Source: an uncultured virus (IMG/VR IMGVR_UViG_3300042468_000189)
Lineage: Duplodnaviria > Heunggongvirae > Uroviricota > Caudoviricetes
DNA: 64,000 nt
IMG/VR virus record: IMGVR_UViG_3300042468_000189
Strand: one strand, 5' to 3'
The notes beneath the pieces are model-generated. The model did not search any database. It was given only the letters and a program-made list of their open reading frames with translations, and had not been told where the DNA came from. How positions within the stretch are numbered: position 1 is the stretch's first letter; every line of letters starts with the position of its first letter. The position numbers were made by a program, and so were the translations under genes. Below, piece after piece: positions 1 to 64,000 of this stretch.

Positions 1-231
1 GGCATCAGGTCTGTTTCTGTAAGCCTCGTCCTCGTCTTCAAATTCTTGATTGCACCAGTCATGAAACATCTGGTCACACAACCTTGCACACGCCTCGCGT
101 TCATGCGCGGCAACAAGGGCAGCGAAATGGACAAGCTCAGTTGCACCCCAACGCGCTGGCTCCACCCACTTGTCTCCTGTGCGTACAAGTCCAGCCTCCC
201 GCGCCATCTTGACAATTTCATCTTGGGTCAT
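1..231 (-). CDS. hypothetical protein of the 'MAREAG...FAALVAAxEREAC' paralog family (runs off window edge)
   Basis: Manual translation from ATG at 231: MTQDEIVKMAREAGLVRTGDKWVEPARWGATELVHFAALVAAHEREACARLC...; open to position 1; not in ORF track. Confidence 0.75.
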   Translation of the reverse strand, partial: MTQDEIVKMAREAGLVRTGDKWVEPARWGATELVHFAALVAAHEREACARLCDQMFHDWCNQEFEDEDEAYRNRPDA

Positions 232-232
232 T

Positions 233-370
233 TCAATACCCCCATCGAATACGGAAGCACACCAGATACAGGTGCAGTACAAATTCGCTGCCACTACTCA
301 CGAACCCCACAGCGAAGCAGGGCCACTTGCGCGGCAAGAATTCAGTAGTTAGATGTAAACTTTTTCGCAT
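233..370 (-). CDS. small hypothetical protein (45 aa)
   Basis: Manual translation MRKSLHLTTEFLPRKWPCF...IRWGY; fills the gap between flanking minus-strand genes. Confidence 0.5.
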   Translation of the reverse strand: MRKSLHLTTEFLPRKWPCFAVGFVSSGSEFVLHLYLVCFRIRWGY

Positions 371-373
371 ACG

Positions 374-616
374 TTACCTCTGCGGATTAAAGCCAAGCCG
401 ACGCATTCCTAACTCGATGAGCATTGCGGCGTCCTCAAGGCGATTTTGACTGCTGCTCATGCCGGTCTGCCATTCGCCGCCTACGCGTTTGCCAACAATA
501 GCCACCGTGACAATCTCTCCAGATTTGGCGTCTTCCAGCCACTGCTCAAGCATGGTTACGGCCTCAGAGTTGTCATGGGTTGTAACTTTGATAAACGGTT
601 TGATGTTGTTTGTCAT
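374..616 (-). CDS. hypothetical protein
   Basis: 80-aa ORF, ATGA-coupled to the upstream gene. Confidence 0.7.
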   Translation of the reverse strand: MTNNIKPFIKVTTHDNSEAVTMLEQWLEDAKSGEIVTVAIVGKRVGGEWQTGMSSSQNRLEDAAMLIELGMRRLGFNPQR

Positions 617-906
617 GTGTTTCCCCTTGCTCGTATGGCTGCGTCTACTTCTGCTTCAGACAAAATGTCCCATCGTTTCTTTTGGTGATTCTGGCAAATT
701 CGGCGATACAGTTTGTCGTCAGACTTCGCTATATCGTCTGCTGTATCGATGTCGTCCAATAACATCCAAAGTCGCAATGATTTCTCACGTTCAGCAGCGG
801 CAACAAGTGCGGCGAAGCGTTCAAACGATTCAAGGTTTGCGCCCATGTATGAGACTGGGTTAAAACCAGCCTCTCGCGCCATGCGGATGATTTCGTCGCG
901 GTTCAT
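613..906 (-). CDS. hypothetical protein, MAREAG paralog family
   Basis: Start reassigned to ATG 906 (MNRDEIIRMAREAG...FAALVAAAERE...AAIRARGNT); 4-bp overlap with upstream gene. Confidence 0.75.
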   Translation of the reverse strand: MNRDEIIRMAREAGFNPVSYMGANLESFERFAALVAAAEREKSLRLWMLLDDIDTADDIAKSDDKLYRRICQNHQKKRWDILSEAEVDAAIRARGNT

Positions 907-1109
907 GCGTTTCCCCTTGCTCGTATGGCGGCGGCGTATGTAGGCCATTCAATCAGTGTGTTTTTGTTCTCACACACCTTCGCACACGCCTCACGCTCGG
1001 CAGCAGCAACAAGGGCAGCAAAACGTGTTACAGAACCTAATGGCTTTTCGTCAGATCCGTAAGCCAATCCCGCCTCCCGTGCCATGCGGATGATGTCTTC
1101 CTTGTTCAT
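903..1109 (-). CDS. hypothetical protein, MAREAG paralog family
   Basis: MNKEDIIRMAREAG...FAALVAAAEREACA...AAIRARGNA. Confidence 0.75.
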   Translation of the reverse strand: MNKEDIIRMAREAGLAYGSDEKPLGSVTRFAALVAAAEREACAKVCENKNTLIEWPTYAAAIRARGNA

Positions 1110-1570
1110 GATTCTTCCCCTTCTTTGTTACTCCATTCTTGCCACCTTGCTGCGATGAGATCTAATAAATGTTTAAGCAGCGATTGATCTGAATCAGATA
1201 AATCATCTCTACCTGCGTACTCAAACAGCAAGTTCCATATAGCTTCGCGCTCATGCTCGGCAACAAGATATGCAAAGTATTCAAGCTGATAAAAAGCATG
1301 AACAACCCCGTTGGAATCAGCAAGCCCTGCTTCTCTAGCCATGCGGATGATGTCTTCTCTATCCGGCGGGTCGGCTTTTATCACGAGGCAATCCGGCCAG
1401 CCGTGAATGCGGTGGTCAACGTGAGCCACCGGCTCTTGCTCTGTCTCCAATGCTTGTCGCAGTGCGGCAATGGCTTCACCGTAGTAATTTTCATCGCCTG
1501 TTTCCCCTAACATCTCTGCGCCTGCATCCTCCAGCACCTCTATCGCTTCTTCAATAGCTTCTTTATCCAT
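1106..1570 (-). CDS. hypothetical mosaic protein ('ALRQAL..EPVA' module plus MAREAG module)
   Basis: 154-aa ORF sharing segments with 1880..2296 and 903..1109. Confidence 0.7.
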   Translation of the reverse strand: MDKEAIEEAIEVLEDAGAEMLGETGDENYYGEAIAALRQALETEQEPVAHVDHRIHGWPDCLVIKADPPDREDIIRMAREAGLADSNGVVHAFYQLEYFAYLVAEHEREAIWNLLFEYAGRDDLSDSDQSLLKHLLDLIAARWQEWSNKEGEES

Positions 1571-1883
1571 GATTCTTCTCCTTTAGCTTGGCTTCAATGG
1601 CACGGGCAAATCCCCATCGATCAAACCACTCTGAATTACTTGCATCAAACTTTTCGGACAGATAACCTAAATCTTGTATCTCCTCATCCGTCAGCCCAAC
1701 CCATTGCTTTGGTGGTGCGGTGTAGAGGGGAACGCCATTTAAGGTCAACGGTGCGTCAAGGTCTTGTACCAGTGGTTTGCGTTGTTCTTTTGATAGCGGA
1801 CCCTCGTAAGCGGGCATTCCGTTGCACCACGCATCAGGCTGACCGTCATCCGCCGGTGTTTTTGCGTTCTTGTTTTCACTCAT
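1563..1883 (-). CDS. hypothetical protein ('PLYTAPP..WVGLTDEE..LKEKN' family)
   Basis: 106-aa ORF in tightly overlapping operon; motifs shared with 1880..2296. Confidence 0.7.
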   Translation of the reverse strand: MSENKNAKTPADDGQPDAWCNGMPAYEGPLSKEQRKPLVQDLDAPLTLNGVPLYTAPPKQWVGLTDEEIQDLGYLSEKFDASNSEWFDRWGFARAIEAKLKEKNHG

Positions 1884-2296
1884 GTGTTCTTCTCCTTAAA
1901 AGCCTGCTCAAGAACCCTTGCTACATCAAGCCAACCACCACCCTCAAGCACATTATCAATTGCTTGCCATACTTCCTGATCTGTCAAACTGACCCATTGC
2001 TTCTTTGGTGGTGCGGTGTAAAGTGGTGTAGATTTGTTGAAGTGTGGGTGAGCTTGTTCCACAAACCGCTGGTCCGTGAATGTCAGGTGCTTTCTGCTGT
2101 CCCACTCATACATCCACGCCACCGGCTCATGTTCATCTTTTACGATTTCATCAACACGTTCTTGTGATGTGTCGTCGGCATTGACAAGTGCTTGGCGCAG
2201 TGCGGTGATGGCCATTTTTCTATGAACCAAACCCAGATGGCTTACCGGATCGCTCTCTAGCGCCTCCAGCGCCATCTGCATAGCTTCTCTGCTCAT
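1880..2296 (-). CDS. hypothetical protein ('EPVAW..PLYTAPP..WVSLTDQE' family)
   Basis: 138-aa ORF, ATGA overlaps on both sides. Confidence 0.7.
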   Translation of the reverse strand: MSREAMQMALEALESDPVSHLGLVHRKMAITALRQALVNADDTSQERVDEIVKDEHEPVAWMYEWDSRKHLTFTDQRFVEQAHPHFNKSTPLYTAPPKKQWVSLTDQEVWQAIDNVLEGGGWLDVARVLEQAFKEKNT

Positions 2297-2580
2297 GATT
2301 TCTCTCTTGTTGCCTTGGCGATGGCAGCGCGGGCATTTGTAAGCATTTCGTCGAGTCCGTTGTCATTGTCATGGCCGAAGTAGCTCACGAAGTCCATTAA
2401 TGCGTTAAGCATGTCGGGCGCGGCGGCGATCAGGCGAGCGTTGGCTTCTGATGTTTCCAGACGCTTGCCGTCCATTGACAACGCGGTCACAAGTTCGCGT
2501 CCGCTGTTGACGTACAAGGAATAGCCGCTTCTGTCGTAGTTCCACGGCCCCGGTGTGTGTTTGATAGCTTCTCTGCTCAT
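2293..2580 (-). CDS. hypothetical phage protein ('HTPGPW...ANARLIAAAP' family)
   Basis: Motifs common in small phage early proteins. Confidence 0.75.
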   Translation of the reverse strand: MSREAIKHTPGPWNYDRSGYSLYVNSGRELVTALSMDGKRLETSEANARLIAAAPDMLNALMDFVSYFGHDNDNGLDEMLTNARAAIAKATREKS

Positions 2581-2837
2581 GATTTCTCTCCTGTTGCTTT
2601 AGCGATGGCTTCATGAGCCTCGCGTTCTATCGTCTTGGCCCAGTGCCCGTTATCTAGCAAGCATATGTTGAGGATCGTGTTGAGTGCCTTCAGCAGATCC
2701 TGATTGACCTCATGCAACCGGCGCAGTTCGGCGGCTGCATCACCGCACAGGCCATTTCGGCTGAACTGTCGATCAAGTTCGTCCAGCGCATCAGCCAGCC
2801 GCAAGGCTTCGGGTTGTTTCACAGCTTCTCTGCTCAT
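2577..2837 (-). CDS. hypothetical phage protein ('QPEALRLAD..AAELRRLHE' family)
   Basis: 86-aa ORF, ATGA overlaps. Confidence 0.7.
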   Translation of the reverse strand: MSREAVKQPEALRLADALDELDRQFSRNGLCGDAAAELRRLHEVNQDLLKALNTILNICLLDNGHWAKTIEREAHEAIAKATGEKS

Positions 2838-3043
2838 CGCTCCCTCTCCCTCAACATGGCGTCTGCAATCATGTAAGCCTGCCTCGCGGTTGCATCAAAA
2901 TAATTCCCCTGCGCCAGTGCTTGCATCGCCTTGGCTGCAAGGTAATCACGCAGGGACATACCTGATTGGATTAGGTGCGAATGTGCGACGGGAAACGCTG
3001 CCCCACCGTCTGTTGGCGTCTTTGCCGTTTTGTTTTCGCTCAT
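2834..3043 (-). CDS. hypothetical phage protein ('GGxAFP..MSLRDYxAAKAM..AYxxADAML' family)
   Basis: Recognisable small-phage-protein motif; paralog of 4412..4630. Confidence 0.75.
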   Translation of the reverse strand: MSENKTAKTPTDGGAAFPVAHSHLIQSGMSLRDYLAAKAMQALAQGNYFDATARQAYMIADAMLRERER

Positions 3044-3375
3044 GACTTCTCCCCTTCAATAATTAGTTTCTCTCGTTGCATTCGCTTCCTAAGCTTCTGC
3101 TTAAACTTATAGCGTTTAGCAATCTCTGCGCGGGTCATGATGGTGCGGGGTTTATCTTCACCTTCACCTACCTTAAAGATCTTTGTAGTATCCGCACCCC
3201 TTGAGTTCTTTAGCCACCCAATGACGTGAACTGCTTTCTCTTTATGTAGTGCTCGCAAGTAGGATTGCGTCGTTACAATGTGTAGTCCTGTCTCGTTAGC
3301 AATATCGTGTGCCGTACATCCATCAAGCAGCATGCGTATCATTCGCGCATACAAAAGCTCGTTCATCTTGATCAT
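3040..3375 (-). CDS. putative helix-turn-helix DNA-binding protein
   Basis: TAHDIANETGLHIVTTQSYLRAL resembles a winged-HTH core. Confidence 0.55.
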   Translation of the reverse strand: MIKMNELLYARMIRMLLDGCTAHDIANETGLHIVTTQSYLRALHKEKAVHVIGWLKNSRGADTTKIFKVGEGEDKPRTIMTRAEIAKRYKFKQKLRKRMQREKLIIEGEKS

Positions 3376-3557
3376 GCTTGATCACTCGCATGACGCTTCC
3401 ATTCCTCCTTCTCTTTCATACGTTGTTCATACACTTCCATGAGCAACTCTGCTGCCTCCTTTATCTTGAACTTCTCTGTCGTGCAGTAGTTGGGCAACCC
3501 CTCGGCGTAACCCTCAAGCCATGCAGCGAGCATGGCGAACCTATGCGCGGGACTCAT
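3372..3557 (-). CDS. hypothetical protein
   Basis: 61-aa ORF, ATGA overlaps. Confidence 0.65.
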   Translation of the reverse strand: MSPAHRFAMLAAWLEGYAEGLPNYCTTEKFKIKEAAELLMEVYEQRMKEKEEWKRHASDQA

Positions 3558-3874
3558 TGTCTAGCTCCTGCTAAATTAAATGGATCGTTAAAGATTGTGC
3601 TTAGCTTATTTTTCTTAGGTTTCTCTTTGCGACCATGCTCCACACGGTGCATGCTCACGAATGTATAGAACCGTTCTAACTGCCCTGACTTACCACGTTC
3701 AGTAAAACTTTTTATATACCCAAAGAATGCAAGTCTTCTCAGTAAGTTATTAGCAGCCGCAGGGGACACTCGTAGATGAAGCGCAACCTCTCTGCGGTTT
3801 GGGGGGATCTTGCGGCTACGCACGTAGGTGACGCACTTAAGCTGCAAGGGTGTCATCTCGTCGTGATAGCTCAT
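3554..3874 (-). CDS. putative winged-HTH protein (LexA N-terminal domain-like)
   Basis: MTPLQ..V..Y....PPNRREVALHLRVSPAAANNLLRRLAFFGYI parallels the LexA DNA-binding domain pattern; no peptidase domain. Confidence 0.6.
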   Translation of the reverse strand: MSYHDEMTPLQLKCVTYVRSRKIPPNRREVALHLRVSPAAANNLLRRLAFFGYIKSFTERGKSGQLERFYTFVSMHRVEHGRKEKPKKNKLSTIFNDPFNLAGARQ

Positions 3875-4077
3875 CCATTTAACTCCTTAAGCCTACGCTG
3901 CGCCCAGTTCGCGCCTGCTGTGAACATGGAAGAATTAACCCACCGCATACTCTCAGCGAAGATCGTTGTGTTGGCTAAGTCCTTCCACTCGCCACGCTGA
4001 TGTAGCTTCTCGTATACCTCTAACTTCTTCTCAAGAAGCTCGATGTACTGTGCGCTCGTCATATTTTTTGGTTTCAT
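3871..4077 (-). CDS. hypothetical protein
   Basis: 68-aa ORF in operon. Confidence 0.6.
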   Translation of the reverse strand: MKPKNMTSAQYIELLEKKLEVYEKLHQRGEWKDLANTTIFAESMRWVNSSMFTAGANWAQRRLKELNG

Positions 4078-4210
4078 ATTTCTCTTTTATCTCCATGATT
4101 GCTTGAGCAACTAGCTCTTGTGCTTCCCGTACGATGCTGCGTCTACCTCTCACAATACCGACCATGAAGCCGACTAAAAATCCAAAGGCCCAAATCAAAG
4201 TGCTTTCCAT
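4031..4210 (-). CDS. small protein with N-terminal hydrophobic helix (59 aa)
   Basis: Manual translation MESTLIWAFGFLVGFMVGIVRGRRSIVREAQ...; not in ORF track. Confidence 0.55.
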   Translation of the reverse strand: MESTLIWAFGFLVGFMVGIVRGRRSIVREAQELVAQAIMEIKEKYETKKYDERTVHRAS

Positions 4211-4434
4211 CCTTTGACCTCCTCAGTCCAAGACCTTGCCCATAAAGACATAACACTAAGCCTTGCGCCTGCGTCTACCAACTCAATTGTTTTATATACC
4301 GTTCTAGTATGTTTAGTACCAGGGCTAACCCAACGATGCTTCTCGCTATAGTCCGGTAGGTAAGGAACCCCACGCAAATAAAAGACAGGTTGTGTTTCAG
4401 TCTCTGCTACTTTATTTAGATTCATCATCGACAT
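4195..4434 (-). CDS. hypothetical protein
   Basis: 79-aa ORF in operon. Confidence 0.6.
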   Translation of the reverse strand: MSMMNLNKVAETETQPVFYLRGVPYLPDYSEKHRWVSPGTKHTRTVYKTIELVDAGARLSVMSLWARSWTEEVKGWKAL

Positions 4435-4630
4435 GCTTACTTCTCCGTTTGATCATCTCGTCTGCTACTCGATAGGCAAAATCTGCAAATGCTTCTTCTG
4501 GTTTGTACTGCGGCATCTGCCCCCACTTACCTGCGAGGATTCCTGCTATTGCTGACATAGCAAAATCGTCACGCAACTCCGTTAAGAACTGCTTCTCTGC
4601 CCATGCACGTTCTGCTTCAAACTCATCCAT
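4412..4630 (-). CDS. hypothetical phage protein ('LRDxFA..AYxVADxM' family)
   Basis: Strong RBS AGGAGG upstream; paralog of 2834..3043. Confidence 0.75.
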   Translation of the reverse strand: MDEFEAERAWAEKQFLTELRDDFAMSAIAGILAGKWGQMPQYKPEEAFADFAYRVADEMIKRRSKHVDDESK

Positions 4631-4647
4631 ATAACCTCCTATAAATT

Positions 4648-5279
4648 ACCTGCCTAAGTTCGCCCCGCCATACCCCGCCTAACCTGATTACACCGCACCT
4701 GCCTCATCAAAACCCATCACACCTTGTGTTACCTAACGCCACCGTGCCTGCCTGAAAAGCCCGACCATGCCGTGACCGACCTCACTCGCCACACCTGCCA
4801 AAACGAACCGCACCGAACCATACCCAAATGCAACCTACCGAACCGAACCGTGCCTGCCACGCCAAACCGCGTTAAATCACGCCGAACCCAATCCGACCGT
4901 ACCCCGCCCTACCGAGCCTGCCTGATAAGACCTTACATACAACACCTATCCCGACCTCACCTAGCCTGCCGGAAAAAACCCAACCGGTCCTAACCATATC
5001 GCACCGAACCAACCACGCCTGCCCTAACAAACCGCATAAACCAAACCGAATCGAACCTTACCTAGCCTGCCATACCAAGCTTGACCGAATCCCGACTTAT
5101 CAAGCCGCACCGCACCGAACCATGCCTGCCAAATCTAACCTCATGGCAAACTACCGAACCCCACCCCACCTAGCCTGCCAAATTAAACCTCACCTCGCCC
5201 CACCAACCGCGCCACACCCTGCCTGCCTCACCATCCTTACCAAATAAAGCCCTACCCCATCAACCGAACCATGCCTGCC
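4648..5279 (-). repeat. array of 12 units delimited by 13 GGCAGGY motifs, each unit a run of GGY-NN pentamers
   Basis: RCCTGCC on + strand at 4648, 4697, 4746, 4793, 4852, 4916, 4964, 5017, 5065, 5124, 5173, 5221, 5273; spacings 49,49,47,59,64,48,53,48,59,49,48,52. Confidence 0.95.
4648..5279 (-). ncRNA. putative guide-RNA precursor array for the adjacent RAMP/Cas7-like protein
   Basis: Non-coding, co-oriented inside the minus-strand operon, begins at the stop codon of the gene next to the RAMP gene; RNA function is inferred. Confidence 0.65.
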
Positions 5280-5743
5280 TAAACCTTCTCCAGTTTGTTG
5301 CGTAGGACTAAGACTTGGTCAAGCAGTGCTTCCATCTCATCCACCATGTCGAGCGCCTGCGCTACGTTCTTTGCTCTTCGTAACGCACCAACAATGAGTG
5401 CGACCTCGTTGTTGATAACTTCTCTCGACAGATCTTTATCGCTACGTACCTTGGTGAGTGTGGTGTAGCCTTGCTCGTTGCCTTTCTTGCTTGGGTCTCG
5501 CAAGTAAATAGGAGCTTTGATAACGACCTTGTCTGTTGTTATAACTACGCGAACTGAAGCAATCAGATTGCGAGCAGTGTCAACCCAATGCTTGTAAGCT
5601 GCGCTCTCAAGACTCCAGTCAAAGTAAGTATGCAGAGGACTTGATGGGTTCTTAGCATCTGCTACTACGATGTCTGGTGTAAGCGACCCTCCGTGGAGGG
5701 CCGCAATCTCTTCTAACCTCTTAGCGATTGCGGCTCTGTCCAT
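5279..5743 (-). CDS. conserved phage protein, partner of RAMP-like gene
   Basis: 154 aa with 'LTPDIVVADAKNPSSPLHTYFDW..AAYKHWVDTARNLI' motif; RBS TAAGGA; lies between RAMP gene and array. Confidence 0.8.
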   Translation of the reverse strand: MDRAAIAKRLEEIAALHGGSLTPDIVVADAKNPSSPLHTYFDWSLESAAYKHWVDTARNLIASVRVVITTDKVVIKAPIYLRDPSKKGNEQGYTTLTKVRSDKDLSREVINNEVALIVGALRRAKNVAQALDMVDEMEALLDQVLVLRNKLEKV

Positions 5744-5752
5744 GTTTTATCC

Positions 5753-6520
5753 TTAAGCGGCTTTAAGACCACGACGCTTGGTCTCTGCGTTGAACCATGA
5801 AAGCAACTCTTCAGTGTCATCGTCATAAGCCTCTGGGTTTTCCAGTGCTTCGAGTTGCGCTGCTTTACCACCTGTCTTAATTACTTCTAAGAACTCAGGA
5901 TCATTGGCGTCAACAATCTTCCAACGACCATAGTTGCCCGAACCTTTCTCAGGTCTCCAATCACCAACGCCCATCGTAATACCTGCTGTAGCGAAGAGAT
6001 TAGAGATAACCGTATGGTTCAGAACCGGACGCACATAAGTAATATCAACCTTGCATGCCCACTTCGGAACGATGGCACGGGTACGTACATCAGGGGTTTT
6101 GTTAATGTCTGCCGACCGAGTAATACTTGAGAAGATCTTAGGTACACCAAACAACTCAAGACGCTCGTTCTCAACCGTAGTCAGGCGACCTATCTGAGAC
6201 TTCTTAGCTCCAGGCATATCGAGTGCCGCGTTGCGTAGTGCACCCTTGAACTGTGTAGCCAATACAGATAACTCTGTTGCATGATCGCCCTGCGGCATGC
6301 GGTACGGTGAGGACCGATACTCAACCAACGGATCGTGCTTCATTGATCCTGCTTTCTCAGCAGCAGTCTTGCGACCGGAAGGAAGAAGCAGTTGTTGCCA
6401 TGCCTTCTCTGGCATACGGTTGCAGATCATCGGTGTAGTTCCTAGTACGTGGAACGTAACCGTTTGGGTTTCCATCTCAACGATTTGAATCGTATCTTCT
6501 GTTACTTTCTTTGTAGCCAT
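5753..6520 (-). CDS. stand-alone RAMP/Cas7-like RNA-binding protein
   Basis: N-terminal strand 'FHVLGTTPMI', helix 'VLATQFKGALRNAA' (cf. RAMP IPGSSLKGALR), C-terminal G-rich loop 'GVGDWRPEKGSGNYGRW'. Confidence 0.8.
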   Translation of the reverse strand: MATKKVTEDTIQIVEMETQTVTFHVLGTTPMICNRMPEKAWQQLLLPSGRKTAAEKAGSMKHDPLVEYRSSPYRMPQGDHATELSVLATQFKGALRNAALDMPGAKKSQIGRLTTVENERLELFGVPKIFSSITRSADINKTPDVRTRAIVPKWACKVDITYVRPVLNHTVISNLFATAGITMGVGDWRPEKGSGNYGRWKIVDANDPEFLEVIKTGGKAAQLEALENPEAYDDDTEELLSWFNAETKRRGLKAA

Positions 6521-6533
6521 GTTGTCCTCGTAA

Positions 6534-6761
6534 TTAAATTAAATCGTTTTCACTTGCCTTAGCCGCTAGTGATTTGTAGAACGCCCACTTGCGTAAGTAG
6601 TACGGGTCTTCGCTTGGGGGTGTCCACGTAGGAGCAGGGTGCGGCATGTCCCTGTTCTTATCTTCGGGAACTGGTTGCTTCTTCCACACGGCAATAACAT
6701 CAGAGCCAGACTTCCATAGCCTGATACATCGCTCCATGTTTTGTAGTTGTTCTTCTGTCAT
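6534..6761 (-). CDS. hypothetical protein
   Basis: 75-aa ORF in operon. Confidence 0.6.
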   Translation of the reverse strand: MTEEQLQNMERCIRLWKSGSDVIAVWKKQPVPEDKNRDMPHPAPTWTPPSEDPYYLRKWAFYKSLAAKASENDLI

Positions 6762-6964
6762 TAGTAAGGAGCCTCCTCTATGTCAGATAGATCCTGCTTG
6801 TCTTGCTTTGTACGTATTAACTTAACGTCACGCTTTGTGCAGTAAACCCAACGTGGGAACGGCCAAGGTGTTTGCGGAATGAGGACGACTAAGTCATCGC
6901 CTTTGACTGCATGCACCTTGCCTTCTTCTTTGTTTGGAAACCGCACTCGGTCTCCCTCGCGCAC
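6761..6964 (-). CDS. hypothetical protein (possible small SH3/KOW-like barrel)
   Basis: 'EGDRVRF....GKV' pattern; GTG start. Confidence 0.55.
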   Translation of the reverse strand: MREGDRVRFPNKEEGKVHAVKGDDLVVLIPQTPWPFPRWVYCTKRDVKLIRTKQDKQDLSDIEEAPY

Positions 6965-6966
6965 AG

Positions 6967-7284
6967 CTACTCCATCACGCGAGGGGTTAGCATCTCAAGA
7001 TACTTCTGCCTGTAGTGCCGGAACTTCTCAGCATCGGCAGGATCTTTAAGACCTTGGCGCATAGCGTACTTAATCATGTTGCCCTTGAGGAACCCCATGA
7101 ACTCGTCATAGGTAAGCAATGTCTCCATCGCTTCCCAAGGTTGTACACCCATTGTTTTATAGTGAGTACCACCAACCTGTCTTGTGTCTGCGCTTGGAGG
7201 TTTGCTGCTTATTGCAGTGACAGTGTACTCAACCTTGTTGCGTGACCCAGGGGGACGACCCCTGCGCTTCTTTGTAGTAACCAT
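6967..7284 (-). CDS. DUF3310 (SaV-like) protein with N-terminal AT-hook
   Basis: 'QVGGTHY....QPWE...GFLKGN.IKY..R.G.K' DUF3310 pattern; KRRGRPP AT-hook. Confidence 0.8.
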   Translation of the reverse strand: MVTTKKRRGRPPGSRNKVEYTVTAISSKPPSADTRQVGGTHYKTMGVQPWEAMETLLTYDEFMGFLKGNMIKYAMRQGLKDPADAEKFRHYRQKYLEMLTPRVME

Positions 7285-7286
7285 AA

Positions 7287-8261
7287 CTATTCCTCAGTAT
7301 GTTGTTGCTCTGCATCTTGGAAGATGTAGAAGCATTCTTGATTTGCTTTGAAACCTACACCACCTACGAAGTTATTAGGTTCGATCAGCTTCAACATGCC
7401 AAGCTTGGATCGTATATCGTATGGTAGTGTTTGATGAGTGTAGCTCACGTTATTGACATTGTCAACAACTATATATGTATCGCCACGTTGAATTACAAGT
7501 TTACCTCCCTCAAGTTTTTCCACTCCAATTTTTGTATCGTCCATCATAGCCGCTGCCCTCCCATACTCCACACAGGGTGCGCCAAGCTTGTCGTACCAAT
7601 CGAACTGCATAAACATATCGGGTCTGGCTAGCAACGTATCTATAAGTGTGCTGCGTATATTCCACTGCGCCTCATTCATCTTGCGATGAGCATCGACATG
7701 CAGGTCTTTGACAGTCTTGGTGATTGCCTCCCTTGCATGCTTGATTATCTCCGGCAGGTTCCTTGTACCAAACTCCTTAAACACAGTGCGTACAGCTTTG
7801 TCCATACTGGACGTAGTCTTGTGGTCCCTCACGGTTAGCTTGTCGTTGATGCGATGGTTGTAGATCTTGTACACGTCTGCTCTTTGTGACCTACCACCTA
7901 TGTAGTCAACGGTATGAGCAAGCTTGCCGAGTTCTTCTGTGCCTTCGCTTACAACAAACTCAACAATAAAGCCACTGTATATATAATGACTCGCCTCAAA
8001 CCTCCACAGCGGACGCTTAGCGGCAAGCTCCTCAAGCAACTGCAACATGCCATGCCTGATACCCAAGGTTACTTGCTTAGAGGTATCTCTCTTCTTGTTG
8101 GCATTGACCAGATCAGCCTCAAGCTTTGGTGTTCTAAATACTATGTTTTTGTGCACAGGGTGCACGTCAGGTAATGCGAAGCTGCTATCAACCTTGGTCT
8201 CGATCCTACCCTCCTCTCGTGAGGGGATGGGCATAAGGGTTACGTTATTGTATGTAGGCAT
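7287..8261 (-). CDS. hypothetical protein
   Basis: 324-aa ORF with GAGGAG RBS. Confidence 0.75.
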   Translation of the reverse strand: MPTYNNVTLMPIPSREEGRIETKVDSSFALPDVHPVHKNIVFRTPKLEADLVNANKKRDTSKQVTLGIRHGMLQLLEELAAKRPLWRFEASHYIYSGFIVEFVVSEGTEELGKLAHTVDYIGGRSQRADVYKIYNHRINDKLTVRDHKTTSSMDKAVRTVFKEFGTRNLPEIIKHAREAITKTVKDLHVDAHRKMNEAQWNIRSTLIDTLLARPDMFMQFDWYDKLGAPCVEYGRAAAMMDDTKIGVEKLEGGKLVIQRGDTYIVVDNVNNVSYTHQTLPYDIRSKLGMLKLIEPNNFVGGVGFKANQECFYIFQDAEQQHTEE

Positions 8262-8263
8262 AC

Positions 8264-8515
8264 TTACTCCTCGTTAGGGTTACCCGCTGCTTTGTACATT
8301 GCATAGGTGCTGTTAGGCATAAGACTTAGCGACAACTCACCACGCTTCGGTGTATAGATATGATGCGTATAGAAACTAGCACCACCATCTTTGCCGCTGT
8401 GCCACTTATGTTCGTAAGCCTCACAATCACTAAGCAGTCTCAGCACTTCTACTGCTCTCTCAATAGGAAGCACGTAGCTTCCCCTGAACTCGATCAATGC
8501 TCTCGTATCAGACAT
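8264..8515 (-). CDS. hypothetical protein
   Basis: Start reassigned to ATG 8515 (MSDTRALIEF) behind AAGGAG. Confidence 0.65.
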   Translation of the reverse strand: MSDTRALIEFRGSYVLPIERAVEVLRLLSDCEAYEHKWHSGKDGGASFYTHHIYTPKRGELSLSLMPNSTYAMYKAAGNPNEE

Positions 8516-8525
8516 AGCTCTCTCC

Positions 8526-9773
8526 TTACTTATCAGTTTTGATGTATACAGCCGACCCAAAAGCCGGAACCGCAGTCTCGTTATCCGCAATCGCCCATAA
8601 GACAGGTGATACCCAATCTCCCGCCGGACCGCCCCAATCAGCACCAACGCAACCGTCGGTAAAGACAACGCATAACTCAGCATTGATATGGTTCTCCTTC
8701 ATGTACTTAGCGATACAGCTAGGTATTGTGCCGCCCCCTCCCTTGGGTCGGGTCGATGTTGTTAGCATGTCAAGATTAGACTCTGTGTACTGCTCGTGGT
8801 TGGCGATGCGAGTGTCCCAATAGAGCAGGTGCAGGTTGCTTGGTCGTACCTCCTCACAGATAGACTTGATCTCAGAGAGGAATGTGCTTAGCTCCTTATC
8901 ACCAATCGAACCTGATGTATCGACAGCAACCACCAAGTCCTTCATCTGCTCACCGATCAGCACAGGCAGATACAGATCGAACTCCAACATGCGCCGGTTG
9001 ATCTTGCGCCAAGATGTTTTGGTCTTGCTTGGGCATGCTTGCTTGATGAACTCTCGCAACTGCTCGCGCCAATCTACTTGTGGCATGAGCACCTCTTGCA
9101 GGGTGCGATACATACCCCCCGCCCCCTTGCCTTTATTCTTCTTGTTATGTGCAATGATGCCTTGCCTGATGGCAGTGTCTATCTGCTCTTCGATCTTCTT
9201 CTTATCATCATCAGACATTCCCTCAGCTTCTCCCCACATATGCTCATCGAGGGATTGCTCACCCTGACCTTGCGCTTGGCCTTGCTGTTGCTGTTGTTGC
9301 TTCTGCTTGCGTAGCAGGTCATAGATCTGCTTGCTGTTAAGACCCTTGTACTTAGCATCGAAGAGTGCGATCTTGGGCAGTGCGATAGTCTTGCCTTGGG
9401 GGTCTGCTTCCCACAGCAGATAGTTGATGAGGTAGTCGCATGCTTTGTTAGCACACTCAGCGTCTTGCTTGTATAGCTTGTTGTAAATCTTGAGATGCTT
9501 GAATGCCTTGTGCAGCATCTCGTGCAGCCTGACGAAGGCTAGCTCCTTGTCAGTAAGAGTCTCGATGAAGCTGAGCGAATACTCTTCATCGATGCCGTTG
9601 GTTCTTGCTGTGAAGTTCTTATCGAGTATCTTGATTGTGCCCATCGATAAGAAGCCAGACCACAATGCAAACCTATCGTCACGCATGATTGAGATGTTGA
9701 TCTTAGCCATGCGTCTGTTCTGTGTAGCCAGACGTTGCTCGACTGTCTGTGGTTGTAGTGCTTGTGCAAACAT
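8526..9773 (-). CDS. putative metallopeptidase (HExxH) fused to vWA domain (DUF2201-like)
   Basis: HEMLH zinc motif, MIDAS DTSGS, GGGGT and FTDG motifs; start at ATG 9773 behind AGGAGG. Confidence 0.85.
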   Translation of the reverse strand: MFAQALQPQTVEQRLATQNRRMAKINISIMRDDRFALWSGFLSMGTIKILDKNFTARTNGIDEEYSLSFIETLTDKELAFVRLHEMLHKAFKHLKIYNKLYKQDAECANKACDYLINYLLWEADPQGKTIALPKIALFDAKYKGLNSKQIYDLLRKQKQQQQQQGQAQGQGEQSLDEHMWGEAEGMSDDDKKKIEEQIDTAIRQGIIAHNKKNKGKGAGGMYRTLQEVLMPQVDWREQLREFIKQACPSKTKTSWRKINRRMLEFDLYLPVLIGEQMKDLVVAVDTSGSIGDKELSTFLSEIKSICEEVRPSNLHLLYWDTRIANHEQYTESNLDMLTTSTRPKGGGGTIPSCIAKYMKENHINAELCVVFTDGCVGADWGGPAGDWVSPVLWAIADNETAVPAFGSAVYIKTDK

Positions 9774-9781
9774 ATAACCTC

Positions 9782-10648
9782 CTATATCCAATCGTTAACG
9801 GCAAGGATGTTGTCTACCTTCTCCTTGATCTCCTTGCGTACTGATGCACTCTCCTTTATGTCATCGATGCGTACCCCTGACAGCGCACGTTCTAAGTCTT
9901 GCCTTGCCTGCTCTAGTTTTGCATCTCCTGTTATGTTGAATGCAGTAAGCAGTCCGCATAGCTCGTGTGCATTAGTGAGCATGCTCTCGTGATAGCGCTT
10001 CTTCTTATCTTCTTGTTCTTGTGGCGAGTCAGTCATGCGTGATGAGATATGAATAAGTGTCTCGTGCAACCTACCCCACGCATCCTTCATCGCATCGCTA
10101 ACCCTGCGGTTAGCCTCGGCTTCGTAGTTAGTAGCTAGCTCTTGGATAACCTCGTTGTGCGTATCGAGGATGAAGTGTCCGCTCTGTGGCACAGGGGTGA
10201 AGGCATATCTGAAGCTGAACTTGCGAGCAACCTCGCTCACGTCTGGATACTCTGAGCGATTGAAGAAGTTGCCCAGCTTGAATGCTGCTACTGATACGAG
10301 GTTAGGATAAGCATCGAGGAATGTCTTGACGAGTGCTGTTGTGTTTGCCTCCATCGTATTAAGTTGCGACTTGTAGTTGAAGAAGTTAGCCATCGGCAAG
10401 AGCCTTGGGCCTTTCTCTGCCCACGGCAGGGTCTGCGCTATGTGCCAGATGCGAACCTTCGCAATGTAGTCGTTGATGTTCTTGAGTAGGGTCGTACCTG
10501 CCATGAGGTTCTTGTTGACGCGAGCCGCATCGCTCTCGGTTGCGTTGTTATCTGCGACAACCTTGGCAGATTGTTGTTTGTCTAGTTTGTATGCAGTCCA
10601 TGCTGAGATGTTAAGTTCGACAAGCACTGCGTTATTTAAGATAGTCAT
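9782..10648 (-). CDS. conserved phage protein (DUF3150-like, tentative)
   Basis: 288 aa between AAA ATPase and vWA genes; family call from memory of such modules. Confidence 0.6.
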   Translation of the reverse strand: MTILNNAVLVELNISAWTAYKLDKQQSAKVVADNNATESDAARVNKNLMAGTTLLKNINDYIAKVRIWHIAQTLPWAEKGPRLLPMANFFNYKSQLNTMEANTTALVKTFLDAYPNLVSVAAFKLGNFFNRSEYPDVSEVARKFSFRYAFTPVPQSGHFILDTHNEVIQELATNYEAEANRRVSDAMKDAWGRLHETLIHISSRMTDSPQEQEDKKKRYHESMLTNAHELCGLLTAFNITGDAKLEQARQDLERALSGVRIDDIKESASVRKEIKEKVDNILAVNDWI

Positions 10649-10665
10649 GCTAGCTCCTTTGCTGT

Positions 10666-11751
10666 TTAGAATAAGTCTTGGTTGTTAGCGCACCAGTCGC
10701 GGAACCGTGCGTTGCTGAATGCGATAGCTTGTTTGATTGGATCTTTGGCGATGCTCAACACGAGGCATGCCATCCAGTCAGGATTCAACCGCTCGGCATA
10801 GGTCATGTAAGCGTCGATATTGTCCTTAGCCAGTGTGTCTATGAAGGCATACACAAGTATCCCCTGCGCTCCTGACTCGGCAGGCACTCGGCATCCCTTG
10901 GGGTCGTTGAGTATGGATTCCCGTGTTGGCAGTTGATCTGAGAACTGCAAGTAAGTCATGAATGAATCAGCGAATGCAGCGCCCGCTGTACCTGCAAGTG
11001 CTACGTGTACTGCGTTCTGTGTAAGCCGCTTGCGGACGTGCACGATGTTGCTTGACCTTGAGAGTGTGCGAGGCGAGACGCACGACTGATTGGGCTTGCG
11101 TGGGTTGTATGGGTAGGGGTTGCTCTCCTGCCCAGGGTCTCGATATGAAGCTAGACAATCGGGATGGGCATATACCCACGAGCGTATCTCTGGTGCAATG
11201 TTGTTAGCACTAGCCCAAGGCAACCACGTATCGGCAGAGGGCTTGCGTATCTCACACTCGGTTACCCTCTGGAGTGAGTGCGCTTTGAGATTGTCACCGA
11301 CTCCATCGGTGGACAGGTTGCCCGTGAGGAATACGATGCTTCCCTTCTTGAGGAACTTATCTGCCATGCGAGGCTTGTTCTCTTCGAGTAGTGGATGCAG
11401 CATGTTACGCACAGGTTCTGCACCCTTGCTGAACTCGTCAAGGCATATGACTACCTTCTTATCAGTATGCAGTTTGAACGTGCCGTTGGGGAAGTATTCG
11501 AGGATGCGCTCCTCGCGGTTGGGGATCGGTGCTGCTGTGTCGCCAAGGTCTAGGCTCGCACAGTCTACGTAAACGAAATCATATTCATCTGCGGGTAGCA
11601 GGGGGTGAGACTCTAAGAGGTTAAGCACAGACGACTTGCCGATCCCAGGCTCGCCACGTAGCAGGAACCGATTGTCTGGAATGTTGGCGATAAGGTCTGC
11701 TGCCTCTTGCAGTGAGATCTCGCGCTGCTGTTTGACTTGCTGTTCTTGCAT
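10666..11751 (-). CDS. AAA+ ATPase (MoxR/dynein-related AAA_5-like)
   Basis: Walker A GEPGIGKS, Walker B VICLDE, sensor TGN, 'SPR' motif. Confidence 0.88.
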   Translation of the reverse strand: MQEQQVKQQREISLQEAADLIANIPDNRFLLRGEPGIGKSSVLNLLESHPLLPADEYDFVYVDCASLDLGDTAAPIPNREERILEYFPNGTFKLHTDKKVVICLDEFSKGAEPVRNMLHPLLEENKPRMADKFLKKGSIVFLTGNLSTDGVGDNLKAHSLQRVTECEIRKPSADTWLPWASANNIAPEIRSWVYAHPDCLASYRDPGQESNPYPYNPRKPNQSCVSPRTLSRSSNIVHVRKRLTQNAVHVALAGTAGAAFADSFMTYLQFSDQLPTRESILNDPKGCRVPAESGAQGILVYAFIDTLAKDNIDAYMTYAERLNPDWMACLVLSIAKDPIKQAIAFSNARFRDWCANNQDLF

Positions 11752-11756
11752 ATCTG

Positions 11757-11981
11757 TTATCTCCTCTTGGTTAATCTGATGCTTGGTAATAGGGGGTTTC
11801 TATGTTTCTTAATAGTTACTGCGTGGTCATAGTCGTCTAGCTCGTACTCCTCTTGGATTTCTTCAGCCATTTCGATTGCTTCGTTTTCTGCAAGTTCTTC
11901 AGCCTCTGCTTGGTCATCTGCATGGATGGTTCTAAGGTAGGTGATCGTTACCTCTACGACTAAATCAAATTCTTCTTTCAT
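11757..11981 (-). CDS. acidic hypothetical protein
   Basis: 74 aa, RBS AGGAGCAAGC-ATG. Confidence 0.7.
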   Translation of the reverse strand: MKEEFDLVVEVTITYLRTIHADDQAEAEELAENEAIEMAEEIQEEYELDDYDHAVTIKKHRNPLLPSIRLTKRR

Positions 11982-12144
11982 GCTTGCTCCTTTCTATGTC
12001 TGCTTTTAGCTCGTCGCAACAGATGCAGTGCTTGCATCGGCATATCCTTCCAACAGCAACACGCTCAAGCCTTTGTCGTTCTTCTGGTGATATGTACTTA
12101 CGCTCAAGCTTGCGTGTACTCAGTTGTCCCCACGTTTCGATCAT
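11965..12144 (-). CDS. small Cys-rich hypothetical protein (59 aa)
   Basis: Manual translation MIETWGQLST...ICRCKHCICCDELK; RBS AGGAGCAAGC-ATG. Confidence 0.6.
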   Translation of the reverse strand: MIETWGQLSTRKLERKYISPEERQRLERVAVGRICRCKHCICCDELKADIERSKHERRI

Positions 12145-12305
12145 GCTTGCTCCTCTTGCATAGCTAACTCATATTCCAACCATACCCACAGCGACTCGTA
12201 AGCATGATCCCAATTTGAAAACTCACCGTCTGCAACTGCTGCATCAGCTAAGAGATGGATCATCACCTCGTCAGCATCGCTTGTGTCTATTGCTAACTGC
12301 TTCAT
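12141..12305 (-). CDS. small acidic hypothetical protein (54 aa)
   Basis: Manual translation MKQLAIDTSDADEV...; ATGA overlaps on both sides. Confidence 0.6.
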   Translation of the reverse strand: MKQLAIDTSDADEVMIHLLADAAVADGEFSNWDHAYESLWVWLEYELAMQEEQA

Positions 12306-12517
12306 CGCACTAACCCCTCCTTCTCCGCATCAATAAAATCTTTCAGTCCGACCTCCGACCAACCATGAAAAACTAAATCAGCGTCGCTGTATACGTGGTC
12401 AAACTTATCGAATGTTTTTTGGAATGCTTGTGCTTGTGTAAATGTGAGACTGTGAAACCGCAGGACAATTGTCTTGCCGTCTTGGGTTTTTAGCTTTGCT
12501 GATGCTTTGTATTTCAT
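12302..12517 (-). CDS. hypothetical protein
   Basis: MKYKASAKL... ATGA-coupled. Confidence 0.65.
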   Translation of the reverse strand: MKYKASAKLKTQDGKTIVLRFHSLTFTQAQAFQKTFDKFDHVYSDADLVFHGWSEVGLKDFIDAEKEGLVR

Positions 12518-12723
12518 TCCCACGGTTCTCTCCTTGGTTCCACGTAATGTGCATTGAGCACCATTTGAATATCGAAACTGTTCCCATACATGTCCATCTT
12601 GTGTTTGATTGCGTAGTCCAACGCTTCCTTCTCGGTATCGAAGAAGCCATAGACATCTGTTGGGCTATGCGGGAAGAAGTTAAGGATTACCCACTTGCCC
12701 GTTTCTTCGTCGTTCTCGTTCAT
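12514..12723 (-). CDS. hypothetical protein
   Basis: 69-aa ORF, ATGA-coupled. Confidence 0.65.
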   Translation of the reverse strand: MNENDEETGKWVILNFFPHSPTDVYGFFDTEKEALDYAIKHKMDMYGNSFDIQMVLNAHYVEPRREPWE

Positions 12724-12887
12724 ACCAACCCCTTCTTCACCACCAATTCAAACTCTGTGCCCCAGTTGACCACTTGCAACTCAACTATGCGGTAATAACT
12801 TTTCACTTCGCTGTCATACATAACGACGCATACATCTGCGTCGCCGCTGTAATCTTTCAGCATCTCCATCAACTCTTTCATCTTCAT
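12720..12887 (-). CDS. hypothetical protein
   Basis: Start reassigned to ATG 12887 (MKMKELMEML) behind GGAGG. Confidence 0.65.
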   Translation of the reverse strand: MKMKELMEMLKDYSGDADVCVVMYDSEVKSYYRIVELQVVNWGTEFELVVKKGLV

Positions 12888-13096
12888 CGCACCAATCCTC
12901 CTTTGTTGTTTAGACCTGCGAGGTCTTGACGGTTTGTGATTAGCAGGTAGTTTGATTTGTGCAGGGGTGCTATGCACCATCCCTTTCGCGCTTCGCGAGC
13001 GGCAGCTTCTCTGCAATCCCAACAGAAACCTGCAAGTGTGTGCAGGGGATCTTCTAACTCTAGGCCGCAGTCGCGGCAGTGCATGTATCTAGTCAT
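12884..13096 (-). CDS. putative zinc-finger protein
   Basis: CRDC...CWDC pairs. Confidence 0.7.
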   Translation of the reverse strand: MTRYMHCRDCGLELEDPLHTLAGFCWDCREAAAREARKGWCIAPLHKSNYLLITNRQDLAGLNNKGGLVR

Positions 13097-13141
13097 AAGC
13101 GTTACTCACTCTCCTTGCTCTCGGAACTGGTTGCTTGCACC

Positions 13142-13228
13142 TCATAAGAAAAACCCAAAGAACATGGCACAGCCGAGGGCTATGCCGAACACTGCTGCTA
13201 CTAGCCAATCGATAAGACTACTCATCAT
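13142..13228 (-). CDS. 28-aa hydrophobic peptide
   Basis: MMSSLIDWLVAAVFGIALGCAMFFGFFL behind AGGAGCAAGC RBS; first ORF after a promoter. Confidence 0.55.
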   Translation of the reverse strand: MMSSLIDWLVAAVFGIALGCAMFFGFFL

Positions 13229-13252
13229 GCTTGCTCCTTTGCTTACTTGTTT

Positions 13253-13272
13253 TTGATTACATTATACCACAA
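13253..13272 (-). promoter_or_regulatory. leftward extended -10 sigma70-type promoter
   Basis: TTGTGGTATAATGTAATCAA (TGn-TATAAT) about 25 bp upstream of the first early ORF. Confidence 0.7.
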
Positions 13273-13740
13273 CGTAAGAGAAAATAGATAGGTTTGGGGT
13301 ATGAATACAATGTAAGAGGTTTTAGGGAGATTTTGAGGGGTTTTGGCAGGGGTGAATACAATGTAAGTGGTTTTGGCACACTCAAACTGTAATGTAAGAA
13401 GGCAATGTAAAAGGGGCGTAAGAAAAAACCCTATTTGTAAGAAAGTCGTTATAAAAAAACTAAGTGGACTTACGCGATTTTTGTGTGCAAAATCAAGGGG
13501 TTGGAAGTGTAGTGTAAGTAAGTAAATAGTTTTACTATATTATATAAGGATTGCCTGACTTTTCTTGCTGATAAGTCAGTTGAAAATAACACTTGCTGAG
13601 AGGCTTGCGATCCCACGCTCCCATAATTTCCCGAAAAAAGTCTTACTTCTTACAATAGGGGGGTAAGTGCTTGATTATAAAAAGAAAAAAGGTGTAAGAA
13701 GTTTTTTCTTACGCCTTACATTACCTCAAATTTTCTTACT
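13273..13740. repeat. AT-rich non-coding region with about 16 GTAAG/CTTAC motifs and two IHF-consensus sites (candidate origin/control region)
   Basis: TGAATACAATGTAAG at 13302 and 13353; WATCAANNNNTTR matches at 13491-13503 (+) and 13664-13676 (-). Confidence 0.6.
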
Positions 13741-13939
13741 GAACCCTGCTATCGCGTAATCCGAAGGGACGAAACCCGAAGGATCGCGCAAACTCAGGCA
13801 CACTTGCGCTTGTTGATGCGTAGCCTCGGCTAGCGTTTGATGGATGTACGTTACGCTCCCATTGTCTTACAGTGTTAGCAGTAGGTTGATACTTAGGCAT
13901 TGATCCTTTTCTTACTATGTGGTTCATTGTAATCCTCAC
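13736..13939 (-). CDS. possible hypothetical protein
   Basis: 67-aa ORF, GTGA-coupled to upstream gene; start uncertain. Confidence 0.4.
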   Translation of the reverse strand: MRITMNHIVRKGSMPKYQPTANTVRQWERNVHPSNASRGYASTSASVPEFARSFGFRPFGLRDSRVQ

Positions 13940-14424
13940 TCAGCATTACGACGGGCGAACTCTTCAGCGGTAGCGATTGCGATTGCTTCGAGTGCGGCTA
14001 TTACCTTGAGGTAAGACTTGCGCTTTGCACCATCAACGACAACACCCTGCTTTTTGTTGTATGTCAAACCCTTGTCCTTAAGATCATTGATGCGATCCTG
14101 AAAGCGATCAATCAAGCTTTCGTATGTGGCACGGTTAGAAATAGTGAGCGATTCTCCAGTGAGTGCTGATATATACTCAGCGAGTGGACGATAGTTACCA
14201 TTGAACGTAGCCGATGCGATCCTGCACAAACCATCCATTGCCATACCATTCCGAGCGGCCGCACCAAGCTTACCCTTTTCAGCAACAAGAGCGGCAAGGG
14301 TAAAGTGCGAAGCCTGCTCGACTACACTCATTTTCTTATCTGCAAGGGTTTTTCCCGATACCAATACTTGAGCAGGGGCAAAATCAACGACGGGCATTTC
14401 AGCGGTATATTTCATTAGTTCCAT
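13936..14424 (-). CDS. hypothetical early protein
   Basis: Start reassigned to ATG 14424 (MELMKYTAEM) behind GGAG. Confidence 0.75.
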   Translation of the reverse strand: MELMKYTAEMPVVDFAPAQVLVSGKTLADKKMSVVEQASHFTLAALVAEKGKLGAAARNGMAMDGLCRIASATFNGNYRPLAEYISALTGESLTISNRATYESLIDRFQDRINDLKDKGLTYNKKQGVVVDGAKRKSYLKVIAALEAIAIATAEEFARRNAE

Positions 14425-14447
14425 TTTGAAAACTCCGAAGGTTAGAT

Positions 14448-14562
14448 GTACACGGATCAACGTACTAAAATCTAATACGCTGATTGGTGTACCCTTTGCA
14501 TTACTGACCTATGGGCAATCGGATACGATCCGAAAGCTTTAGTCGGAAGCTTGCAAAGGGTA
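14448..14562 (-). ncRNA. candidate structured RNA leader (long hairpin plus multi-stem junction)
   Basis: Stems 14448-14492 and 14490-14500/14552-14562 with internal hairpins; G-U pairs favour the minus strand. Confidence 0.4.
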
Positions 14563-14823
14563 ACCTCGCTACCGTTTCCTGCTCTAGCCCGATAGCGGCA
14601 TCAATGCCCGTTTCTCGCACGGCATCAGCGGATCACTAGCGGTATGCTCACACTAGTCGCCTTGCGGCATGATCGTTCCAAGTTTTTAATGAACGGTTGT
14701 CGGTTGGTTAGCTACTTTTGCCAGTCCGCTGAAATAACCCAGTAGGCTATCTGTTACGGTAGGCTTTCGCTTTCCTGCTAATCCCGTAGGACTAACCCGA
14801 TGATCACTCGGCTTTCGCTTCGC

Positions 14824-14843
14824 TTGATTGCATTGTACCACAA
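14824..14843 (-). promoter_or_regulatory. second leftward extended -10 promoter
   Basis: TTGTGGTACAATGCAATCAA, 18/20 identical to 13253-13272. Confidence 0.65.
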
Positions 14844-15127
14844 TTAGCCCCTAGCCATAACAAAATACGTATAAGGTATTACCCACCCTATCCCGACCCC
14901 CCCAAACCTAGACTTGACGCACCGCCGCGCTAGTACATACTGTTCCGCGTATCCAATAATGTGTTTTAAAAACACCCCCACCCCCTACAAAAATTTCCAC
15001 AATCTGACCCTACCCTTCTATATAGAAATACCCCCCGTCAGGAGTCCCAACCTCCTTTTGCTTTACAAAATTATTATTTGCATATAGAGTCAGCAGCTAT
15101 CTCAATCTCGGTGCCCCTATTCCCGCG

Positions 15128-15748
15128 ATGAACGTAGAACCAACTAAAGATAAACCCGTGCCGTTTGACCTCTCCGCAGAGGAACCTGAGCACATAAAAG
15201 AAAAGATGGTTGTTGCAGGCGATACGGCTCTGCTACTAAATCAGTTGGGGATGCCTCTAGAGATGGACCCCGACGACGCTGCCAAAGCCGAAGAGTTATT
15301 TAGACAGGCGGGTAAAGGGGTACCTGCGCGTAAAGCTAAAAAAGAACTTATGAACGGCGGGGTTGCTGCAACCCTGCGAACGATTATTGCTAAGTACGAC
15401 TCTCCAGTATTTGCAGATATTGTGCAGGCGCGGCAGTTTATTACTGCTAAGCTTGTAGAGCTTGCAACCTGTGGCGATACTAAAATAGAAATAAAAGCTC
15501 TGGAGTTATTAGGTAAACACAGCGACATTGGTGTATTTACCGAGCGCAGTGAGATAACCGTCACCCATAAAAATTCTGCTGACTTAGAAGCAGAGATTAA
15601 AGAACGTATTAAACGCTTATTAGTAGGTGGCGCTACTGACGTAGATATAGTGCCAATAAAAAGTTTAGATGAAGAGTTGGGTATAGCCACACCAAACCTA
15701 TTAAAAGAATTAGATGCTGAATTAATAACTGAACCTGTCGATGATTAA
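15128..15748 (+). CDS. terS: probable terminase small subunit
   Basis: Immediately upstream of terL; 'IKALELLGKH..IGVFTER.EIT' TerS-like C-terminal motif. Confidence 0.7.
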   Translation: MNVEPTKDKPVPFDLSAEEPEHIKEKMVVAGDTALLLNQLGMPLEMDPDDAAKAEELFRQAGKGVPARKAKKELMNGGVAATLRTIIAKYDSPVFADIVQARQFITAKLVELATCGDTKIEIKALELLGKHSDIGVFTERSEITVTHKNSADLEAEIKERIKRLLVGGATDVDIVPIKSLDEELGIATPNLLKELDAELITEPVDD

Positions 15749-17279
15749 TTCACAGCCTACACAAGATAATGCAAGTTTATCTGCATTGTTAAATAATATT
15801 TCAGGATTGTCTGAAAGTGATTTGCGTGATTTAAATCTGCGATTACAAAAACTTGAGAAATTAAAAAGTCAGGAAGTATGTAAGGAACGGTTTATTAAGT
15901 TTGTAAAACGAGTTTGGCCTACATTTGTGGATGGTAGACATCATGTGCGAATGGCTGCGGCTTTTGAAAGAGTCGCTAGGGGGGAAGTTAAACGCCTTAT
16001 TATTAATATGCCTCCTCGTCATACTAAGTCTGAATTTGCTTCTTACCTTCTACCTGCTTGGTTCTTGGGAAAGTTCCCTCATAAAAAAGTAATCCAGACC
16101 GCGCATACAGCAGAGTTATCGGTTGGGTTTGGTAGAAAGGTGCGAAACCTTGTTGATCAGGATGTTTATAAAGATATTTTCCCTGGTGTAGGACTGCAAG
16201 CTGACTCAAAAGCTGCTGGTCGATGGAATACAAACAAAGGTGGTGAATATTTTGCTATTGGCGTAGGTGGTGCGGTGACAGGTAAGGGTGCGGACCTGTT
16301 AATTATTGACGACCCACATTCGGAACAAGAGGCTGCGCTGGCAGCAGTCAACCCAGAAATCTACGATAAGGTCTATGAGTGGTACACATCAGGCCCAAGA
16401 CAGCGTCTGCAACCGGGGGGAGCTATCGTCATCGTGATGACTCGGTGGGGTTTGAGGGATTTAACGGGTCAAGTTATCAAAAATTCGCTGCAAAGAGGGG
16501 GTGATGAGTGGGAAGTGATCGAATTTCCTGCTATTTTGCCCTCTGGTAACCCACTTTGGCCTGAATTTTGGTCGTTAGATGAGCTTTCTGCACTAAAAGA
16601 GGAGCTTCCTAACTCAAAATGGCAAGCTCAGTACCAGCAACAGCCGACTTCTGAAGAAGGTGCCATCGTTAAGCGCGAATGGTGGAAGGTATGGGAAAAA
16701 GATGATCCTCCAAGATGCGATTTCATTATTCAGTCGTGGGATACGGCGTACGAAACGACTAATCGTTCGGACTTTTCTGCGTGTACAACGTGGGGTATCT
16801 GGACAACTGAGGAAGGTGAGACAAACATCATCCTCTTAGATGCCTATAAAGCACGACTTGAGTTCTATGAACTAAAGAAGAAGGTGTTAGAACTGCATAA
16901 AGAGTATGAACCTGACGCATTAATCGTGGAAAAGAAGGTATCAGGTATCTCGCTCTACCAAGAGTTGCGTCGGATGGGTGTGCCAGTGTCAGAGTTTACC
17001 CCCAGCAAGGGCAACGACAAGATAACTCGACTCAATTCGGTGTCTGACATCATTCAGTCGGGGCGTGTGTGGGTGCCAAACACTCGATGGGCAGAAGAAC
17101 TTATCGATGAGATTGCAGCTTTCCCAGCAGGCGAGCATGATGACTATGTGGATGCAACTACGCTAGCATTAGCAAGGTTTAGGAATGGCGGGTTTTTGCG
17201 CCTTCCAACAGATGAACCCGATGAGTTGCAATACTTCCGTGGGTTCCGTGGCGCTAAGCGTGGGTACTACTTAAGTTAG
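15741..17279 (+). CDS. terL: terminase large subunit
   Basis: Walker A INMPPRHTKS, Walker B LLIIDDP, coupling motif MTRW, nuclease QSWDTA and HDDYVD. Confidence 0.95.
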   Translation: MINSQPTQDNASLSALLNNISGLSESDLRDLNLRLQKLEKLKSQEVCKERFIKFVKRVWPTFVDGRHHVRMAAAFERVARGEVKRLIINMPPRHTKSEFASYLLPAWFLGKFPHKKVIQTAHTAELSVGFGRKVRNLVDQDVYKDIFPGVGLQADSKAAGRWNTNKGGEYFAIGVGGAVTGKGADLLIIDDPHSEQEAALAAVNPEIYDKVYEWYTSGPRQRLQPGGAIVIVMTRWGLRDLTGQVIKNSLQRGGDEWEVIEFPAILPSGNPLWPEFWSLDELSALKEELPNSKWQAQYQQQPTSEEGAIVKREWWKVWEKDDPPRCDFIIQSWDTAYETTNRSDFSACTTWGIWTTEEGETNIILLDAYKARLEFYELKKKVLELHKEYEPDALIVEKKVSGISLYQELRRMGVPVSEFTPSKGNDKITRLNSVSDIIQSGRVWVPNTRWAEELIDEIAAFPAGEHDDYVDATTLALARFRNGGFLRLPTDEPDELQYFRGFRGAKRGYYLS

Positions 17280-17288
17280 GAATGAATC

Positions 17289-19670
17289 ATGGCTATTGAT
17301 AAAGCACTGTATGAGATGCCCGAAGGACTTGAAGCCTTGGCGCTTGAAGAAGCACCTATTGAGATTGAGATCGAAGACCCTGAATCCGTAACGATTGGTG
17401 TAGGTGGGCTTGAGCTTGAGATTGAGCCGGGGGATGAAAACGAGGAAGAAGAGTTTGACTCTAATCTAGCCGAGTTTATGAAAGAAGGTGACTTACAGAA
17501 AGTTGCCAGCGATGTGATGGAGATGGTTGAAGCTGATATTACTTCGCGTAAAGACTGGGTTGATACTTATGTTAAGGGCTTGGATGTGCTGGGCCTTAAA
17601 TATGATGAAGTTACTGAGCCTTGGGATGGTGCCTGTGGGGTGTTCTCAACCTTGCTAACTGAAGCAGCGATTCGCTTCCAGAGCGAGTCCATCATGGAGA
17701 CATTCCCGGCAGGTGGGCCTGTAAAGACACAAATCATTGGTCAGTTTACCCCTGCTATTGAAGAAGCAGGTAAGCGGGTGAAGGCTGATATGAACTATCA
17801 GCTAACTGACAAGATGCCTGAGTATCGGTCAGAGCACGAGCGTGCGCTGTGGGGTGTGGCGCTGGCAGGTTCGTCATTTAAGAAGGTTTACTACGACCCG
17901 TCATTAGAGCGCCAAGTTTCGTTCTATGTACCTGCCGAGGATGTCATTCTTCCTTATGGTGTAACAAACATTAGACGTACAGATCGCCTTACGCACATCA
18001 TGCGTAAGACTAAGAATGACATTAAAAAATTGCAGGTAAGTGGGTTTTATCGGGATGTTGATCTTGGTGAGCCTTACGCCAGTCAGACCGATATTGAGAA
18101 AGCCAAAGCGCAGAAAGAAGGGCAAGAGCCGACTAAAGATGAGCGGTATCAGATATGCGAGGTGCATATCGAGTATGACTTGCCGGGGTATGAGGAAGAA
18201 CTGCCACTGCCCTACGTCATTACTATCGACAAAAATACCAACAAAGTCTTAGCTATACGGCGTAACTATAAAGAAGACGACCCTCAGAAACGTGCGCGTC
18301 AGCATTTTGTGCACTATATGTACATCCCTGGGTTTGGTGCTTATGGCTTTGGGTTGATTCACATTATCGGTGGTTATGCCACGGCGGGCACCATGCTGAT
18401 ACGTCAGTTGGTGGACGCAGGGTCGCTATCTAATCTTCCCGGTGGGTTAAAGGCTCGTGGACTGCGGATCAAAGGCGATGACACTCCTATCGCTCCGGGT
18501 GAATGGCGAGATGTCGATGTGCCGGGGGGTGCGATTAGAGACAACATTCTGCCACTTCCTTATAAAGAACCCAGTCAGGTTCTCCTCGCCTTACTAAACC
18601 AAATCACCGAAGAGGCGCGAAGGCTCAGTGGTATGGCTGATATGAAGATCAGCGATATGTCGAGTCAGGCTCCGGTAGGTACGACGCTGGCACTGCTTGA
18701 GCGGCAGTTAAAAACGATGGGTGCTGTGCAGGCTCGCATCCATGCGGCGATGAAAGAAGAGTTCAAGCTGCTCAAAGAAATTATCAGGGAGTACACCTCA
18801 CCTGATTACAGCTACGTGCCGCAGGATGGCACACCGCAGGTTAAGGCTGAGGACTACGACATTGTCGAAGTTATTCCCGTGTCTGATCCTAACGCCTCGA
18901 CGATGGCTCAGCGGGTTGTGCAGTATCAAGCTGCCTTGCAGTTGGCTCAGGGTGCCCCTCAACTCTACGACTTACCACGTTTGCATAGGCAGATGTTAGA
19001 TGTGCTGGGTATTCCTAACGCCGACAAACTAGTACCCCTGCCGGATGATCAGAAGCCCAAAGATCCGGTGACTGAGAACATGAACGCACTCAAGGGTGTG
19101 CCGCTAAAAGCCTTTATCTATCAGGATCATCAAGCGCATATCACAACGCATATGTCGTTTATACAAGATCCCAAGATTGCACAGATGGTTGGGCAAAGTC
19201 CTATGGGTCAGCAGATGCAAGCTGCGATGATGGCGCACGTTGCCGAACACTTAGGGTTCCAGTACCGTCAAGAGATTGAACAGCGTGTGGGTGCACCATT
19301 GCCTGGGCCGGAGCAAGATATATCTGAAGCTGAAGAATTAGCTATGGCTAAGTACGTAGCAGAAGCAGCTCAACAAGTTTTACAGATCCACCAAGCTCAA
19401 GCTGCACAACAACAGTCTCAACAGATGGCAGCAGATCCGCTGGTTCAGATGCAGCAGCAAGAGCTTCAGATCAAAGGTTTGGAGCAGCAACGTAAAGCTG
19501 CTAAGGATCAAGCTGACGTTGCGCTGGCTCAGGGCAGACTACAGAACGAGCGTGAGCGGATCGCTCTTGAGGCTCAGAAGGAAAATATCCGACTGCAAAG
19601 CCAAGATAAGCGTGAGGATAAAAAGATCCAAGCTGACATCCTTAAATCTGTGATGAAACGAGGTGGTTAA
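17289..19670 (+). CDS. portal protein (P22-like, long C-terminal coiled coil)
   Basis: 793 aa directly after terL; Q-rich coiled-coil tail. Confidence 0.85.
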   Translation: MAIDKALYEMPEGLEALALEEAPIEIEIEDPESVTIGVGGLELEIEPGDENEEEEFDSNLAEFMKEGDLQKVASDVMEMVEADITSRKDWVDTYVKGLDVLGLKYDEVTEPWDGACGVFSTLLTEAAIRFQSESIMETFPAGGPVKTQIIGQFTPAIEEAGKRVKADMNYQLTDKMPEYRSEHERALWGVALAGSSFKKVYYDPSLERQVSFYVPAEDVILPYGVTNIRRTDRLTHIMRKTKNDIKKLQVSGFYRDVDLGEPYASQTDIEKAKAQKEGQEPTKDERYQICEVHIEYDLPGYEEELPLPYVITIDKNTNKVLAIRRNYKEDDPQKRARQHFVHYMYIPGFGAYGFGLIHIIGGYATAGTMLIRQLVDAGSLSNLPGGLKARGLRIKGDDTPIAPGEWRDVDVPGGAIRDNILPLPYKEPSQVLLALLNQITEEARRLSGMADMKISDMSSQAPVGTTLALLERQLKTMGAVQARIHAAMKEEFKLLKEIIREYTSPDYSYVPQDGTPQVKAEDYDIVEVIPVSDPNASTMAQRVVQYQAALQLAQGAPQLYDLPRLHRQMLDVLGIPNADKLVPLPDDQKPKDPVTENMNALKGVPLKAFIYQDHQAHITTHMSFIQDPKIAQMVGQSPMGQQMQAAMMAHVAEHLGFQYRQEIEQRVGAPLPGPEQDISEAEELAMAKYVAEAAQQVLQIHQAQAAQQQSQQMAADPLVQMQQQELQIKGLEQQRKAAKDQADVALAQGRLQNERERIALEAQKENIRLQSQDKREDKKIQADILKSVMKRGG

Positions 19671-19873
19671 TGGCTCATGAGCGGCAAATGTTGGATCACT
19701 TATTTAACAAGCTTAGAGAACGAGAGCGGGAAGTAAGTGACGCAATGGCTGAAGGAAACTGTAAAGACTTTGCTGAATATAAGAATTTGTGCGGCGTAAT
19801 CCAAGGTCTGCGCCGTGCAAGGATGGAAGTACAAGACCTTGTGCAACGATATGAGGAATTTGAAAATGACTGA
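19670..19873 (+). CDS. hypothetical protein
   Basis: 67-aa ORF between portal and GroES. Confidence 0.7.
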   Translation: MAHERQMLDHLFNKLREREREVSDAMAEGNCKDFAEYKNLCGVIQGLRRARMEVQDLVQRYEEFEND

Positions 19874-20243
19874 TGCAGCTCAAGCTGTGATTGAAGATGT
19901 TCAGCAAAAAGCCAAGCAATTGCCGATTGTTAAGGGGTACAAGATTCTTTGCACCTTACCTAACATCGAAAATAAGTTTGATAGTGGGATTATTAAGGCA
20001 GACGCTACCGTCAAGTTTGAAGAGTTACTGAGTAACGTGCTCTTCGTTGTAGCACTTGGTGATATGGCGTATGCCGATCAGAACCGATTTCCCACGGGAC
20101 CGTGGTGTAAACCAGGGGATTTCATTATTACCCGTGCCAACACCGGCACTCGCATCAAGATTCACGACCGCGAGTTTCGGATTATTAACGATGATTCCGT
20201 TGAAGCTGTGGTGGAAGACCCCCGTGGCATTCAACGTGCGTGA
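19866..20243 (+). CDS. groES: co-chaperonin GroES/Cpn10-like protein
   Basis: 'P.VKGYKIL..SGII..VVALGD.AY..PWCKPGDF..GTRIKI...FRIINDDSV.AVV'; start ATG 19866. Confidence 0.85.
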   Translation: MTDAAQAVIEDVQQKAKQLPIVKGYKILCTLPNIENKFDSGIIKADATVKFEELLSNVLFVVALGDMAYADQNRFPTGPWCKPGDFIITRANTGTRIKIHDREFRIINDDSVEAVVEDPRGIQRA

Positions 20244-20251
20244 GGTGATAT

Positions 20252-21193
20252 ATGGCAGATTTTGAAAAGGTAGAGTATAAATTCCCAGACGAACGTGAGC
20301 CTGAGAAGAAGGCCAAAGACGACGTTGAGTTTGAGATTGAAGTAGTTGACGACACGCCCCCGCAGGATAAAGGGCGTAAACCGCTTGAAGAGCCTGTCAA
20401 TGAAGTAACTGATGACGAGCTATCTAAGTACGATGAAGGTGTTCAGAAGCGAATTAAGAAGTTGTCGCATGGATACCACGACGAACGTCGTGCTAAAGAG
20501 GCAGCTTTACGGGAACGTGAAGAGGCGTTGAAGTTTGCCCAACAGATTATTGAAGAGAATAAACGACTTCAAAAAAATCTAGGGACTAACGAAACTCTTT
20601 TGGTTGGTTCTGTTAAACAGGCTGTAGAGCTTGAATTAGATAAAGCTCGCAAGAAATATAAAGAAGCCTATGATGCTGGCGATGCAGATCAAATTGTTGC
20701 GGCTCAGGAAGAATTAACCGCAGCAAAATTAAAGCTTGACAGGGTTAGTAATTTTAAACCCACCCCTTTACAAGAACGTGAAGTTCCTGTAAATATGCAA
20801 CCACAACTCGCCCCAGCGCCTCAAGTAGATTCTAAAGCACTTGCGTGGCAACGCCAAAATCAGTGGTTTGGAACCGATGAGGAAATGACCAGCTTTGCTC
20901 TGGGGCTGCATGAGAAATTGGTCAAAAATGGCGTTGATCCGACCTCAGATGATTATTATGAACGGCTCAACGGTAGATTACGGCAGGTATTCCCCGAAAA
21001 CTTTTCTGATGGTGTAGAGAAGCAGGAGGAAAAACCGAAACGGACGAGCAGTAATGTTGTAGCCCCGGCTAGCAGAAACGTTGCACCTAAGAAAATCACG
21101 TTGACGCAAACTCAGGTTGCACTAGCTAAGAAGTTACGTATCCCTCTTGAAGCATATGCCCGAAAAGTGGCGGAAGGAATGACAAATGGCTGA
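20252..21193 (+). CDS. probable scaffolding protein
   Basis: Acidic coiled-coil protein in head module; C-terminal 'AKKLRIPLEAYA'. Confidence 0.65.
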   Translation: MADFEKVEYKFPDEREPEKKAKDDVEFEIEVVDDTPPQDKGRKPLEEPVNEVTDDELSKYDEGVQKRIKKLSHGYHDERRAKEAALREREEALKFAQQIIEENKRLQKNLGTNETLLVGSVKQAVELELDKARKKYKEAYDAGDADQIVAAQEELTAAKLKLDRVSNFKPTPLQEREVPVNMQPQLAPAPQVDSKALAWQRQNQWFGTDEEMTSFALGLHEKLVKNGVDPTSDDYYERLNGRLRQVFPENFSDGVEKQEEKPKRTSSNVVAPASRNVAPKKITLTQTQVALAKKLRIPLEAYARKVAEGMTNG

Positions 21194-21662
21194 TACTAAA
21201 ACAGTTGAAAATCGCTTAAACCGCGAATTAGGTACACGCGCTAAAGATGAGCGTCCTCGTAGCTGGGCACCGCCCACGCTGCTGCCTGACCCTACACCTG
21301 AAGCTGGGTATACCTATCGCTGGATTCGTGTCAGTACACTGGGTCAAGCCGACCCACGCAATGTGTCATCCAAAATCCGCGAAGGTTGGGAGCCTGTTCG
21401 CGCAGAAGACCATCCCGAAATCTCGATGTATCTTGATAATGACAACGCTCGTTTTAAAGATAATGTCGTGGTGGGTGGGTTGTTACTGTGCAAAACGCCA
21501 ACAGAAATGGTTGATCAACGGAATGCTTATTATCAACAGCAAGCCGAAGCTCAAATCCGATCTGTTGACAACCACTTCATGCGCGAGAATGACCCAAGGA
21601 TGCCTCTGTTTTCAGAGCGCAAAACCACGGTTTCATTCGGACGTAGTAATCAACAATCGTAG
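21186..21662 (+). CDS. conserved head-module hypothetical protein
   Basis: 158 aa, 'GYTYRWIR..REGWEPV' motif. Confidence 0.75.
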   Translation: MADTKTVENRLNRELGTRAKDERPRSWAPPTLLPDPTPEAGYTYRWIRVSTLGQADPRNVSSKIREGWEPVRAEDHPEISMYLDNDNARFKDNVVVGGLLLCKTPTEMVDQRNAYYQQQAEAQIRSVDNHFMRENDPRMPLFSERKTTVSFGRSNQQS

Positions 21663-21675
21663 GAGTTAATCCAAA

Positions 21676-22353
21676 ATGGCTTACCCGACTATCGACGCCC
21701 CCTACGGGCTAAAGCCGATCAATTTGATCGGTGGTCAGGTGTTTGCCGGGGCAACTCGCCAGCGTCGTATTGCTACTAGCTACACGACGAATATTTTTTA
21801 CGGCGACCCCGTCAAACTCGTGGCTGATGGCACTATCGAACGTGCCGACAATACATCCAGTGCTCCTAATGAGGGTTTTGCTGGGGTGTTTCTTGGTTGC
21901 CAATATGTTAGTGCAACTACTAAGCAGCCAACTTTTTCGCAGTATTGGCCCGGAGTTACTGTAGCTTCCAACTCGGTAATCCTTGCTTTTATCTGTGATG
22001 ATCCTGATCAGCTTTTCCAAGTTGTTGGTTGTTCTTCTGGAACAACGGTTGATTACACATCTTCTGCTTTCCAATACACCGCTATTGGTAGTAATGTTGC
22101 GTTGATCAACAACTACAACACGAGTTACTCCGATACTGGAGATTCTCGCCAAGCCGTAAACACTGGCTCGGAAACCACAACCAAAACTTTACCTTTGCGT
22201 ATTGTTGACGTTGTGCCCGATACAGCGTTTGTTATTAGTAGCACGACCTACTTCCCTGAAGTCATCGTTAAGTGGAATATGCCTAACGTTGATGGCGACG
22301 GAGTACCGCAAGGTGGTCATGCTTACTACAACCCGCTCGGTCACGCAGCGTAA
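21676..22353 (+). CDS. putative capsid decoration/minor head protein
   Basis: 225 aa directly upstream of MCP, strong RBS. Confidence 0.6.
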   Translation: MAYPTIDAPYGLKPINLIGGQVFAGATRQRRIATSYTTNIFYGDPVKLVADGTIERADNTSSAPNEGFAGVFLGCQYVSATTKQPTFSQYWPGVTVASNSVILAFICDDPDQLFQVVGCSSGTTVDYTSSAFQYTAIGSNVALINNYNTSYSDTGDSRQAVNTGSETTTKTLPLRIVDVVPDTAFVISSTTYFPEVIVKWNMPNVDGDGVPQGGHAYYNPLGHAA

Positions 22354-22368
22354 GGAAGGGAGTAAGAA

Positions 22369-23277
22369 ATGGCTATTTCACGCGCACAACTATTGAAAGA
22401 GCTGCTCCCTGGTCTAAACGCATTGTTTGGTCTGGAGTATGCAAAGTATGGCGAAGAGCACAAGGAAATCTACGAAACAGAGACTTCCGAGCGTTCTTTC
22501 GAGGAAGAAACCAAGCTGTCAGGATTTAGTGCAGCCCCTGTGAAGAACGAGGGTTCTGCAATAAGTTATGACAACGCGCAGGAAGCTTGGACTGCTCGCT
22601 ATACGCACGAAACCATTGCACTTGGGTTCTCGATCACTGAAGAAGCGATTGAGGATAACCTGTACGACAGCTTGTCTGCTCGTTACACCAAGGCACTTGC
22701 TCGTGCGATGTACTACACCAAAGAGGTGAAGGCAGCAGCAGTTCTGAACAACGGCTTTAGCTCGGCAGTTACCTATGGTGATGGTCAGCCTTTGTTCTCG
22801 ACTTCGCATCCGCTGGTTTCTGGTGGTGTTAACAGCAACCGCCCCGCAACTAACTCGGATCTCAACGAAACTTCGTTGGAAAATGCAGTGATTCAAATTG
22901 CTGCGTGGACTGATGAACGTGGGTTGCTGATCGCTGCAAAGCCCCGCAAGTTGGTTGTTCCTCCGAACCTCATGTTTACGGCAACTCGTTTGCTGCAAAC
23001 CGAGCTTCGTGTGGCTACGGCTGACAACGACGTTAACGCACTGAAGATGATGGGTTCTATCCCCGAAGGCTATACGGTCAACCACTATTTGACCGATACC
23101 AACGCATGGTTCCTGACTACTGATGTGCCTAACGGCCTGAAGCATTTTGTTCGCACACCGATGCAGAACTCAATGGATGGAGACTTCGACACTGGGAACG
23201 TACGGTATAAAGCCCGTGAGCGTTATAGTTTCGGTGTTTCTGATCCGCTTGGAATTTTCGGTAGCCCTGGCGCTTGA
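22369..23277 (+). CDS. major capsid protein (HK97 fold, Mu gpT-like)
   Basis: 'MAISRAQLLKELLPGLNALFGLEY', 'KLVVPP', 'YKARERYSFG.SDP.GIFGSPGA'; followed by terminator. Confidence 0.9.
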   Translation: MAISRAQLLKELLPGLNALFGLEYAKYGEEHKEIYETETSERSFEEETKLSGFSAAPVKNEGSAISYDNAQEAWTARYTHETIALGFSITEEAIEDNLYDSLSARYTKALARAMYYTKEVKAAAVLNNGFSSAVTYGDGQPLFSTSHPLVSGGVNSNRPATNSDLNETSLENAVIQIAAWTDERGLLIAAKPRKLVVPPNLMFTATRLLQTELRVATADNDVNALKMMGSIPEGYTVNHYLTDTNAWFLTTDVPNGLKHFVRTPMQNSMDGDFDTGNVRYKARERYSFGVSDPLGIFGSPGA

Positions 23278-23300
23278 TGTAAATCAAGCACTTAGCGCAG

Positions 23301-23326
23301 AAAACCCCGCTTCGGCGGGGTTTTTT
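23301..23326 (+). terminator. rho-independent terminator
   Basis: AAAACCCCGC-TTCG-GCGGGG-TTTTTT. Confidence 0.92.
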
Positions 23327-23379
23327 GTTTTTTCAAACTTTTGTGGTAGATTACCTGTTACTAAGTCACAGGAGAACAA

Positions 23380-23982
23380 ATGGATACCACAACCCTACCC
23401 AAAACTCGTAAAGAAGCCCAAGACATTGGGGCAAAGTATTACTTCACAGGAGAACCCTGCAAGCATGGGCACATAGCTCCTCGTAAAACAAAAGGTGCTT
23501 GTGTTGAGTGTCTAAAGGTTGAATGGCAACAAGCAGCAGAAAAACGCGCAGACTATTTCCGAGAGTACAACAAACGGGAGGATGTCAAAGATCGTAAGAA
23601 TGGATGGTATGAAGCTAACCGAGAGCAAGTTATTCAAGCTGCTGCTACACGCCCGTTAGAAGTTAAGCGGGTATATCAAAAGGCGTGGAAAGAACGTAAC
23701 ACGGTTTGGGTTCGTGCAGACACCAAAGCTAGAAGAAGGAAACATAGACTAGCCACTCCTAAATGGTTAACGCGCGAACAAAAGGGGCAGATTAGGGAGC
23801 TATACAAAATAGCTATAACAATGACCAAAACTACCGGAGAGCAGTATGTTGTCGATCATATCGTTCCTTTACGTTCTGAATTTGTATGTGGCTTGCACGT
23901 ACCTTGGAACCTTAGAGTTATTCCTCGTCAGGAGAATTTATTGAAGTCCAACAAGCTTATTGACACACCCCCCACAACCTGA
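23380..23982 (+). CDS. HNH endonuclease
   Basis: C-terminal VDHIVPL...GLHVPWNL...EN..KSN; N-terminal CKHGH/CVEC zinc motif. Confidence 0.9.
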   Translation: MDTTTLPKTRKEAQDIGAKYYFTGEPCKHGHIAPRKTKGACVECLKVEWQQAAEKRADYFREYNKREDVKDRKNGWYEANREQVIQAAATRPLEVKRVYQKAWKERNTVWVRADTKARRRKHRLATPKWLTREQKGQIRELYKIAITMTKTTGEQYVVDHIVPLRSEFVCGLHVPWNLRVIPRQENLLKSNKLIDTPPTT

Positions 23983-24076
23983 TACAACACTGATATTCCG
24001 GGGTTAGCCCGGTGTATTAGACAGTCCCGGCTGACAACATGCAGACTAATACACCGACATCGCATGTGAGGACAAT

Positions 24077-24616
24077 ATGGCTCGCACCACATTCCAAGGA
24101 CCGGTCCGCTCTCTTGGCGGCATCTACCAGCAAGGTCCATCTACCATCGTAGAAATTACTTCTAGTACCACGCTTACCCCCGTAGATCACGGCGGCAGGA
24201 TTATTTCTGTTGGTGGTTCTCTTGCTGCTAACGTGCAGTTAACACTGCCCACGATTAATGCTTCGGCCAACTCTTCTTCGTCTGGCCCAGGTAATGACCC
24301 TAACACGGCTAATAACGAAGGTGTGGTTTACACCATTTGGGTTCCGACTACGATTTCTACTTCTTCGTTAAAGATTGGTACGGACGGCACAGATCGGTTT
24401 GTCGGTTCAGTGTTGTCTATTGATACTGATTCTTCGGGTGCGGCTGTTGGGTTTACTGCTGGCGCAAACGACGATTTCATTAACTTTAATGGCACAACCA
24501 CAGGTGGTGTTGCAGGCACTTGGGTGCAGATTGTTGCAGTTGCCGCATTGAAGTACATGGTTACTGGAACAGTAAACGGTTCAGGTACAGTAGCTACACC
24601 GTTTGCAACGTCTTAA
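24077..24616 (+). CDS. putative virion structural protein
   Basis: 179 aa, 'MARTTFQGPVRS' start, Thr/Gly-rich. Confidence 0.7.
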   Translation: MARTTFQGPVRSLGGIYQQGPSTIVEITSSTTLTPVDHGGRIISVGGSLAANVQLTLPTINASANSSSSGPGNDPNTANNEGVVYTIWVPTTISTSSLKIGTDGTDRFVGSVLSIDTDSSGAAVGFTAGANDDFINFNGTTTGGVAGTWVQIVAVAALKYMVTGTVNGSGTVATPFATS

Positions 24617-24629
24617 TTAGAGGTGCACC

Positions 24630-25205
24630 ATGCAATATGATGTATGGTCAGTCAAGATAAAGTCGAGTGCCAACTTTTATGTGACTTCGGTTACACCGAG
24701 TGGTGCTGGTGCACTTACGCTTGCTGCTACAACGCCGGGGATTAATGGGTACGGCTACAAAGTATCCATTACCGGCACGGGTAACGAAACGGGTAAAAAC
24801 TTCACCATCACAGGCACAACCGTAGGTGGTGTGGTTGTTACTGAAGTGGTTGCTGGGCCAAACAACAATACGGTCTACAGCACTAACTACTTCGCTTCCG
24901 TTTCAAGTATCACAGTAAGTGCAGCGACCGCAGCGGCAATCACGGTTGGGTATGGTGGTGATCTAGCTTTACCGATGACTCGGATCAAAGGTTTGTATTA
25001 CTTGGCAGGTGCTTCTGCGGGTACGATTATTGTGACTCGTGCAAGTGATTCGACGTTGTTGCTTGAGATTGATACCCCAGCTTCAGCCACGCAGGTTAAT
25101 AGCTTGTATATGGCAGCAGAAGGTATCCGTACAACGTACAAAACGAATGATCTTGCAACCGTGGCGGTCACAAATGTCACTGCGGTTACATTGATATGCG
25201 GGTGA
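24630..25205 (+). CDS. putative virion structural protein
   Basis: 191 aa, Thr/Val/Gly-rich. Confidence 0.7.
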   Translation: MQYDVWSVKIKSSANFYVTSVTPSGAGALTLAATTPGINGYGYKVSITGTGNETGKNFTITGTTVGGVVVTEVVAGPNNNTVYSTNYFASVSSITVSAATAAAITVGYGGDLALPMTRIKGLYYLAGASAGTIIVTRASDSTLLLEIDTPASATQVNSLYMAAEGIRTTYKTNDLATVAVTNVTAVTLICG

Positions 25206-25209
25206 TGTC

Positions 25210-25464
25210 ATGGCAAAAACCCCAGCTTGGCAGCGCAAAGAAGGCAAAAATCCTAAAGGCGGTTTGAACGCCAAGGGTCGAGCATCATACAACGCTGCTA
25301 ATCCGGGGAAGCCCGGACTCAAAGCCCCGCAGCCAGAGGGTGGCCCTCGTAAAAAATCGTTCTGTGCCAGAATGGAAGGCATGAAAAAGAAGCTTACGAG
25401 TTCTAAAACGGCCAACGACCCAAACAGCCGTATCAACAAATCCTTAAGAGCTTGGAAGTGCTGA
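25210..25464 (+). CDS. basic hypothetical protein
   Basis: 'PAWQRKEGKNPKGGLNAKGRASY..SFCARM..SLRAWKC'. Confidence 0.75.
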   Translation: MAKTPAWQRKEGKNPKGGLNAKGRASYNAANPGKPGLKAPQPEGGPRKKSFCARMEGMKKKLTSSKTANDPNSRINKSLRAWKC

Positions 25465-25465
25465 T

Positions 25466-25678
25466 ATGACTCAGGATAAACATGAACTAGTGAAGAATGC
25501 CGCAGACATTGTGTCTGTGGTTGCCACAATCGGATCGTTTCTCCAAGTGATTACGCCTTTATTTGGTTTGATTGGTGCTGTCTGGACGCTTATGCGTATT
25601 GCCGAGATGGTTACGGGCAAACCGTTTGATCAAATTATCCGTCGCAAAAAGGACTCCGACGATGAAAAAACCGATTAA
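25466..25678 (+). CDS. small membrane protein
   Basis: Two hydrophobic segments, basic C-terminus. Confidence 0.65.
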   Translation: MTQDKHELVKNAADIVSVVATIGSFLQVITPLFGLIGAVWTLMRIAEMVTGKPFDQIIRRKKDSDDEKTD

Positions 25679-26288
25679 ATTTGGTGCGCGTAAGCGTTAT
25701 GAGGAAGGTGGAGAGGTTGAAGAAGGTGAACGTGCAAAAGAGTACGTAGCTTCTAAAGCTGAAACAGCACCTTCTACATTCCGTGAAGCTTTTGCTCAAG
25801 CTCGTAAGGCAGGGCAAGAGCGATTTACTTTTAATGGTAAGTCTTACACGACGGAAATGGCAGGATCTAAACCTGCTGCACCTAAACCCGCTGCATCTAA
25901 ACCAACAGCAAAAACCGAATCTGCGTCTTTAGAAGTTAGAGCTTCTAGACTACCTCGTAGCACTGATGATGACAGTTCAAGTGTTTTTGCTCCTCGCGCA
26001 AAAGAAGCAGTTGAAAAAGTAAAAGAGCGACTTACTAGTGGTCGTGAATTTAGTAGTAAACCTGCAGAATCTAAAACTTCCAGATCTGAAGAAGATTCAA
26101 GCGTTTTTGCTCCTGGTGCACGAGAGCTTATGGGCCGTCTAAAAACTAGACTTACTAGCGGACACGAGTTTGGCAAAAAGCACGGTGGAAAAGTCCATAA
26201 ATACGCCAAAGGTGGTTCAGTGGGTTCTGCTTCTAAACGTGCTGATGGCATTGCAATGCGCGGTAAAACCCGTGGGAAGATGGTTTAA
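25662..26288 (+). CDS. basic xxxGG-motif protein with internal 40-aa duplication
   Basis: Start ATG 25662; ends ASKRADGIAMRGKTRGKMV. Confidence 0.7.
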   Translation: MKKPIKFGARKRYEEGGEVEEGERAKEYVASKAETAPSTFREAFAQARKAGQERFTFNGKSYTTEMAGSKPAAPKPAASKPTAKTESASLEVRASRLPRSTDDDSSSVFAPRAKEAVEKVKERLTSGREFSSKPAESKTSRSEEDSSVFAPGARELMGRLKTRLTSGHEFGKKHGGKVHKYAKGGSVGSASKRADGIAMRGKTRGKMV

Positions 26289-26668
26289 TGCCCACGGTAA
26301 GTGACAAACAAGAAAGGTTCATGCAAGCTGTAGCGCATAACCCCAAGTTTGCAAAGAAAGTTGGTGTCCCTCAATCTGTAGGTAAAGAATTCACTGGTGC
26401 AAAGGAAGGTGGTGAAATGAAAGAATCCAAAGCAATGATGAAGAAAGAAATTGGCTTTATGAAAGCCAAAGGTGCGCCTAAATCCATGATCAAACATGAG
26501 ATGAAAGAGGCTGGTATGAAGAAGGGTGGTTCGGTTGCTCCTAGCAAAATGGGTGCAGTGAAGACCGCAGCTCCTAGTCGTGATGGTGTTGCTGTTAAGG
26601 GTAAAACCAAAGGCACCCAGATCAAGATGGCTAAGGGTGGTTACATGCGCGGCGGTAAGGCTTGCTGA
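26288..26668 (+). CDS. Lys/Met-rich xxxGG-motif protein
   Basis: AKEGG, MKKGG, MAKGG motifs. Confidence 0.7.
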   Translation: MPTVSDKQERFMQAVAHNPKFAKKVGVPQSVGKEFTGAKEGGEMKESKAMMKKEIGFMKAKGAPKSMIKHEMKEAGMKKGGSVAPSKMGAVKTAAPSRDGVAVKGKTKGTQIKMAKGGYMRGGKAC

Positions 26669-26669
26669 C

Positions 26670-26951
26670 ATGATGCCCTCTCGCGGGATGGGGGCGATTT
26701 CGCCCTCAAAAATGCCGACTGCCAAGCGTAAAGCTAGGCGGGATAACACTGATTTTGATCAGTACGCTGAAGGTGGCAAGGTATCTCGCGTGAACGAAGC
26801 TGGCAATTACACCAAACCGGGGATGCGTAAAGCATTGTTCAACAGCATCAAAGCTGGTGGCAAAGGTGGTGCACCGGGGCAGTGGTCAGCTCGTAAAGCT
26901 CAAATGCTTGCCATGAAGTACAAGCAGCGTGGTGGAGGTTACCGTGATTAG
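26670..26951 (+). CDS. basic xxxGG-motif protein
   Basis: Start ATG 26670; 'YAEGG..VNEAGNYTKPGMRK..GQWSARKAQ'. Confidence 0.7.
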   Translation: MMPSRGMGAISPSKMPTAKRKARRDNTDFDQYAEGGKVSRVNEAGNYTKPGMRKALFNSIKAGGKGGAPGQWSARKAQMLAMKYKQRGGGYRD

Positions 26952-27429
26952 GAAGGTTAGGAAATTTGAGCGTGGCGGCAAGGCTGATGGTAGCGAACAC
27001 ACACCTGACTACGAACCAATTGATTACACAAAAGAAGATCCTAATTTTGTAATTACAAAACAAGGACAAAAACTTGAGTACGGAGCGCCAGTTAATAAAG
27101 AAGGTAAGTTTAAATGGCCGGATACTCAAGCTTTTTTAGACGATAAATTAGACTACGAAGATTACAGCGCACAGAAACGTGCCTATGGGAAATGGCGTAA
27201 GGATTTTGAACGTCGGAACCCTGATGCTAAGTTTGATAAAGAGGGTAAACCGATACCTAAAGTTGGGTTAGCCCCTTATTTTAACGGCAAAGATAACAAA
27301 CGTTTTAGTGAACAAGTTCGTGAATACGATAAAGCAGTAAACAAAAAAAGTGGTGGAACAATTAAAACAGCTTCCAAACGTGCTGATGGTATAGCGCAGC
27401 GCGGTAAGACTCGTGGAAGGGTGGTGTAA
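26944..27429 (+). CDS. xxxGG-motif protein
   Basis: FERGG, KKSGG; ends ASKRADGIAQRGKTRGRVV; start uncertain. Confidence 0.65.
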   Translation: MIRKVRKFERGGKADGSEHTPDYEPIDYTKEDPNFVITKQGQKLEYGAPVNKEGKFKWPDTQAFLDDKLDYEDYSAQKRAYGKWRKDFERRNPDAKFDKEGKPIPKVGLAPYFNGKDNKRFSEQVREYDKAVNKKSGGTIKTASKRADGIAQRGKTRGRVV

Positions 27430-27430
27430 T

Positions 27431-27697
27431 ATGGCACGATTTCCAGATCTAAATAAAGATGGCGAAGTAACCCAAGCTGACATTCTTAAAGGTCGTGGGG
27501 TTTACAAAAAAGGTGGTATGGCTAAAGGTGGTAAGTGGATTCAGTCAGCCATTAAGAAGCCCGGAGCCTTACGCGCACAGCTTGGTGTCAAAGGCGACAA
27601 ACCGATTCCCGCAGGTAAGCTGGCTAAAGCTGCAAAAGCTCCCGGTAAATTAGGGCAGCGAGCAAGGTTGGCGCAGACGTTAAAGAAGATGAAGTGA
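27431..27697 (+). CDS. basic xxxGG-motif protein with DxxxDG loop
   Basis: 'FPDLNKDGEVTQADIL', 'WIQSAIKKPGALR'. Confidence 0.7.
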   Translation: MARFPDLNKDGEVTQADILKGRGVYKKGGMAKGGKWIQSAIKKPGALRAQLGVKGDKPIPAGKLAKAAKAPGKLGQRARLAQTLKKMK

Positions 27698-27939
27698 AAG
27701 CCCCGCAGCAAAGTCTAAAAAATTGGACTGACCAGAAGTGGAGGACACGCAGTGGCAAACCTAGCACACAGGGTTCAAAAGCAACTGGCGAACGATACCT
27801 CCCGGAGGCGGCAATTAAATCTCTTACACCTGCTGAATACGCTGCGACTACAAGAGCTAAACGGGCTGGAAAGAGCGCAGGTAAGCAGTTCGTCAAACAA
27901 CCGGCAAAAATTGCCGCAAAGACTGCAAGATTCAGATGA
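27694..27939 (+). CDS. basic hypothetical protein
   Basis: 'QQSLKNWTDQKWRT..GERYLP..QFVKQP'. Confidence 0.7.
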   Translation: MKAPQQSLKNWTDQKWRTRSGKPSTQGSKATGERYLPEAAIKSLTPAEYAATTRAKRAGKSAGKQFVKQPAKIAAKTARFR

Positions 27940-28094
27940 AAGATTACGAGGATTGGCAGGTGCAGAAAGAAATACTAAAGGAGTACCTGCAAGTCATGGT
28001 GGCTCTTGAAGATTGGCACGGTGTAGCTGACGTAGCGATGGACCTAAGAGAATTGGAAGCAAGACATGACCACGAGCGGCTCAACCGACTTTAA
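27936..28094 (+). CDS. small hypothetical protein (52 aa)
   Basis: Manual translation MKDYEDWQVQKEILKEYLQVMVALEDWHGVADVAMDLRELE...; ATGA-coupled. Confidence 0.55.
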   Translation: MKDYEDWQVQKEILKEYLQVMVALEDWHGVADVAMDLRELEARHDHERLNRL

Positions 28095-28830
28095 TCTTGA
28101 GTTTACTGACATAGCCGAAGAAGCCTATGAGAGGGCTGGTCGGGAGATGCGCTCTGGTTACGACCTGCGTACTGCACGTCGTTCGATGAATCTACTAACC
28201 ATTGAGTGGGCAAATCGTGGCATCAATATGTGGACGATTGAGCAGGGCACGAAGAATTTGGTACAGGGCACTGCGACGTACGATTTACCGAACGACACCA
28301 TTGACTTGCTTGAACACGTTATAAGGACGGGTGCAGGTAATGCCTCAACGCAAGCTGACCTTACACTTACAAGGATTAGTGTCTCCACCTACGCCACAAT
28401 CCCAAACAAGCTGGCTCAAGCAAGACCGATACAGATTTACATCAGCAGGAACTCTGGAGCCACGTACCCTGCAACAAGTGCATACGACCCCGGACAAACC
28501 GCCTACCCACAATTCACAGTTTGGCCTGTCCCTGACCAAGGCACTGAAGCCTCGCCGTACTATCAAGTAGTTTATTGGCGGATGCGTCGCATACAAAATG
28601 CTGGGGATGGTATTCAAACTCCTGATATGCCGTTTAGGTTTCTCCCCTGTATCACCGCAGGATTAGCTTATTACATAGCTCAAAAGATTCCTGAAGGACA
28701 AGAACGATTATTAGCTCTTAAAGCTGCTTATGAAGAGCAGTGGAATTTTGCAGCGGGTGAAGATCGTGAGAAAGCTGCGGTTCGTTTTGTACCGCGCCGG
28801 ATGTATTTAGGTAATACTGGGAGCTTCTAA
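28066..28830 (+). CDS. putative head-tail adaptor/connector protein
   Basis: 254 aa; 'IAEEAYERAG..TARRSMNLL..EWANRG' and 'LAYYIA.K' patterns. Confidence 0.6.
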   Translation: MTTSGSTDFNLEFTDIAEEAYERAGREMRSGYDLRTARRSMNLLTIEWANRGINMWTIEQGTKNLVQGTATYDLPNDTIDLLEHVIRTGAGNASTQADLTLTRISVSTYATIPNKLAQARPIQIYISRNSGATYPATSAYDPGQTAYPQFTVWPVPDQGTEASPYYQVVYWRMRRIQNAGDGIQTPDMPFRFLPCITAGLAYYIAQKIPEGQERLLALKAAYEEQWNFAAGEDREKAAVRFVPRRMYLGNTGSF

Positions 28831-29258
28831 TGCCCAATCAGTTTGCCTCTGGTAAATACGCTATCGCGCAGTGCGATAGGTGTAACTTCAGATACAAATT
28901 GAAGCAGCTAAAGTCGCTTGTTATTAAGACTAAGAACGTCAATATTCTTGTCTGCCCTGAGTGTTGGGAACCTGATCAGCCGCAATTGCAACTTGGTATG
29001 TATCCTGTGTATGACCCACAGGCTATTCGTAATCCTCGTGTTGACTCTAACTCTTATTATCAATCGGGGCTAAATGGTTTACAGATTGAACCTGTAAATG
29101 ACGACTCAAGCCAAGATGAAAATGGGGTTCCCTCTGGGGGCAGTCGGGTTATACAATGGGGGTGGTATCCAATTGGTGGTTCCAGATCTTTTGATGCTGC
29201 TTTGACCCCCAACGATCTTGTCCCTAGAGGACTTGTTAATTCAGTCACCGTATCGTAG
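28830..29258 (+). CDS. zinc-binding hypothetical virion-module protein
   Basis: CDRC...CPEC. Confidence 0.7.
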   Translation: MPNQFASGKYAIAQCDRCNFRYKLKQLKSLVIKTKNVNILVCPECWEPDQPQLQLGMYPVYDPQAIRNPRVDSNSYYQSGLNGLQIEPVNDDSSQDENGVPSGGSRVIQWGWYPIGGSRSFDAALTPNDLVPRGLVNSVTVS

Positions 29259-29264
29259 GAGTTT

Positions 29265-29459
29265 ATGATGGATAAGAAAGACTTAGCGCAGGACAAAAAG
29301 ATGATTGCTGGTGCAGTGCACAAGCACGAAAAAGCCAAGCACAAAGGTCAGCCTCTGACCAAACTTGCCAAGGGTGGCAAGACCAACGCAAACATGCTAA
29401 AGATGGGGCGCAACCTCGCCAAGATTGCTAATCAAAAGAACGCTGTACGGGGGCGGTAA
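29265..29459 (+). CDS. small basic xxxGG-motif protein
   Basis: LAKGG; AGGAG RBS. Confidence 0.65.
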   Translation: MMDKKDLAQDKKMIAGAVHKHEKAKHKGQPLTKLAKGGKTNANMLKMGRNLAKIANQKNAVRGR

Positions 29460-29602
29460 TGAAACAAGTTAAACCTTTTAATCAGCCTAAACCCGCGCCG
29501 ACTCCAAAGTCTACGGATGCAAAACCCAAGACTTCTGGTATTAAGATTCGCGGTACTGGGGCGGCAACTAAGGGTGTAATGGCTAGAGGTCCGATGGCGT
29601 GA
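29459..29602 (+). CDS. small basic protein (47 aa)
   Basis: Manual translation MKQVKPFNQPKP...KIRGTGAATKGVMARGPMA. Confidence 0.6.
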   Translation: MKQVKPFNQPKPAPTPKSTDAKPKTSGIKIRGTGAATKGVMARGPMA

Positions 29603-30306
29603 ACTATACGGATTTAAAAAAGGCGATCCGAGGGTATGTCGAAAATGACTACCCGACGATTACTTTTGCTGATTCTGCAACAACGTGGACATCAGATCAA
29701 CAGCTTGCGACTTTTGTTAAACAGGCTGAACAGCGCATTTATAACTCCGTTCAATTTCCTTCCTTACGAAAAAACGTAACAGGGACCGCCACTTTAAATA
29801 ATCAATACCTCCAATGCCCCTCTGATTTTTTAGCGGTCTATAGTATGGCTGTTATTGATGCCACGGGGCGCTACCATTACTTACTAAACAAAGACGTTAA
29901 TTTTATTCGTGAAGCGTATCCCGTTACTTTAGGTTCTGGTAATACCGGTCGCCCACGTCATTACGCTATTTTTGGCCCCGACTATCCTACGTTTCCTAAC
30001 GAGCTAACTTTTTTATTAGGTCCAACACCTGATTCCGGGTATTCTGTCGAGCTTCATTATTACTATTACCCACAGTCAATTACCGAAGCTGCTTCAGGCC
30101 AAACTTGGTTGGGCGATAACTTTGATTCTGTTTTGCTTTATGGTTCGTTACGGGAAGCGTACTTCTTTATTAAAGCTGAACCAGACATGATGGCAGCAGT
30201 GCAAAATAAATATGAAGAAGCCTTAGCTCTTGCTAAACGCCTTGGTGATGGTATGGAACGTCAGGACGCTTATCGTTCTGGTCAAGTACGGTATCCGGTG
30301 AAGTAG
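29599..30306 (+). CDS. putative adaptor/tail protein
   Basis: 235 aa; 'FVKQAEQRI', 'LGPTPDSGYSVELHYYYYP', 'LLYGSL.EA'. Confidence 0.65.
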   Translation: MNYTDLKKAIRGYVENDYPTITFADSATTWTSDQQLATFVKQAEQRIYNSVQFPSLRKNVTGTATLNNQYLQCPSDFLAVYSMAVIDATGRYHYLLNKDVNFIREAYPVTLGSGNTGRPRHYAIFGPDYPTFPNELTFLLGPTPDSGYSVELHYYYYPQSITEAASGQTWLGDNFDSVLLYGSLREAYFFIKAEPDMMAAVQNKYEEALALAKRLGDGMERQDAYRSGQVRYPVK

Positions 30307-30307
30307 T

Positions 30308-30742
30308 ATGGCAATTGTTCAAACCATGTGCACAAGTTTTAAGGCAGAAGTTGCCCAAGGACTGCACAACTTTACAAGGACGACAGGCAATGTTTTCAAG
30401 CTCGCTTTGTACGTCGCAACTGCCAACCTCGGAGCAGATACCACCGTTTACACATCCACTGGGGAAGTACCGACGAGTGGAACCAATTACACCGCTGGGG
30501 GGATTGCACTTACAAACATCACGCCCCTTTCATCAAGTAATACAGGATATTGGTCGTTTGACGACGCAACTTTTACCAACGTAACTCTTTCCTGCGCGGG
30601 CGCACTGATTTACAATTCCACCAACGGAAATCGTGCAGTATGTGTACTTAATTTTGGTCAAACTATCACGAAAAGTGCGTCAAATTTAATCATTACTTTT
30701 CCGCCAATGGGCGCAACTGATTCTGTTTTAAGGATTGCATGA
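30308..30742 (+). CDS. putative tail structural protein
   Basis: 'MAI.QTMCTSFK..FKLALY..GALIYN' pattern. Confidence 0.65.
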   Translation: MAIVQTMCTSFKAEVAQGLHNFTRTTGNVFKLALYVATANLGADTTVYTSTGEVPTSGTNYTAGGIALTNITPLSSSNTGYWSFDDATFTNVTLSCAGALIYNSTNGNRAVCVLNFGQTITKSASNLIITFPPMGATDSVLRIA

Positions 30743-31317
30743 TGGAAAAAGCACGAACAAACGACCAATTTTCAAGCGGTTTAACCGCCAGGACAGGTTC
30801 AGGCGAGAAAGCTTTGGCGTGTGGCAGATATTACGCAGAGTGCCGAGACAAAGATGGCAACCTGAAATGGACCGCTGAGGGTGATAACTTGGTGGTTAAT
30901 GCGGGTCTACAGTATATGGCTGGCACTGCCTTGGTTAGTACAGCGCAGATCACAACGTGGTATGTTGGTCTTTATGGCGCAGCGGCAAGTAATACACCGG
31001 CAGCATCAGATACGATGGCTTCTCATGCAGGCTGGACAGAGATTGATTGCTATAGCGATGCAACAAGACCGGCTGCGACATTTGCGGCGGCAACCAATGC
31101 GAATCCTTCGGTAGTAACAAACACCTCCAATAAAGCCGTGTTTAATATTGACGCAACGGCAACGGTTGGCGGGGCGTTTCTTACAAGTAATAACACCATC
31201 CTTGGAACGACAGGCACGTTATTCTCGGCAGCAGACTTTCAATCGCCGGGGGATCGGTCGGTGGTATCGGGTGATGTGATTAGCTGCACTTATGAGTTCC
31301 GTTTAACAGCAACATGA
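30739..31317 (+). CDS. putative tail structural protein
   Basis: 192 aa in tail module. Confidence 0.65.
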   Translation: MMEKARTNDQFSSGLTARTGSGEKALACGRYYAECRDKDGNLKWTAEGDNLVVNAGLQYMAGTALVSTAQITTWYVGLYGAAASNTPAASDTMASHAGWTEIDCYSDATRPAATFAAATNANPSVVTNTSNKAVFNIDATATVGGAFLTSNNTILGTTGTLFSAADFQSPGDRSVVSGDVISCTYEFRLTAT

Positions 31318-31790
31318 GCGAAGGAGGCTGGGGATCAGGTGCGTGGGGATTCGGTCCTTGGGGGCGATCAGCTTATGAGCGATCTGTTCTTGAAGCCGCA
31401 TCAGGCAACGATACCGTTGCTGTTCCCGGCGTTGAGTATCCGGCATCTATCATTGAAGCTGCTTCGGGCAATGACCTCATGGCAGGCAACCCGTACTTCG
31501 CCGCCAATATTCTTGAAACAGCCAGTGGTGCAGATACAATTGCAGGGGCTGCTAATTTTGGTGGAACAATTATTGAAACATCTGCTGGTGCAGACAGTAT
31601 TTCAGGTTCAGCAAGCTTTATTAGTTCTGTGCTTGAGAATGCGGCTGGTAATGACCTTGTTTCAATCAACGTGGAAATGCAGCTATCTGTACTTGAAAAC
31701 GCATCTGGTGCTGATAGCATCTCTGCTGTATTGTTCTGGGAGCAGATCAATACTTCTCAAACCGCTAATTGGACTGAGATAACGACATGA
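31314..31790 (+). CDS. virion protein with six ~19-aa '(S/T)xxExxxGxD' repeats
   Basis: SVLEAASGND, SIIEAASGND, NILETASGAD, TIIETSAGAD, SVLENAAGND, SVLENASGAD; N-terminal GWG motifs. Confidence 0.7.
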   Translation: MSEGGWGSGAWGFGPWGRSAYERSVLEAASGNDTVAVPGVEYPASIIEAASGNDLMAGNPYFAANILETASGADTIAGAANFGGTIIETSAGADSISGSASFISSVLENAAGNDLVSINVEMQLSVLENASGADSISAVLFWEQINTSQTANWTEITT

Positions 31791-34210
31791 CAGTCAATTA
31801 CACATCCCTTTTGGCCCTCGGTCAGCCTGTCACGGGCACCGAGCCTGGAGTATGGGGCGACGATGTCAACAACGCCGTTACCTCATACCTTGATATTGCA
31901 ATTGCGGGTACACAGACATTAAGCACTGACGGTGATGTCACGCTGACCCTGACGCAAGGTACAAGTTTAGCAACGAATATTGGGTCTACATCAGCCCAGT
32001 ACATGATCCTGAACTGTACCGGTTCCAGATCGCAACTACGCTACATAAACGTACCCAATAGCAGTAAAGCCTACATTGTGATGAACAACACCTCTGGTGG
32101 GTTCAATGTCACGATCCGGGGAAGCACTGGGCCTACGACAGGTATTTCAGTTGCTCCGGGTAAACAGACTTGGGTAGCCTGGGATACAAATGCTGGTGAT
32201 TTCAAAGAGATTGCTTCGGGTGATGTAGACGGACCTGCGTCTTCTACTGATAACGCAATTGCAAGATTTGACGGTCTGACGGGTAAAGTTATTCAGAACT
32301 CGGCAGCATTTGTCGCTGATACGACAGGTGACATCACAGCCGGTGCTTACAACAAAGTCACGATCACTGCTCCGGCATCTAGCGCAACACTGACCATTGC
32401 TGATGGCAAGACATTAACGGCTAGTAATAGCCTGACGCTAGCTGGTACTGATAGCACCACGATGACCTTTCCGGGGACTAGTGCAACGATTGCACGGACG
32501 GATGCGGCTCAGACATTTACGGGCATACAGACCTTTAGTTCGGCACCGATTTTATCTTCGGCCACGGCAAGTAAAGCAGTCTTTACGGATGGATCTAAGG
32601 CACTTACCTCTACAGGTACGCTAACCACGGATCAGGGTGGTACAGGTCAGTCTAGTTACACCGCTGGTGATTTAATTTACTACGCCACGGGTACAGCGTT
32701 TACCAAGCTTGCGCTTGGTGCAAGTACGACCATCCTTACGTCTTCAGGAACAGCGCCACAGTGGAGTGCTGCATCAGGTGTGACGGTTGGGACGGCTACG
32801 AATCTTGCAGGTGGTGCAGCCGGGTCGGTGCCTTATCAGACGGGTTCAGGGGCTACGAGCTTCTTATCCATTGGTACGTCTAACTATGTCCTGACCTCTA
32901 CAGGATCTGCGCCAACTTGGACCGCTAATACGGGTACGGGGAGCGTGGTTCGGGCTACATCACCGACACTAACAACCCCTGTGCTTGGTGCAGCTACAGC
33001 AACGAGTATTAACGGCTTAACGGTTTCAACGACCACGGGTACGTTAACGCTGGCTAATGGTTCAACCCTAGCCACATCCGGTGCTAACAGCATCACGTTA
33101 ACGTCAACAGGCGCAACGAACGTCACGCTCCCCACATCGGGAACACTTGCAACAACCGCAGGTACGGTAGGTACGATTTCGTTTGGAACCACGGGGCTAA
33201 CACCAAGCACGGCAACATCAGGTGCGGTAACGGTTGCAGGTACGTTGAGTCCTGCTAATGGTGGTACTGGGGTTGCGAACAACGCGCTGAATACGCTTAC
33301 CTTCACGGGTAACTACAGTCTTGGGCTGACCTTAAACGGCAATACCTCAGTCACGCTACCCACGACAGGAACGTTGGCGACGCTGGCAGGTGCAGAAACC
33401 CTGACCAATAAGACAATTAACGGTGCTAATAACACCATCAGTAACATCAACCTAGCGTCCCAAGTCACGGGAACGCTTCCAATTGGTAACGGTGGTACGG
33501 GTAACACGGCAACGCCCACGAACGGTCAACTGCTGATTGGTAACGGATCGGGTTTCTCAATTGCCACACTGACCGCAGGTTCGGGGATCACGGTTACCAA
33601 TAGTTCGGGTGGCATTACGATTGCTGCTTCGGGCGGTGGTGGTTCGGGCACGGTTACTTCGGTTGCACAGTCTTTTACGGGTGGTTTGATTTCCGTATCA
33701 GGCTCACCGATCACCACATCAGGAACGCTTGCATTAACGGTTGCTGGTACATCGGGCGGTATTCCTTACTTCTCTAGTGCGTCAACTTGGGCAAGTTCTT
33801 CTGCTTTAGCGGCTAATGCGATTGTGATTGGTGGTGGCGCAGGTGCAGCGCCGAGTACAACGACAACAGCGGCAGGGATTCTGACGTTCTTGGGTACGCC
33901 ATCGTCGGCTAACCTTGCAGCGGCTGTAACGGATGAAACGGGTTCAGGGGCATTGGTCTTTGCAACAAGCCCAACTCTGACAACGCCAACACTTGGCGTG
34001 GCTTCTGCAACAAGCATTAACAAGGTAGCGATCACGGCACCAGCTACAAGCGCCACGTTGACCTTGGCTAACGGTTCTACGCTGGCAACATCAGGTGCAA
34101 ACAGCATTACCCTAACATCCACGGCATCTACGAACGTGACGTTGCCAACGTCAGGAACCCTTTCTACAACTGGATTTGCTATTGCTATGGCATTAGTCTT
34201 CGGAGGTTAA
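31787..34210 (+). CDS. tail fibre-like protein
   Basis: 807 aa Thr/Ser/Gly-rich with GGTG repeats and internal duplications. Confidence 0.75.
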   Translation: MTVNYTSLLALGQPVTGTEPGVWGDDVNNAVTSYLDIAIAGTQTLSTDGDVTLTLTQGTSLATNIGSTSAQYMILNCTGSRSQLRYINVPNSSKAYIVMNNTSGGFNVTIRGSTGPTTGISVAPGKQTWVAWDTNAGDFKEIASGDVDGPASSTDNAIARFDGLTGKVIQNSAAFVADTTGDITAGAYNKVTITAPASSATLTIADGKTLTASNSLTLAGTDSTTMTFPGTSATIARTDAAQTFTGIQTFSSAPILSSATASKAVFTDGSKALTSTGTLTTDQGGTGQSSYTAGDLIYYATGTAFTKLALGASTTILTSSGTAPQWSAASGVTVGTATNLAGGAAGSVPYQTGSGATSFLSIGTSNYVLTSTGSAPTWTANTGTGSVVRATSPTLTTPVLGAATATSINGLTVSTTTGTLTLANGSTLATSGANSITLTSTGATNVTLPTSGTLATTAGTVGTISFGTTGLTPSTATSGAVTVAGTLSPANGGTGVANNALNTLTFTGNYSLGLTLNGNTSVTLPTTGTLATLAGAETLTNKTINGANNTISNINLASQVTGTLPIGNGGTGNTATPTNGQLLIGNGSGFSIATLTAGSGITVTNSSGGITIAASGGGGSGTVTSVAQSFTGGLISVSGSPITTSGTLALTVAGTSGGIPYFSSASTWASSSALAANAIVIGGGAGAAPSTTTTAAGILTFLGTPSSANLAAAVTDETGSGALVFATSPTLTTPTLGVASATSINKVAITAPATSATLTLANGSTLATSGANSITLTSTASTNVTLPTSGTLSTTGFAIAMALVFGG

Positions 34211-34211
34211 G

Positions 34212-34715
34212 TTGATAGACCAAGAGACGCTAAAAGCAAGGTTTGATTACAGACCAGACGGGTGTTTGGTTTTGATCAACGATCCTGAAACGGATATATG
34301 GAAGCGGCGTCCAGTTGGCTTTACGTCAAGCAGCAAAGATCGCCCGGATAAGATATACAGGGCTACTAAAATTAAGGGCAGGCAGTATGCTATTCACAAG
34401 CTAATTTGGCTCTGGCACTATGGAGAATACCCAGATCAAATTGATCACATTAACAGAGATGGTGTGGATAACAGGATTGAGAATCTTCGTCTTGCTACAG
34501 CATCTCAAAACATGATGAATAGAAAAAAGTTTAAGAATAACCGTTCTGGGGTTACTGGTGTTTCATGGCATAAGAAATCAGAACGTTGGTTTGTTTACAT
34601 AGATGCCAATAAAAAGCGTAAAAATATTGGGTATTTTGATGATTTTGAATTGGCTGAGTTAGTTGCTATTGAAGCCCGTGACCTGTATCACGGAAAATTT
34701 GCCAGATTGGCATAG
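34212..34715 (+). CDS. HNH (HNH_3) endonuclease with AP2-like C-terminal domain
   Basis: IDHINRDGVDNRIENLR; NRSGVTGVSW..W...I. Confidence 0.88.
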   Translation: MIDQETLKARFDYRPDGCLVLINDPETDIWKRRPVGFTSSSKDRPDKIYRATKIKGRQYAIHKLIWLWHYGEYPDQIDHINRDGVDNRIENLRLATASQNMMNRKKFKNNRSGVTGVSWHKKSERWFVYIDANKKRKNIGYFDDFELAELVAIEARDLYHGKFARLA

Positions 34716-34724
34716 GAGAAATAA

Positions 34725-35108
34725 ATGGGTGCGCCGAATATAGTTTCTGTAACGAGTATCGTGCCACACACGGTATCTATCACCCCTGCTGATACCTCAC
34801 GAAATGCTCTAGTGACGGCACCATCCACAGGGGCAACGCATAAGATCAACTCGATCTTAATAGCGAATATTGATGGAACAGCGTCGTATTACGCCACAGT
34901 AGAATTAAGGCTGGCAGATGGCACAACGTATCGATATTTATCCTATTTGGTATCTGTTCCAGCGGGTGGCACGGTGGAGTTGATGACCACAGGGACATCG
35001 ATTTATCTGCTGGATACAAGCGTGTCGGGTGAAGCTTCAACGTTGTGGGCAACGAGTTCCACGGCATCTAAACTGACTTATACCTGCTCTTACACGACGA
35101 TATCTTAA
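34725..35108 (+). CDS. hypothetical tail-module protein
   Basis: 127 aa, 'APNIV.V..I' start, AGGAG RBS. Confidence 0.7.
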   Translation: MGAPNIVSVTSIVPHTVSITPADTSRNALVTAPSTGATHKINSILIANIDGTASYYATVELRLADGTTYRYLSYLVSVPAGGTVELMTTGTSIYLLDTSVSGEASTLWATSSTASKLTYTCSYTTIS

Positions 35109-35118
35109 GGTGTAGACC

Positions 35119-36051
35119 ATGGCTACTTTTCCTTCATATTCTTCTGCAAGCGGTATTTGGGGCTTAAATGAAGTTAGAAATGCTTTGATGGGTGGTAACT
35201 GGCCTCCGCTTACTGTCAACGTCCAATTTCTTGTTGTTGCCGGTGGCGGTGGCGCTGGGGGAACGGTTGGCGGCGCGGGAGGGGCGGGCGGTCTTATGAC
35301 TGACACCACAACGGGCGTATTTCTAAAACAAGCAACAAATTACACGGTCACGGTTGGGGCTGGTGGGGCTGGAGGTAATACGGGCAACCCAAGTAATGGG
35401 GGTCAAGGTAGCTCCTCGGTGTTTAGCACAATAACCGCAGCAGGAGGAGGCAGGGGTTCTTACGCAGATGTTAGTGCTTCTGGAGGAAGCGGTTCTGGTG
35501 GACCCGGATCAGCTCCAGGTGGGGGTGCGGGAGGAGCGGCTGGGTCTGGTAATACGCCTTCAGTAGCCCCTTACTCATCTCAAGGAAATAATGGAGGAAC
35601 ATCGCCAAACAATAACACCGCAGGGGGCGGTGGTGGTGGGGCCGGCGGTGTAGGTGGAAATGCAAGTTCAAATGTTGGTGGAAATGGTGGCCCCGGCTCA
35701 GATTCATCCATTACAGGCTCAGTTGTGACTTACGCTGGCGGAGGTGGTGGTGGTGCTTTTAATGGGACGGGCGGTTCTGCTGGATCTGGAGGGGGTGGTG
35801 TAGGGAGAGGGACTAGTACAACTGGCGGTGCTGGAACGGCAAACACTGGCGGGGGCGGCGGTGGCGGAGGATATTCCGGGTCAAATTCTAGCGGCGGTGC
35901 AGGTGGTTCTGGCGTGGTTATTTTGAAATATCCAGATACGTTTACTATCTCAAACCCCGGCGGTGGCTTGACTTTTAGCACACCTGCGGCGTCAGGCGGC
36001 TTTAAGGTAACAACATTCACGGCTGGGACAGGAAGTGTGCAATGGAATTAA
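35119..36051 (+). CDS. glycine-rich tail/receptor-binding protein
   Basis: 'LVVAGGGG..GGAGG', 'YAGGGGG', 'ANTGGGGGG', 'GGSGVVILKYP'. Confidence 0.75.
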   Translation: MATFPSYSSASGIWGLNEVRNALMGGNWPPLTVNVQFLVVAGGGGAGGTVGGAGGAGGLMTDTTTGVFLKQATNYTVTVGAGGAGGNTGNPSNGGQGSSSVFSTITAAGGGRGSYADVSASGGSGSGGPGSAPGGGAGGAAGSGNTPSVAPYSSQGNNGGTSPNNNTAGGGGGGAGGVGGNASSNVGGNGGPGSDSSITGSVVTYAGGGGGGAFNGTGGSAGSGGGGVGRGTSTTGGAGTANTGGGGGGGGYSGSNSSGGAGGSGVVILKYPDTFTISNPGGGLTFSTPAASGGFKVTTFTAGTGSVQWN

Positions 36052-36650
36052 GCATACATAATTTGTTCCCTACTGCTGTTGGATTTGCTGAACTTAACAG
36101 ACCCTTGTCAGATGAGGAGTTGTTCTTTGTCCGTCAGTTAGAGACAAGACAAAACACGGGGAATACTACAAGCACAGATAATTTTGTCTTGCGTAGCCCT
36201 GTGTTGACTTCACTACGTTCGTTCATTGAAGATTCGGTTGCTGAGTATTTCAAAGCCACAACCAATCCCAAGCACGATGTCACGTTACGGGTGACGCAAA
36301 GCTGGGTTAATTATTCAGAACCTGGGCAGTATCACCACAAACACGCACACCCAAATAGTTTCATCTCAGGGGTGTTCTACATTCAGACCAATCCTAACGA
36401 CAAGATTTATTTTTATCGATCAGGCTGGCAACAAATCAAGTTTCCTCCGGCTGAGTGGAATACCTACAATTCAGAGTCTTGGTGGTATGAAGCTGTAGCA
36501 GGCAAACTTATTCTTTTTCCTTCTTCGTTAGAGCATATGGTGCCGACCGTTGAAGGGGATGTGGTCAGAATTAGTTTGAGTTTTAATACGTTTCCCGTTG
36601 GAATGGTCGGCGAGGAAGTAGATTTAACCGCACTTAGATTGGAGGCGTAA
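36042..36650 (+). CDS. 2OG-Fe(II) oxygenase (TIGR02466-like)
   Basis: 'SWVN..HHKHAHPNSFISGVFY', 'LILFPSSLEH.V', 'RISLSFN'. Confidence 0.85.
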   Translation: MELSIHNLFPTAVGFAELNRPLSDEELFFVRQLETRQNTGNTTSTDNFVLRSPVLTSLRSFIEDSVAEYFKATTNPKHDVTLRVTQSWVNYSEPGQYHHKHAHPNSFISGVFYIQTNPNDKIYFYRSGWQQIKFPPAEWNTYNSESWWYEAVAGKLILFPSSLEHMVPTVEGDVVRISLSFNTFPVGMVGEEVDLTALRLEA

Positions 36651-37030
36651 TGGCGCACTATGCTTTCCTGGATGAAAATAATCTTGTAACGGAAGTCATC
36701 ACCGGAAAAGACGAGGGTGAAGAAGGTCGTGATTGGGAGCAATGGTACGGCGACTTCCGAGGGCAAGTTTGCAAGCGCACTAGCTACAACACGGTCGGTG
36801 GCATTCACAATAAAGGCGGCATACCATTCCGCAAGAACTATGCAGGGATTGGCTACGTTTATGACGCACAGCGCGATGCTTTTATCCCACCAAAGCCTTT
36901 TGACTCTTGGGTACTAGTTGAACAAACCTGTCAGTGGGAAGCACCTGTTGCGATGCCGACCGACGGTCAGATGTACTCATGGGATGAAGCGACCACTTCG
37001 TGGAAAGTCAATGAACCCGCTCAAGCTTGA
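36650..37030 (+). CDS. conserved tail-module hypothetical protein
   Basis: 'MAHYAFLDENN.V..TSYN..FRKNYAGIGY.YD..RDAFIPPKP'. Confidence 0.75.
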   Translation: MAHYAFLDENNLVTEVITGKDEGEEGRDWEQWYGDFRGQVCKRTSYNTVGGIHNKGGIPFRKNYAGIGYVYDAQRDAFIPPKPFDSWVLVEQTCQWEAPVAMPTDGQMYSWDEATTSWKVNEPAQA

Positions 37031-37181
37031 TCTCACACTTGATGAAGTCAACACGGTATTAGATGCGCTAGGGAATCTGCCCTATAAGCAAATAGCACCG
37101 TTGTTTGAGAAGATCAAATCCCAGGCTGTAGCGCAGTTACAGCCAGAGGAACCCAAGGCTGATCCGCAGCATGGACGATAA
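37011..37181 (+). CDS. small hypothetical protein
   Basis: Start ATG 37011 MNPLKLDLTLDEVNTVL.ALG.LPY. Confidence 0.6.
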   Translation: MNPLKLDLTLDEVNTVLDALGNLPYKQIAPLFEKIKSQAVAQLQPEEPKADPQHGR

Positions 37182-37596
37182 AACCCACGAACTAGCGGTT
37201 CTCAAAGCGCAAGCTAAGATCAAGCTAGAGGAACTAAAGGCCCAAGACTCTGCCAAGGAAGTTGCTGGTAAAGCGATTGGCGAGGACGGTCTTCTTTATA
37301 TCTTCCTCATCGTACTCGTGGGTGTCGGCGCATCCCTTTTCTTAGAGGGCGAGAAGATCGCTGCGGTCATGGGACTTCTTGGCGCTTCGCTAACTGCGCT
37401 TATACAGATGCTCAATGGCATTGCAGGCACCGCTGCCAAACAGGAAAAACCAGAGTTTGAAGTCATCAAGGATCTTATCCATCGTCTTGACAAGCTAGAC
37501 CGTGCCGAGCAGCCCATGCAAGTTGATGTGGAAGGCAGCAAAGTCACGGTCAAGAAAGGTGCCGATCAGATTACCGCAAGGGGCGAACATGTTTGA
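37171..37596 (+). CDS. membrane protein (lysis region)
   Basis: Two hydrophobic helices. Confidence 0.65.
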   Translation: MDDKTHELAVLKAQAKIKLEELKAQDSAKEVAGKAIGEDGLLYIFLIVLVGVGASLFLEGEKIAAVMGLLGASLTALIQMLNGIAGTAAKQEKPEFEVIKDLIHRLDKLDRAEQPMQVDVEGSKVTVKKGADQITARGEHV

Positions 37597-38074
37597 TCTT
37601 CTCTCAGGCGGTCTTCTTGGTTCCATATTCGGTGGTCTGTTCAGGCTTGCACCGGAAGTCCTTAAATTCCTCGATAAGAAGAACGAACGCCAGCACGAGC
37701 TATCCATGTTCCAACTCCAGACTGACCTTGAGAAGATGCGAGGTGAGTTCAAGATGGAGGAGAAGTATGTTGACTACAGCATCCAGCAAATGGATACGAT
37801 TAAGGAGGCATTTAAGGAACAGGCTGAAACGGCTAAGGCAGCGGGTTGGTTTATGTCGTTTATTTCAGCTTCAGTGCGTCCCGGCGTAACGTGGTTTCTG
37901 TTCTTTATGTACGCAGGTGTTAAGGTGGCGGCTTTGTTTATTGCGTTTCAAACCAATGCGAATTGGGCCGAAGTGCTTATTAAAACGTGGGATGAAGATG
38001 ATTTTGGGATGCTGTCTATGGTGCTGTCGTTTTATTTTATTGGCAGAAGCGTAGAGAAGTACCATAAGCAATGA
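37589..38074 (+). CDS. putative holin
   Basis: Start ATG 37589; 'SASVRP' then two TM helices and 'FYFIGRS.EK'; upstream of lysozyme. Confidence 0.65.
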   Translation: MFDLLSGGLLGSIFGGLFRLAPEVLKFLDKKNERQHELSMFQLQTDLEKMRGEFKMEEKYVDYSIQQMDTIKEAFKEQAETAKAAGWFMSFISASVRPGVTWFLFFMYAGVKVAALFIAFQTNANWAEVLIKTWDEDDFGMLSMVLSFYFIGRSVEKYHKQ

Positions 38075-38637
38075 AAACCTGTAGCCGCTGCAAAATAACG
38101 AAAGCCTTTGAAAGTTTTTCCTTTTGCCGTGCCAATAAAGACGGCTACCAAGGGTGGTGTCAGGCATGTGTAAACGAAGGACGACGCAAACCGCAAGAGT
38201 CGCCGGAGGTTATTGAGCAACGAAGGGCAGAGCAAAGACGCATAAAACTAGAGAAAAAACGCGCTTATTATTTGGCAAACAAAGAGCGACATAGTGCAAA
38301 CATGGCTGCGAATTACCAAAAGAATAAAGATTCGGTAAAGCAGCGCATAGCTGAATATAAGAAAGAAAACTCCGCTAAGGTAAACGCTAATTGTATGAAG
38401 CGCCACGCACAAAAGCTGAACGCGACACCGGCTTGGCTATCTGAAGATGACCATTGGATGATTGAAGAGGCTTATGAACTAGCCAAACTCAGGACCAAAC
38501 TGTTTGGGTTTGTATGGCATGTTGACCATATCATTCCGCTTAAGGGCAAGACGGTGTCTGGTCTTCATGTGCCAAATAATTTGCAAGTAATACCTGCGTC
38601 AGTAAACTGCTCAAAGCGCAACAGAGTTGATGCATGA
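38071..38637 (+). CDS. HNH endonuclease
   Basis: KTCSRC..WCQAC zinc finger; HVDHIIPL..GLHVPNNL..N.SKRN. Confidence 0.9.
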   Translation: MKTCSRCKITKAFESFSFCRANKDGYQGWCQACVNEGRRKPQESPEVIEQRRAEQRRIKLEKKRAYYLANKERHSANMAANYQKNKDSVKQRIAEYKKENSAKVNANCMKRHAQKLNATPAWLSEDDHWMIEEAYELAKLRTKLFGFVWHVDHIIPLKGKTVSGLHVPNNLQVIPASVNCSKRNRVDA

Positions 38638-39101
38638 ATGAAGCAAAGCAGCTTTGTAAAGATGTATTAATCAAACCATTTGAGGGTTTGGCAAAGCGTT
38701 TGCCTGACGGACGAGTAACAGCTTATCCTGACCCCGGAACCCGTGGACATCCTTGGACAATTGGCTGGGGAGCCACTGGCCCTGACATTAACCCCGGCAC
38801 GGTCTGGACGATTGAGCAATGCGAAGATGCACTGGATCACCACGTTGAATACTTTCTCAGGGGTTTGTTTAAACTTTCTCCAAAGATACAAACCGCACTG
38901 CCCCGACGCATTGCCGCTGTGACTAGCTGGGTCTACAATTGTGGCCTAGGGAACTACCGAGTTTCTACGTTCAAGAAGCGGATAGATGCGGGGGATTGGG
39001 ATGGTGCAGCCGACCAATGTATGCTGTGGAATAAAGCCGCTGGAAGAGTCCTGCCGGGGCTTACCCGCCGCCGAGCGGCAGAAGCTGCACTGATGAGGTG
39101 A
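38634..39101 (+). CDS. endolysin, lysozyme (GH24)
   Basis: 'FEG..AYPDP..WTIGWG.T', 'YNCG.G', 'W.KA.GRVLPGL.RRR.AE'. Confidence 0.92.
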   Translation: MNEAKQLCKDVLIKPFEGLAKRLPDGRVTAYPDPGTRGHPWTIGWGATGPDINPGTVWTIEQCEDALDHHVEYFLRGLFKLSPKIQTALPRRIAAVTSWVYNCGLGNYRVSTFKKRIDAGDWDGAADQCMLWNKAAGRVLPGLTRRRAAEAALMR

Positions 39102-39104
39102 GCC

Positions 39105-41210
39105 GTGCCATTAAAAAAGATACTACTGAAAAGCGGGGTTAATAAAGAAAATACTCGCTATACAAATGAGAACGGTTGGTATGTATCCGACAAGGTTCGG
39201 TTTCGTCAGGGCACACCAGAGAAGATTGGTGGGTGGCGCAGAATATCGCAAGCCGTTTACTTAGGGATTTGCCGTTCTCTTTGGAACTGGGTTACTTTAA
39301 GTAACTCTAACCTGCTTGGTGTAGGAACCAACCTAAAGTACTACATTGAGCAAGGTGGTGCTTATTCCGACATCACCCCCATACGTTTAACCCAATCAGT
39401 GACCTTTGCTGCGGTTACTGTATCTCCCTTTTCCTCAACCATCACGGTTACATCGGCTAATCATGGTGCAATCACTGGGGATTTTGTAACCTTCTCCGGT
39501 GCAGTAAGTCTGGGTGGAAACATCACAGCAGCGGTGCTTAATCAGCAATATCAAATTGCTTCTGTACCCACATTAAATACTTTTACCATCACGGCCAAAG
39601 ATCCCGGTACGGGTGCGCCTGTCACTTCAAACGCCTCGGATAGTGGTAATGGTGGTGGGTCTTCGGTCGGTGCTTTCCAAGTTAATACGGGTCCGGGCGT
39701 TGCTCAGGTTCCTCTGGTTGGATGGGGCGCAGGTGCTTGGGGTAGTGGGTCATGGGGTGTTACGCCACAGGTTACAGACCCACTGCGGATATGGAATGCT
39801 GGCAACTGGGGGGAGGACTTAGTCTTTGGTCCACGCACGGCTGGTATTTATTACTGGGATGCGACTAACGGCTTATCAACAAGAGGTGTTGCACTCAACA
39901 GCCTTGGGGGTACTGTTACCCTAACAATAGCTTCACCTTGCGTGATTACGCTGTCTAACGTGCTTGCTGAGGGTACAGCCATTAAGCTTGCTACTACTGG
40001 CGCACTTCCAACGGGGCTAACTGCGGGTACAACATACTATTTAATTAATGTTGATGGGGTCACTGCAAACCTGTCAACCTCTGCAACGGGTTCGGCTATA
40101 AATACTTCAGGCAGTCAGTCTGGAACGCAAAGTATCTCTACGCTTGTTGATGTGCCTACCGTGCAATACAGCATGCTGGTTTCGGATGCTTCTAGGTTCT
40201 TATTACTATTTGGCACAACCGACTACGGCAGTACGACTGCTGACCCCATGCTCATTCGTTGGGGTAACCAAGAATCTTTAGTTGATTGGGTGCCATCCCC
40301 GCTTAATCAAGCAGGTAGCTTGCGCTTATCCCACGGCTCGCAGATTATTGCAGTGCAGCAAACTAGGCAGGAAGTGTTGGTGTGGACTGATTCTGCGCTT
40401 TTTTCTCTGCAATATCTCGGCCCGCCGTTGGTTTGGGGTTCGCAAATTCTTGGGGACAATACGTCCATCATCGGCCCTAACGCCACTGCAATTGCATCCG
40501 GGGTAACTTACTGGATGGGTGTGGATAAGTTCTATGTGTACAACGGTAGGGTGCAAACACTTCGTTGCGATCTACGTCGGTATGTGTTCAGCGACATTAA
40601 TAAGTACCAGAACTTCCAAGTCTTTGCTGGAACAAACGAAGGATTCAATGAGGTTTGGTGGTTCTACTGTTCGGCTAATTCTACGACTGTTGATCGCTAT
40701 GTGGTGTACAACTACGCTGAAGATATTTGGTACTACGGCACGATGGCACGTACGGCGTGGAGCGATTCAGGTATTCGCGCTTATCCACAAGCTGCTACAT
40801 ATAACTACAACATTGTTGACCACGAGTACGGTGTTGACGATAACGAAACAGGCACGACGCTACCAATTACTGCTTACATAGAGTCTGCTGAGTTTGATAT
40901 TGAAGACGGACAAAACTTTGGGTTTGTATGGCGTATGGTGCCGGATCTGACATTTGATGGGTCTACAGCAACAACACCCCAAGTTACGATGACCCTTTAC
41001 GGTATGAACGGTTCGGGGTCTGGGTTTAATACCGAGGCGGCTAAATCTGTTGCCCGTACATCTACCGTTACGATTGAGCAATTTACCAATATTGTTTACA
41101 CCCGTATTCGTGGGCGACAGATGATTATGAAGATCGGGTCAGATGGTGTCGGTACGACATGGCAGCTTGGTGCACCACGAATTGACATCAGGCAGGACGG
41201 CAGACGATGA
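39105..41210 (+). CDS. tail tube/stabilisation protein (podovirus nozzle-like)
   Basis: 701 aa, 'VRFRQG.PEKIGGW' start, beta-propeller-like composition. Confidence 0.65.
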   Translation: MPLKKILLKSGVNKENTRYTNENGWYVSDKVRFRQGTPEKIGGWRRISQAVYLGICRSLWNWVTLSNSNLLGVGTNLKYYIEQGGAYSDITPIRLTQSVTFAAVTVSPFSSTITVTSANHGAITGDFVTFSGAVSLGGNITAAVLNQQYQIASVPTLNTFTITAKDPGTGAPVTSNASDSGNGGGSSVGAFQVNTGPGVAQVPLVGWGAGAWGSGSWGVTPQVTDPLRIWNAGNWGEDLVFGPRTAGIYYWDATNGLSTRGVALNSLGGTVTLTIASPCVITLSNVLAEGTAIKLATTGALPTGLTAGTTYYLINVDGVTANLSTSATGSAINTSGSQSGTQSISTLVDVPTVQYSMLVSDASRFLLLFGTTDYGSTTADPMLIRWGNQESLVDWVPSPLNQAGSLRLSHGSQIIAVQQTRQEVLVWTDSALFSLQYLGPPLVWGSQILGDNTSIIGPNATAIASGVTYWMGVDKFYVYNGRVQTLRCDLRRYVFSDINKYQNFQVFAGTNEGFNEVWWFYCSANSTTVDRYVVYNYAEDIWYYGTMARTAWSDSGIRAYPQAATYNYNIVDHEYGVDDNETGTTLPITAYIESAEFDIEDGQNFGFVWRMVPDLTFDGSTATTPQVTMTLYGMNGSGSGFNTEAAKSVARTSTVTIEQFTNIVYTRIRGRQMIMKIGSDGVGTTWQLGAPRIDIRQDGRR

Positions 41211-41848
41211 CTCTTAAATTAGATAATCCAGCCCCTCCTAGCCTGCCACTTGCGCCGCCTAATTACGAACGTGCGTATCACGATCAGTTTTCAAATGTCT
41301 TAAGACTTTACTTTAATCGTCTTGAGAATATAACGAGAAGTTTGCTTGGGCCAGATGGTGGCCGGTTTATGAGTAATCCGTTTGGTGCTTGGTCAAGCGA
41401 TTCGGATCAAATTGCGGTTAGTACAACGGCAGCTTACGCAATTACTTATGATGTGACTGATGTTGCCGATAGCGTCTATTTAGCAGGCAATTCTAAACTG
41501 ACGGTTACTTACCCTGGTGTTTATAACTTACAGTTCAGTATTCAGTTCAAAAATTCAGATACGCAGATACACGATGTAGACGTATGGGCTGCTATTAACG
41601 GAACCAACTTATCAAATAGTAACTCAAGGTTTTCAGTGCCAAATAGTCATGGTGGCGTAGATGGGCATTTAATTGCTGCGTTGAACTTGTTTTTGCCTCT
41701 AAATACGGGTGACTATATTGAACTATACTGGCATACTAATAATCTAGGTGTAAGCATAGAACATTTTCCTGCTGCGTCTTCGCCTACACGCCCCGAAACT
41801 CCGTCAGTAATTGCAACAATGGCGTTCGTTTCTTCTATACCTACTTAA
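41207..41848 (+). CDS. hypothetical tail protein
   Basis: 'LRLYFNRL', 'GVYNLQFSIQ', 'GDYIELYW'. Confidence 0.7.
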   Translation: MTLKLDNPAPPSLPLAPPNYERAYHDQFSNVLRLYFNRLENITRSLLGPDGGRFMSNPFGAWSSDSDQIAVSTTAAYAITYDVTDVADSVYLAGNSKLTVTYPGVYNLQFSIQFKNSDTQIHDVDVWAAINGTNLSNSNSRFSVPNSHGGVDGHLIAALNLFLPLNTGDYIELYWHTNNLGVSIEHFPAASSPTRPETPSVIATMAFVSSIPT

Positions 41849-41849
41849 G

Positions 41850-42998
41850 ATGGCTACCACTAACCCCCTAGCTGCCTTCCAGCAATTTGTTGCACAGCAA
41901 AAAGCTGCTGCGCCCCAACAAGGGGGGTCTTTAGACGACTATCTGGCTGCACGGGCTAAGCAATACGGTGCTACACCCAAGGGTGCAAAGTCTGACACGG
42001 GCTGGACTGCGGGGGAAGCGTTGGTTAATCCGTTTGCTGGGTTGACGGATTTTGGTAAGAAAAACGTTGATATTTATGGTACTGGGGAAGAATTAAGTAA
42101 CGTAGTAGGGCAGGAAGAAAGAGCAAAGACCGCTAGCGATCTGATGCGGGAAAAGTTTGGTGAGCAGCTAGGACATAAATCCACGTTTACCAAGGCGTAC
42201 AAGAAAGATGAAAAAGGTAATCCTGTTGAAGTAGAGCTAGATTCCCTTACGCCAGAAGAACTTAACTCTGGTAATGTTGTGCTGTTCATGGGGGGTAAAA
42301 CGGGAGGCGAAAGCCGCGAGCGCATGGCGCAAGCTTACATCCCCCAGGGCGATAAACTTATACCTGTTGGCGATCCAAAATATTATAAAGGCGAGCATCC
42401 TGACGCTAAGAATGTGGCTACTGCGTTAAAAGTTGGGTCTTTACTTGCTATGCCTTTTGGTGGTGTTGGTGGACTGCTTAGCGGGGTTACTGGAACGGCT
42501 GGTGTTGCGGGTGCAGCAGGTGCTGCGCTTGGCGAGCTTGGGATTAATACAGCAGGTAGTGGGATTGCAGGGCAGTTAGCTAATTTAGGACTTCCATCTT
42601 TTGCTGCCGACGCTGGGGCTAAGGCTTTAGTGTCAGGGGTTCTCAGTGGGGGGATTGGCTCGCTAACCGACCAACCGTTTTCTAAAGGTTTTAAAACCGG
42701 CGCTACATCTTCATTAGCTTCAGATGTTATAGGTGCGGGAGTTAATAAAGTCGCCCCTGATATGTTTAAAGGTCTTGGTTCGTTAGCAACTCCGGCTAAA
42801 GCTTTAACTACACAAGCATTAACGGCAAAAGTTCTAGGTAGAAAGTTTGATCCCGCTGCTGCCATAAAAGGTGCGGCTATTAATTACGGAATTGGGCAGG
42901 GGCTACAGACTGCTGGGGTAGATCCAAAAGCATTTAATCAATTTATGCAATTTGCTGCACCGATGATTGCAGCGCGGCGCAGGCCGGGAGGTAGATGA
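41850..42998 (+). CDS. putative internal virion/ejection protein
   Basis: Start ATG 41850; Gly/Ala-rich hydrophobic C-terminal half. Confidence 0.6.
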   Translation: MATTNPLAAFQQFVAQQKAAAPQQGGSLDDYLAARAKQYGATPKGAKSDTGWTAGEALVNPFAGLTDFGKKNVDIYGTGEELSNVVGQEERAKTASDLMREKFGEQLGHKSTFTKAYKKDEKGNPVEVELDSLTPEELNSGNVVLFMGGKTGGESRERMAQAYIPQGDKLIPVGDPKYYKGEHPDAKNVATALKVGSLLAMPFGGVGGLLSGVTGTAGVAGAAGAALGELGINTAGSGIAGQLANLGLPSFAADAGAKALVSGVLSGGIGSLTDQPFSKGFKTGATSSLASDVIGAGVNKVAPDMFKGLGSLATPAKALTTQALTAKVLGRKFDPAAAIKGAAINYGIGQGLQTAGVDPKAFNQFMQFAAPMIAARRRPGGR

Positions 42999-43843
42999 TG
43001 GCTGATAGCAACAAAAGAAATTATTTATATGGAAGTGGTGATGATAGTGGAGATGATAGTGGGGAGTCTTGGGATTTTGGTGAGAGTATTGTAAGCCCCT
43101 CATTACCTCAATTTACTGATCTATACGGTGATTTAACATTACCCGAAGTTGATACTTTATATAGTCAGTTTGTGGCAGAGTATGGAGATCAATATACGCC
43201 GGAACAGTTAGCGAATTTAAAAGGTGCGCTCCTTGGTGGTATGTCTCTTGAAGAGATGACGGGGTATTCAGATCAAGCTAAAGCTGATGTTGCTCCCGGC
43301 GGTATCATGTCGGGCAACCCTTTTGGTACACAAACGGGGGGAACTAAAGGGCAATCACTCCTTGACAAACTCCTCTCAAACAAAGGTCTTCTCCAAGCCG
43401 GACTTGGTGGGCTGGGTGCTTTAGCTGCGTATAAATCTGCAAAAGATGCCCAAAAACAAGCTGCTGGTGCTACATTAGGTAAAAATGCTCCTGTAACAGC
43501 AACACGTAGTGCGTTTAAAGGTACTAAGTATTCTGCCGAAGGAGGTGGAATTGGGTCATTGGATATGGCGCAAGGGGGACGTGCACTACCGCCACGATAC
43601 CTCGACGGACACTCAGATGGCATGGCAGACAAAGTCCCCGCAAATATCGACGGTAAAAGACCTGCTGCGCTTAGTGATGGCGAGTTTGTTATTCCTGCTG
43701 ATGTTGTTAGTCATCTCGGTAATGGCAACTCTAACGCTGGTGCGAAACGTCTTTACGAAATGATGGACCAGATTCGTTCCGCCCGAACAGGTAACCACAA
43801 ACAGGGCAAACAAATTAACCCTGCTAAATTTTTGCCGAGGTAA
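42995..43843 (+). CDS. putative internal virion protein
   Basis: C-terminal 'DGMAD.VPA.I....AALSDGEFVIPADVVSHLGNG' domain. Confidence 0.7.
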   Translation: MMADSNKRNYLYGSGDDSGDDSGESWDFGESIVSPSLPQFTDLYGDLTLPEVDTLYSQFVAEYGDQYTPEQLANLKGALLGGMSLEEMTGYSDQAKADVAPGGIMSGNPFGTQTGGTKGQSLLDKLLSNKGLLQAGLGGLGALAAYKSAKDAQKQAAGATLGKNAPVTATRSAFKGTKYSAEGGGIGSLDMAQGGRALPPRYLDGHSDGMADKVPANIDGKRPAALSDGEFVIPADVVSHLGNGNSNAGAKRLYEMMDQIRSARTGNHKQGKQINPAKFLPR

Positions 43844-43845
43844 TC

Positions 43846-46557
43846 ATGGCATTCCCTGCACTCCCCTCAGATTGGTTAAATTACACAGGCGGGAAAAAAC
43901 TTGCTTGGTTTATATCTAAAGGTATTACAGCAGATGACCTCACTAAAATGGGAGAAGCTGCAAGTGATATTAAAGATCTTGTTGATGCAGGATTACCCAC
44001 AGGCCCAGGGATTTTGTCGCAGGGTACTGCTGAACAACAGCAAGCCGCTGTACAAGAAGCGCAGCAAATATCCGATAGTGTTGCACAACAATATGAAGCT
44101 AAAGATAGATTAAGCGGTTTTTTAGATCAAGCAGCGTCTAATACAGGTATCTATGAAGGCAAACAAGCTCTTGAAGAAGCAATATCAAATATTGCTGGGA
44201 GTACGTCTGTTGCTGACAAAGCAACTTTATATAACCAGCTAAACGATAATTACAACGACACCCAAATTAAAGATGCTATTGCCGAAGTTACGGGCAAACC
44301 TGTTACGGATACAGATTGGAATTATTTAACGGGTGCGGCTAAAGTTCAAGAAATTGCTAAAGATCCAAAAGCTACAGTACAGCAAAAGGCTGAGTTATAT
44401 AACGATCTACAAGAACTTTTCCCAACTCAGTCAAATCAGTTTTTAAATGATCTGATTAATACTGTTGCGCCCGGACAAAAAGCAGAAGACCTTAAATATC
44501 TTGCAGCCGCTTCGGATGTACAAGACGTGGCATCAGGTACTGTGCAGGATAAAGCTAAGGTATACAACAATTTGCTTGATCAAGGTTTTGACGCAGCCAC
44601 CGCTGCAAACATTATTAAAGATGCTACAGGGCAAGCTCCGACTGCTAAGGATATGGGGTATTTAACCGATGCGGCCAAAGTTCAAAGCTTGGCAACGTCC
44701 ACTGACCCAAACGCTAAAGCTGATTTTTATAATGAGCTATTAAAACGCTACGACCCTACGGCAATTGGGAATTTGTTTACTGATGCGTTGGGTAAACAGC
44801 AATCAGCTTCTGATATGAAGTATTTAATGGAGCTGGCGCAACAACGGCAAACCGCAGCTACGACTGCACAAACTGAATTACAAAAACAACAAGCTGCTGA
44901 TAAAGCTGCCGCTGATCGCCAGAAAGCCGGAATTGATGCTGCTGCACAAGCCCAAGAAGCTGCACGTAAAGCCGCTGCGGGGTCAACTTTTAACACTGGA
45001 ATTACTTACGGCACCGATATGGGTGCTGATCGCAAAGGTACGGGCGTAGATATTTCTGGTGAATCTGGACTTCGTGGCGCATACGCACCGTATGTTGAGC
45101 GTATGTTAGAAAGAGCTTCTGCTGAAGCCGACGTACCTTTCCAGAAATATACAGGCAGCTCCCCCCTTCTTGAGTCTGCTCGTGCGGGTATTGCCAACTT
45201 AACAACTCCGGCGCAATTCCTACAAGGTTCAAACTTAGCGCAAGCTGCTGGTATTGGTGCGTTAGATTATGGGAAATATAAACCTACTTCGTTTACCACA
45301 GGTACGTTTGCTAACCCTAATTTTGCTTCACAACTTTCTCCAGCAGATTTAAAAAATCAAGCTGCTCTAAAACCTCCCGGTTTTTTTGATGGTGGTGGGG
45401 TTGATGCGGGAATGTTAAATAATGCAGAATTTTCCACTCCAATTACTGGCGTTGCGCGGTCTGGTAACTACAACATATTCACTGAAGAGCTTCCATACTT
45501 TGGTTCTGCTTCTAACTCTCAAAATTACGACCCCAACTCTAGGGATATGATGTACCGAGGGGATATGCAGTATCGAGGAGGGCGAGAAACTCAAGCACAA
45601 AGAGATTTCAAACTCCAGCAAGAAAACCAAATGCGTAATATGCAAGATATGGCCGGTGGTATGGGCGATATGGGTGGAGAATTTTTTGTTGGAGGTACTA
45701 AAGATTTTTATGAAAAAAATCCTTGGGCTATTCAACCTGTAGGTACAGGTATGGGTGGTATGGGTGGTATGGGTGGGGGTTTAGGTAGTTTAGGTGGGGG
45801 TTTAAATAAACTTGTAGGTGGAACAGGGCAATTTGATGGAAGTGCTAATCAACAAACAGCGCCCTCAATACCTGTACCAACTAATCCTAACCTGCAACCC
45901 ACAACTTATGGTGGGCAGAACATTACCAACGTCCAAGCATCTTATATGTCACCTTTTATGCAAGGTGCAGTTGATCCCGCTATTAAAGAGGCTAAGCGCC
46001 AAGCTGAAATAGCAAATCAGGCAATCGGCGCAAAAGCAGCGCAAGCAGGTGCTTTTGGTGGTTCTCGGCAAGGGTTGATGGAGTCTGAGTTACAACGCAA
46101 TCTGCTAAATCAGATTGGCACTATCCAAGGTCAAGGGTTACAGAAAGCTTACGAGTCTGGTCTTGGGCAGTTTAATACTGAACAACAGCGTGCTCTTGAA
46201 GCCCAGAAATTGGCTGAGCAATCTCGACAGTTTGGTTCTGAGCTTGGGCTTAAAGGTTTGCAAACTAGTATTCAAGCGGGTAGTGCTCTTGGCAATCTTG
46301 GGCAACAGCAAGGTTATCTTGATCTGGCAACGCTTAAACAAATGGCGGATCTTGGGCAGCAACAGCAGCAGTTTGACTATAACGAGTTCTTGCGCGGTGA
46401 AAAGTATCCGTATGAAAATCTCACGTTTATGAGAAATATGCTGCAAGGACTGCCTTATAACGCAGCACCTACTGGTATTGACCCCATGTCTCAGGCATTA
46501 TCGGGTGGTATTTCTTCCGTTTACTTAGCGCAACTTCTTGGTGGGTTAGGGGGTTAA
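43846..46557 (+). CDS. putative DNA ejection/pilot protein with internal repeats
   Basis: 903 aa Q/G/A-rich; 'YMSPF', 'GAFGGSRQG' motifs. Confidence 0.65.
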   Translation: MAFPALPSDWLNYTGGKKLAWFISKGITADDLTKMGEAASDIKDLVDAGLPTGPGILSQGTAEQQQAAVQEAQQISDSVAQQYEAKDRLSGFLDQAASNTGIYEGKQALEEAISNIAGSTSVADKATLYNQLNDNYNDTQIKDAIAEVTGKPVTDTDWNYLTGAAKVQEIAKDPKATVQQKAELYNDLQELFPTQSNQFLNDLINTVAPGQKAEDLKYLAAASDVQDVASGTVQDKAKVYNNLLDQGFDAATAANIIKDATGQAPTAKDMGYLTDAAKVQSLATSTDPNAKADFYNELLKRYDPTAIGNLFTDALGKQQSASDMKYLMELAQQRQTAATTAQTELQKQQAADKAAADRQKAGIDAAAQAQEAARKAAAGSTFNTGITYGTDMGADRKGTGVDISGESGLRGAYAPYVERMLERASAEADVPFQKYTGSSPLLESARAGIANLTTPAQFLQGSNLAQAAGIGALDYGKYKPTSFTTGTFANPNFASQLSPADLKNQAALKPPGFFDGGGVDAGMLNNAEFSTPITGVARSGNYNIFTEELPYFGSASNSQNYDPNSRDMMYRGDMQYRGGRETQAQRDFKLQQENQMRNMQDMAGGMGDMGGEFFVGGTKDFYEKNPWAIQPVGTGMGGMGGMGGGLGSLGGGLNKLVGGTGQFDGSANQQTAPSIPVPTNPNLQPTTYGGQNITNVQASYMSPFMQGAVDPAIKEAKRQAEIANQAIGAKAAQAGAFGGSRQGLMESELQRNLLNQIGTIQGQGLQKAYESGLGQFNTEQQRALEAQKLAEQSRQFGSELGLKGLQTSIQAGSALGNLGQQQGYLDLATLKQMADLGQQQQQFDYNEFLRGEKYPYENLTFMRNMLQGLPYNAAPTGIDPMSQALSGGISSVYLAQLLGGLGG

Positions 46558-46560
46558 AAC

Positions 46561-48180
46561 ATGGCACAGATTCCTTTTTCCCCGCCTCAGACACAGGCTG
46601 CGCTACAAAACCCTGTCCGGTTTCCTGACCAAAGACTTCAGGAATATGCTAGAGGTCAACAGCCCACTGGACAAGTCACGCCACAGATGGCGCAGCAAGA
46701 GATGATGGCTCGTGGTAACGAGCGTCAAGCTTTTCAGCGCCAACAAGCTATGCAAAACAATCCTGCAAACAGCCCAACCATCTTTCAACAGAAGGATATG
46801 GAGTTGCAACAAAAGGCTCAGCAGCTTGCTGCGATGGGGCAACAGATACAACAAAAAGAACAACAGCTTGGTCTACTTGGCGCACTCATGGCTAAAAAAG
46901 AACAGGATCTTGCTGGACGCGAACAAGGTATTGCCACACTGCCGATGCGTCCTGATATGTTTACTGCGATGGATGGCGGTATTGTGTTTAGCGGTGGGGG
47001 TGGTGTACTTGGGTTTAAAAAAGGTGGCGATAGGGGCGAAATGGACCCAGAAAATGCTGCGGAATCTCCTTACCGTATTAGCGAGTCTGTTGAAGAAGAA
47101 GTTCCTTCAACCACAGGTACATCTACAGGTAAGTTAGATCCCCTCCAAGAAATTATGGCTGCTCGTCGCCGTATTACTGAGCGTGGTGATAAAACTATGC
47201 TCTCGGAAGCTAAACAAAAAGATCTTAGAGATCAACGTATTGCTGAAATGGCTGCGGAGTTTGGAGAATACGAGAAGGGTAGGTCTGGTAGAGAAGCTCG
47301 TATGGCTGAAGCTTTGCGGGGCCAAAAACCTGAGTTAATGGATTATCTTGGCGCGATGGCAGCGGGGGGTCCAAAGCGTACGCTCGGTGAGACTTTATCT
47401 GCTATGGTCCCCGGCACTCAGAAACTTCGTGCTGAACAGCAAGCTCGTAACATGGCAGCAGCTAAATACCTTGCAGAAGCTGAAGAAAAAGCTGCTCAAG
47501 CTGAACTTGCTGAGAAACGTGGTCAACGTGCTGCTGCGGATAAACTGATTCAAGATAAGCAGGCACTAGAGCTTAAAGCATTTGAAGTTGCAAAAGGTGT
47601 TGAAGACACAGGCATCCGTGCGCTTACATCTGTCGCTGAAGCAGAAAGAGGAGAACGTAGCGAAGCTAGAAGAGCACAAGAAGCTGCGGAAAGAATGGCG
47701 TTGGAAAGAGAGAAATTTAAATCTGAAGAAGCTTACCGCGCTGGTGACCGTGCATTCAAAGAGAAGATGGTTAGGCTTGAAGCTAGCTTACGACCAAAAG
47801 ACTTCTATAACCAACTTCTCGGTATGGCAACTAATCCAAAAGATCCTAACTACGAATTTGCTAAGAATTTACTTGAAGCTCGTGGGGGTCGTAGTGGTGC
47901 GGGTGCAGATGGTAGACCGACGTTTGATCAAATAACAGACAACGTAGAGAAGCGTATGCAGAGCACTGATATAAATAAAATTATCAAGGCTGCTGCTAAA
48001 GATCCTAAGAACCCTCGTACCTTGACTGAAGCTGACATACGTGAGATGTTTTTTGACGAGGAAATAGCAAGAGCTAAGAGGTTCTACGGGGAAGATGTTT
48101 TTAAAGGTATGAAACCATCTAAGTCTTCAGATGCTGGAGCTGTAGACACATCAAATCCACTTCTTTCAGGTAAGCCCTAA
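46561..48180 (+). CDS. putative internal virion protein (coiled coil)
   Basis: 539 aa Q/E/A-rich. Confidence 0.65.
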   Translation: MAQIPFSPPQTQAALQNPVRFPDQRLQEYARGQQPTGQVTPQMAQQEMMARGNERQAFQRQQAMQNNPANSPTIFQQKDMELQQKAQQLAAMGQQIQQKEQQLGLLGALMAKKEQDLAGREQGIATLPMRPDMFTAMDGGIVFSGGGGVLGFKKGGDRGEMDPENAAESPYRISESVEEEVPSTTGTSTGKLDPLQEIMAARRRITERGDKTMLSEAKQKDLRDQRIAEMAAEFGEYEKGRSGREARMAEALRGQKPELMDYLGAMAAGGPKRTLGETLSAMVPGTQKLRAEQQARNMAAAKYLAEAEEKAAQAELAEKRGQRAAADKLIQDKQALELKAFEVAKGVEDTGIRALTSVAEAERGERSEARRAQEAAERMALEREKFKSEEAYRAGDRAFKEKMVRLEASLRPKDFYNQLLGMATNPKDPNYEFAKNLLEARGGRSGAGADGRPTFDQITDNVEKRMQSTDINKIIKAAAKDPKNPRTLTEADIREMFFDEEIARAKRFYGEDVFKGMKPSKSSDAGAVDTSNPLLSGKP

Positions 48181-48185
48181 TTGCC

Positions 48186-51100
48186 ATGCCGACACTGCTG
48201 GAGATCCTGCAAGACCCCAACTACATCAACGCAAATCCTGCTACAAAAAAAGCTATCTTTGATAAGTACGCTCCGCAGGATTCTAATTATGTAGATGCTA
48301 ATGACGCTACCAAAGCTGCCATACGGCAGCGTTTTGGGTTAAGCACTGCTGCTCCTGCTGTCAAAAAACAATACGGTGTACCCTTAGAAGTTCCTCCTGA
48401 AGATAAGGAAGGGTTTGTCCCCGCTGTTAAGGCAGGGTATGAATCACTCAAAGGATCGCTTGCGCTTGCTGCTGGTAAAGCAGGACTAATGGATCTTAAA
48501 GAAGCCGAGCGTTATCAAGCAGAGCGCGAAGCAGAAGCCCAGAGGGTATTCACACCTACTGAAAAGGGTTGGTCTGAAGCGCCTTTTCAAAAATTTAAAG
48601 AGACTTTGGGTGGTTCATTACCTTATATGGCTGCACCTATTGCTGCGGCTGCGGGTGCCGCTGCGCTTCCTGTTACGGGTACTGCCGCTACATTAGCCAC
48701 TTTGGGCGCAACTGGTTTAGTGTCTGCTACGCAGTTCACAGGTACTAATCTTGCGAGACAGCTTGACGAAGTAAAGCGCACTAATCCTAATGCGGGGCTT
48801 GAACAAACAAGTTTAGGTAGCGCCGTTGCCGCTGCCATACCACAGACTGCGCTAGATATTGTTGGTATGAAAGCTATCCCACTAGTGCGTGGGTTGTTTA
48901 AGTCTGTTGGTAAAGAAGTCACTGAACAACAAGCTAAGAACTTTGCCGAGCAAGGGTTCCGTCGCACACTTGCTGATTACTCTTTAGCTACAGGCAAAGC
49001 TGCGGGTGTTGAAGGTGCTACTGAGACAGGGCAACAATTTTTAGAGCGTCTACAAGCTGGGTTAAACATTGCAGATGCTGATGCTCGTAAAGAGTACGTT
49101 GAAAGTTTTATTGGTGGTGCTGTTCTTGGTGGCGCACTTTCTCCTGCTGGTCGATACATTGAGCGACGCAGGGAAGCAAAGACTCCCGAAGAACGTTCTG
49201 CAATTGATGAAGCACAAGCCAAGATTGATGCAGAGCAGCTAGCAAAGCAGAAAGAAGATCTTCAAGGGAAAGCCGCTGCGGTAAATGTAGAAGACATTGC
49301 TGCTAGGACGCAAGAGCTTGCTAAAGAACCTGCTACTGCTGGTGACGTATTAACTGCTGCTACTCAAGCAGCACAAGAAAAGTTAGCTGAGCAAGCAACT
49401 CCAGAACAAAAAGTAGCGGAAGCTGCTACTAAAGTTGATGCGCTTACTTCTAGGATTAATGAACTTACTGACGAATACATAGCTGCTGGAGATTCCCCTG
49501 ATCAAGCCAAAATCAAAGCCGCTGCTCAGGCTGCGGAAGAGGAACGAAACGACCAAGAGGCTGACCAAGCTCTATCCGAACTTGCAGAAATTCAAGCCGA
49601 AGCCGGAAAGGAGGCAGAAGATGCTGCTAAAGCTATCGAACAAGGAGGTGGAGAAAGCGTTCCAATTCCTAGCCGACCCGACGGAGGAGTACCCACCGGA
49701 GGAGTTGAGCCACCTGTCGCCGGTGGAGTGGAACGCCCTGCACGTCCTGCTGAACCAACTGTACGAGGAGAGGAAGTACCATCCGGTGCAGTAGAAGAAA
49801 AAACTCAACCCCCAAAGGAAATCCCCAGTGTCACTACGCCCACTGAAACCAAGCAAGCAAAAGAAGAAGGAGCAGCAGCGCCTGCTGAAGGAACAAAAGT
49901 GGCAAAACTTGCCACAGCAGCCAAACCTGCCGGTGTACCAAAAGCAGCAGCCCCTCAAGTAACAATTATTAATCAGTATCCTGGCAAGAATACAAACGGC
50001 CAAAATACAAAAGATCTTGTGCTCTCAAACGGAGAGACCGTTACTATTACGAATGTAGGTGAAGGGCGTAAGCCTAAGTGGGTTAGGCGTGTAAATGGTG
50101 AGGAAGAAGTTCTTGGCACTAACTTAAAAGATGCGTTTCTAAAAGTTAGATCTGATGCTGTGCCTACTGGCCCTGCGCCTAAACGTGGTCCGAAACCTAA
50201 GCTGACTGAGGAAGAAAAAGAAGCTCGTGCTGTTGAGTCGGGGATGCGTACTGAGGAACTTAACGCAATTGAAAATATTATTCTTTCTACTAAGAAGCTA
50301 AAAGGTTCTGACCGCCCCGGCTTGGCTACGATGTTGGATCTGTTCCTTGGCCCAAGACCCGAATCTAAAGCTTCCATGCAGCAGTACCACGATACTTTTA
50401 TGAAAGGTATTGAGGGTCAGTTTGCAAACATTGGTAATCCAGAAACTAGAACAGAAACTCTTAACGACTATATAACTAAGAGAGTGCTCCCTGTTTTGGA
50501 AGAGCTGTACCGCCTTGGTACTGATCCAAGGTATGCAAACACTCGCATCCGTGATCTCGCTATGAGTAATTTTGAGCGTGGTCCTAGCAATATTAAAAAG
50601 GGCATCATAGCGCGAGCTGAACGCCGTAAAGAAGAGACTAAGCCTGTAGAGCAAACAGAAGCTGTTAGCGAAGAACCCATAGTCACACCCAAGGCTCCCA
50701 CTGGCCCTGCACCTGTCGTTACTACTAAGGTAAAGAAGCGTACGTTCGTAAAACCAGAAGGTGGTCCTGGTGCTCTTGCTCAGGCAGATATTTCAGAAAC
50801 GGAATTACAGTCAACCAGCCCTGCCTTAAATCCAAAGATCGAAGCCGGTGCGCCTAAGACAGGTAAAGACGCTGCCCAGATTATTGCAAAAGATCCTAAG
50901 AGCAATAAGTTTGAACGCACCTTGGCACAAAAATTGGTGTCTGCGTTAGGGAATATAAAATTCATAATTGTTTCTAATAAGTCTAAGCAAGGGCTTATTG
51001 ATAATTTCAAGAAGCAAAAAGCTAGGGGGTTGTTCATACCCACTAACGATATGGTCGTTGTAGCAGGGAGCGATCTGTCAGGGGTAGGGCAAGGCGTAAA

Positions 51101-54100
51101 CAACCAGACTGTTTTGCACGAGCTACTACATGCGGGGACTGCGGTAAAAATCTACGAAGGTGAGCAGATTGTAAAAGCTGACCCTAGAAGCACAGACCCA
51201 AGGGCGCTTGCGTATCGTAAATTAGTACGGTTAATGGCTGCTGCACGGGACGCAGCCGATGATGCGGATAAGCTTCCTGATGGTCATCCATACAAAGAAT
51301 TTGTAAAAAGCTTAAATCAAAAGTTCACCAAAGGTAAAGCTCTAACCAATGTGTATGAGTTTTTAACCTACGGTATGACTGATGGGGACTTTCAGCAGTT
51401 CTTAAGCACAGTGCAGTTTGGCAAAACGCAAAGCGTCATGAGCACTTTTGTAGCTACGATTAGACAGCTACTTGGGCTTAGTAAAAACGATGAGTCTGCG
51501 CTTGCTAACCTTATTGAAGTAACAGACACGCTCTTGTCACTGGAGCCTTCCGTTGCCGACGCGCAGGCTAAAATAGAAATACTCTCCCAGAAAAAAGACG
51601 TACAGACCGCTGCCGATGTGCAAGTCAAATATGCTAACGACGTAATCAATACGCCTCGTAGCCAAGGCCCATCTGTATCTGCGCTGAACCAAGCTATAGC
51701 TAACGGTATGGATCTATCTAGTCAGGCAGAGCTTGCTGGTGCTATTGCAGAAGGTGCTATGTCTGGTGCTAGAAAACATATTCTTGGTGCGTTTACTCCT
51801 AGCCAACTTGCAAAACTTGTTAAAGACAAAATCCCTGCGCTTACTCGTGTGGTCGATCTTGGTCGGAAGTTCAACGCTAAGCGCCAGCAGTACGTCGATG
51901 AGATGAAAGATGTTATGAAGCCGTGGCTTAAGCTTCAACGCAACGACCGTGAACAAAGTCAGTTGCTTGCCACCATCATGCACCTCTCTACAGTTAACGG
52001 TATAGACCCAAGCATCCCCGGTAAAGATCGTCTTGCATCCACGCCGCAGTCAGATACCTTGGATGATCTGTGGGAAAAGCTTGGCGAACCGGGGCGCAAG
52101 ATTTATATCGATGTACGTGATTACTACGCTAAGCAATATGAAACGTATAAAGATCTTTTGAACAAACGTATTGAAATGATGGGGATCTCCGATGAGGAGA
52201 AAACCAAGTTCATGGATCTGCTCAAGAAACAATTTGAGTCAGACAAAGTAGCTAAGCCTTACTTCCCTCTTATGAGATATGGAGAGAACTGGTTGCGTGT
52301 CGGCAAAGGCAAGGACATGGAGTTTTATATGTTTGAGTCTGCCTCAGAGCGCAACCGCTTCGCCATCCGTAGAGCTAAGGAGATGGGCAAGCCGCTGAAG
52401 GATTTGTACGCCGACGGTACGCTCAAGCGTGGTGACCAGCTTAAGAATATGATGGAAGAAAGCTTTGCTGATACGACGAAGCTAAAAGAAGTTCTTGCTG
52501 CTGTAGACAAGTTAGGCATCGACACTGATAAGGCATCGATCAAGGACGAGATCTATCAGATGTATCTGCTCACGCTGCCAGAGAAGAGCTTCCGCAAACA
52601 GTTTATTCATCGTAAAAACACAGCAGGTTTTAGCGCAGATGCCCTACGGAACTTTGGCACTGCGGGTTTCCGTATGTCCAATCAACTTGCCAAGATGGAG
52701 TACCAACCCCAGATCGTCAACACACTTGACGAAGCAAGAGAGTCTATCAAGGATGACCCTGACGCATCTAAGTATCGTCCTTATATCGAAGAAGTAGCAG
52801 GCGACTTTGACGCTGCTGTTAATCCTAAGAACGAAAACTCTATCCTGAACTTTGCAGCCAACGGACTATCGACGCTCAACTTCTTCTACTACATGAGTTC
52901 GATCTCGTCTGCTCTGACGAACATGACTTCGCTGCCTGTGTTTGGTTATCCCACACTGCTTGCTGAGTATGGCAAGACTCCCGGCGGCGCAAAGGATGTG
53001 CACAAAGAGCTTGTGCGGTTCATGAATGTCTACAAGGAAGTTGGGTTCCGACGCAAGGTTAATGGTAAGACTGAATATGTTATGCCTTCCATACGCAATG
53101 CGTTGACCAATGCTGATGAGATTAAGGCTTACGATGAGTTTGCGGCTGACAACCTTTTCTCATTCAACCGCTCGATGGATTTGCTCAATATCGTCAAGTC
53201 TCCTTCTCAGGAAGCTACTAACCCTAACATTTTGAAAGTGCCTGTTCAGGCTGCAACCGATGCTGTCTCTACGTTGTTCTCCATGACGGAACAACTACCC
53301 CGCGAGATGATGGCTATGGCTGCTTATCGCTTAGGACGCAGTCAAGGTTTGTCGCATGATGAAGCTACTAAAAAAGCTTTGGATCTGACGCATGATGCGA
53401 TGTACGACTACTCCATGTTTGATACACCCAGATACTTCCGTGGGCCGGTTGGCAGAACCATATTCCAGTTCAAGAAATTTTCACAGAACACGGCGTTCTA
53501 TCTCACGACTAATTTCTTGCAAATGTTTAAAGGTGCAGATCCTACGATTAGGAAGCAAGCTGCAACGCGCTTCTTCGGCACACTAGGTATGACAGGTATG
53601 TTTGCAGGTCTGACGGGTATGCCGTTGTACACCGTGATGTCTACCGTTGCCGAGAAAGTATTAAGTGCATTTGGTGATGATGACGATGACGAAGACAGTG
53701 CAGCTTTCCAGATACGCAAGTACGGATTTGATTTGTGGTTTAAGAAGTGGCTGTCCGAAAACTTTGGCGCAAATGTAGCAACCTACGTCGCTATGGGTCC
53801 GGTCACTGGGCTAACAGGTGCAGACTTCAACTCGCGGGTCAAACTTAACGATCTATTCTTCCAAGATTGGGAGTTTAAAGGGTTGCTCGGCCCAAGCTTC
53901 GGTATGTTTGAGAATGCCCAACGTGCGTACGACAGATTCAAAGAAGGGCAAACCGAGAGGGCTATCGAGACCATGATGCCTGCGTTCATCAGGCAACCGC
54001 TGAAAGCGTATCGCTTTAGCGAAGAAGGAGTAAAGACTCCAAAAGGCTACGAGGTTGTAGCGCAAGAAGATTTGAACTGGATGGACATAGCCATGCAGAG

Positions 54101-54428
54101 TATTGGGTACGCCCCAATCAAAGTGTCCGCAAAACAAACTGAGAACTTTAAGCTTAAGAAGCTAGAACAGGAACGGGAAGAAGAGCGCACAGAACTGCTA
54201 AAGCGTTCGGTCTATGCGCGACGGGGTATTTCTGACGAAGACCCCGATGATATTCAGGAAGATATTGATAAGTTCAACAGTAAGTTTCCCAACCGTCGAA
54301 TCCTCCCTGTAACCATCATGCAGTCGGATCAAGCTAGGCGTAGGCAGGAACGTGCCGTAGACCAAGGGTTGTATATAGCCAACCCGATGAACCGACGCGA
54401 ACTCTTAGAGCTGAGAGCTAAAGAGTAA
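48186..54428 (+). CDS. large internal virion / polyvalent protein with HExxH metallopeptidase-like motif
   Basis: 2080 aa, last gene of virion operon; TVLHELLH at 51117-51131 and downstream 'EFLTYG'. Confidence 0.75.
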   Translation: MPTLLEILQDPNYINANPATKKAIFDKYAPQDSNYVDANDATKAAIRQRFGLSTAAPAVKKQYGVPLEVPPEDKEGFVPAVKAGYESLKGSLALAAGKAGLMDLKEAERYQAEREAEAQRVFTPTEKGWSEAPFQKFKETLGGSLPYMAAPIAAAAGAAALPVTGTAATLATLGATGLVSATQFTGTNLARQLDEVKRTNPNAGLEQTSLGSAVAAAIPQTALDIVGMKAIPLVRGLFKSVGKEVTEQQAKNFAEQGFRRTLADYSLATGKAAGVEGATETGQQFLERLQAGLNIADADARKEYVESFIGGAVLGGALSPAGRYIERRREAKTPEERSAIDEAQAKIDAEQLAKQKEDLQGKAAAVNVEDIAARTQELAKEPATAGDVLTAATQAAQEKLAEQATPEQKVAEAATKVDALTSRINELTDEYIAAGDSPDQAKIKAAAQAAEEERNDQEADQALSELAEIQAEAGKEAEDAAKAIEQGGGESVPIPSRPDGGVPTGGVEPPVAGGVERPARPAEPTVRGEEVPSGAVEEKTQPPKEIPSVTTPTETKQAKEEGAAAPAEGTKVAKLATAAKPAGVPKAAAPQVTIINQYPGKNTNGQNTKDLVLSNGETVTITNVGEGRKPKWVRRVNGEEEVLGTNLKDAFLKVRSDAVPTGPAPKRGPKPKLTEEEKEARAVESGMRTEELNAIENIILSTKKLKGSDRPGLATMLDLFLGPRPESKASMQQYHDTFMKGIEGQFANIGNPETRTETLNDYITKRVLPVLEELYRLGTDPRYANTRIRDLAMSNFERGPSNIKKGIIARAERRKEETKPVEQTEAVSEEPIVTPKAPTGPAPVVTTKVKKRTFVKPEGGPGALAQADISETELQSTSPALNPKIEAGAPKTGKDAAQIIAKDPKSNKFERTLAQKLVSALGNIKFIIVSNKSKQGLIDNFKKQKARGLFIPTNDMVVVAGSDLSGVGQGVNNQTVLHELLHAGTAVKIYEGEQIVKADPRSTDPRALAYRKLVRLMAAARDAADDADKLPDGHPYKEFVKSLNQKFTKGKALTNVYEFLTYGMTDGDFQQFLSTVQFGKTQSVMSTFVATIRQLLGLSKNDESALANLIEVTDTLLSLEPSVADAQAKIEILSQKKDVQTAADVQVKYANDVINTPRSQGPSVSALNQAIANGMDLSSQAELAGAIAEGAMSGARKHILGAFTPSQLAKLVKDKIPALTRVVDLGRKFNAKRQQYVDEMKDVMKPWLKLQRNDREQSQLLATIMHLSTVNGIDPSIPGKDRLASTPQSDTLDDLWEKLGEPGRKIYIDVRDYYAKQYETYKDLLNKRIEMMGISDEEKTKFMDLLKKQFESDKVAKPYFPLMRYGENWLRVGKGKDMEFYMFESASERNRFAIRRAKEMGKPLKDLYADGTLKRGDQLKNMMEESFADTTKLKEVLAAVDKLGIDTDKASIKDEIYQMYLLTLPEKSFRKQFIHRKNTAGFSADALRNFGTAGFRMSNQLAKMEYQPQIVNTLDEARESIKDDPDASKYRPYIEEVAGDFDAAVNPKNENSILNFAANGLSTLNFFYYMSSISSALTNMTSLPVFGYPTLLAEYGKTPGGAKDVHKELVRFMNVYKEVGFRRKVNGKTEYVMPSIRNALTNADEIKAYDEFAADNLFSFNRSMDLLNIVKSPSQEATNPNILKVPVQAATDAVSTLFSMTEQLPREMMAMAAYRLGRSQGLSHDEATKKALDLTHDAMYDYSMFDTPRYFRGPVGRTIFQFKKFSQNTAFYLTTNFLQMFKGADPTIRKQAATRFFGTLGMTGMFAGLTGMPLYTVMSTVAEKVLSAFGDDDDDEDSAAFQIRKYGFDLWFKKWLSENFGANVATYVAMGPVTGLTGADFNSRVKLNDLFFQDWEFKGLLGPSFGMFENAQRAYDRFKEGQTERAIETMMPAFIRQPLKAYRFSEEGVKTPKGYEVVAQEDLNWMDIAMQSIGYAPIKVSAKQTENFKLKKLEQEREEERTELLKRSVYARRGISDEDPDDIQEDIDKFNSKFPNRRILPVTIMQSDQARRRQERAVDQGLYIANPMNRRELLELRAKE

Positions 54429-54454
54429 AAAAATCCCCGCAGGAGGGCGGGGAT
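54427..54454 (-). terminator. rho-independent terminator of the replication operon (convergent junction)
   Basis: Minus strand ATCCCCGC-CCTCCT-GCGGGGAT followed by T-run. Confidence 0.8.
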
Positions 54455-54512
54455 GAAAAGACTCGTCGTGAGTCTGAGGAGACAGCATGGACTACAGCGG
54501 TGGAGTATACAG

Positions 54513-54707
54513 TTAAACTCTCCAAACGCGAACCCCTTGGATGCCTTCCTCAATTACTGTCTTCATAACAACTTTAAAACGCATCCGCCGCATCTCCTCG
54601 CGGATCGTAACTTTGGCCGCAGCGCAATCTAAGCAGGGTATAAAAAACGAACTACCCTTCACAAAGTTGCGCCAGTTAATGTTGAAGTTAACTTGGTGTA
54701 CTAGCAT
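54513..54707 (-). CDS. hypothetical protein
   Basis: 'W..F..GSSFFIPC..GVRVWRV'. Confidence 0.7.
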   Translation of the reverse strand: MLVHQVNFNINWRNFVKGSSFFIPCLDCAAAKVTIREEMRRMRFKVVMKTVIEEGIQGVRVWRV

Positions 54708-57492
54708 CGGCAGGTACTATCATTTCCTCAACGTCGAGGAAGTTGCCGTTCGTGCAATCAAACACCAAGCAGTAGACAGGTGGCGCTGTGATCTTCATGC
54801 CCTTGGTGATGCGCTTAACTTCAGAATTAATCAGTACCTTGTCTTTCTCCAACTTGCGAGTAAGTTCCCTGTAAGTTATTTGAGCCTTGGCGCAGTCTGC
54901 TCTGAAGTGTTTAGCATTGATATACATCCGCTTGCTGTCTGGTTCGTATCGTATGTATAGCGGACCCTTGGGTTCTAAGATTGGTGCAGCGGACATCTGT
55001 GTGCGCGAGTCAACCTCTGCATTGACGACAAGGATGTTCTGCATGTGCCTACCGATATAGTCACCGATGACGCTTGCTACATTATCAAGTGGAGGTCGCA
55101 CATGCTGACGCAAAACATGGATCTGTTCAGTAACCCATACGTAAACGTTCCGCATGTTGAAGTCATGAAGCCCAAGCTCTTTGGCGATAAGTCCCCCTGC
55201 TATGTTGCAAGCAATGAGTGCCGACCAGAACCGCTCACGAGAAGTTAGTCTGACTTCCTTATCAATCTTGGCTTGAACTGAGCGCACCATGTTGATAACG
55301 TAATCTTTGTTGCTGACAAGGTAGGAGAAGTAGATGTCGGCGGCGTGACCGTAATTGCTCTCTAACTGCACATCAAACATCTGCTTGGCATACTGCTCAT
55401 CCAACCCGCTGCTATAAATCACATACTCAAAGACCCGCATCATCTCTCCGTCTACCGAGTCCCGTGCTATCTGTAGCTTGTCGTAAAGACTAGCGTTGGA
55501 AGTCATAATTTCTATAAGCTCCCACCGCTCGGTGTTTGATCTGAGTTGGTTGACGCTTGCTTGCGCTCGCTCTTTGTCACGGCCTTGAGTTACTTGGTAC
55601 AAGTGCGATCCGATGTCTTCAGCAGGAACCTTGGTAACTTCATCGTATGTGTGGCATATGTTATTAAAGATAGCAAGCTTGCGAGCTACTGCATTCTGCG
55701 TATCCTTCCACATCGACATAAGTTCCGTGGGTTTGCCGACCACACTATTAATAACACGAAGGATCGTTGATTTACCTGGGCCTGAGTCACCACTGATTAA
55801 GTTAATAGCAGCACCACGAATTCCAGTAAACTTTAGTAGGGGGCTACCGAATGCTGTTAACGCAGCATAAGCATAGGGTTCTAACCCCTCCTTACCGTAG
55901 ACGTTGAAGCATTCTTTCCATTTATCAAACTCACCTATTGCAACCATGTTTGGCGCAAACTGATCGGTGGATGCCGATGGGGGGCTGTAGTGGATGCCCG
56001 TTGCCGTTATCTCTCTATCGCCAACGATGAACTTACTGTCACCGTCGCACCATCCGAATTGTGTTCTCATCTTGTCAGCCTTTCTGCTCACTTGTAGTTC
56101 TTTAACGAATGTCATGATGTAGCCAAGCAGTAGTTCTTGTTGCTTAGCTGTTGCTGCTACCCCTTTTTCTGCTAGCGCCTCGCGCAGCTTTTCTTTAACG
56201 ACAACTGACGTAAGCGGTACAGAAAATTCTTTTACTCCATCCTGTGGTAGATGAAGTTTGAACACAACCATCTCGCCCTCAATCGGATGCACCATCCTTC
56301 GGACGACATAAAGATCGTGTTCGTACACAACCTGCGCGTCTTCCTCCTCCGAGATCGGACGTTTATAAACACCCCCTGCTTTACCCCGAAAATATGGGAA
56401 TGGGTATTCGGGTACGGAATGAACAATCGCAGGCTCATCGTCTTTTGCTTCTTCAATGATCTCGTTAGTTGTAGCTTCAGCAATCTCAAGCCCAAGCAAA
56501 ATAGGACTCTTGATCTTGCCTTTGTGTATGCACTCGTCACAACCGCCGGGGTTAAACTTTTCAAACGTAGCGCAACCGTATGGGCCTTTAATCCGATTAG
56601 CCTTCTTCTCGGTTTCGTCTGGATCGTACTGCTCGTAGTTTTTTGATATGGCGTGTATCGCCACATCTCTGTCTACGCAATACTGTGCAACTGAAAGCCC
56701 CGCCCTCCATATCGGCTCAGACATCTCCTGCTGATGCGTTGTTATGTACTTAATCTGATTACAACCAAAGTCACGATCTGTCTTAATCAGAATAGTCTTG
56801 AAGTGGAACTCGCGGTTATTGGCAAGTGACTTCGTTAGCTCATTGACTTGACGTGGTAGGAAGTCTGGTACTTCTTCCTTAAAAACTAGAACACCAAGAG
56901 TCTGCCTTAGCTCCTCAAAGTCAACTGGCTCGCCTGTATATAGCAGCGTTACATCAAGCGGGTCGTCTGGATCTTTGAGGTTCTTTGTATCTGGCAGACG
57001 CAGTATCCGCGCCTTATCTGCTGTGCATGCAGGGTCAGCACTGAGGAACCCTTCTTCACATAGTGCCTTCAACCTGTCCGCAGCGGGTTGCCATACAGCA
57101 GGTGCTACTGGGGTTTTGAATGTCCAGTATGCGTGTATGCCGCGCCCACTGTTGACAAGTGTCGGCCTTGGTAATGCGTTGTCCTTACAAAAAGTTTTGA
57201 GTGCCGCGATGCCTTGCGTTTGATCTTCATAAGGTTTGTCTGTTCCGCAATCTATATCTAACCAGAGTGCACGGAACTCTTTGGTGTTGTCTCCTGATCT
57301 TGTGGTTGGTTCCTTAAACGTAGCGCAGGCATAGTAAGCATCGAACCCATCGTCCACCAACTGCTGCCCCGCCTGTATAACTTCTTCAGCAGACTCAACA
57401 AATTTCTTGATGACTCGTTTGTTCTTTATACCTACTACACAGCGCCACCCCTCCGGTGCATGCACCGCAGATAACAACTCAAGCGCCGACAT
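54688..57492 (-). CDS. primase-helicase (RepB-like primase domain, DUF927, P-loop NTPase)
   Basis: 'LWLDID', 'NSGRGIHAYW', 'RILRLP.T.N'; Walker A GDSGPGKS, 'YDE'. Confidence 0.85.
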   Translation of the reverse strand: MSALELLSAVHAPEGWRCVVGIKNKRVIKKFVESAEEVIQAGQQLVDDGFDAYYACATFKEPTTRSGDNTKEFRALWLDIDCGTDKPYEDQTQGIAALKTFCKDNALPRPTLVNSGRGIHAYWTFKTPVAPAVWQPAADRLKALCEEGFLSADPACTADKARILRLPDTKNLKDPDDPLDVTLLYTGEPVDFEELRQTLGVLVFKEEVPDFLPRQVNELTKSLANNREFHFKTILIKTDRDFGCNQIKYITTHQQEMSEPIWRAGLSVAQYCVDRDVAIHAISKNYEQYDPDETEKKANRIKGPYGCATFEKFNPGGCDECIHKGKIKSPILLGLEIAEATTNEIIEEAKDDEPAIVHSVPEYPFPYFRGKAGGVYKRPISEEEDAQVVYEHDLYVVRRMVHPIEGEMVVFKLHLPQDGVKEFSVPLTSVVVKEKLREALAEKGVAATAKQQELLLGYIMTFVKELQVSRKADKMRTQFGWCDGDSKFIVGDREITATGIHYSPPSASTDQFAPNMVAIGEFDKWKECFNVYGKEGLEPYAYAALTAFGSPLLKFTGIRGAAINLISGDSGPGKSTILRVINSVVGKPTELMSMWKDTQNAVARKLAIFNNICHTYDEVTKVPAEDIGSHLYQVTQGRDKERAQASVNQLRSNTERWELIEIMTSNASLYDKLQIARDSVDGEMMRVFEYVIYSSGLDEQYAKQMFDVQLESNYGHAADIYFSYLVSNKDYVINMVRSVQAKIDKEVRLTSRERFWSALIACNIAGGLIAKELGLHDFNMRNVYVWVTEQIHVLRQHVRPPLDNVASVIGDYIGRHMQNILVVNAEVDSRTQMSAAPILEPKGPLYIRYEPDSKRMYINAKHFRADCAKAQITYRELTRKLEKDKVLINSEVKRITKGMKITAPPVYCLVFDCTNGNFLDVEEMIVPADASTPS

Positions 57493-57514
57493 TTTGCAAA
57501 TCCTCCGGCAAGCA

Positions 57515-57742
57515 TTACCGATAGCTGCTGATAAAACGACTCATCAGATCCCTGTAGATTGGACGTACCTCAGTGCCTCTAAACCAGTTGTAGACTGTCT
57601 GCCTACTGACACTGAAGTACGCCGCAACGTCGGCTACAGAAATGTTGTGCTTGATGCACACCCTACCCAATAAGACTCCGAGTTTCCGCTTGTCCGCAGC
57701 TTTGTTGTCACTGATAAGCTGTTGACTGTAGCCGATAGCCAT
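57515..57742 (-). CDS. XRE-type HTH protein
   Basis: 'SVADVAAYFSVSRQTVYNWF.G'. Confidence 0.8.
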   Translation of the reverse strand: MAIGYSQQLISDNKAADKRKLGVLLGRVCIKHNISVADVAAYFSVSRQTVYNWFRGTEVRPIYRDLMSRFISSYR

Positions 57743-57743
57743 T

Positions 57744-58625
57744 TTAGTTATCGTCGCCCCAAGCATCGAGAACCGCTGTCAGGTCTCGCTTCTTTTCAGG
57801 TTCAGCTTCAGCCTTCTTGCTTGGACGCTTCACCGGCTCTTCGATCTCTTCAACTACTGGCTTAGCAGCAGGTTTAGCGGCAGGCTTAGCTTCAGCTTTG
57901 GGTAACGCTTTAACATTGTCAGTCTGCGCCACGGTAGAAGAAAGCATGCGCTGTGCCTCTGGCGAATTACCACCTTCGATAGCTGCATCGTACTGCTCAC
58001 GGTTCACGTAACCAACTGCACGGAACTTAAGCACGGGCACATCACTATCACCATCGAACGACATGCGAGTTACGACCATGTTGATGTTCTTGCCATTACC
58101 TGCGATGTACTTAGCGTACTGATCAAAGCCCATCGAATCCATATCACCCTTGGCGAAGATCGATTGCGAAGGCAGCGTCAATTGGAACAACCCATTAGTC
58201 GGATCGTTTGCAAGCACAACTGCAAGACGCTTTTGATAGCGGCAAGCACGAGTGCCGTTAGACCCAGACCCTGCGATATTCTGAGGGCAGTTAGCGCACG
58301 TATCAGCTTGGCGATTCTCAGCCTTGGGGTGCGGTGTTACACCATCATCAGACCAACAATCAGGAGGAGTAATATCCTTGGGGTTATAAGCTTTAGCATA
58401 GAAGATGCGCGAGTTCTCTTTGCGACCTGCTGCAACAACTACGTCAAGCTCAGGCTTGTCAGTCTTTGATACTTCTTCGCCGTTAATCACAAGACGGAAA
58501 CGACCGCCCCTGATAGAGATACGACGGTTCTGTGTGCCACCTGCTAGCGCCTTGGTTAGTTCATCGACTTCGGTATTCTTAAGGAAGTCGGGAAGGTCTT
58601 GTTGGAATACAGTTACGTTAGACAT
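57744..58625 (-). CDS. putative single-stranded DNA-binding protein
   Basis: Replication module; PDCWS..CANCPQN..CR zinc motif, acidic C-terminus ending WGDDN; start ATG 58625. Confidence 0.55.
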   Translation of the reverse strand: MSNVTVFQQDLPDFLKNTEVDELTKALAGGTQNRRISIRGGRFRLVINGEEVSKTDKPELDVVVAAGRKENSRIFYAKAYNPKDITPPDCWSDDGVTPHPKAENRQADTCANCPQNIAGSGSNGTRACRYQKRLAVVLANDPTNGLFQLTLPSQSIFAKGDMDSMGFDQYAKYIAGNGKNINMVVTRMSFDGDSDVPVLKFRAVGYVNREQYDAAIEGGNSPEAQRMLSSTVAQTDNVKALPKAEAKPAAKPAAKPVVEEIEEPVKRPSKKAEAEPEKKRDLTAVLDAWGDDN

Positions 58626-58638
58626 AGGTTCCTCTTGG

Positions 58639-59073
58639 TTACTTACTACGACGGACAACAATGCTGTACCGACTATCGGTGTTCAGACCCATCGGTAACA
58701 AGTTGGGGTTTTCCTCGATGAATTGCTTCATGTTGGTTTGATGAATGCGCCGTTCTAATAAACCAAACGCATCGTGTTCACGTACAAAGCTGTACATAGA
58801 ATCCCAATCGTTAGTCCAGTAACGGTTCTTCACACTACGAATCACAGTACCTGCTGCTGTGCGGATACTGTCAGCACCTATTGATTTGCAAGCTTCAAGA
58901 AGTTGCTCTTCGATCACGTCCATCTGTTCTTGAAGCTCAACATCCTTCGCTTCGTAGTCAGACTTCAGCTTCGCTCGCGCATCTCGAATCTTGATATAGA
59001 TGCCTGCTAATTTGTCCACAGGGACAGATTGCTTTTCTTCAGGGGACACAAGGTCTTGGATGCCCTCATCCAT
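58639..59073 (-). CDS. conserved replication-module hypothetical protein
   Basis: 'YIKIRD..SIRT..GT..DWDS.Y.F'. Confidence 0.7.
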   Translation of the reverse strand: MDEGIQDLVSPEEKQSVPVDKLAGIYIKIRDARAKLKSDYEAKDVELQEQMDVIEEQLLEACKSIGADSIRTAAGTVIRSVKNRYWTNDWDSMYSFVREHDAFGLLERRIHQTNMKQFIEENPNLLPMGLNTDSRYSIVVRRSK

Positions 59074-59129
59074 GCTACGCTCCTTTAAGTTATTTTGTGG
59101 GTTAACTGTAAATCATAAAGTTGACTTTG

Positions 59130-60686
59130 TCAAGTTTCTTTAAGCTCTTGACCGTACAAGTCAACGATACGGGAATGCACATCGATATTATTTTTGAGCA
59201 TTTCGTAAAGCTTGCGCTCCACTGGACTGCCTGATATGTGCACCACCGTCATTGTGTTCTTCTGTCCGGGCCTATTGATGCGAGCGTTTGCTTGCAGATA
59301 AGTTTCTACAGAAGTCACAGGCGCATACCATATCACCACGTTAGCAGCAGTCAGCGTTAGCCCATGCGATGCCGCTTGTGGTTGAATGATAAGCACTTTA
59401 GGGTCAGGCTGCTCTTGGAAGTTCTTGATGATTGCAGCCCTGCGATTAACTGTTACTGATCCGTTGATAACGTCAGACGTTATGCCCGCCTTGGTTAGAT
59501 GATTGTTGAGCAACTCGATGGTATGCGTGAACGGTACAAATACTAAAACTTTATGGCTAGCCTCTTCGATAACTTCCTCGATGACCTGCAAGCGATTAGC
59601 TACATCAAACTCTATAACTTCCCTAGTGTCCGTATAGACCGCGCCACCAGAAATCTGTAGCAACTTGTTCAAGCTTGTGGCTGCATTCGGAGAAGTAACT
59701 TCTTCGCCACCGGCTGAGATCATCATCTGGTCTTTGAGGATCTTGTAATACTTGCGCTGCTGCGGAGTCAGGGGTGCATCTCGTTCTACGTACATAAGAT
59801 CAGGCAGATCGATACAATCTTTTTTCTCAAACCTGATTGCAGGTTGCAGCACTTGATGCACGACATTCTCTGCATTCGGTCTGGGTATCCACCTGAACTG
59901 ACTGACCTTCTGCATCACCTTGTCACGGAACGAACCAAGGAACTTAGGCGTGTTGTCTGGGTTGACTAGCTTTGCTAATCCGTAAGCATCAACAGGCGAT
60001 TGCGCGGCTGGTGTGCCTGTCAACATCCATAACCACTTGGCACGATCCGACACACGCTTCATAACTTTCCAACGTCTGGTCGATACATTCTTATAAGCGT
60101 TGGCTTCATCGACAACAATCAAATCAAACTTACCGTCGGCAGTGACTGCGTCTTCGATGATCTCAACACCTTCAAAGTTTGTTATGACAAACTCAGCACA
60201 GCTACCTACTATCTTGACCCGTTGCGCTGCCGATCCGTAGGCTACGTTGCATGTGCGGTGTACAGCAAACTTAAAGAGATCCTCTTGCCATGCTGACTTC
60301 ATGATAGACAGAGGGCAGACCACCAACACGCGACGCACAAGCCCTAGCTTCATTAAGTAATCAGCAGACCATATAACGGATGCTGTCTTACCCGTGCCTT
60401 GCTCGTTGAAGCAGAACGCCCTGCGGTTTAATGTTAAGAACTCTGCTGTAGTCTTTTGGTGATTGAATGGCGTGAACTGCCCAGGCCAATCGTATTTCTT
60501 TGATATAGGAGATGGAACACCTTTTATGAATTGATTAAGAAGCTGAGCTTCGTTTAGCCCCCACTTAACCGCAACCTCGTACACCCCATCTTCCTGCCCT
60601 ACCACCTTGCTCTTTTCTATGGCTGCTGTTATTCGGTCAGGATATTTAGTCCTGACCAGTAGCGCCCTGTTATCGATCACTTCCAT
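59130..60686 (-). CDS. SNF2-family SF2 helicase
   Basis: EQGTGKT, VVDEA, LTGTP, GLTLTAA, QANARINRPGQ. Confidence 0.92.
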   Translation of the reverse strand: MEVIDNRALLVRTKYPDRITAAIEKSKVVGQEDGVYEVAVKWGLNEAQLLNQFIKGVPSPISKKYDWPGQFTPFNHQKTTAEFLTLNRRAFCFNEQGTGKTASVIWSADYLMKLGLVRRVLVVCPLSIMKSAWQEDLFKFAVHRTCNVAYGSAAQRVKIVGSCAEFVITNFEGVEIIEDAVTADGKFDLIVVDEANAYKNVSTRRWKVMKRVSDRAKWLWMLTGTPAAQSPVDAYGLAKLVNPDNTPKFLGSFRDKVMQKVSQFRWIPRPNAENVVHQVLQPAIRFEKKDCIDLPDLMYVERDAPLTPQQRKYYKILKDQMMISAGGEEVTSPNAATSLNKLLQISGGAVYTDTREVIEFDVANRLQVIEEVIEEASHKVLVFVPFTHTIELLNNHLTKAGITSDVINGSVTVNRRAAIIKNFQEQPDPKVLIIQPQAASHGLTLTAANVVIWYAPVTSVETYLQANARINRPGQKNTMTVVHISGSPVERKLYEMLKNNIDVHSRIVDLYGQELKET

Positions 60687-60687
60687 G

Positions 60688-60981
60688 CTAGTCGTTACGC
60701 TTTATTGTGTGGTTGCTGTTGCGACTGAATGATCGGTTGGCACTTGCGGATGTGATGCGTAGGTTTTTCTTGCTGTTGCCACCGCCCCTCGTGATCGGGC
60801 GTTTATGGTCTATGTCTTTACCCTCGCGCACATCGGCTTTACCGTTGCCGTTAGCGTCTTTACCTTTGCGATCAATCAGATCCCTTGCTCTCTCGCGCAC
60901 CCTGCGCTCGTCTTTCTCTCCTCGTGCTAGTTGTTGTTGATATTCTTTTTTGTACGGTCTAGGTTTGTTAACATAAGGCAT
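60688..60981 (-). CDS. small HNH-like protein
   Basis: Start ATG 60981 MPYVNKPRPYKKEY; 'DIDHKRP..GGGN...NLR...N'. Confidence 0.75.
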   Translation of the reverse strand: MPYVNKPRPYKKEYQQQLARGEKDERRVRERARDLIDRKGKDANGNGKADVREGKDIDHKRPITRGGGNSKKNLRITSASANRSFSRNSNHTIKRND

Positions 60982-61663
60982 GATCAGTTCCTTTCGGATT
61001 GTGCTCACAACTAACCACTGGACAGAATCTGCATAACCCACTTGTTATCGGGTTCCACGTATCGTTCTCAAGTGCTGCTTCTAACCTAGACAACTGCTGA
61101 ATCTGTGGCTCCAGATACTCAAGCTTCATATCTACCGTGTGCTTTTTCTGGATAAACTCTTTGCTAACTACAAACAGTAACGCAGACTTAACGGTGTGGA
61201 TCTTGGGGAAGTGGATAAAGGTCGCCGCTGCCAATACGTCTAGCTGCTGCGTGTCTGCAAACTTTGCATTCTTTCCGGTCTTGTAGTCAACAAGGTGCGC
61301 TACGCCTTTGTCCTCGTTGATGATCAGTAAGTCTGCTATACCCCTCCACCAAAACCCTTTTGTATTAAACCCGCAGGGGGAGAGCGAGTCTCCCTCCTTC
61401 ATCAACCCCATCTCGTACTCGCAATGTTTTGTGCCTTCGATCCTTACCAGAGAGTCAAGCATCCCCTGAATAAAACCAAACCGCTCTGGTATAGGCACAC
61501 CATCTTTGATGTAGTCCTCCGCTGCTTTGTGTAGCTCCTTGCCGTACAAGGTTGCTTCACTGCCTGAGTCCCGTACATCCTTCTTAATCTTAAGATGGTA
61601 ATACTTACGTGGGCATTGCTGGAATGTTTTGAGACTGCTGTACGACCAACTGATATTGCTCAT
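60968..61663 (-). CDS. PD-(D/E)xK exonuclease, Cas4/RecB-like
   Basis: 'F.QCPRKY', 'GIADL', 'DYKTG', C-terminal CRFCP...C. Confidence 0.88.
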   Translation of the reverse strand: MSNISWSYSSLKTFQQCPRKYYHLKIKKDVRDSGSEATLYGKELHKAAEDYIKDGVPIPERFGFIQGMLDSLVRIEGTKHCEYEMGLMKEGDSLSPCGFNTKGFWWRGIADLLIINEDKGVAHLVDYKTGKNAKFADTQQLDVLAAATFIHFPKIHTVKSALLFVVSKEFIQKKHTVDMKLEYLEPQIQQLSRLEAALENDTWNPITSGLCRFCPVVSCEHNPKGTDHALC

Positions 61664-61865
61664 CGTTCTCGTGGGCTATTTTGATACTGTTATTGAGCAG
61701 CCGTACCTCTGTGGATAGCAGGGGACAAAGCTCTACGGCTTCCTGAAACCTCCTATTAAGCAACAGATTTTTCAATTCCGCAAGTAGCTTTTCAACCTTG
61801 ATAGCGTTCTCAGAATAGTCAACAAAATCAACAACTTCCATAAGTTTCCCCATAGCCTGCTTCAC
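61605..61865 (-). CDS. hypothetical protein
   Basis: ORF bridging polymerase and exonuclease; start uncertain. Confidence 0.5.
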   Translation of the reverse strand: MKQAMGKLMEVVDFVDYSENAIKVEKLLAELKNLLLNRRFQEAVELCPLLSTEVRLLNNSIKIAHENDEQYQLVVQQSQNIPAMPT

Positions 61866-63654
61866 AGTTTAACGGTAGCTCTTCACACCAATCGGGCCGC
61901 ATCTTCATGCACTGTTCAACGAAACCTTTAGCGACCTCTGCCTCTTCCTTTGGTGCTACACAAGCAATGGCATCATGCACGGTCATAACCACACGATACC
62001 GCCTAGCGATCAGCAACATCTGCTCGCCAATGATGATTCTAGCCAAAGCTTGGCAGACATTCTCCGTTACCTTCCCACCGTATATGCGGTTAGGAATAAC
62101 CGCTTTACCTTTCCTGGTGTCGTACACAAACTCTTCTTTACCCTCCGGCGTAACCTGAATCCGCAGGTTGGGATACTTGAGGTATAACCCATTAGGTAGC
62201 CTGATACCGTTCTCACCCTCTGCATATATCTTGGGCTTGTCTTCCGGCAGTCCTGCTCTCTGCCCTATCAAGATAGCCACAAGTGCTTTCTGACAGTCCT
62301 TCCACAGCAGGGGGATGCGGGGGTAAGTCTCCCTGTACACCGAGATGATGCGCTGCGCTTCTTCCTCTGCGATAGTTACGCCAAAGTTCTTAAGCTGAGC
62401 TTGGAACTTCTTAGCCCCCATACCGTACCCACTGCCAAGGATTGTGGTCTTACCCACGAACCGCTCGTCCTTGGTTATATCTTCCACTGGCTTGTTGTAG
62501 ATAGCACTAGCCATGATGCGGTACACATCTTCCCCACGCTCGAATGCTTGCACCAAGTCCCACTGCCCTGCTAGCCAAGCTAGTGTCCGCGCTTCGATCT
62601 GCGAGGAGTCCGAGTCAATCATCACGTAGCCTTGCGGTGCACGGATGGCATGTTTAAGAGGGGACTGTCGTGGTAGGTTCTGTAGGTTAAGGTTGTCTGT
62701 GCCACCCCACCTGCCTGTATGTGCGGCGTAATACTTCAACGGCACAGGCATCTTCCCGCGCTCTGCGATGTTTATGAACCGTTCAGTCCTCGTTTCTTCA
62801 AGCGTTGACTTAGTACCTAGCCGCGCAGCAACAAGTGCCTGCACTTCAGGGTTAGGGTGTTCTGCCAGCGCCTTAAATTCTTCGTCATTCTTAGCTAGTG
62901 CTAAGGTCTCACGCCCCGTGGTGGGACTAATTTTTGTAGGGGGTGTTACCCCAAGGCTTGTTAGCACATCTGCGAACTGAGGGTTGCTCATCAGTGTTGC
63001 TTTATCCACCGTGACCTTGGCTAACAGATCCTCTTTCTTTTTCTGCACCGCCGCTAGGTGTTCAGTTAGTGCAACCTTGTCAAGCACAAGCACAGGTTCC
63101 GAATACATCTTGATCGTCAGATCGATCAACCGCAGTTCTATTTGGGGAAAACCTTTTAACAGACACTGCAACAAGTCATAGGTCAGGTTAACATCGTTGA
63201 CGCAATACTCGCCGTATCTTGCAAGTTCCTCTTCTGAGAAATCTAGTCTGCGCTTACCTAGCGCGTTGATTACTTCCGTGCCTTTGACCCCCAGTTGGTA
63301 GTGCTTCGCCAACGTCGCCAAGCTACCACCCACTTCTGTGCCGTGTACCGCCCTCGCCATACTGAGTGTATCAATCCATCCACGAGGCTTAATGCCAAAA
63401 TACCAAGTAAGAATAGCGGCATCAAACATAGCATTGTGAGCAACCGCAAGAGACTCACGCCAGTTGAACCGTTGTAGGAATTGTTTTGTTTGTTCATACG
63501 TACCACTAAACCATTCAGTGTCTTCATCACCAACTTTAACGGCTACTCCAATCACTTCAAAGTGCGGACTGCGTATGTACTCCTCCGTTGTTATTTTAGT
63601 TAGAGAGAAATCACGACTGTAATAAGTCTCGAAATCAATAGTTAGTATGCTCAT
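61828..63654 (-). CDS. polA: DNA polymerase, family A, with 3'-5' exonuclease
   Basis: Exo DFET, HNAMFD, Y..ND; motif A DSSQIEAR, motif B KTTILGSGYG, motif C VHD. Confidence 0.95.
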   Translation of the reverse strand: MSILTIDFETYYSRDFSLTKITTEEYIRSPHFEVIGVAVKVGDEDTEWFSGTYEQTKQFLQRFNWRESLAVAHNAMFDAAILTWYFGIKPRGWIDTLSMARAVHGTEVGGSLATLAKHYQLGVKGTEVINALGKRRLDFSEEELARYGEYCVNDVNLTYDLLQCLLKGFPQIELRLIDLTIKMYSEPVLVLDKVALTEHLAAVQKKKEDLLAKVTVDKATLMSNPQFADVLTSLGVTPPTKISPTTGRETLALAKNDEEFKALAEHPNPEVQALVAARLGTKSTLEETRTERFINIAERGKMPVPLKYYAAHTGRWGGTDNLNLQNLPRQSPLKHAIRAPQGYVMIDSDSSQIEARTLAWLAGQWDLVQAFERGEDVYRIMASAIYNKPVEDITKDERFVGKTTILGSGYGMGAKKFQAQLKNFGVTIAEEEAQRIISVYRETYPRIPLLWKDCQKALVAILIGQRAGLPEDKPKIYAEGENGIRLPNGLYLKYPNLRIQVTPEGKEEFVYDTRKGKAVIPNRIYGGKVTENVCQALARIIIGEQMLLIARRYRVVMTVHDAIACVAPKEEAEVAKGFVEQCMKMRPDWCEELPLNCEAGYGETYGSC

Positions 63655-63947
63655 GTACGCAGTATCTCTTTGATGGTTGTGTGTAGCCCGTCGATGTTAT
63701 CTTCGTTGACTACGAATGCCACACCCTTAGCCTTTTGTATTCGTTCTATCTCTCGTAGCTGTAGGACGGTGGGCTTGTTTGTTCCTGCTTTGCACTCGAT
63801 AGCAAGGAAGTAGCCTCGGATACAACATATGATGTCAGGTACACCTGAACGGCCATAACCATGAGTAGCAGGGAAGAAGTAATAAATTTCATACTGCTTC
63901 AGTAGCTCTGTTACTTTCTTCTTGACCTTGTGTTCCTTGGTGTCCAT
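63651..63947 (-). CDS. VRR-NUC domain nuclease
   Basis: 'E..VK', 'GVPDII', 'IECKA', 'PT.LQ'. Confidence 0.88.
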   Translation of the reverse strand: MDTKEHKVKKKVTELLKQYEIYYFFPATHGYGRSGVPDIICCIRGYFLAIECKAGTNKPTVLQLREIERIQKAKGVAFVVNEDNIDGLHTTIKEILRT

Positions 63948-64000
63948 GAGTTCTTTCCTTTACGTATTCAATCAATGCGTTACGCATACGTATGTAGCAT

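Follow-up and report, generated by a model that had tools for sequence, protein, structure and literature searches.

The closest described relative of the locus considered here is VIPR (Viral Interference Programmable Repeat), an RNA-guided system related to CRISPR that silences DNA; it was first reported in 2026 and is divided into types I to VII (bioRxiv 10.64898/2026.04.26.720920). According to the same preprint, the Vipr protein of Escherichia phage SUSP1, the only one tested, binds double-stranded DNA (dsDNA) and silences from either strand. Cryo-EM, as presented in another preprint (bioRxiv 10.64898/2026.04.26.720927), assigns the holding of the guide's GGY to residues H17, R138, D177, W178, and R179 of this protein. 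SUSP1 carries a type II system (SUSP1/P. fulva clade; KT454805.2) in which vipr (29061..28474) and vap1 (28471..28031) have guide RNAs (vrRNAs) on both sides, namely, four vrRNAs of ~100 nt with 9 to 16 repeats, each with a conserved ~40-nt pseudoknot tail and one of them located upstream. Another layout, the staggered array, is described in the legend of fig. S18 as individually processed vrRNAs with abutting ends (bioRxiv 10.64898/2026.04.26.720920). In that preprint, small-RNA sequencing confirmed only ribozyme-interspersed arrays and single-vrRNA systems, not staggered arrays.

With a probability of about 0.88, we consider the locus described here to be a VIPR system of an uncultured aquatic (freshwater) tailed phage, with its guides in the staggered layout. 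The stretch of DNA analyzed (64,000 nt, hereafter the window) contains terminase, portal, capsid, and DNA polymerase genes, and a search of INPHARED returned no near-identical phage record. The locus lies on the minus strand and comprises vipr (5753..6520), encoding a 255-aa single-RRM RAMP (Cas7-like) protein, a vap-like accessory gene of 154 aa (5279..5743), and a vrRNA array of GGY-NN pentamers (4648..5279) that is divided into 12 units by a 4-nt GGCA and closes with GGCAGGT. A preliminary description, made from the sequence alone, had given the same coordinates for both genes, as confirmed by the ORF listing, and had proposed a non-coding array of 632 nt that abuts the 154-aa gene without a gap (5279..4648). 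Both junctions of this array are as it had claimed: the first GGCAGGC overlaps the stop codon, starting at 5279 on the last base of the TAG of the accessory gene, and the last GGCAGG, at 4654, is followed by the AGGAGG ribosome binding site and the ATG with which the next gene (4630..4412) begins. For the small genes that flank the locus (6534-6761 and 4412-4630), conservation is restricted to the close phage lineage, and they lie outside the VIPR system.

The reported absence of a CRISPR repeat-spacer array was borne out by TRF, which found none in the window. Likewise, PADLOC detected no cas genes among the 79 ORFs of the window, with the sole exception of a Cas4-like exonuclease (60968-61663) that belongs to the replication module and is separated from the locus by 55 kb. 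The likeness to VIPR noted in the preliminary description proved correct with respect to Vipr homology, RAMP fold, GGY/NN grammar, and co-occurrence of gene and array. As a VIPR system made up of a small Cas7-like protein, a helper gene, and twelve short guides, the locus would be genuine but of a kind described before, and the caveat that it is a new instance rather than a new class holds.

Our analysis shows that vipr encodes a minimal RAMP protein that is homologous to the characterized Vipr of SUSP1. The two proteins match the same PHROG, phrog_4652, at 5.9e-13 (window) and 1.4e-96 (SUSP1), and hhalign of the window family (alignment A1) with SUSP1 Vipr gave a probability of 96.9 % (E, 1.6e-10). 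A direct BLASTP comparison yielded 2e-5 over the G-loop, where both share GVGDWRP; identity is 24 % in the only stretch that BLASTP can align (68 columns) and 21 % in a MAFFT alignment (A4). The PDB contained neither a sequence relative of the window Vipr nor a solved Vipr structure, and the Cas models of PADLOC gave no match to it at E <= 1e-3. The subfamily comprises 1850 cluster representatives at E <= 1e-3.

The fold was assessed using an AF2 model of high confidence (pLDDT, 93.6; pTM, 0.87). Foldseek returned 68 PDB matches at E <= 1e-3, and those listed are all Cas7-type RAMPs, from Csm, Cmr, type VII, and Cas7-11. The top VIA match is a subunit of a Csm complex (9g9a_D; Z, 9.3), and all 8 listed of the 9 matches counted at Z >= 8 are CRISPR RAMPs. 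A comparison with Cas7, Csm3, and Cmr4 had been suggested as a check in the preliminary description, and it recovered the RAMP fold, with Csm3, Cmr4, and Cas7-11 as best matches. The top matches in Foldseek and VIA span residues 14-213; the RAMP core covers residues ~14-206, while residues 207-255 form a helical extension at the C terminus that is absent from SUSP1 Vipr. The three RAMP/Cas7 motifs named in the preliminary description could be placed in the model: the first (G27-I32) on strand 1 and its exit, the second in helix 88-101, and the G-loop (G184-V-G-D187-W188-R189-P) in the loop 183-199, which connects helix 169-182 to strand 200-203.

Most of the residues that hold GGY in SUSP1 Vipr have an identical counterpart here. 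In the alignments, R138 corresponds to R148 and D177-W178-R179 to D187-W188-R189, and across 71 homologues neither R148 nor R189 varies, whereas D187 is conserved in at least 90 %. By its alignment to SUSP1 R138, R148 is the probable thumb arginine. H17 aligns with N34, a position occupied in the alignment of 13 sequences by N (6), H (6), or E (1).

The array stands out from the rest of the window by several measures. CCTGCC, which reads GGCAGG on the minus strand, has 14 copies within 4649-5279 and 11 copies in the remaining ~63 kb, and the spacing between these marks is 47 to 64 nt. The region 4648-5285 (638 nt) is composed of G (277), T (183), A (93), and C (85). The autocorrelation of GG at lag 5 is 60, compared with 21.9 +/- 4.9 in 500 shuffles (z, 7.8), and lag 10 is likewise above the shuffles (z, 6.5). 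Runs of at least five GGYNN repeats occur nine times in the 64-kb window, all on the minus strand in 4650-5204, against a mean of 0.1 in 20 shuffles, and the array contains tandem repeats of at least four YNNGG in which GGY is fixed and NN is variable. In a logo of the close clade, based on 89 in-register units, the pentamer positions are G (79 to 99 %), G (62 to 99 %), and Y (above 90 %), followed by an NN that is close to uniform. Each unit in this logo opens with the 4-nt GGCA and continues in regular pentamers to its last base, which corresponds to the unit length of 5n+4 seen in 137 of 209 unique units (chi-square p, 9e-61) and in 6 of the 12 units of the window.

All 12 window units lie downstream of vipr, carry 8 to 12 repeats each, and have no 3' tail. 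Numbered from the accessory gene, those in register are unit 3 (5131..5179; 49 nt, 9 repeats), unit 4 (5072..5130; 59 nt, 11 repeats), unit 8 (4859..4922; 64 nt, 12 repeats), unit 9 (4800..4858; 59 nt, 11 repeats), unit 11 (4704..4752; 49 nt, 9 repeats), and unit 12 (4655..4703; 49 nt, 9 repeats), all on the minus strand. The other six, on the same strand, depart from the 5n+4 register and carry internal slips of 1 to 2 nt: unit 1 (5228..5279; 52 nt), unit 2 (5180..5227; 48 nt), unit 5 (5024..5071; 48 nt), unit 6 (4971..5023; 53 nt), unit 7 (4923..4970; 48 nt), and unit 10 (4753..4799; 47 nt). Variants of units 5 and 7 are found in 6 and 8 relatives, respectively. If binding follows strictly one protomer per five bases, everything in the unit beyond such an internal slip would be read in a shifted register.

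An association of array and gene in homologous loci, proposed earlier as a check, was found on a broad scale: in 91 of 111 loci, an array lies on the strand of vipr and no more than 1.5 kb from it. Across 784 kb of relatives, 109 periodic regions lie on the vipr strand versus 6 on the opposite strand, and this strand-specific association reaches down to less than 30 % protein identity. Among the 20 loci without an array call, 7 have less than 900 nt of downstream sequence and 3 contain degenerate GGCAGG-delimited units that fall under the threshold.

The guides themselves turn over between close relatives. Phages whose Vipr is 97 to 100 % identical carry differing guide sets; one relative with an identical Vipr (L003) has 9 of its 19 units in common with the window, and phages at 91 % Vipr identity have none. 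This shows that whole units are gained and lost as discrete cassettes between close relatives and, hence, that the unit is the evolving module, which does not in itself prove cutting at unit boundaries. In 55 pairs of variants of the same unit, NN positions differ by 4.3 %, compared with 8.9 % for G and 7.3 % for Y. The lower divergence of NN fits a role of these positions as the information-bearing letters. Near-identical phages with different guide sets constitute a natural data set on guide turnover.

The accessory gene, identified as an ORF with a match to phrog_15946 (2.4e-14) and modeled by AF2 (pLDDT, 89.2; pTM, 0.49), is the immediate downstream neighbor of vipr in 37 of 38 full-length viral relatives. 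Its product consists of an N-terminal domain, in which H38 and W43 are invariant, and of a helical hairpin at the C terminus (97-154) (alignment A3). It shows no BLASTP similarity to SUSP1 vap1 (phrog_5926). Foldseek gave no match at E <= 1e-3, and the best VIA match (Z, 6.9) covers only the generic helical hairpin 97-154. Pfam searches with 37 homologues returned nothing beyond single weak matches, and Atlas returned only viral hypothetical clusters. One source labels one homologue a 'TrmB-like regulator', which is a label only. Prediction of a complex between Vipr and the accessory protein scored 0.00, which is evidence neither way.

By homology, we infer that the array is transcribed with the operon, cut into RNAs of ~50 to 65 nt, and coated by Vipr, as the preliminary description had also proposed. 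The array would be transcribed together with the leftward operon, and one Vipr protomer would bind each pentamer, holding GGY by R148 and by D187, W188, and R189 and displaying NN. The 16 to 24 bases displayed per unit would then pair with dsDNA, skipping one target base after every two, and the resulting R-loop would block transcription of a rival mobile element, possibly with the assistance of the accessory protein. As to transcription, metatranscriptome contigs from 4 runs in 4 studies all cover vipr and the accessory gene; being assembled contigs, they neither show nor exclude transcription and give no RNA ends. Cover of the array is complete in X3 only, almost absent in X2, and absent in X1, and one contig lacks exactly 52 nt at unit 1.

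Because the GGCA slip would break the register of the filament, we propose that it marks the boundary between successive guides. Conceivably, in this layout without tails and ribozymes, the guides are defined by the protein instead of by a dedicated nuclease: the base missing from GGCA would end each Vipr filament, and host RNases would trim the unprotected junctions from a polycistronic mRNA that also delivers the downstream genes, while repertoires would be refreshed as near-identical phages acquire and lose whole units, and selection would keep NN but let GGY decay. We regard this scheme as tentative and rather less probable than its being wrong in some part.

The preliminary description had suggested competing phages or host genes as possible targets. 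Target searches were carried out on both strands with in-register units, applying the one-base-skip rule. The six in-register guides of the window gave a single match of at least 80 % (15/18, in the related locus L014) in the window and 38 related loci. No self-target was found in the window for these guides, and matches obtained with three skipped bases were the arrays themselves. For 89 guides of the close clade, 7 matches of at least 80 % in the whole window compare with 9.25 +/- 3.2 in guide-shuffled nulls. A larger comparison, of 133 guides with 111 loci, gave 15 matches of at least 85 % versus 2 to 12 in four shuffles. In IMG/VR, the first 8 dinucleotides of unit 8 matched 16 loci, which is about the estimated chance number, with a best extension of 20/24; 7 of these 16 loci were compared with shuffled nulls, and there was no convergence of other guides on them. 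For units 4 and 9, the 9 leading dinucleotides matched 1 and 2 loci, respectively, which extended by 1/4, 1/4, and 0/4. Scanning metagenomes for the 10 leading dinucleotides of unit 8 produced one locus (21/24), where about one chance match is expected from a rough estimate of the size of the collection. We rejected this locus as a target, since it is at chance level and its skipped base does not fall at the wobble position. As a side observation, it is located inside an ORF whose translation looks amidohydrolase-like by eye. In summary, no natural target in the window, related loci, IMG/VR, or metagenome scans rose above guide-shuffled or chance expectation.

The lack of targets, together with the register slips in half of the window units, might suggest that the G/T-rich tract acts as DNA, for instance as protein-binding repeats, a G-quadruplex, or a recombination hot spot, and that its adjacency to the RAMP gene is incidental or the locus a decaying remnant. 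We consider this the most improbable of the alternatives, as it sits poorly with the strand-specific association with vipr, with a combination of fixed GGY and free NN that equals the published RNA grammar, with the conservation of NN within guide lineages, and with two intact ORFs whose key residues are conserved. It is only slightly more conceivable, and still very improbable, that Vipr and its guides act on rival or host transcripts like the Cas7 backbones of type III systems. The nearest solved folds, Csm3, Cmr4, and Cas7-11, do target RNA; however, the only Vipr tested, that of SUSP1, acts on dsDNA, and the window Vipr retains the residues with which it holds GGY.

An alternative that is unlikely, yet less so than these two, concerns the cutting step. 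The array might remain a single long RNA or a small number of them, along which filaments of some ten Vipr protomers would assemble side by side while GGCA only resets the register, creating a multi-guide particle. In line with this, Rfam detected no ribozyme or other family in the array or its vicinity, the array folds no better than shuffled sequences (z, -1.21) and hairpin repeats are absent, PADLOC found no Cas6-like gene, the coding strand showed no site resembling a promoter or terminator, and the pentamers reach the last base of every unit. In contrast, the preprint legend presents staggered vrRNAs as individually processed with abutting ends, and the discrete gain and loss of whole units, although no proof of cutting, speaks against this alternative. 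We favor the reading of the locus as a staggered VIPR system with individual guides.

Compared with the SUSP1 type II system, the order of vipr, accessory gene, and downstream guides on one strand is the same, as are the Vipr PHROG, the GVGDWRP G-loop, the thumb arginine, and the GGT-rich pentamer guides. SUSP1 Vipr, however, has 195 aa compared with 255 aa in the window, where the helical extension at the C terminus accounts for 49 aa and the N terminus is longer by ~17 residues. The structured ~40-nt 3' tail of type II is absent from the window units, as judged by the logo, folding against shuffles, and Rfam, and vap1 is absent as well, the accessory protein belonging to a different family (phrog_15946 versus phrog_5926). 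Judged from these sequence features, the layout is not that of SUSP1 type II, and given the lack of a conserved 3' tail, the tail-dependent steps of type II are not transferable to it.

With the Cas7, Csm3, and Cmr4 backbones of class 1 CRISPR systems (9g9a_D, 6ae2_B, and 6ifn), Vipr shares the RRM core, the G-rich loop, and the thumb; the best matches reach Z scores of 9.3 and 8.5 and a Foldseek E value of 5e-6 at a sequence identity of 9 to 16 %. Polymerization along a guide RNA with a fixed period has been published for both kinds of protein, but the period is 5 nt with only 2 read in VIPR and 6 nt with 5 read in class 1 CRISPR, and the window lacks CRISPR repeats and spacers, Cas5, Cas6, Cas10, Cas1, and Cas2. 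TIGR-Tas likewise combines a short tandem guide array of a non-CRISPR type with an adjacent effector gene, whereas its 18-nt period, its other effector fold, and the lack of a GGY/NN code set it apart (bioRxiv 10.64898/2026.10.21.760802).

The staggered VIPR arrays come closest. As described in the preprint, they share with this locus a phage-borne vipr, an accessory gene, the GGY/NN repeats, the absence of cas genes, and head-to-tail guides with a one-base offset, which here take the form of 5n+4-nt units delimited by GGCA, and we see no difference in layout. The locus leaves the knowledge of VIPR as a kind of system unchanged and adds a well-formed member, found in an uncultured lineage of aquatic phages, to a family whose first description dates from 2026. 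As the staggered layout is not among the array types that small-RNA sequencing confirmed, the compact locus of 1.9 kb offers a convenient test case for RNA processing in tail-less arrays.

The 632-nt G/T-rich array that we delimited by its GGCAGG marks and GG periodicity (5279..4648, minus strand) adjoins two ORFs on the same strand, the 255-aa vipr gene (6520..5753) and, 9 nt after it, a 154-aa accessory gene (5743..5279). The first G of a GGCAGGC is the final base of the TAG stop codon of the accessory ORF, and a GGCAGGT closes the tract 8 nt ahead of the AGGAGG and ATG of the next gene (4630..4412, minus strand). The bases from 4648 to 5285 comprise 277 G, 183 T, 93 A, and 85 C (638 in total), and within this interval GG recurs at a lag of 5 nt 60 times versus 21.9 ± 4.9 times in 500 shuffles (z 7.8), with a lag-10 recurrence at z 6.5. 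On the array strand, GGCAGG occurs 14 times in the tract, spaced by 47 to 64 nt, versus 11 times across the other ~63 kb. Likewise, wherever GGYNN is repeated at least five times in a row in the 64-kb window, the run falls within the tract (shuffle mean, 0.1 runs). Coordinates, mark counts, and periodicity thus bear out in every detail the preliminary description of two minus-strand ORFs followed without a gap by an array. A search of the coding strand from 4200 to 7300 revealed neither a sigma-70-like promoter nor an intrinsic terminator, and the array thus lies within an extended leftward operon made up of small genes.

Cutting at GGCAGG in the window and 38 viral relatives gave 290 units of 35 to 90 nt, 209 of them unique. 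Lengths of 5n+4 (44, 49, 54, 59, 64 nt, and so on) account for 137 of the unique units, against an expected 20% (chi-square p 9e-61). In a logo of 89 in-register units from the close clade, GGCA is followed by G (79 to 99%), G (62 to 99%), Y (>90%, mostly T), and two nearly uniform N positions, and the pentamers run up to the last base ahead of the next GGCA. A unit therefore consists of one 4-nt repeat and 8 to 12 regular pentamers, with no separate tail. Six of the 12 units in the window are in register (49, 59, 64, 59, 49, and 49 nt), and the other six (52, 48, 48, 53, 48, and 47 nt) have internal slips. The array RNA does not fold better than shuffled sequences (z -1.21) and contains no Rfam family, the hammerhead ribozyme included. 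TRF did not detect the array as a tandem repeat, since its units are too dissimilar from one another.

The 255-aa protein had been proposed to be RAMP/Cas7-like, and structural comparison supports this. Pfam returned no match, and PHROGs assigned the protein to phrog_4652 (5.9e-13; residues 17-202 on positions 2-189 of the 194-position profile). At E ≤ 1e-3, the family comprised 1899 clusters in a word-indexed search and 1850 representatives in an exhaustive search, 354 of the latter at E ≤ 1e-30, and all relatives from both searches are unnamed. The AlphaFold2 model, built with 71 homologues (pLDDT 93.6, pTM 0.87), gave 68 Foldseek matches in the PDB at E ≤ 1e-3 (best E, 5e-6); the matches listed are without exception RAMPs of the Cas7 type, taken from Csm, Cmr, type VII, and Cas7-11 complexes, with query-normalised TM-scores of 0.32 to 0.44. 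VIA, an aligner independent of Foldseek, superposed 150 residues on 9g9a_D, a subunit of the Enterococcus italicus Csm-crRNA complex (Z 9.3, rmsd 4.5 Å), and at Z ≥ 8 the best 8 of 9 rows were all CRISPR RAMPs. These matches span residues 14-213, and residues 207-255 are predicted to form three additional helices. A PDB search yielded no solved Vipr structure, so that the fold match is limited to CRISPR RAMPs. Relatives at 27 to 30% identity also occur in cultured actinophages, namely the Gordonia phages ODay, Ecliptus, Pipp, and UmaThurman and 25 Mycobacterium phage records, where they are annotated as hypothetical proteins.

The accessory protein belongs to phrog_15946 and has an invariant H38 and W43 across 37 homologues. 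Its model (pLDDT 89.2, pTM 0.49) shows two parts, an N-terminal domain of helices plus a small sheet and a helical hairpin at the C terminus; Pfam, Foldseek, VIA, and Atlas gave no informative match.

The association of gene and array extends well beyond this phage. Scans of IMG/VR (39 loci, 46 to 100% identity) and of one genome per species (72 loci, many from Alphaproteobacteria, Paraburkholderia, and diverse MAGs) were inspected for a region of GG periodicity at lag 5, lying within 1.5 kb of vipr and on its strand. Such an array accompanies 91 of the 111 loci: 33/38 full-length and 0/1 partial viral loci, and 46/56 full-length and 12/16 partial genomic loci. Seven of the 20 array-less loci have <900 nt of downstream sequence, and three more (L024, L026, and L027) carry GGCAGG-delimited units with a degenerate G[GA]Y that fall below the threshold. 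Over 784 kb, 109 periodic regions lie on the vipr strand versus 6 on the opposite strand. A homologue of the 154-aa gene directly follows vipr in 37/38 full-length viral and 19/56 full-length genomic loci. Given that the flanking small genes are kept in the close lineage only, the module comprises the array and the two genes before it, vipr and the accessory gene. In the locus L037 (46% identity), periodic sequence extends for ~2.5 kb 3' of vipr (L037:5300-7860) and holds 18 units of 35 to 90 nt broken by non-periodic stretches.

Among close relatives, whole units are gained and lost. Three loci (L002, L004, and L006) have the same array as the window. Other phages with a 97 to 100% identical Vipr carry 8 to 19 units each, which overlap partially with those of the window, in the same order and with whole units inserted or missing; in L003, 9 of 19 units are common to both. 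At 91% Vipr identity, none of the 9 to 12 units is in common (at ≥85% identity). In one metatranscriptome contig exactly 52 nt are missing, which equals the length of unit 1. In 55 near-identical in-register unit pairs, which are not independent, differences per position amounted to 8.9% for G, 7.3% for Y, and 4.3% for N. The direction of this lower N divergence fits NN as the carrier of specificity within a guide lineage.

No guide targets were found in the window, the related loci, or the IMG/VR and metagenome scans, nor did several guides converge on one element in these searches. With 8 to 12 repeats a guide holds 32 to 48 bits, and chance single matches are therefore expected in collections this large. 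One L037 guide matches the vipr genes of L037 and L038 at 16 of 18 read bases, which an all-against-all null finds compatible with chance.

The window represents most of a phage genome, with genes for a terminase, portal, major head protein, 2080-aa virion protein, primase-helicase, and DNA polymerase. The closest cultured terminases (46 to 58% identity) belong to an aquatic phage of Gammaproteobacteria and to phages of Pelagibacter and Planktothrix. The reported lack of cas genes holds by PADLOC, whose sole Cas-model match in the window is a Cas4-like PD-(D/E)xK exonuclease (60968-61663, minus strand; Cas4, 1.3e-09; phrog_69 exonuclease). Its gene lies 55 kb from the VIPR locus in the replication module, flanked by those for the helicase and DNA polymerase, and encodes a nuclease of the usual kind for phage replication or recombination. 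The 2080-aa ORF (48186-54428, plus strand) shows similarity to DarB-like antirestriction families and, less strongly, to families of virion RNA polymerases, and its product is probably an ejected virion protein. Upstream of the VIPR module, within its leftward block, lie genes for a 421-aa protein with a poly-Q/G linker (8526-9791, minus strand; phrog_1314, labelled HNH endonuclease) and a 361-aa ATPase (10666-11751, minus strand; phrog_1297). Downstream of the array are tandem families of small paralogous genes (374-3043, minus strand). Three of these ORFs (613-948, 903-1109, and 1106-1570) have the motif IIRMAREAG...FAALVAAAEREA in common, three (1880-2296, 2293-2580, and 2577-2837) start with MSREA, and two (1563-1883 and 2834-3043) with MSENK.AKTP, all on the minus strand.

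The resemblance to VIPR noted in the preliminary description is supported by comparison with the type II system of Escherichia phage SUSP1. The SUSP1 locus, like that of the window, runs on one strand from vipr (195 aa) through vap1 (146 aa) to GGT-rich pentamer RNAs, and its Vipr also falls in phrog_4652 (1.4e-96). BLASTP aligned the two Vipr proteins over the C-terminal third (2e-5), with GVGDWRP in common, and comparing the window family with SUSP1 Vipr by hhalign gave a probability of 96.9% (E 1.6e-10). According to the cryo-EM preprint (10.64898/2026.04.26.720927), the GGY bases are held by H17, R138, D177, W178, and R179. In the alignment, R138 corresponds to R148, invariant in 71 homologues, and D177, W178, and R179 to D187, W188, and R189, of which R189 is invariant and D187 at least 90% conserved in the same set. 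H17 corresponds to N34, in an alignment column of 13 sequences that has six N, six H, and one E. The accessory protein, however, is unrelated to SUSP1 vap1 (phrog_5926), a different family that the SUSP1 work shows to be required in natural infection (10.64898/2026.10.15.759431, one of two later preprints, the other being 10.64898/2026.10.21.760802). Furthermore, the array lies only downstream of vipr in the window, whereas arrays lie on both sides in SUSP1; the latter arrangement is also seen in L031, L038, L039, L062, L064, L067, L069, and L072. In conclusion, this uncultured aquatic phage carries a true VIPR system with a staggered array, in which guides abut with a one-base offset. VIPR has already been published (discovery preprint, bioRxiv 10.64898/2026.04.26.720920). 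The preliminary interpretation is supported, its caveat included, and the locus is a further instance of a described kind rather than a new class.
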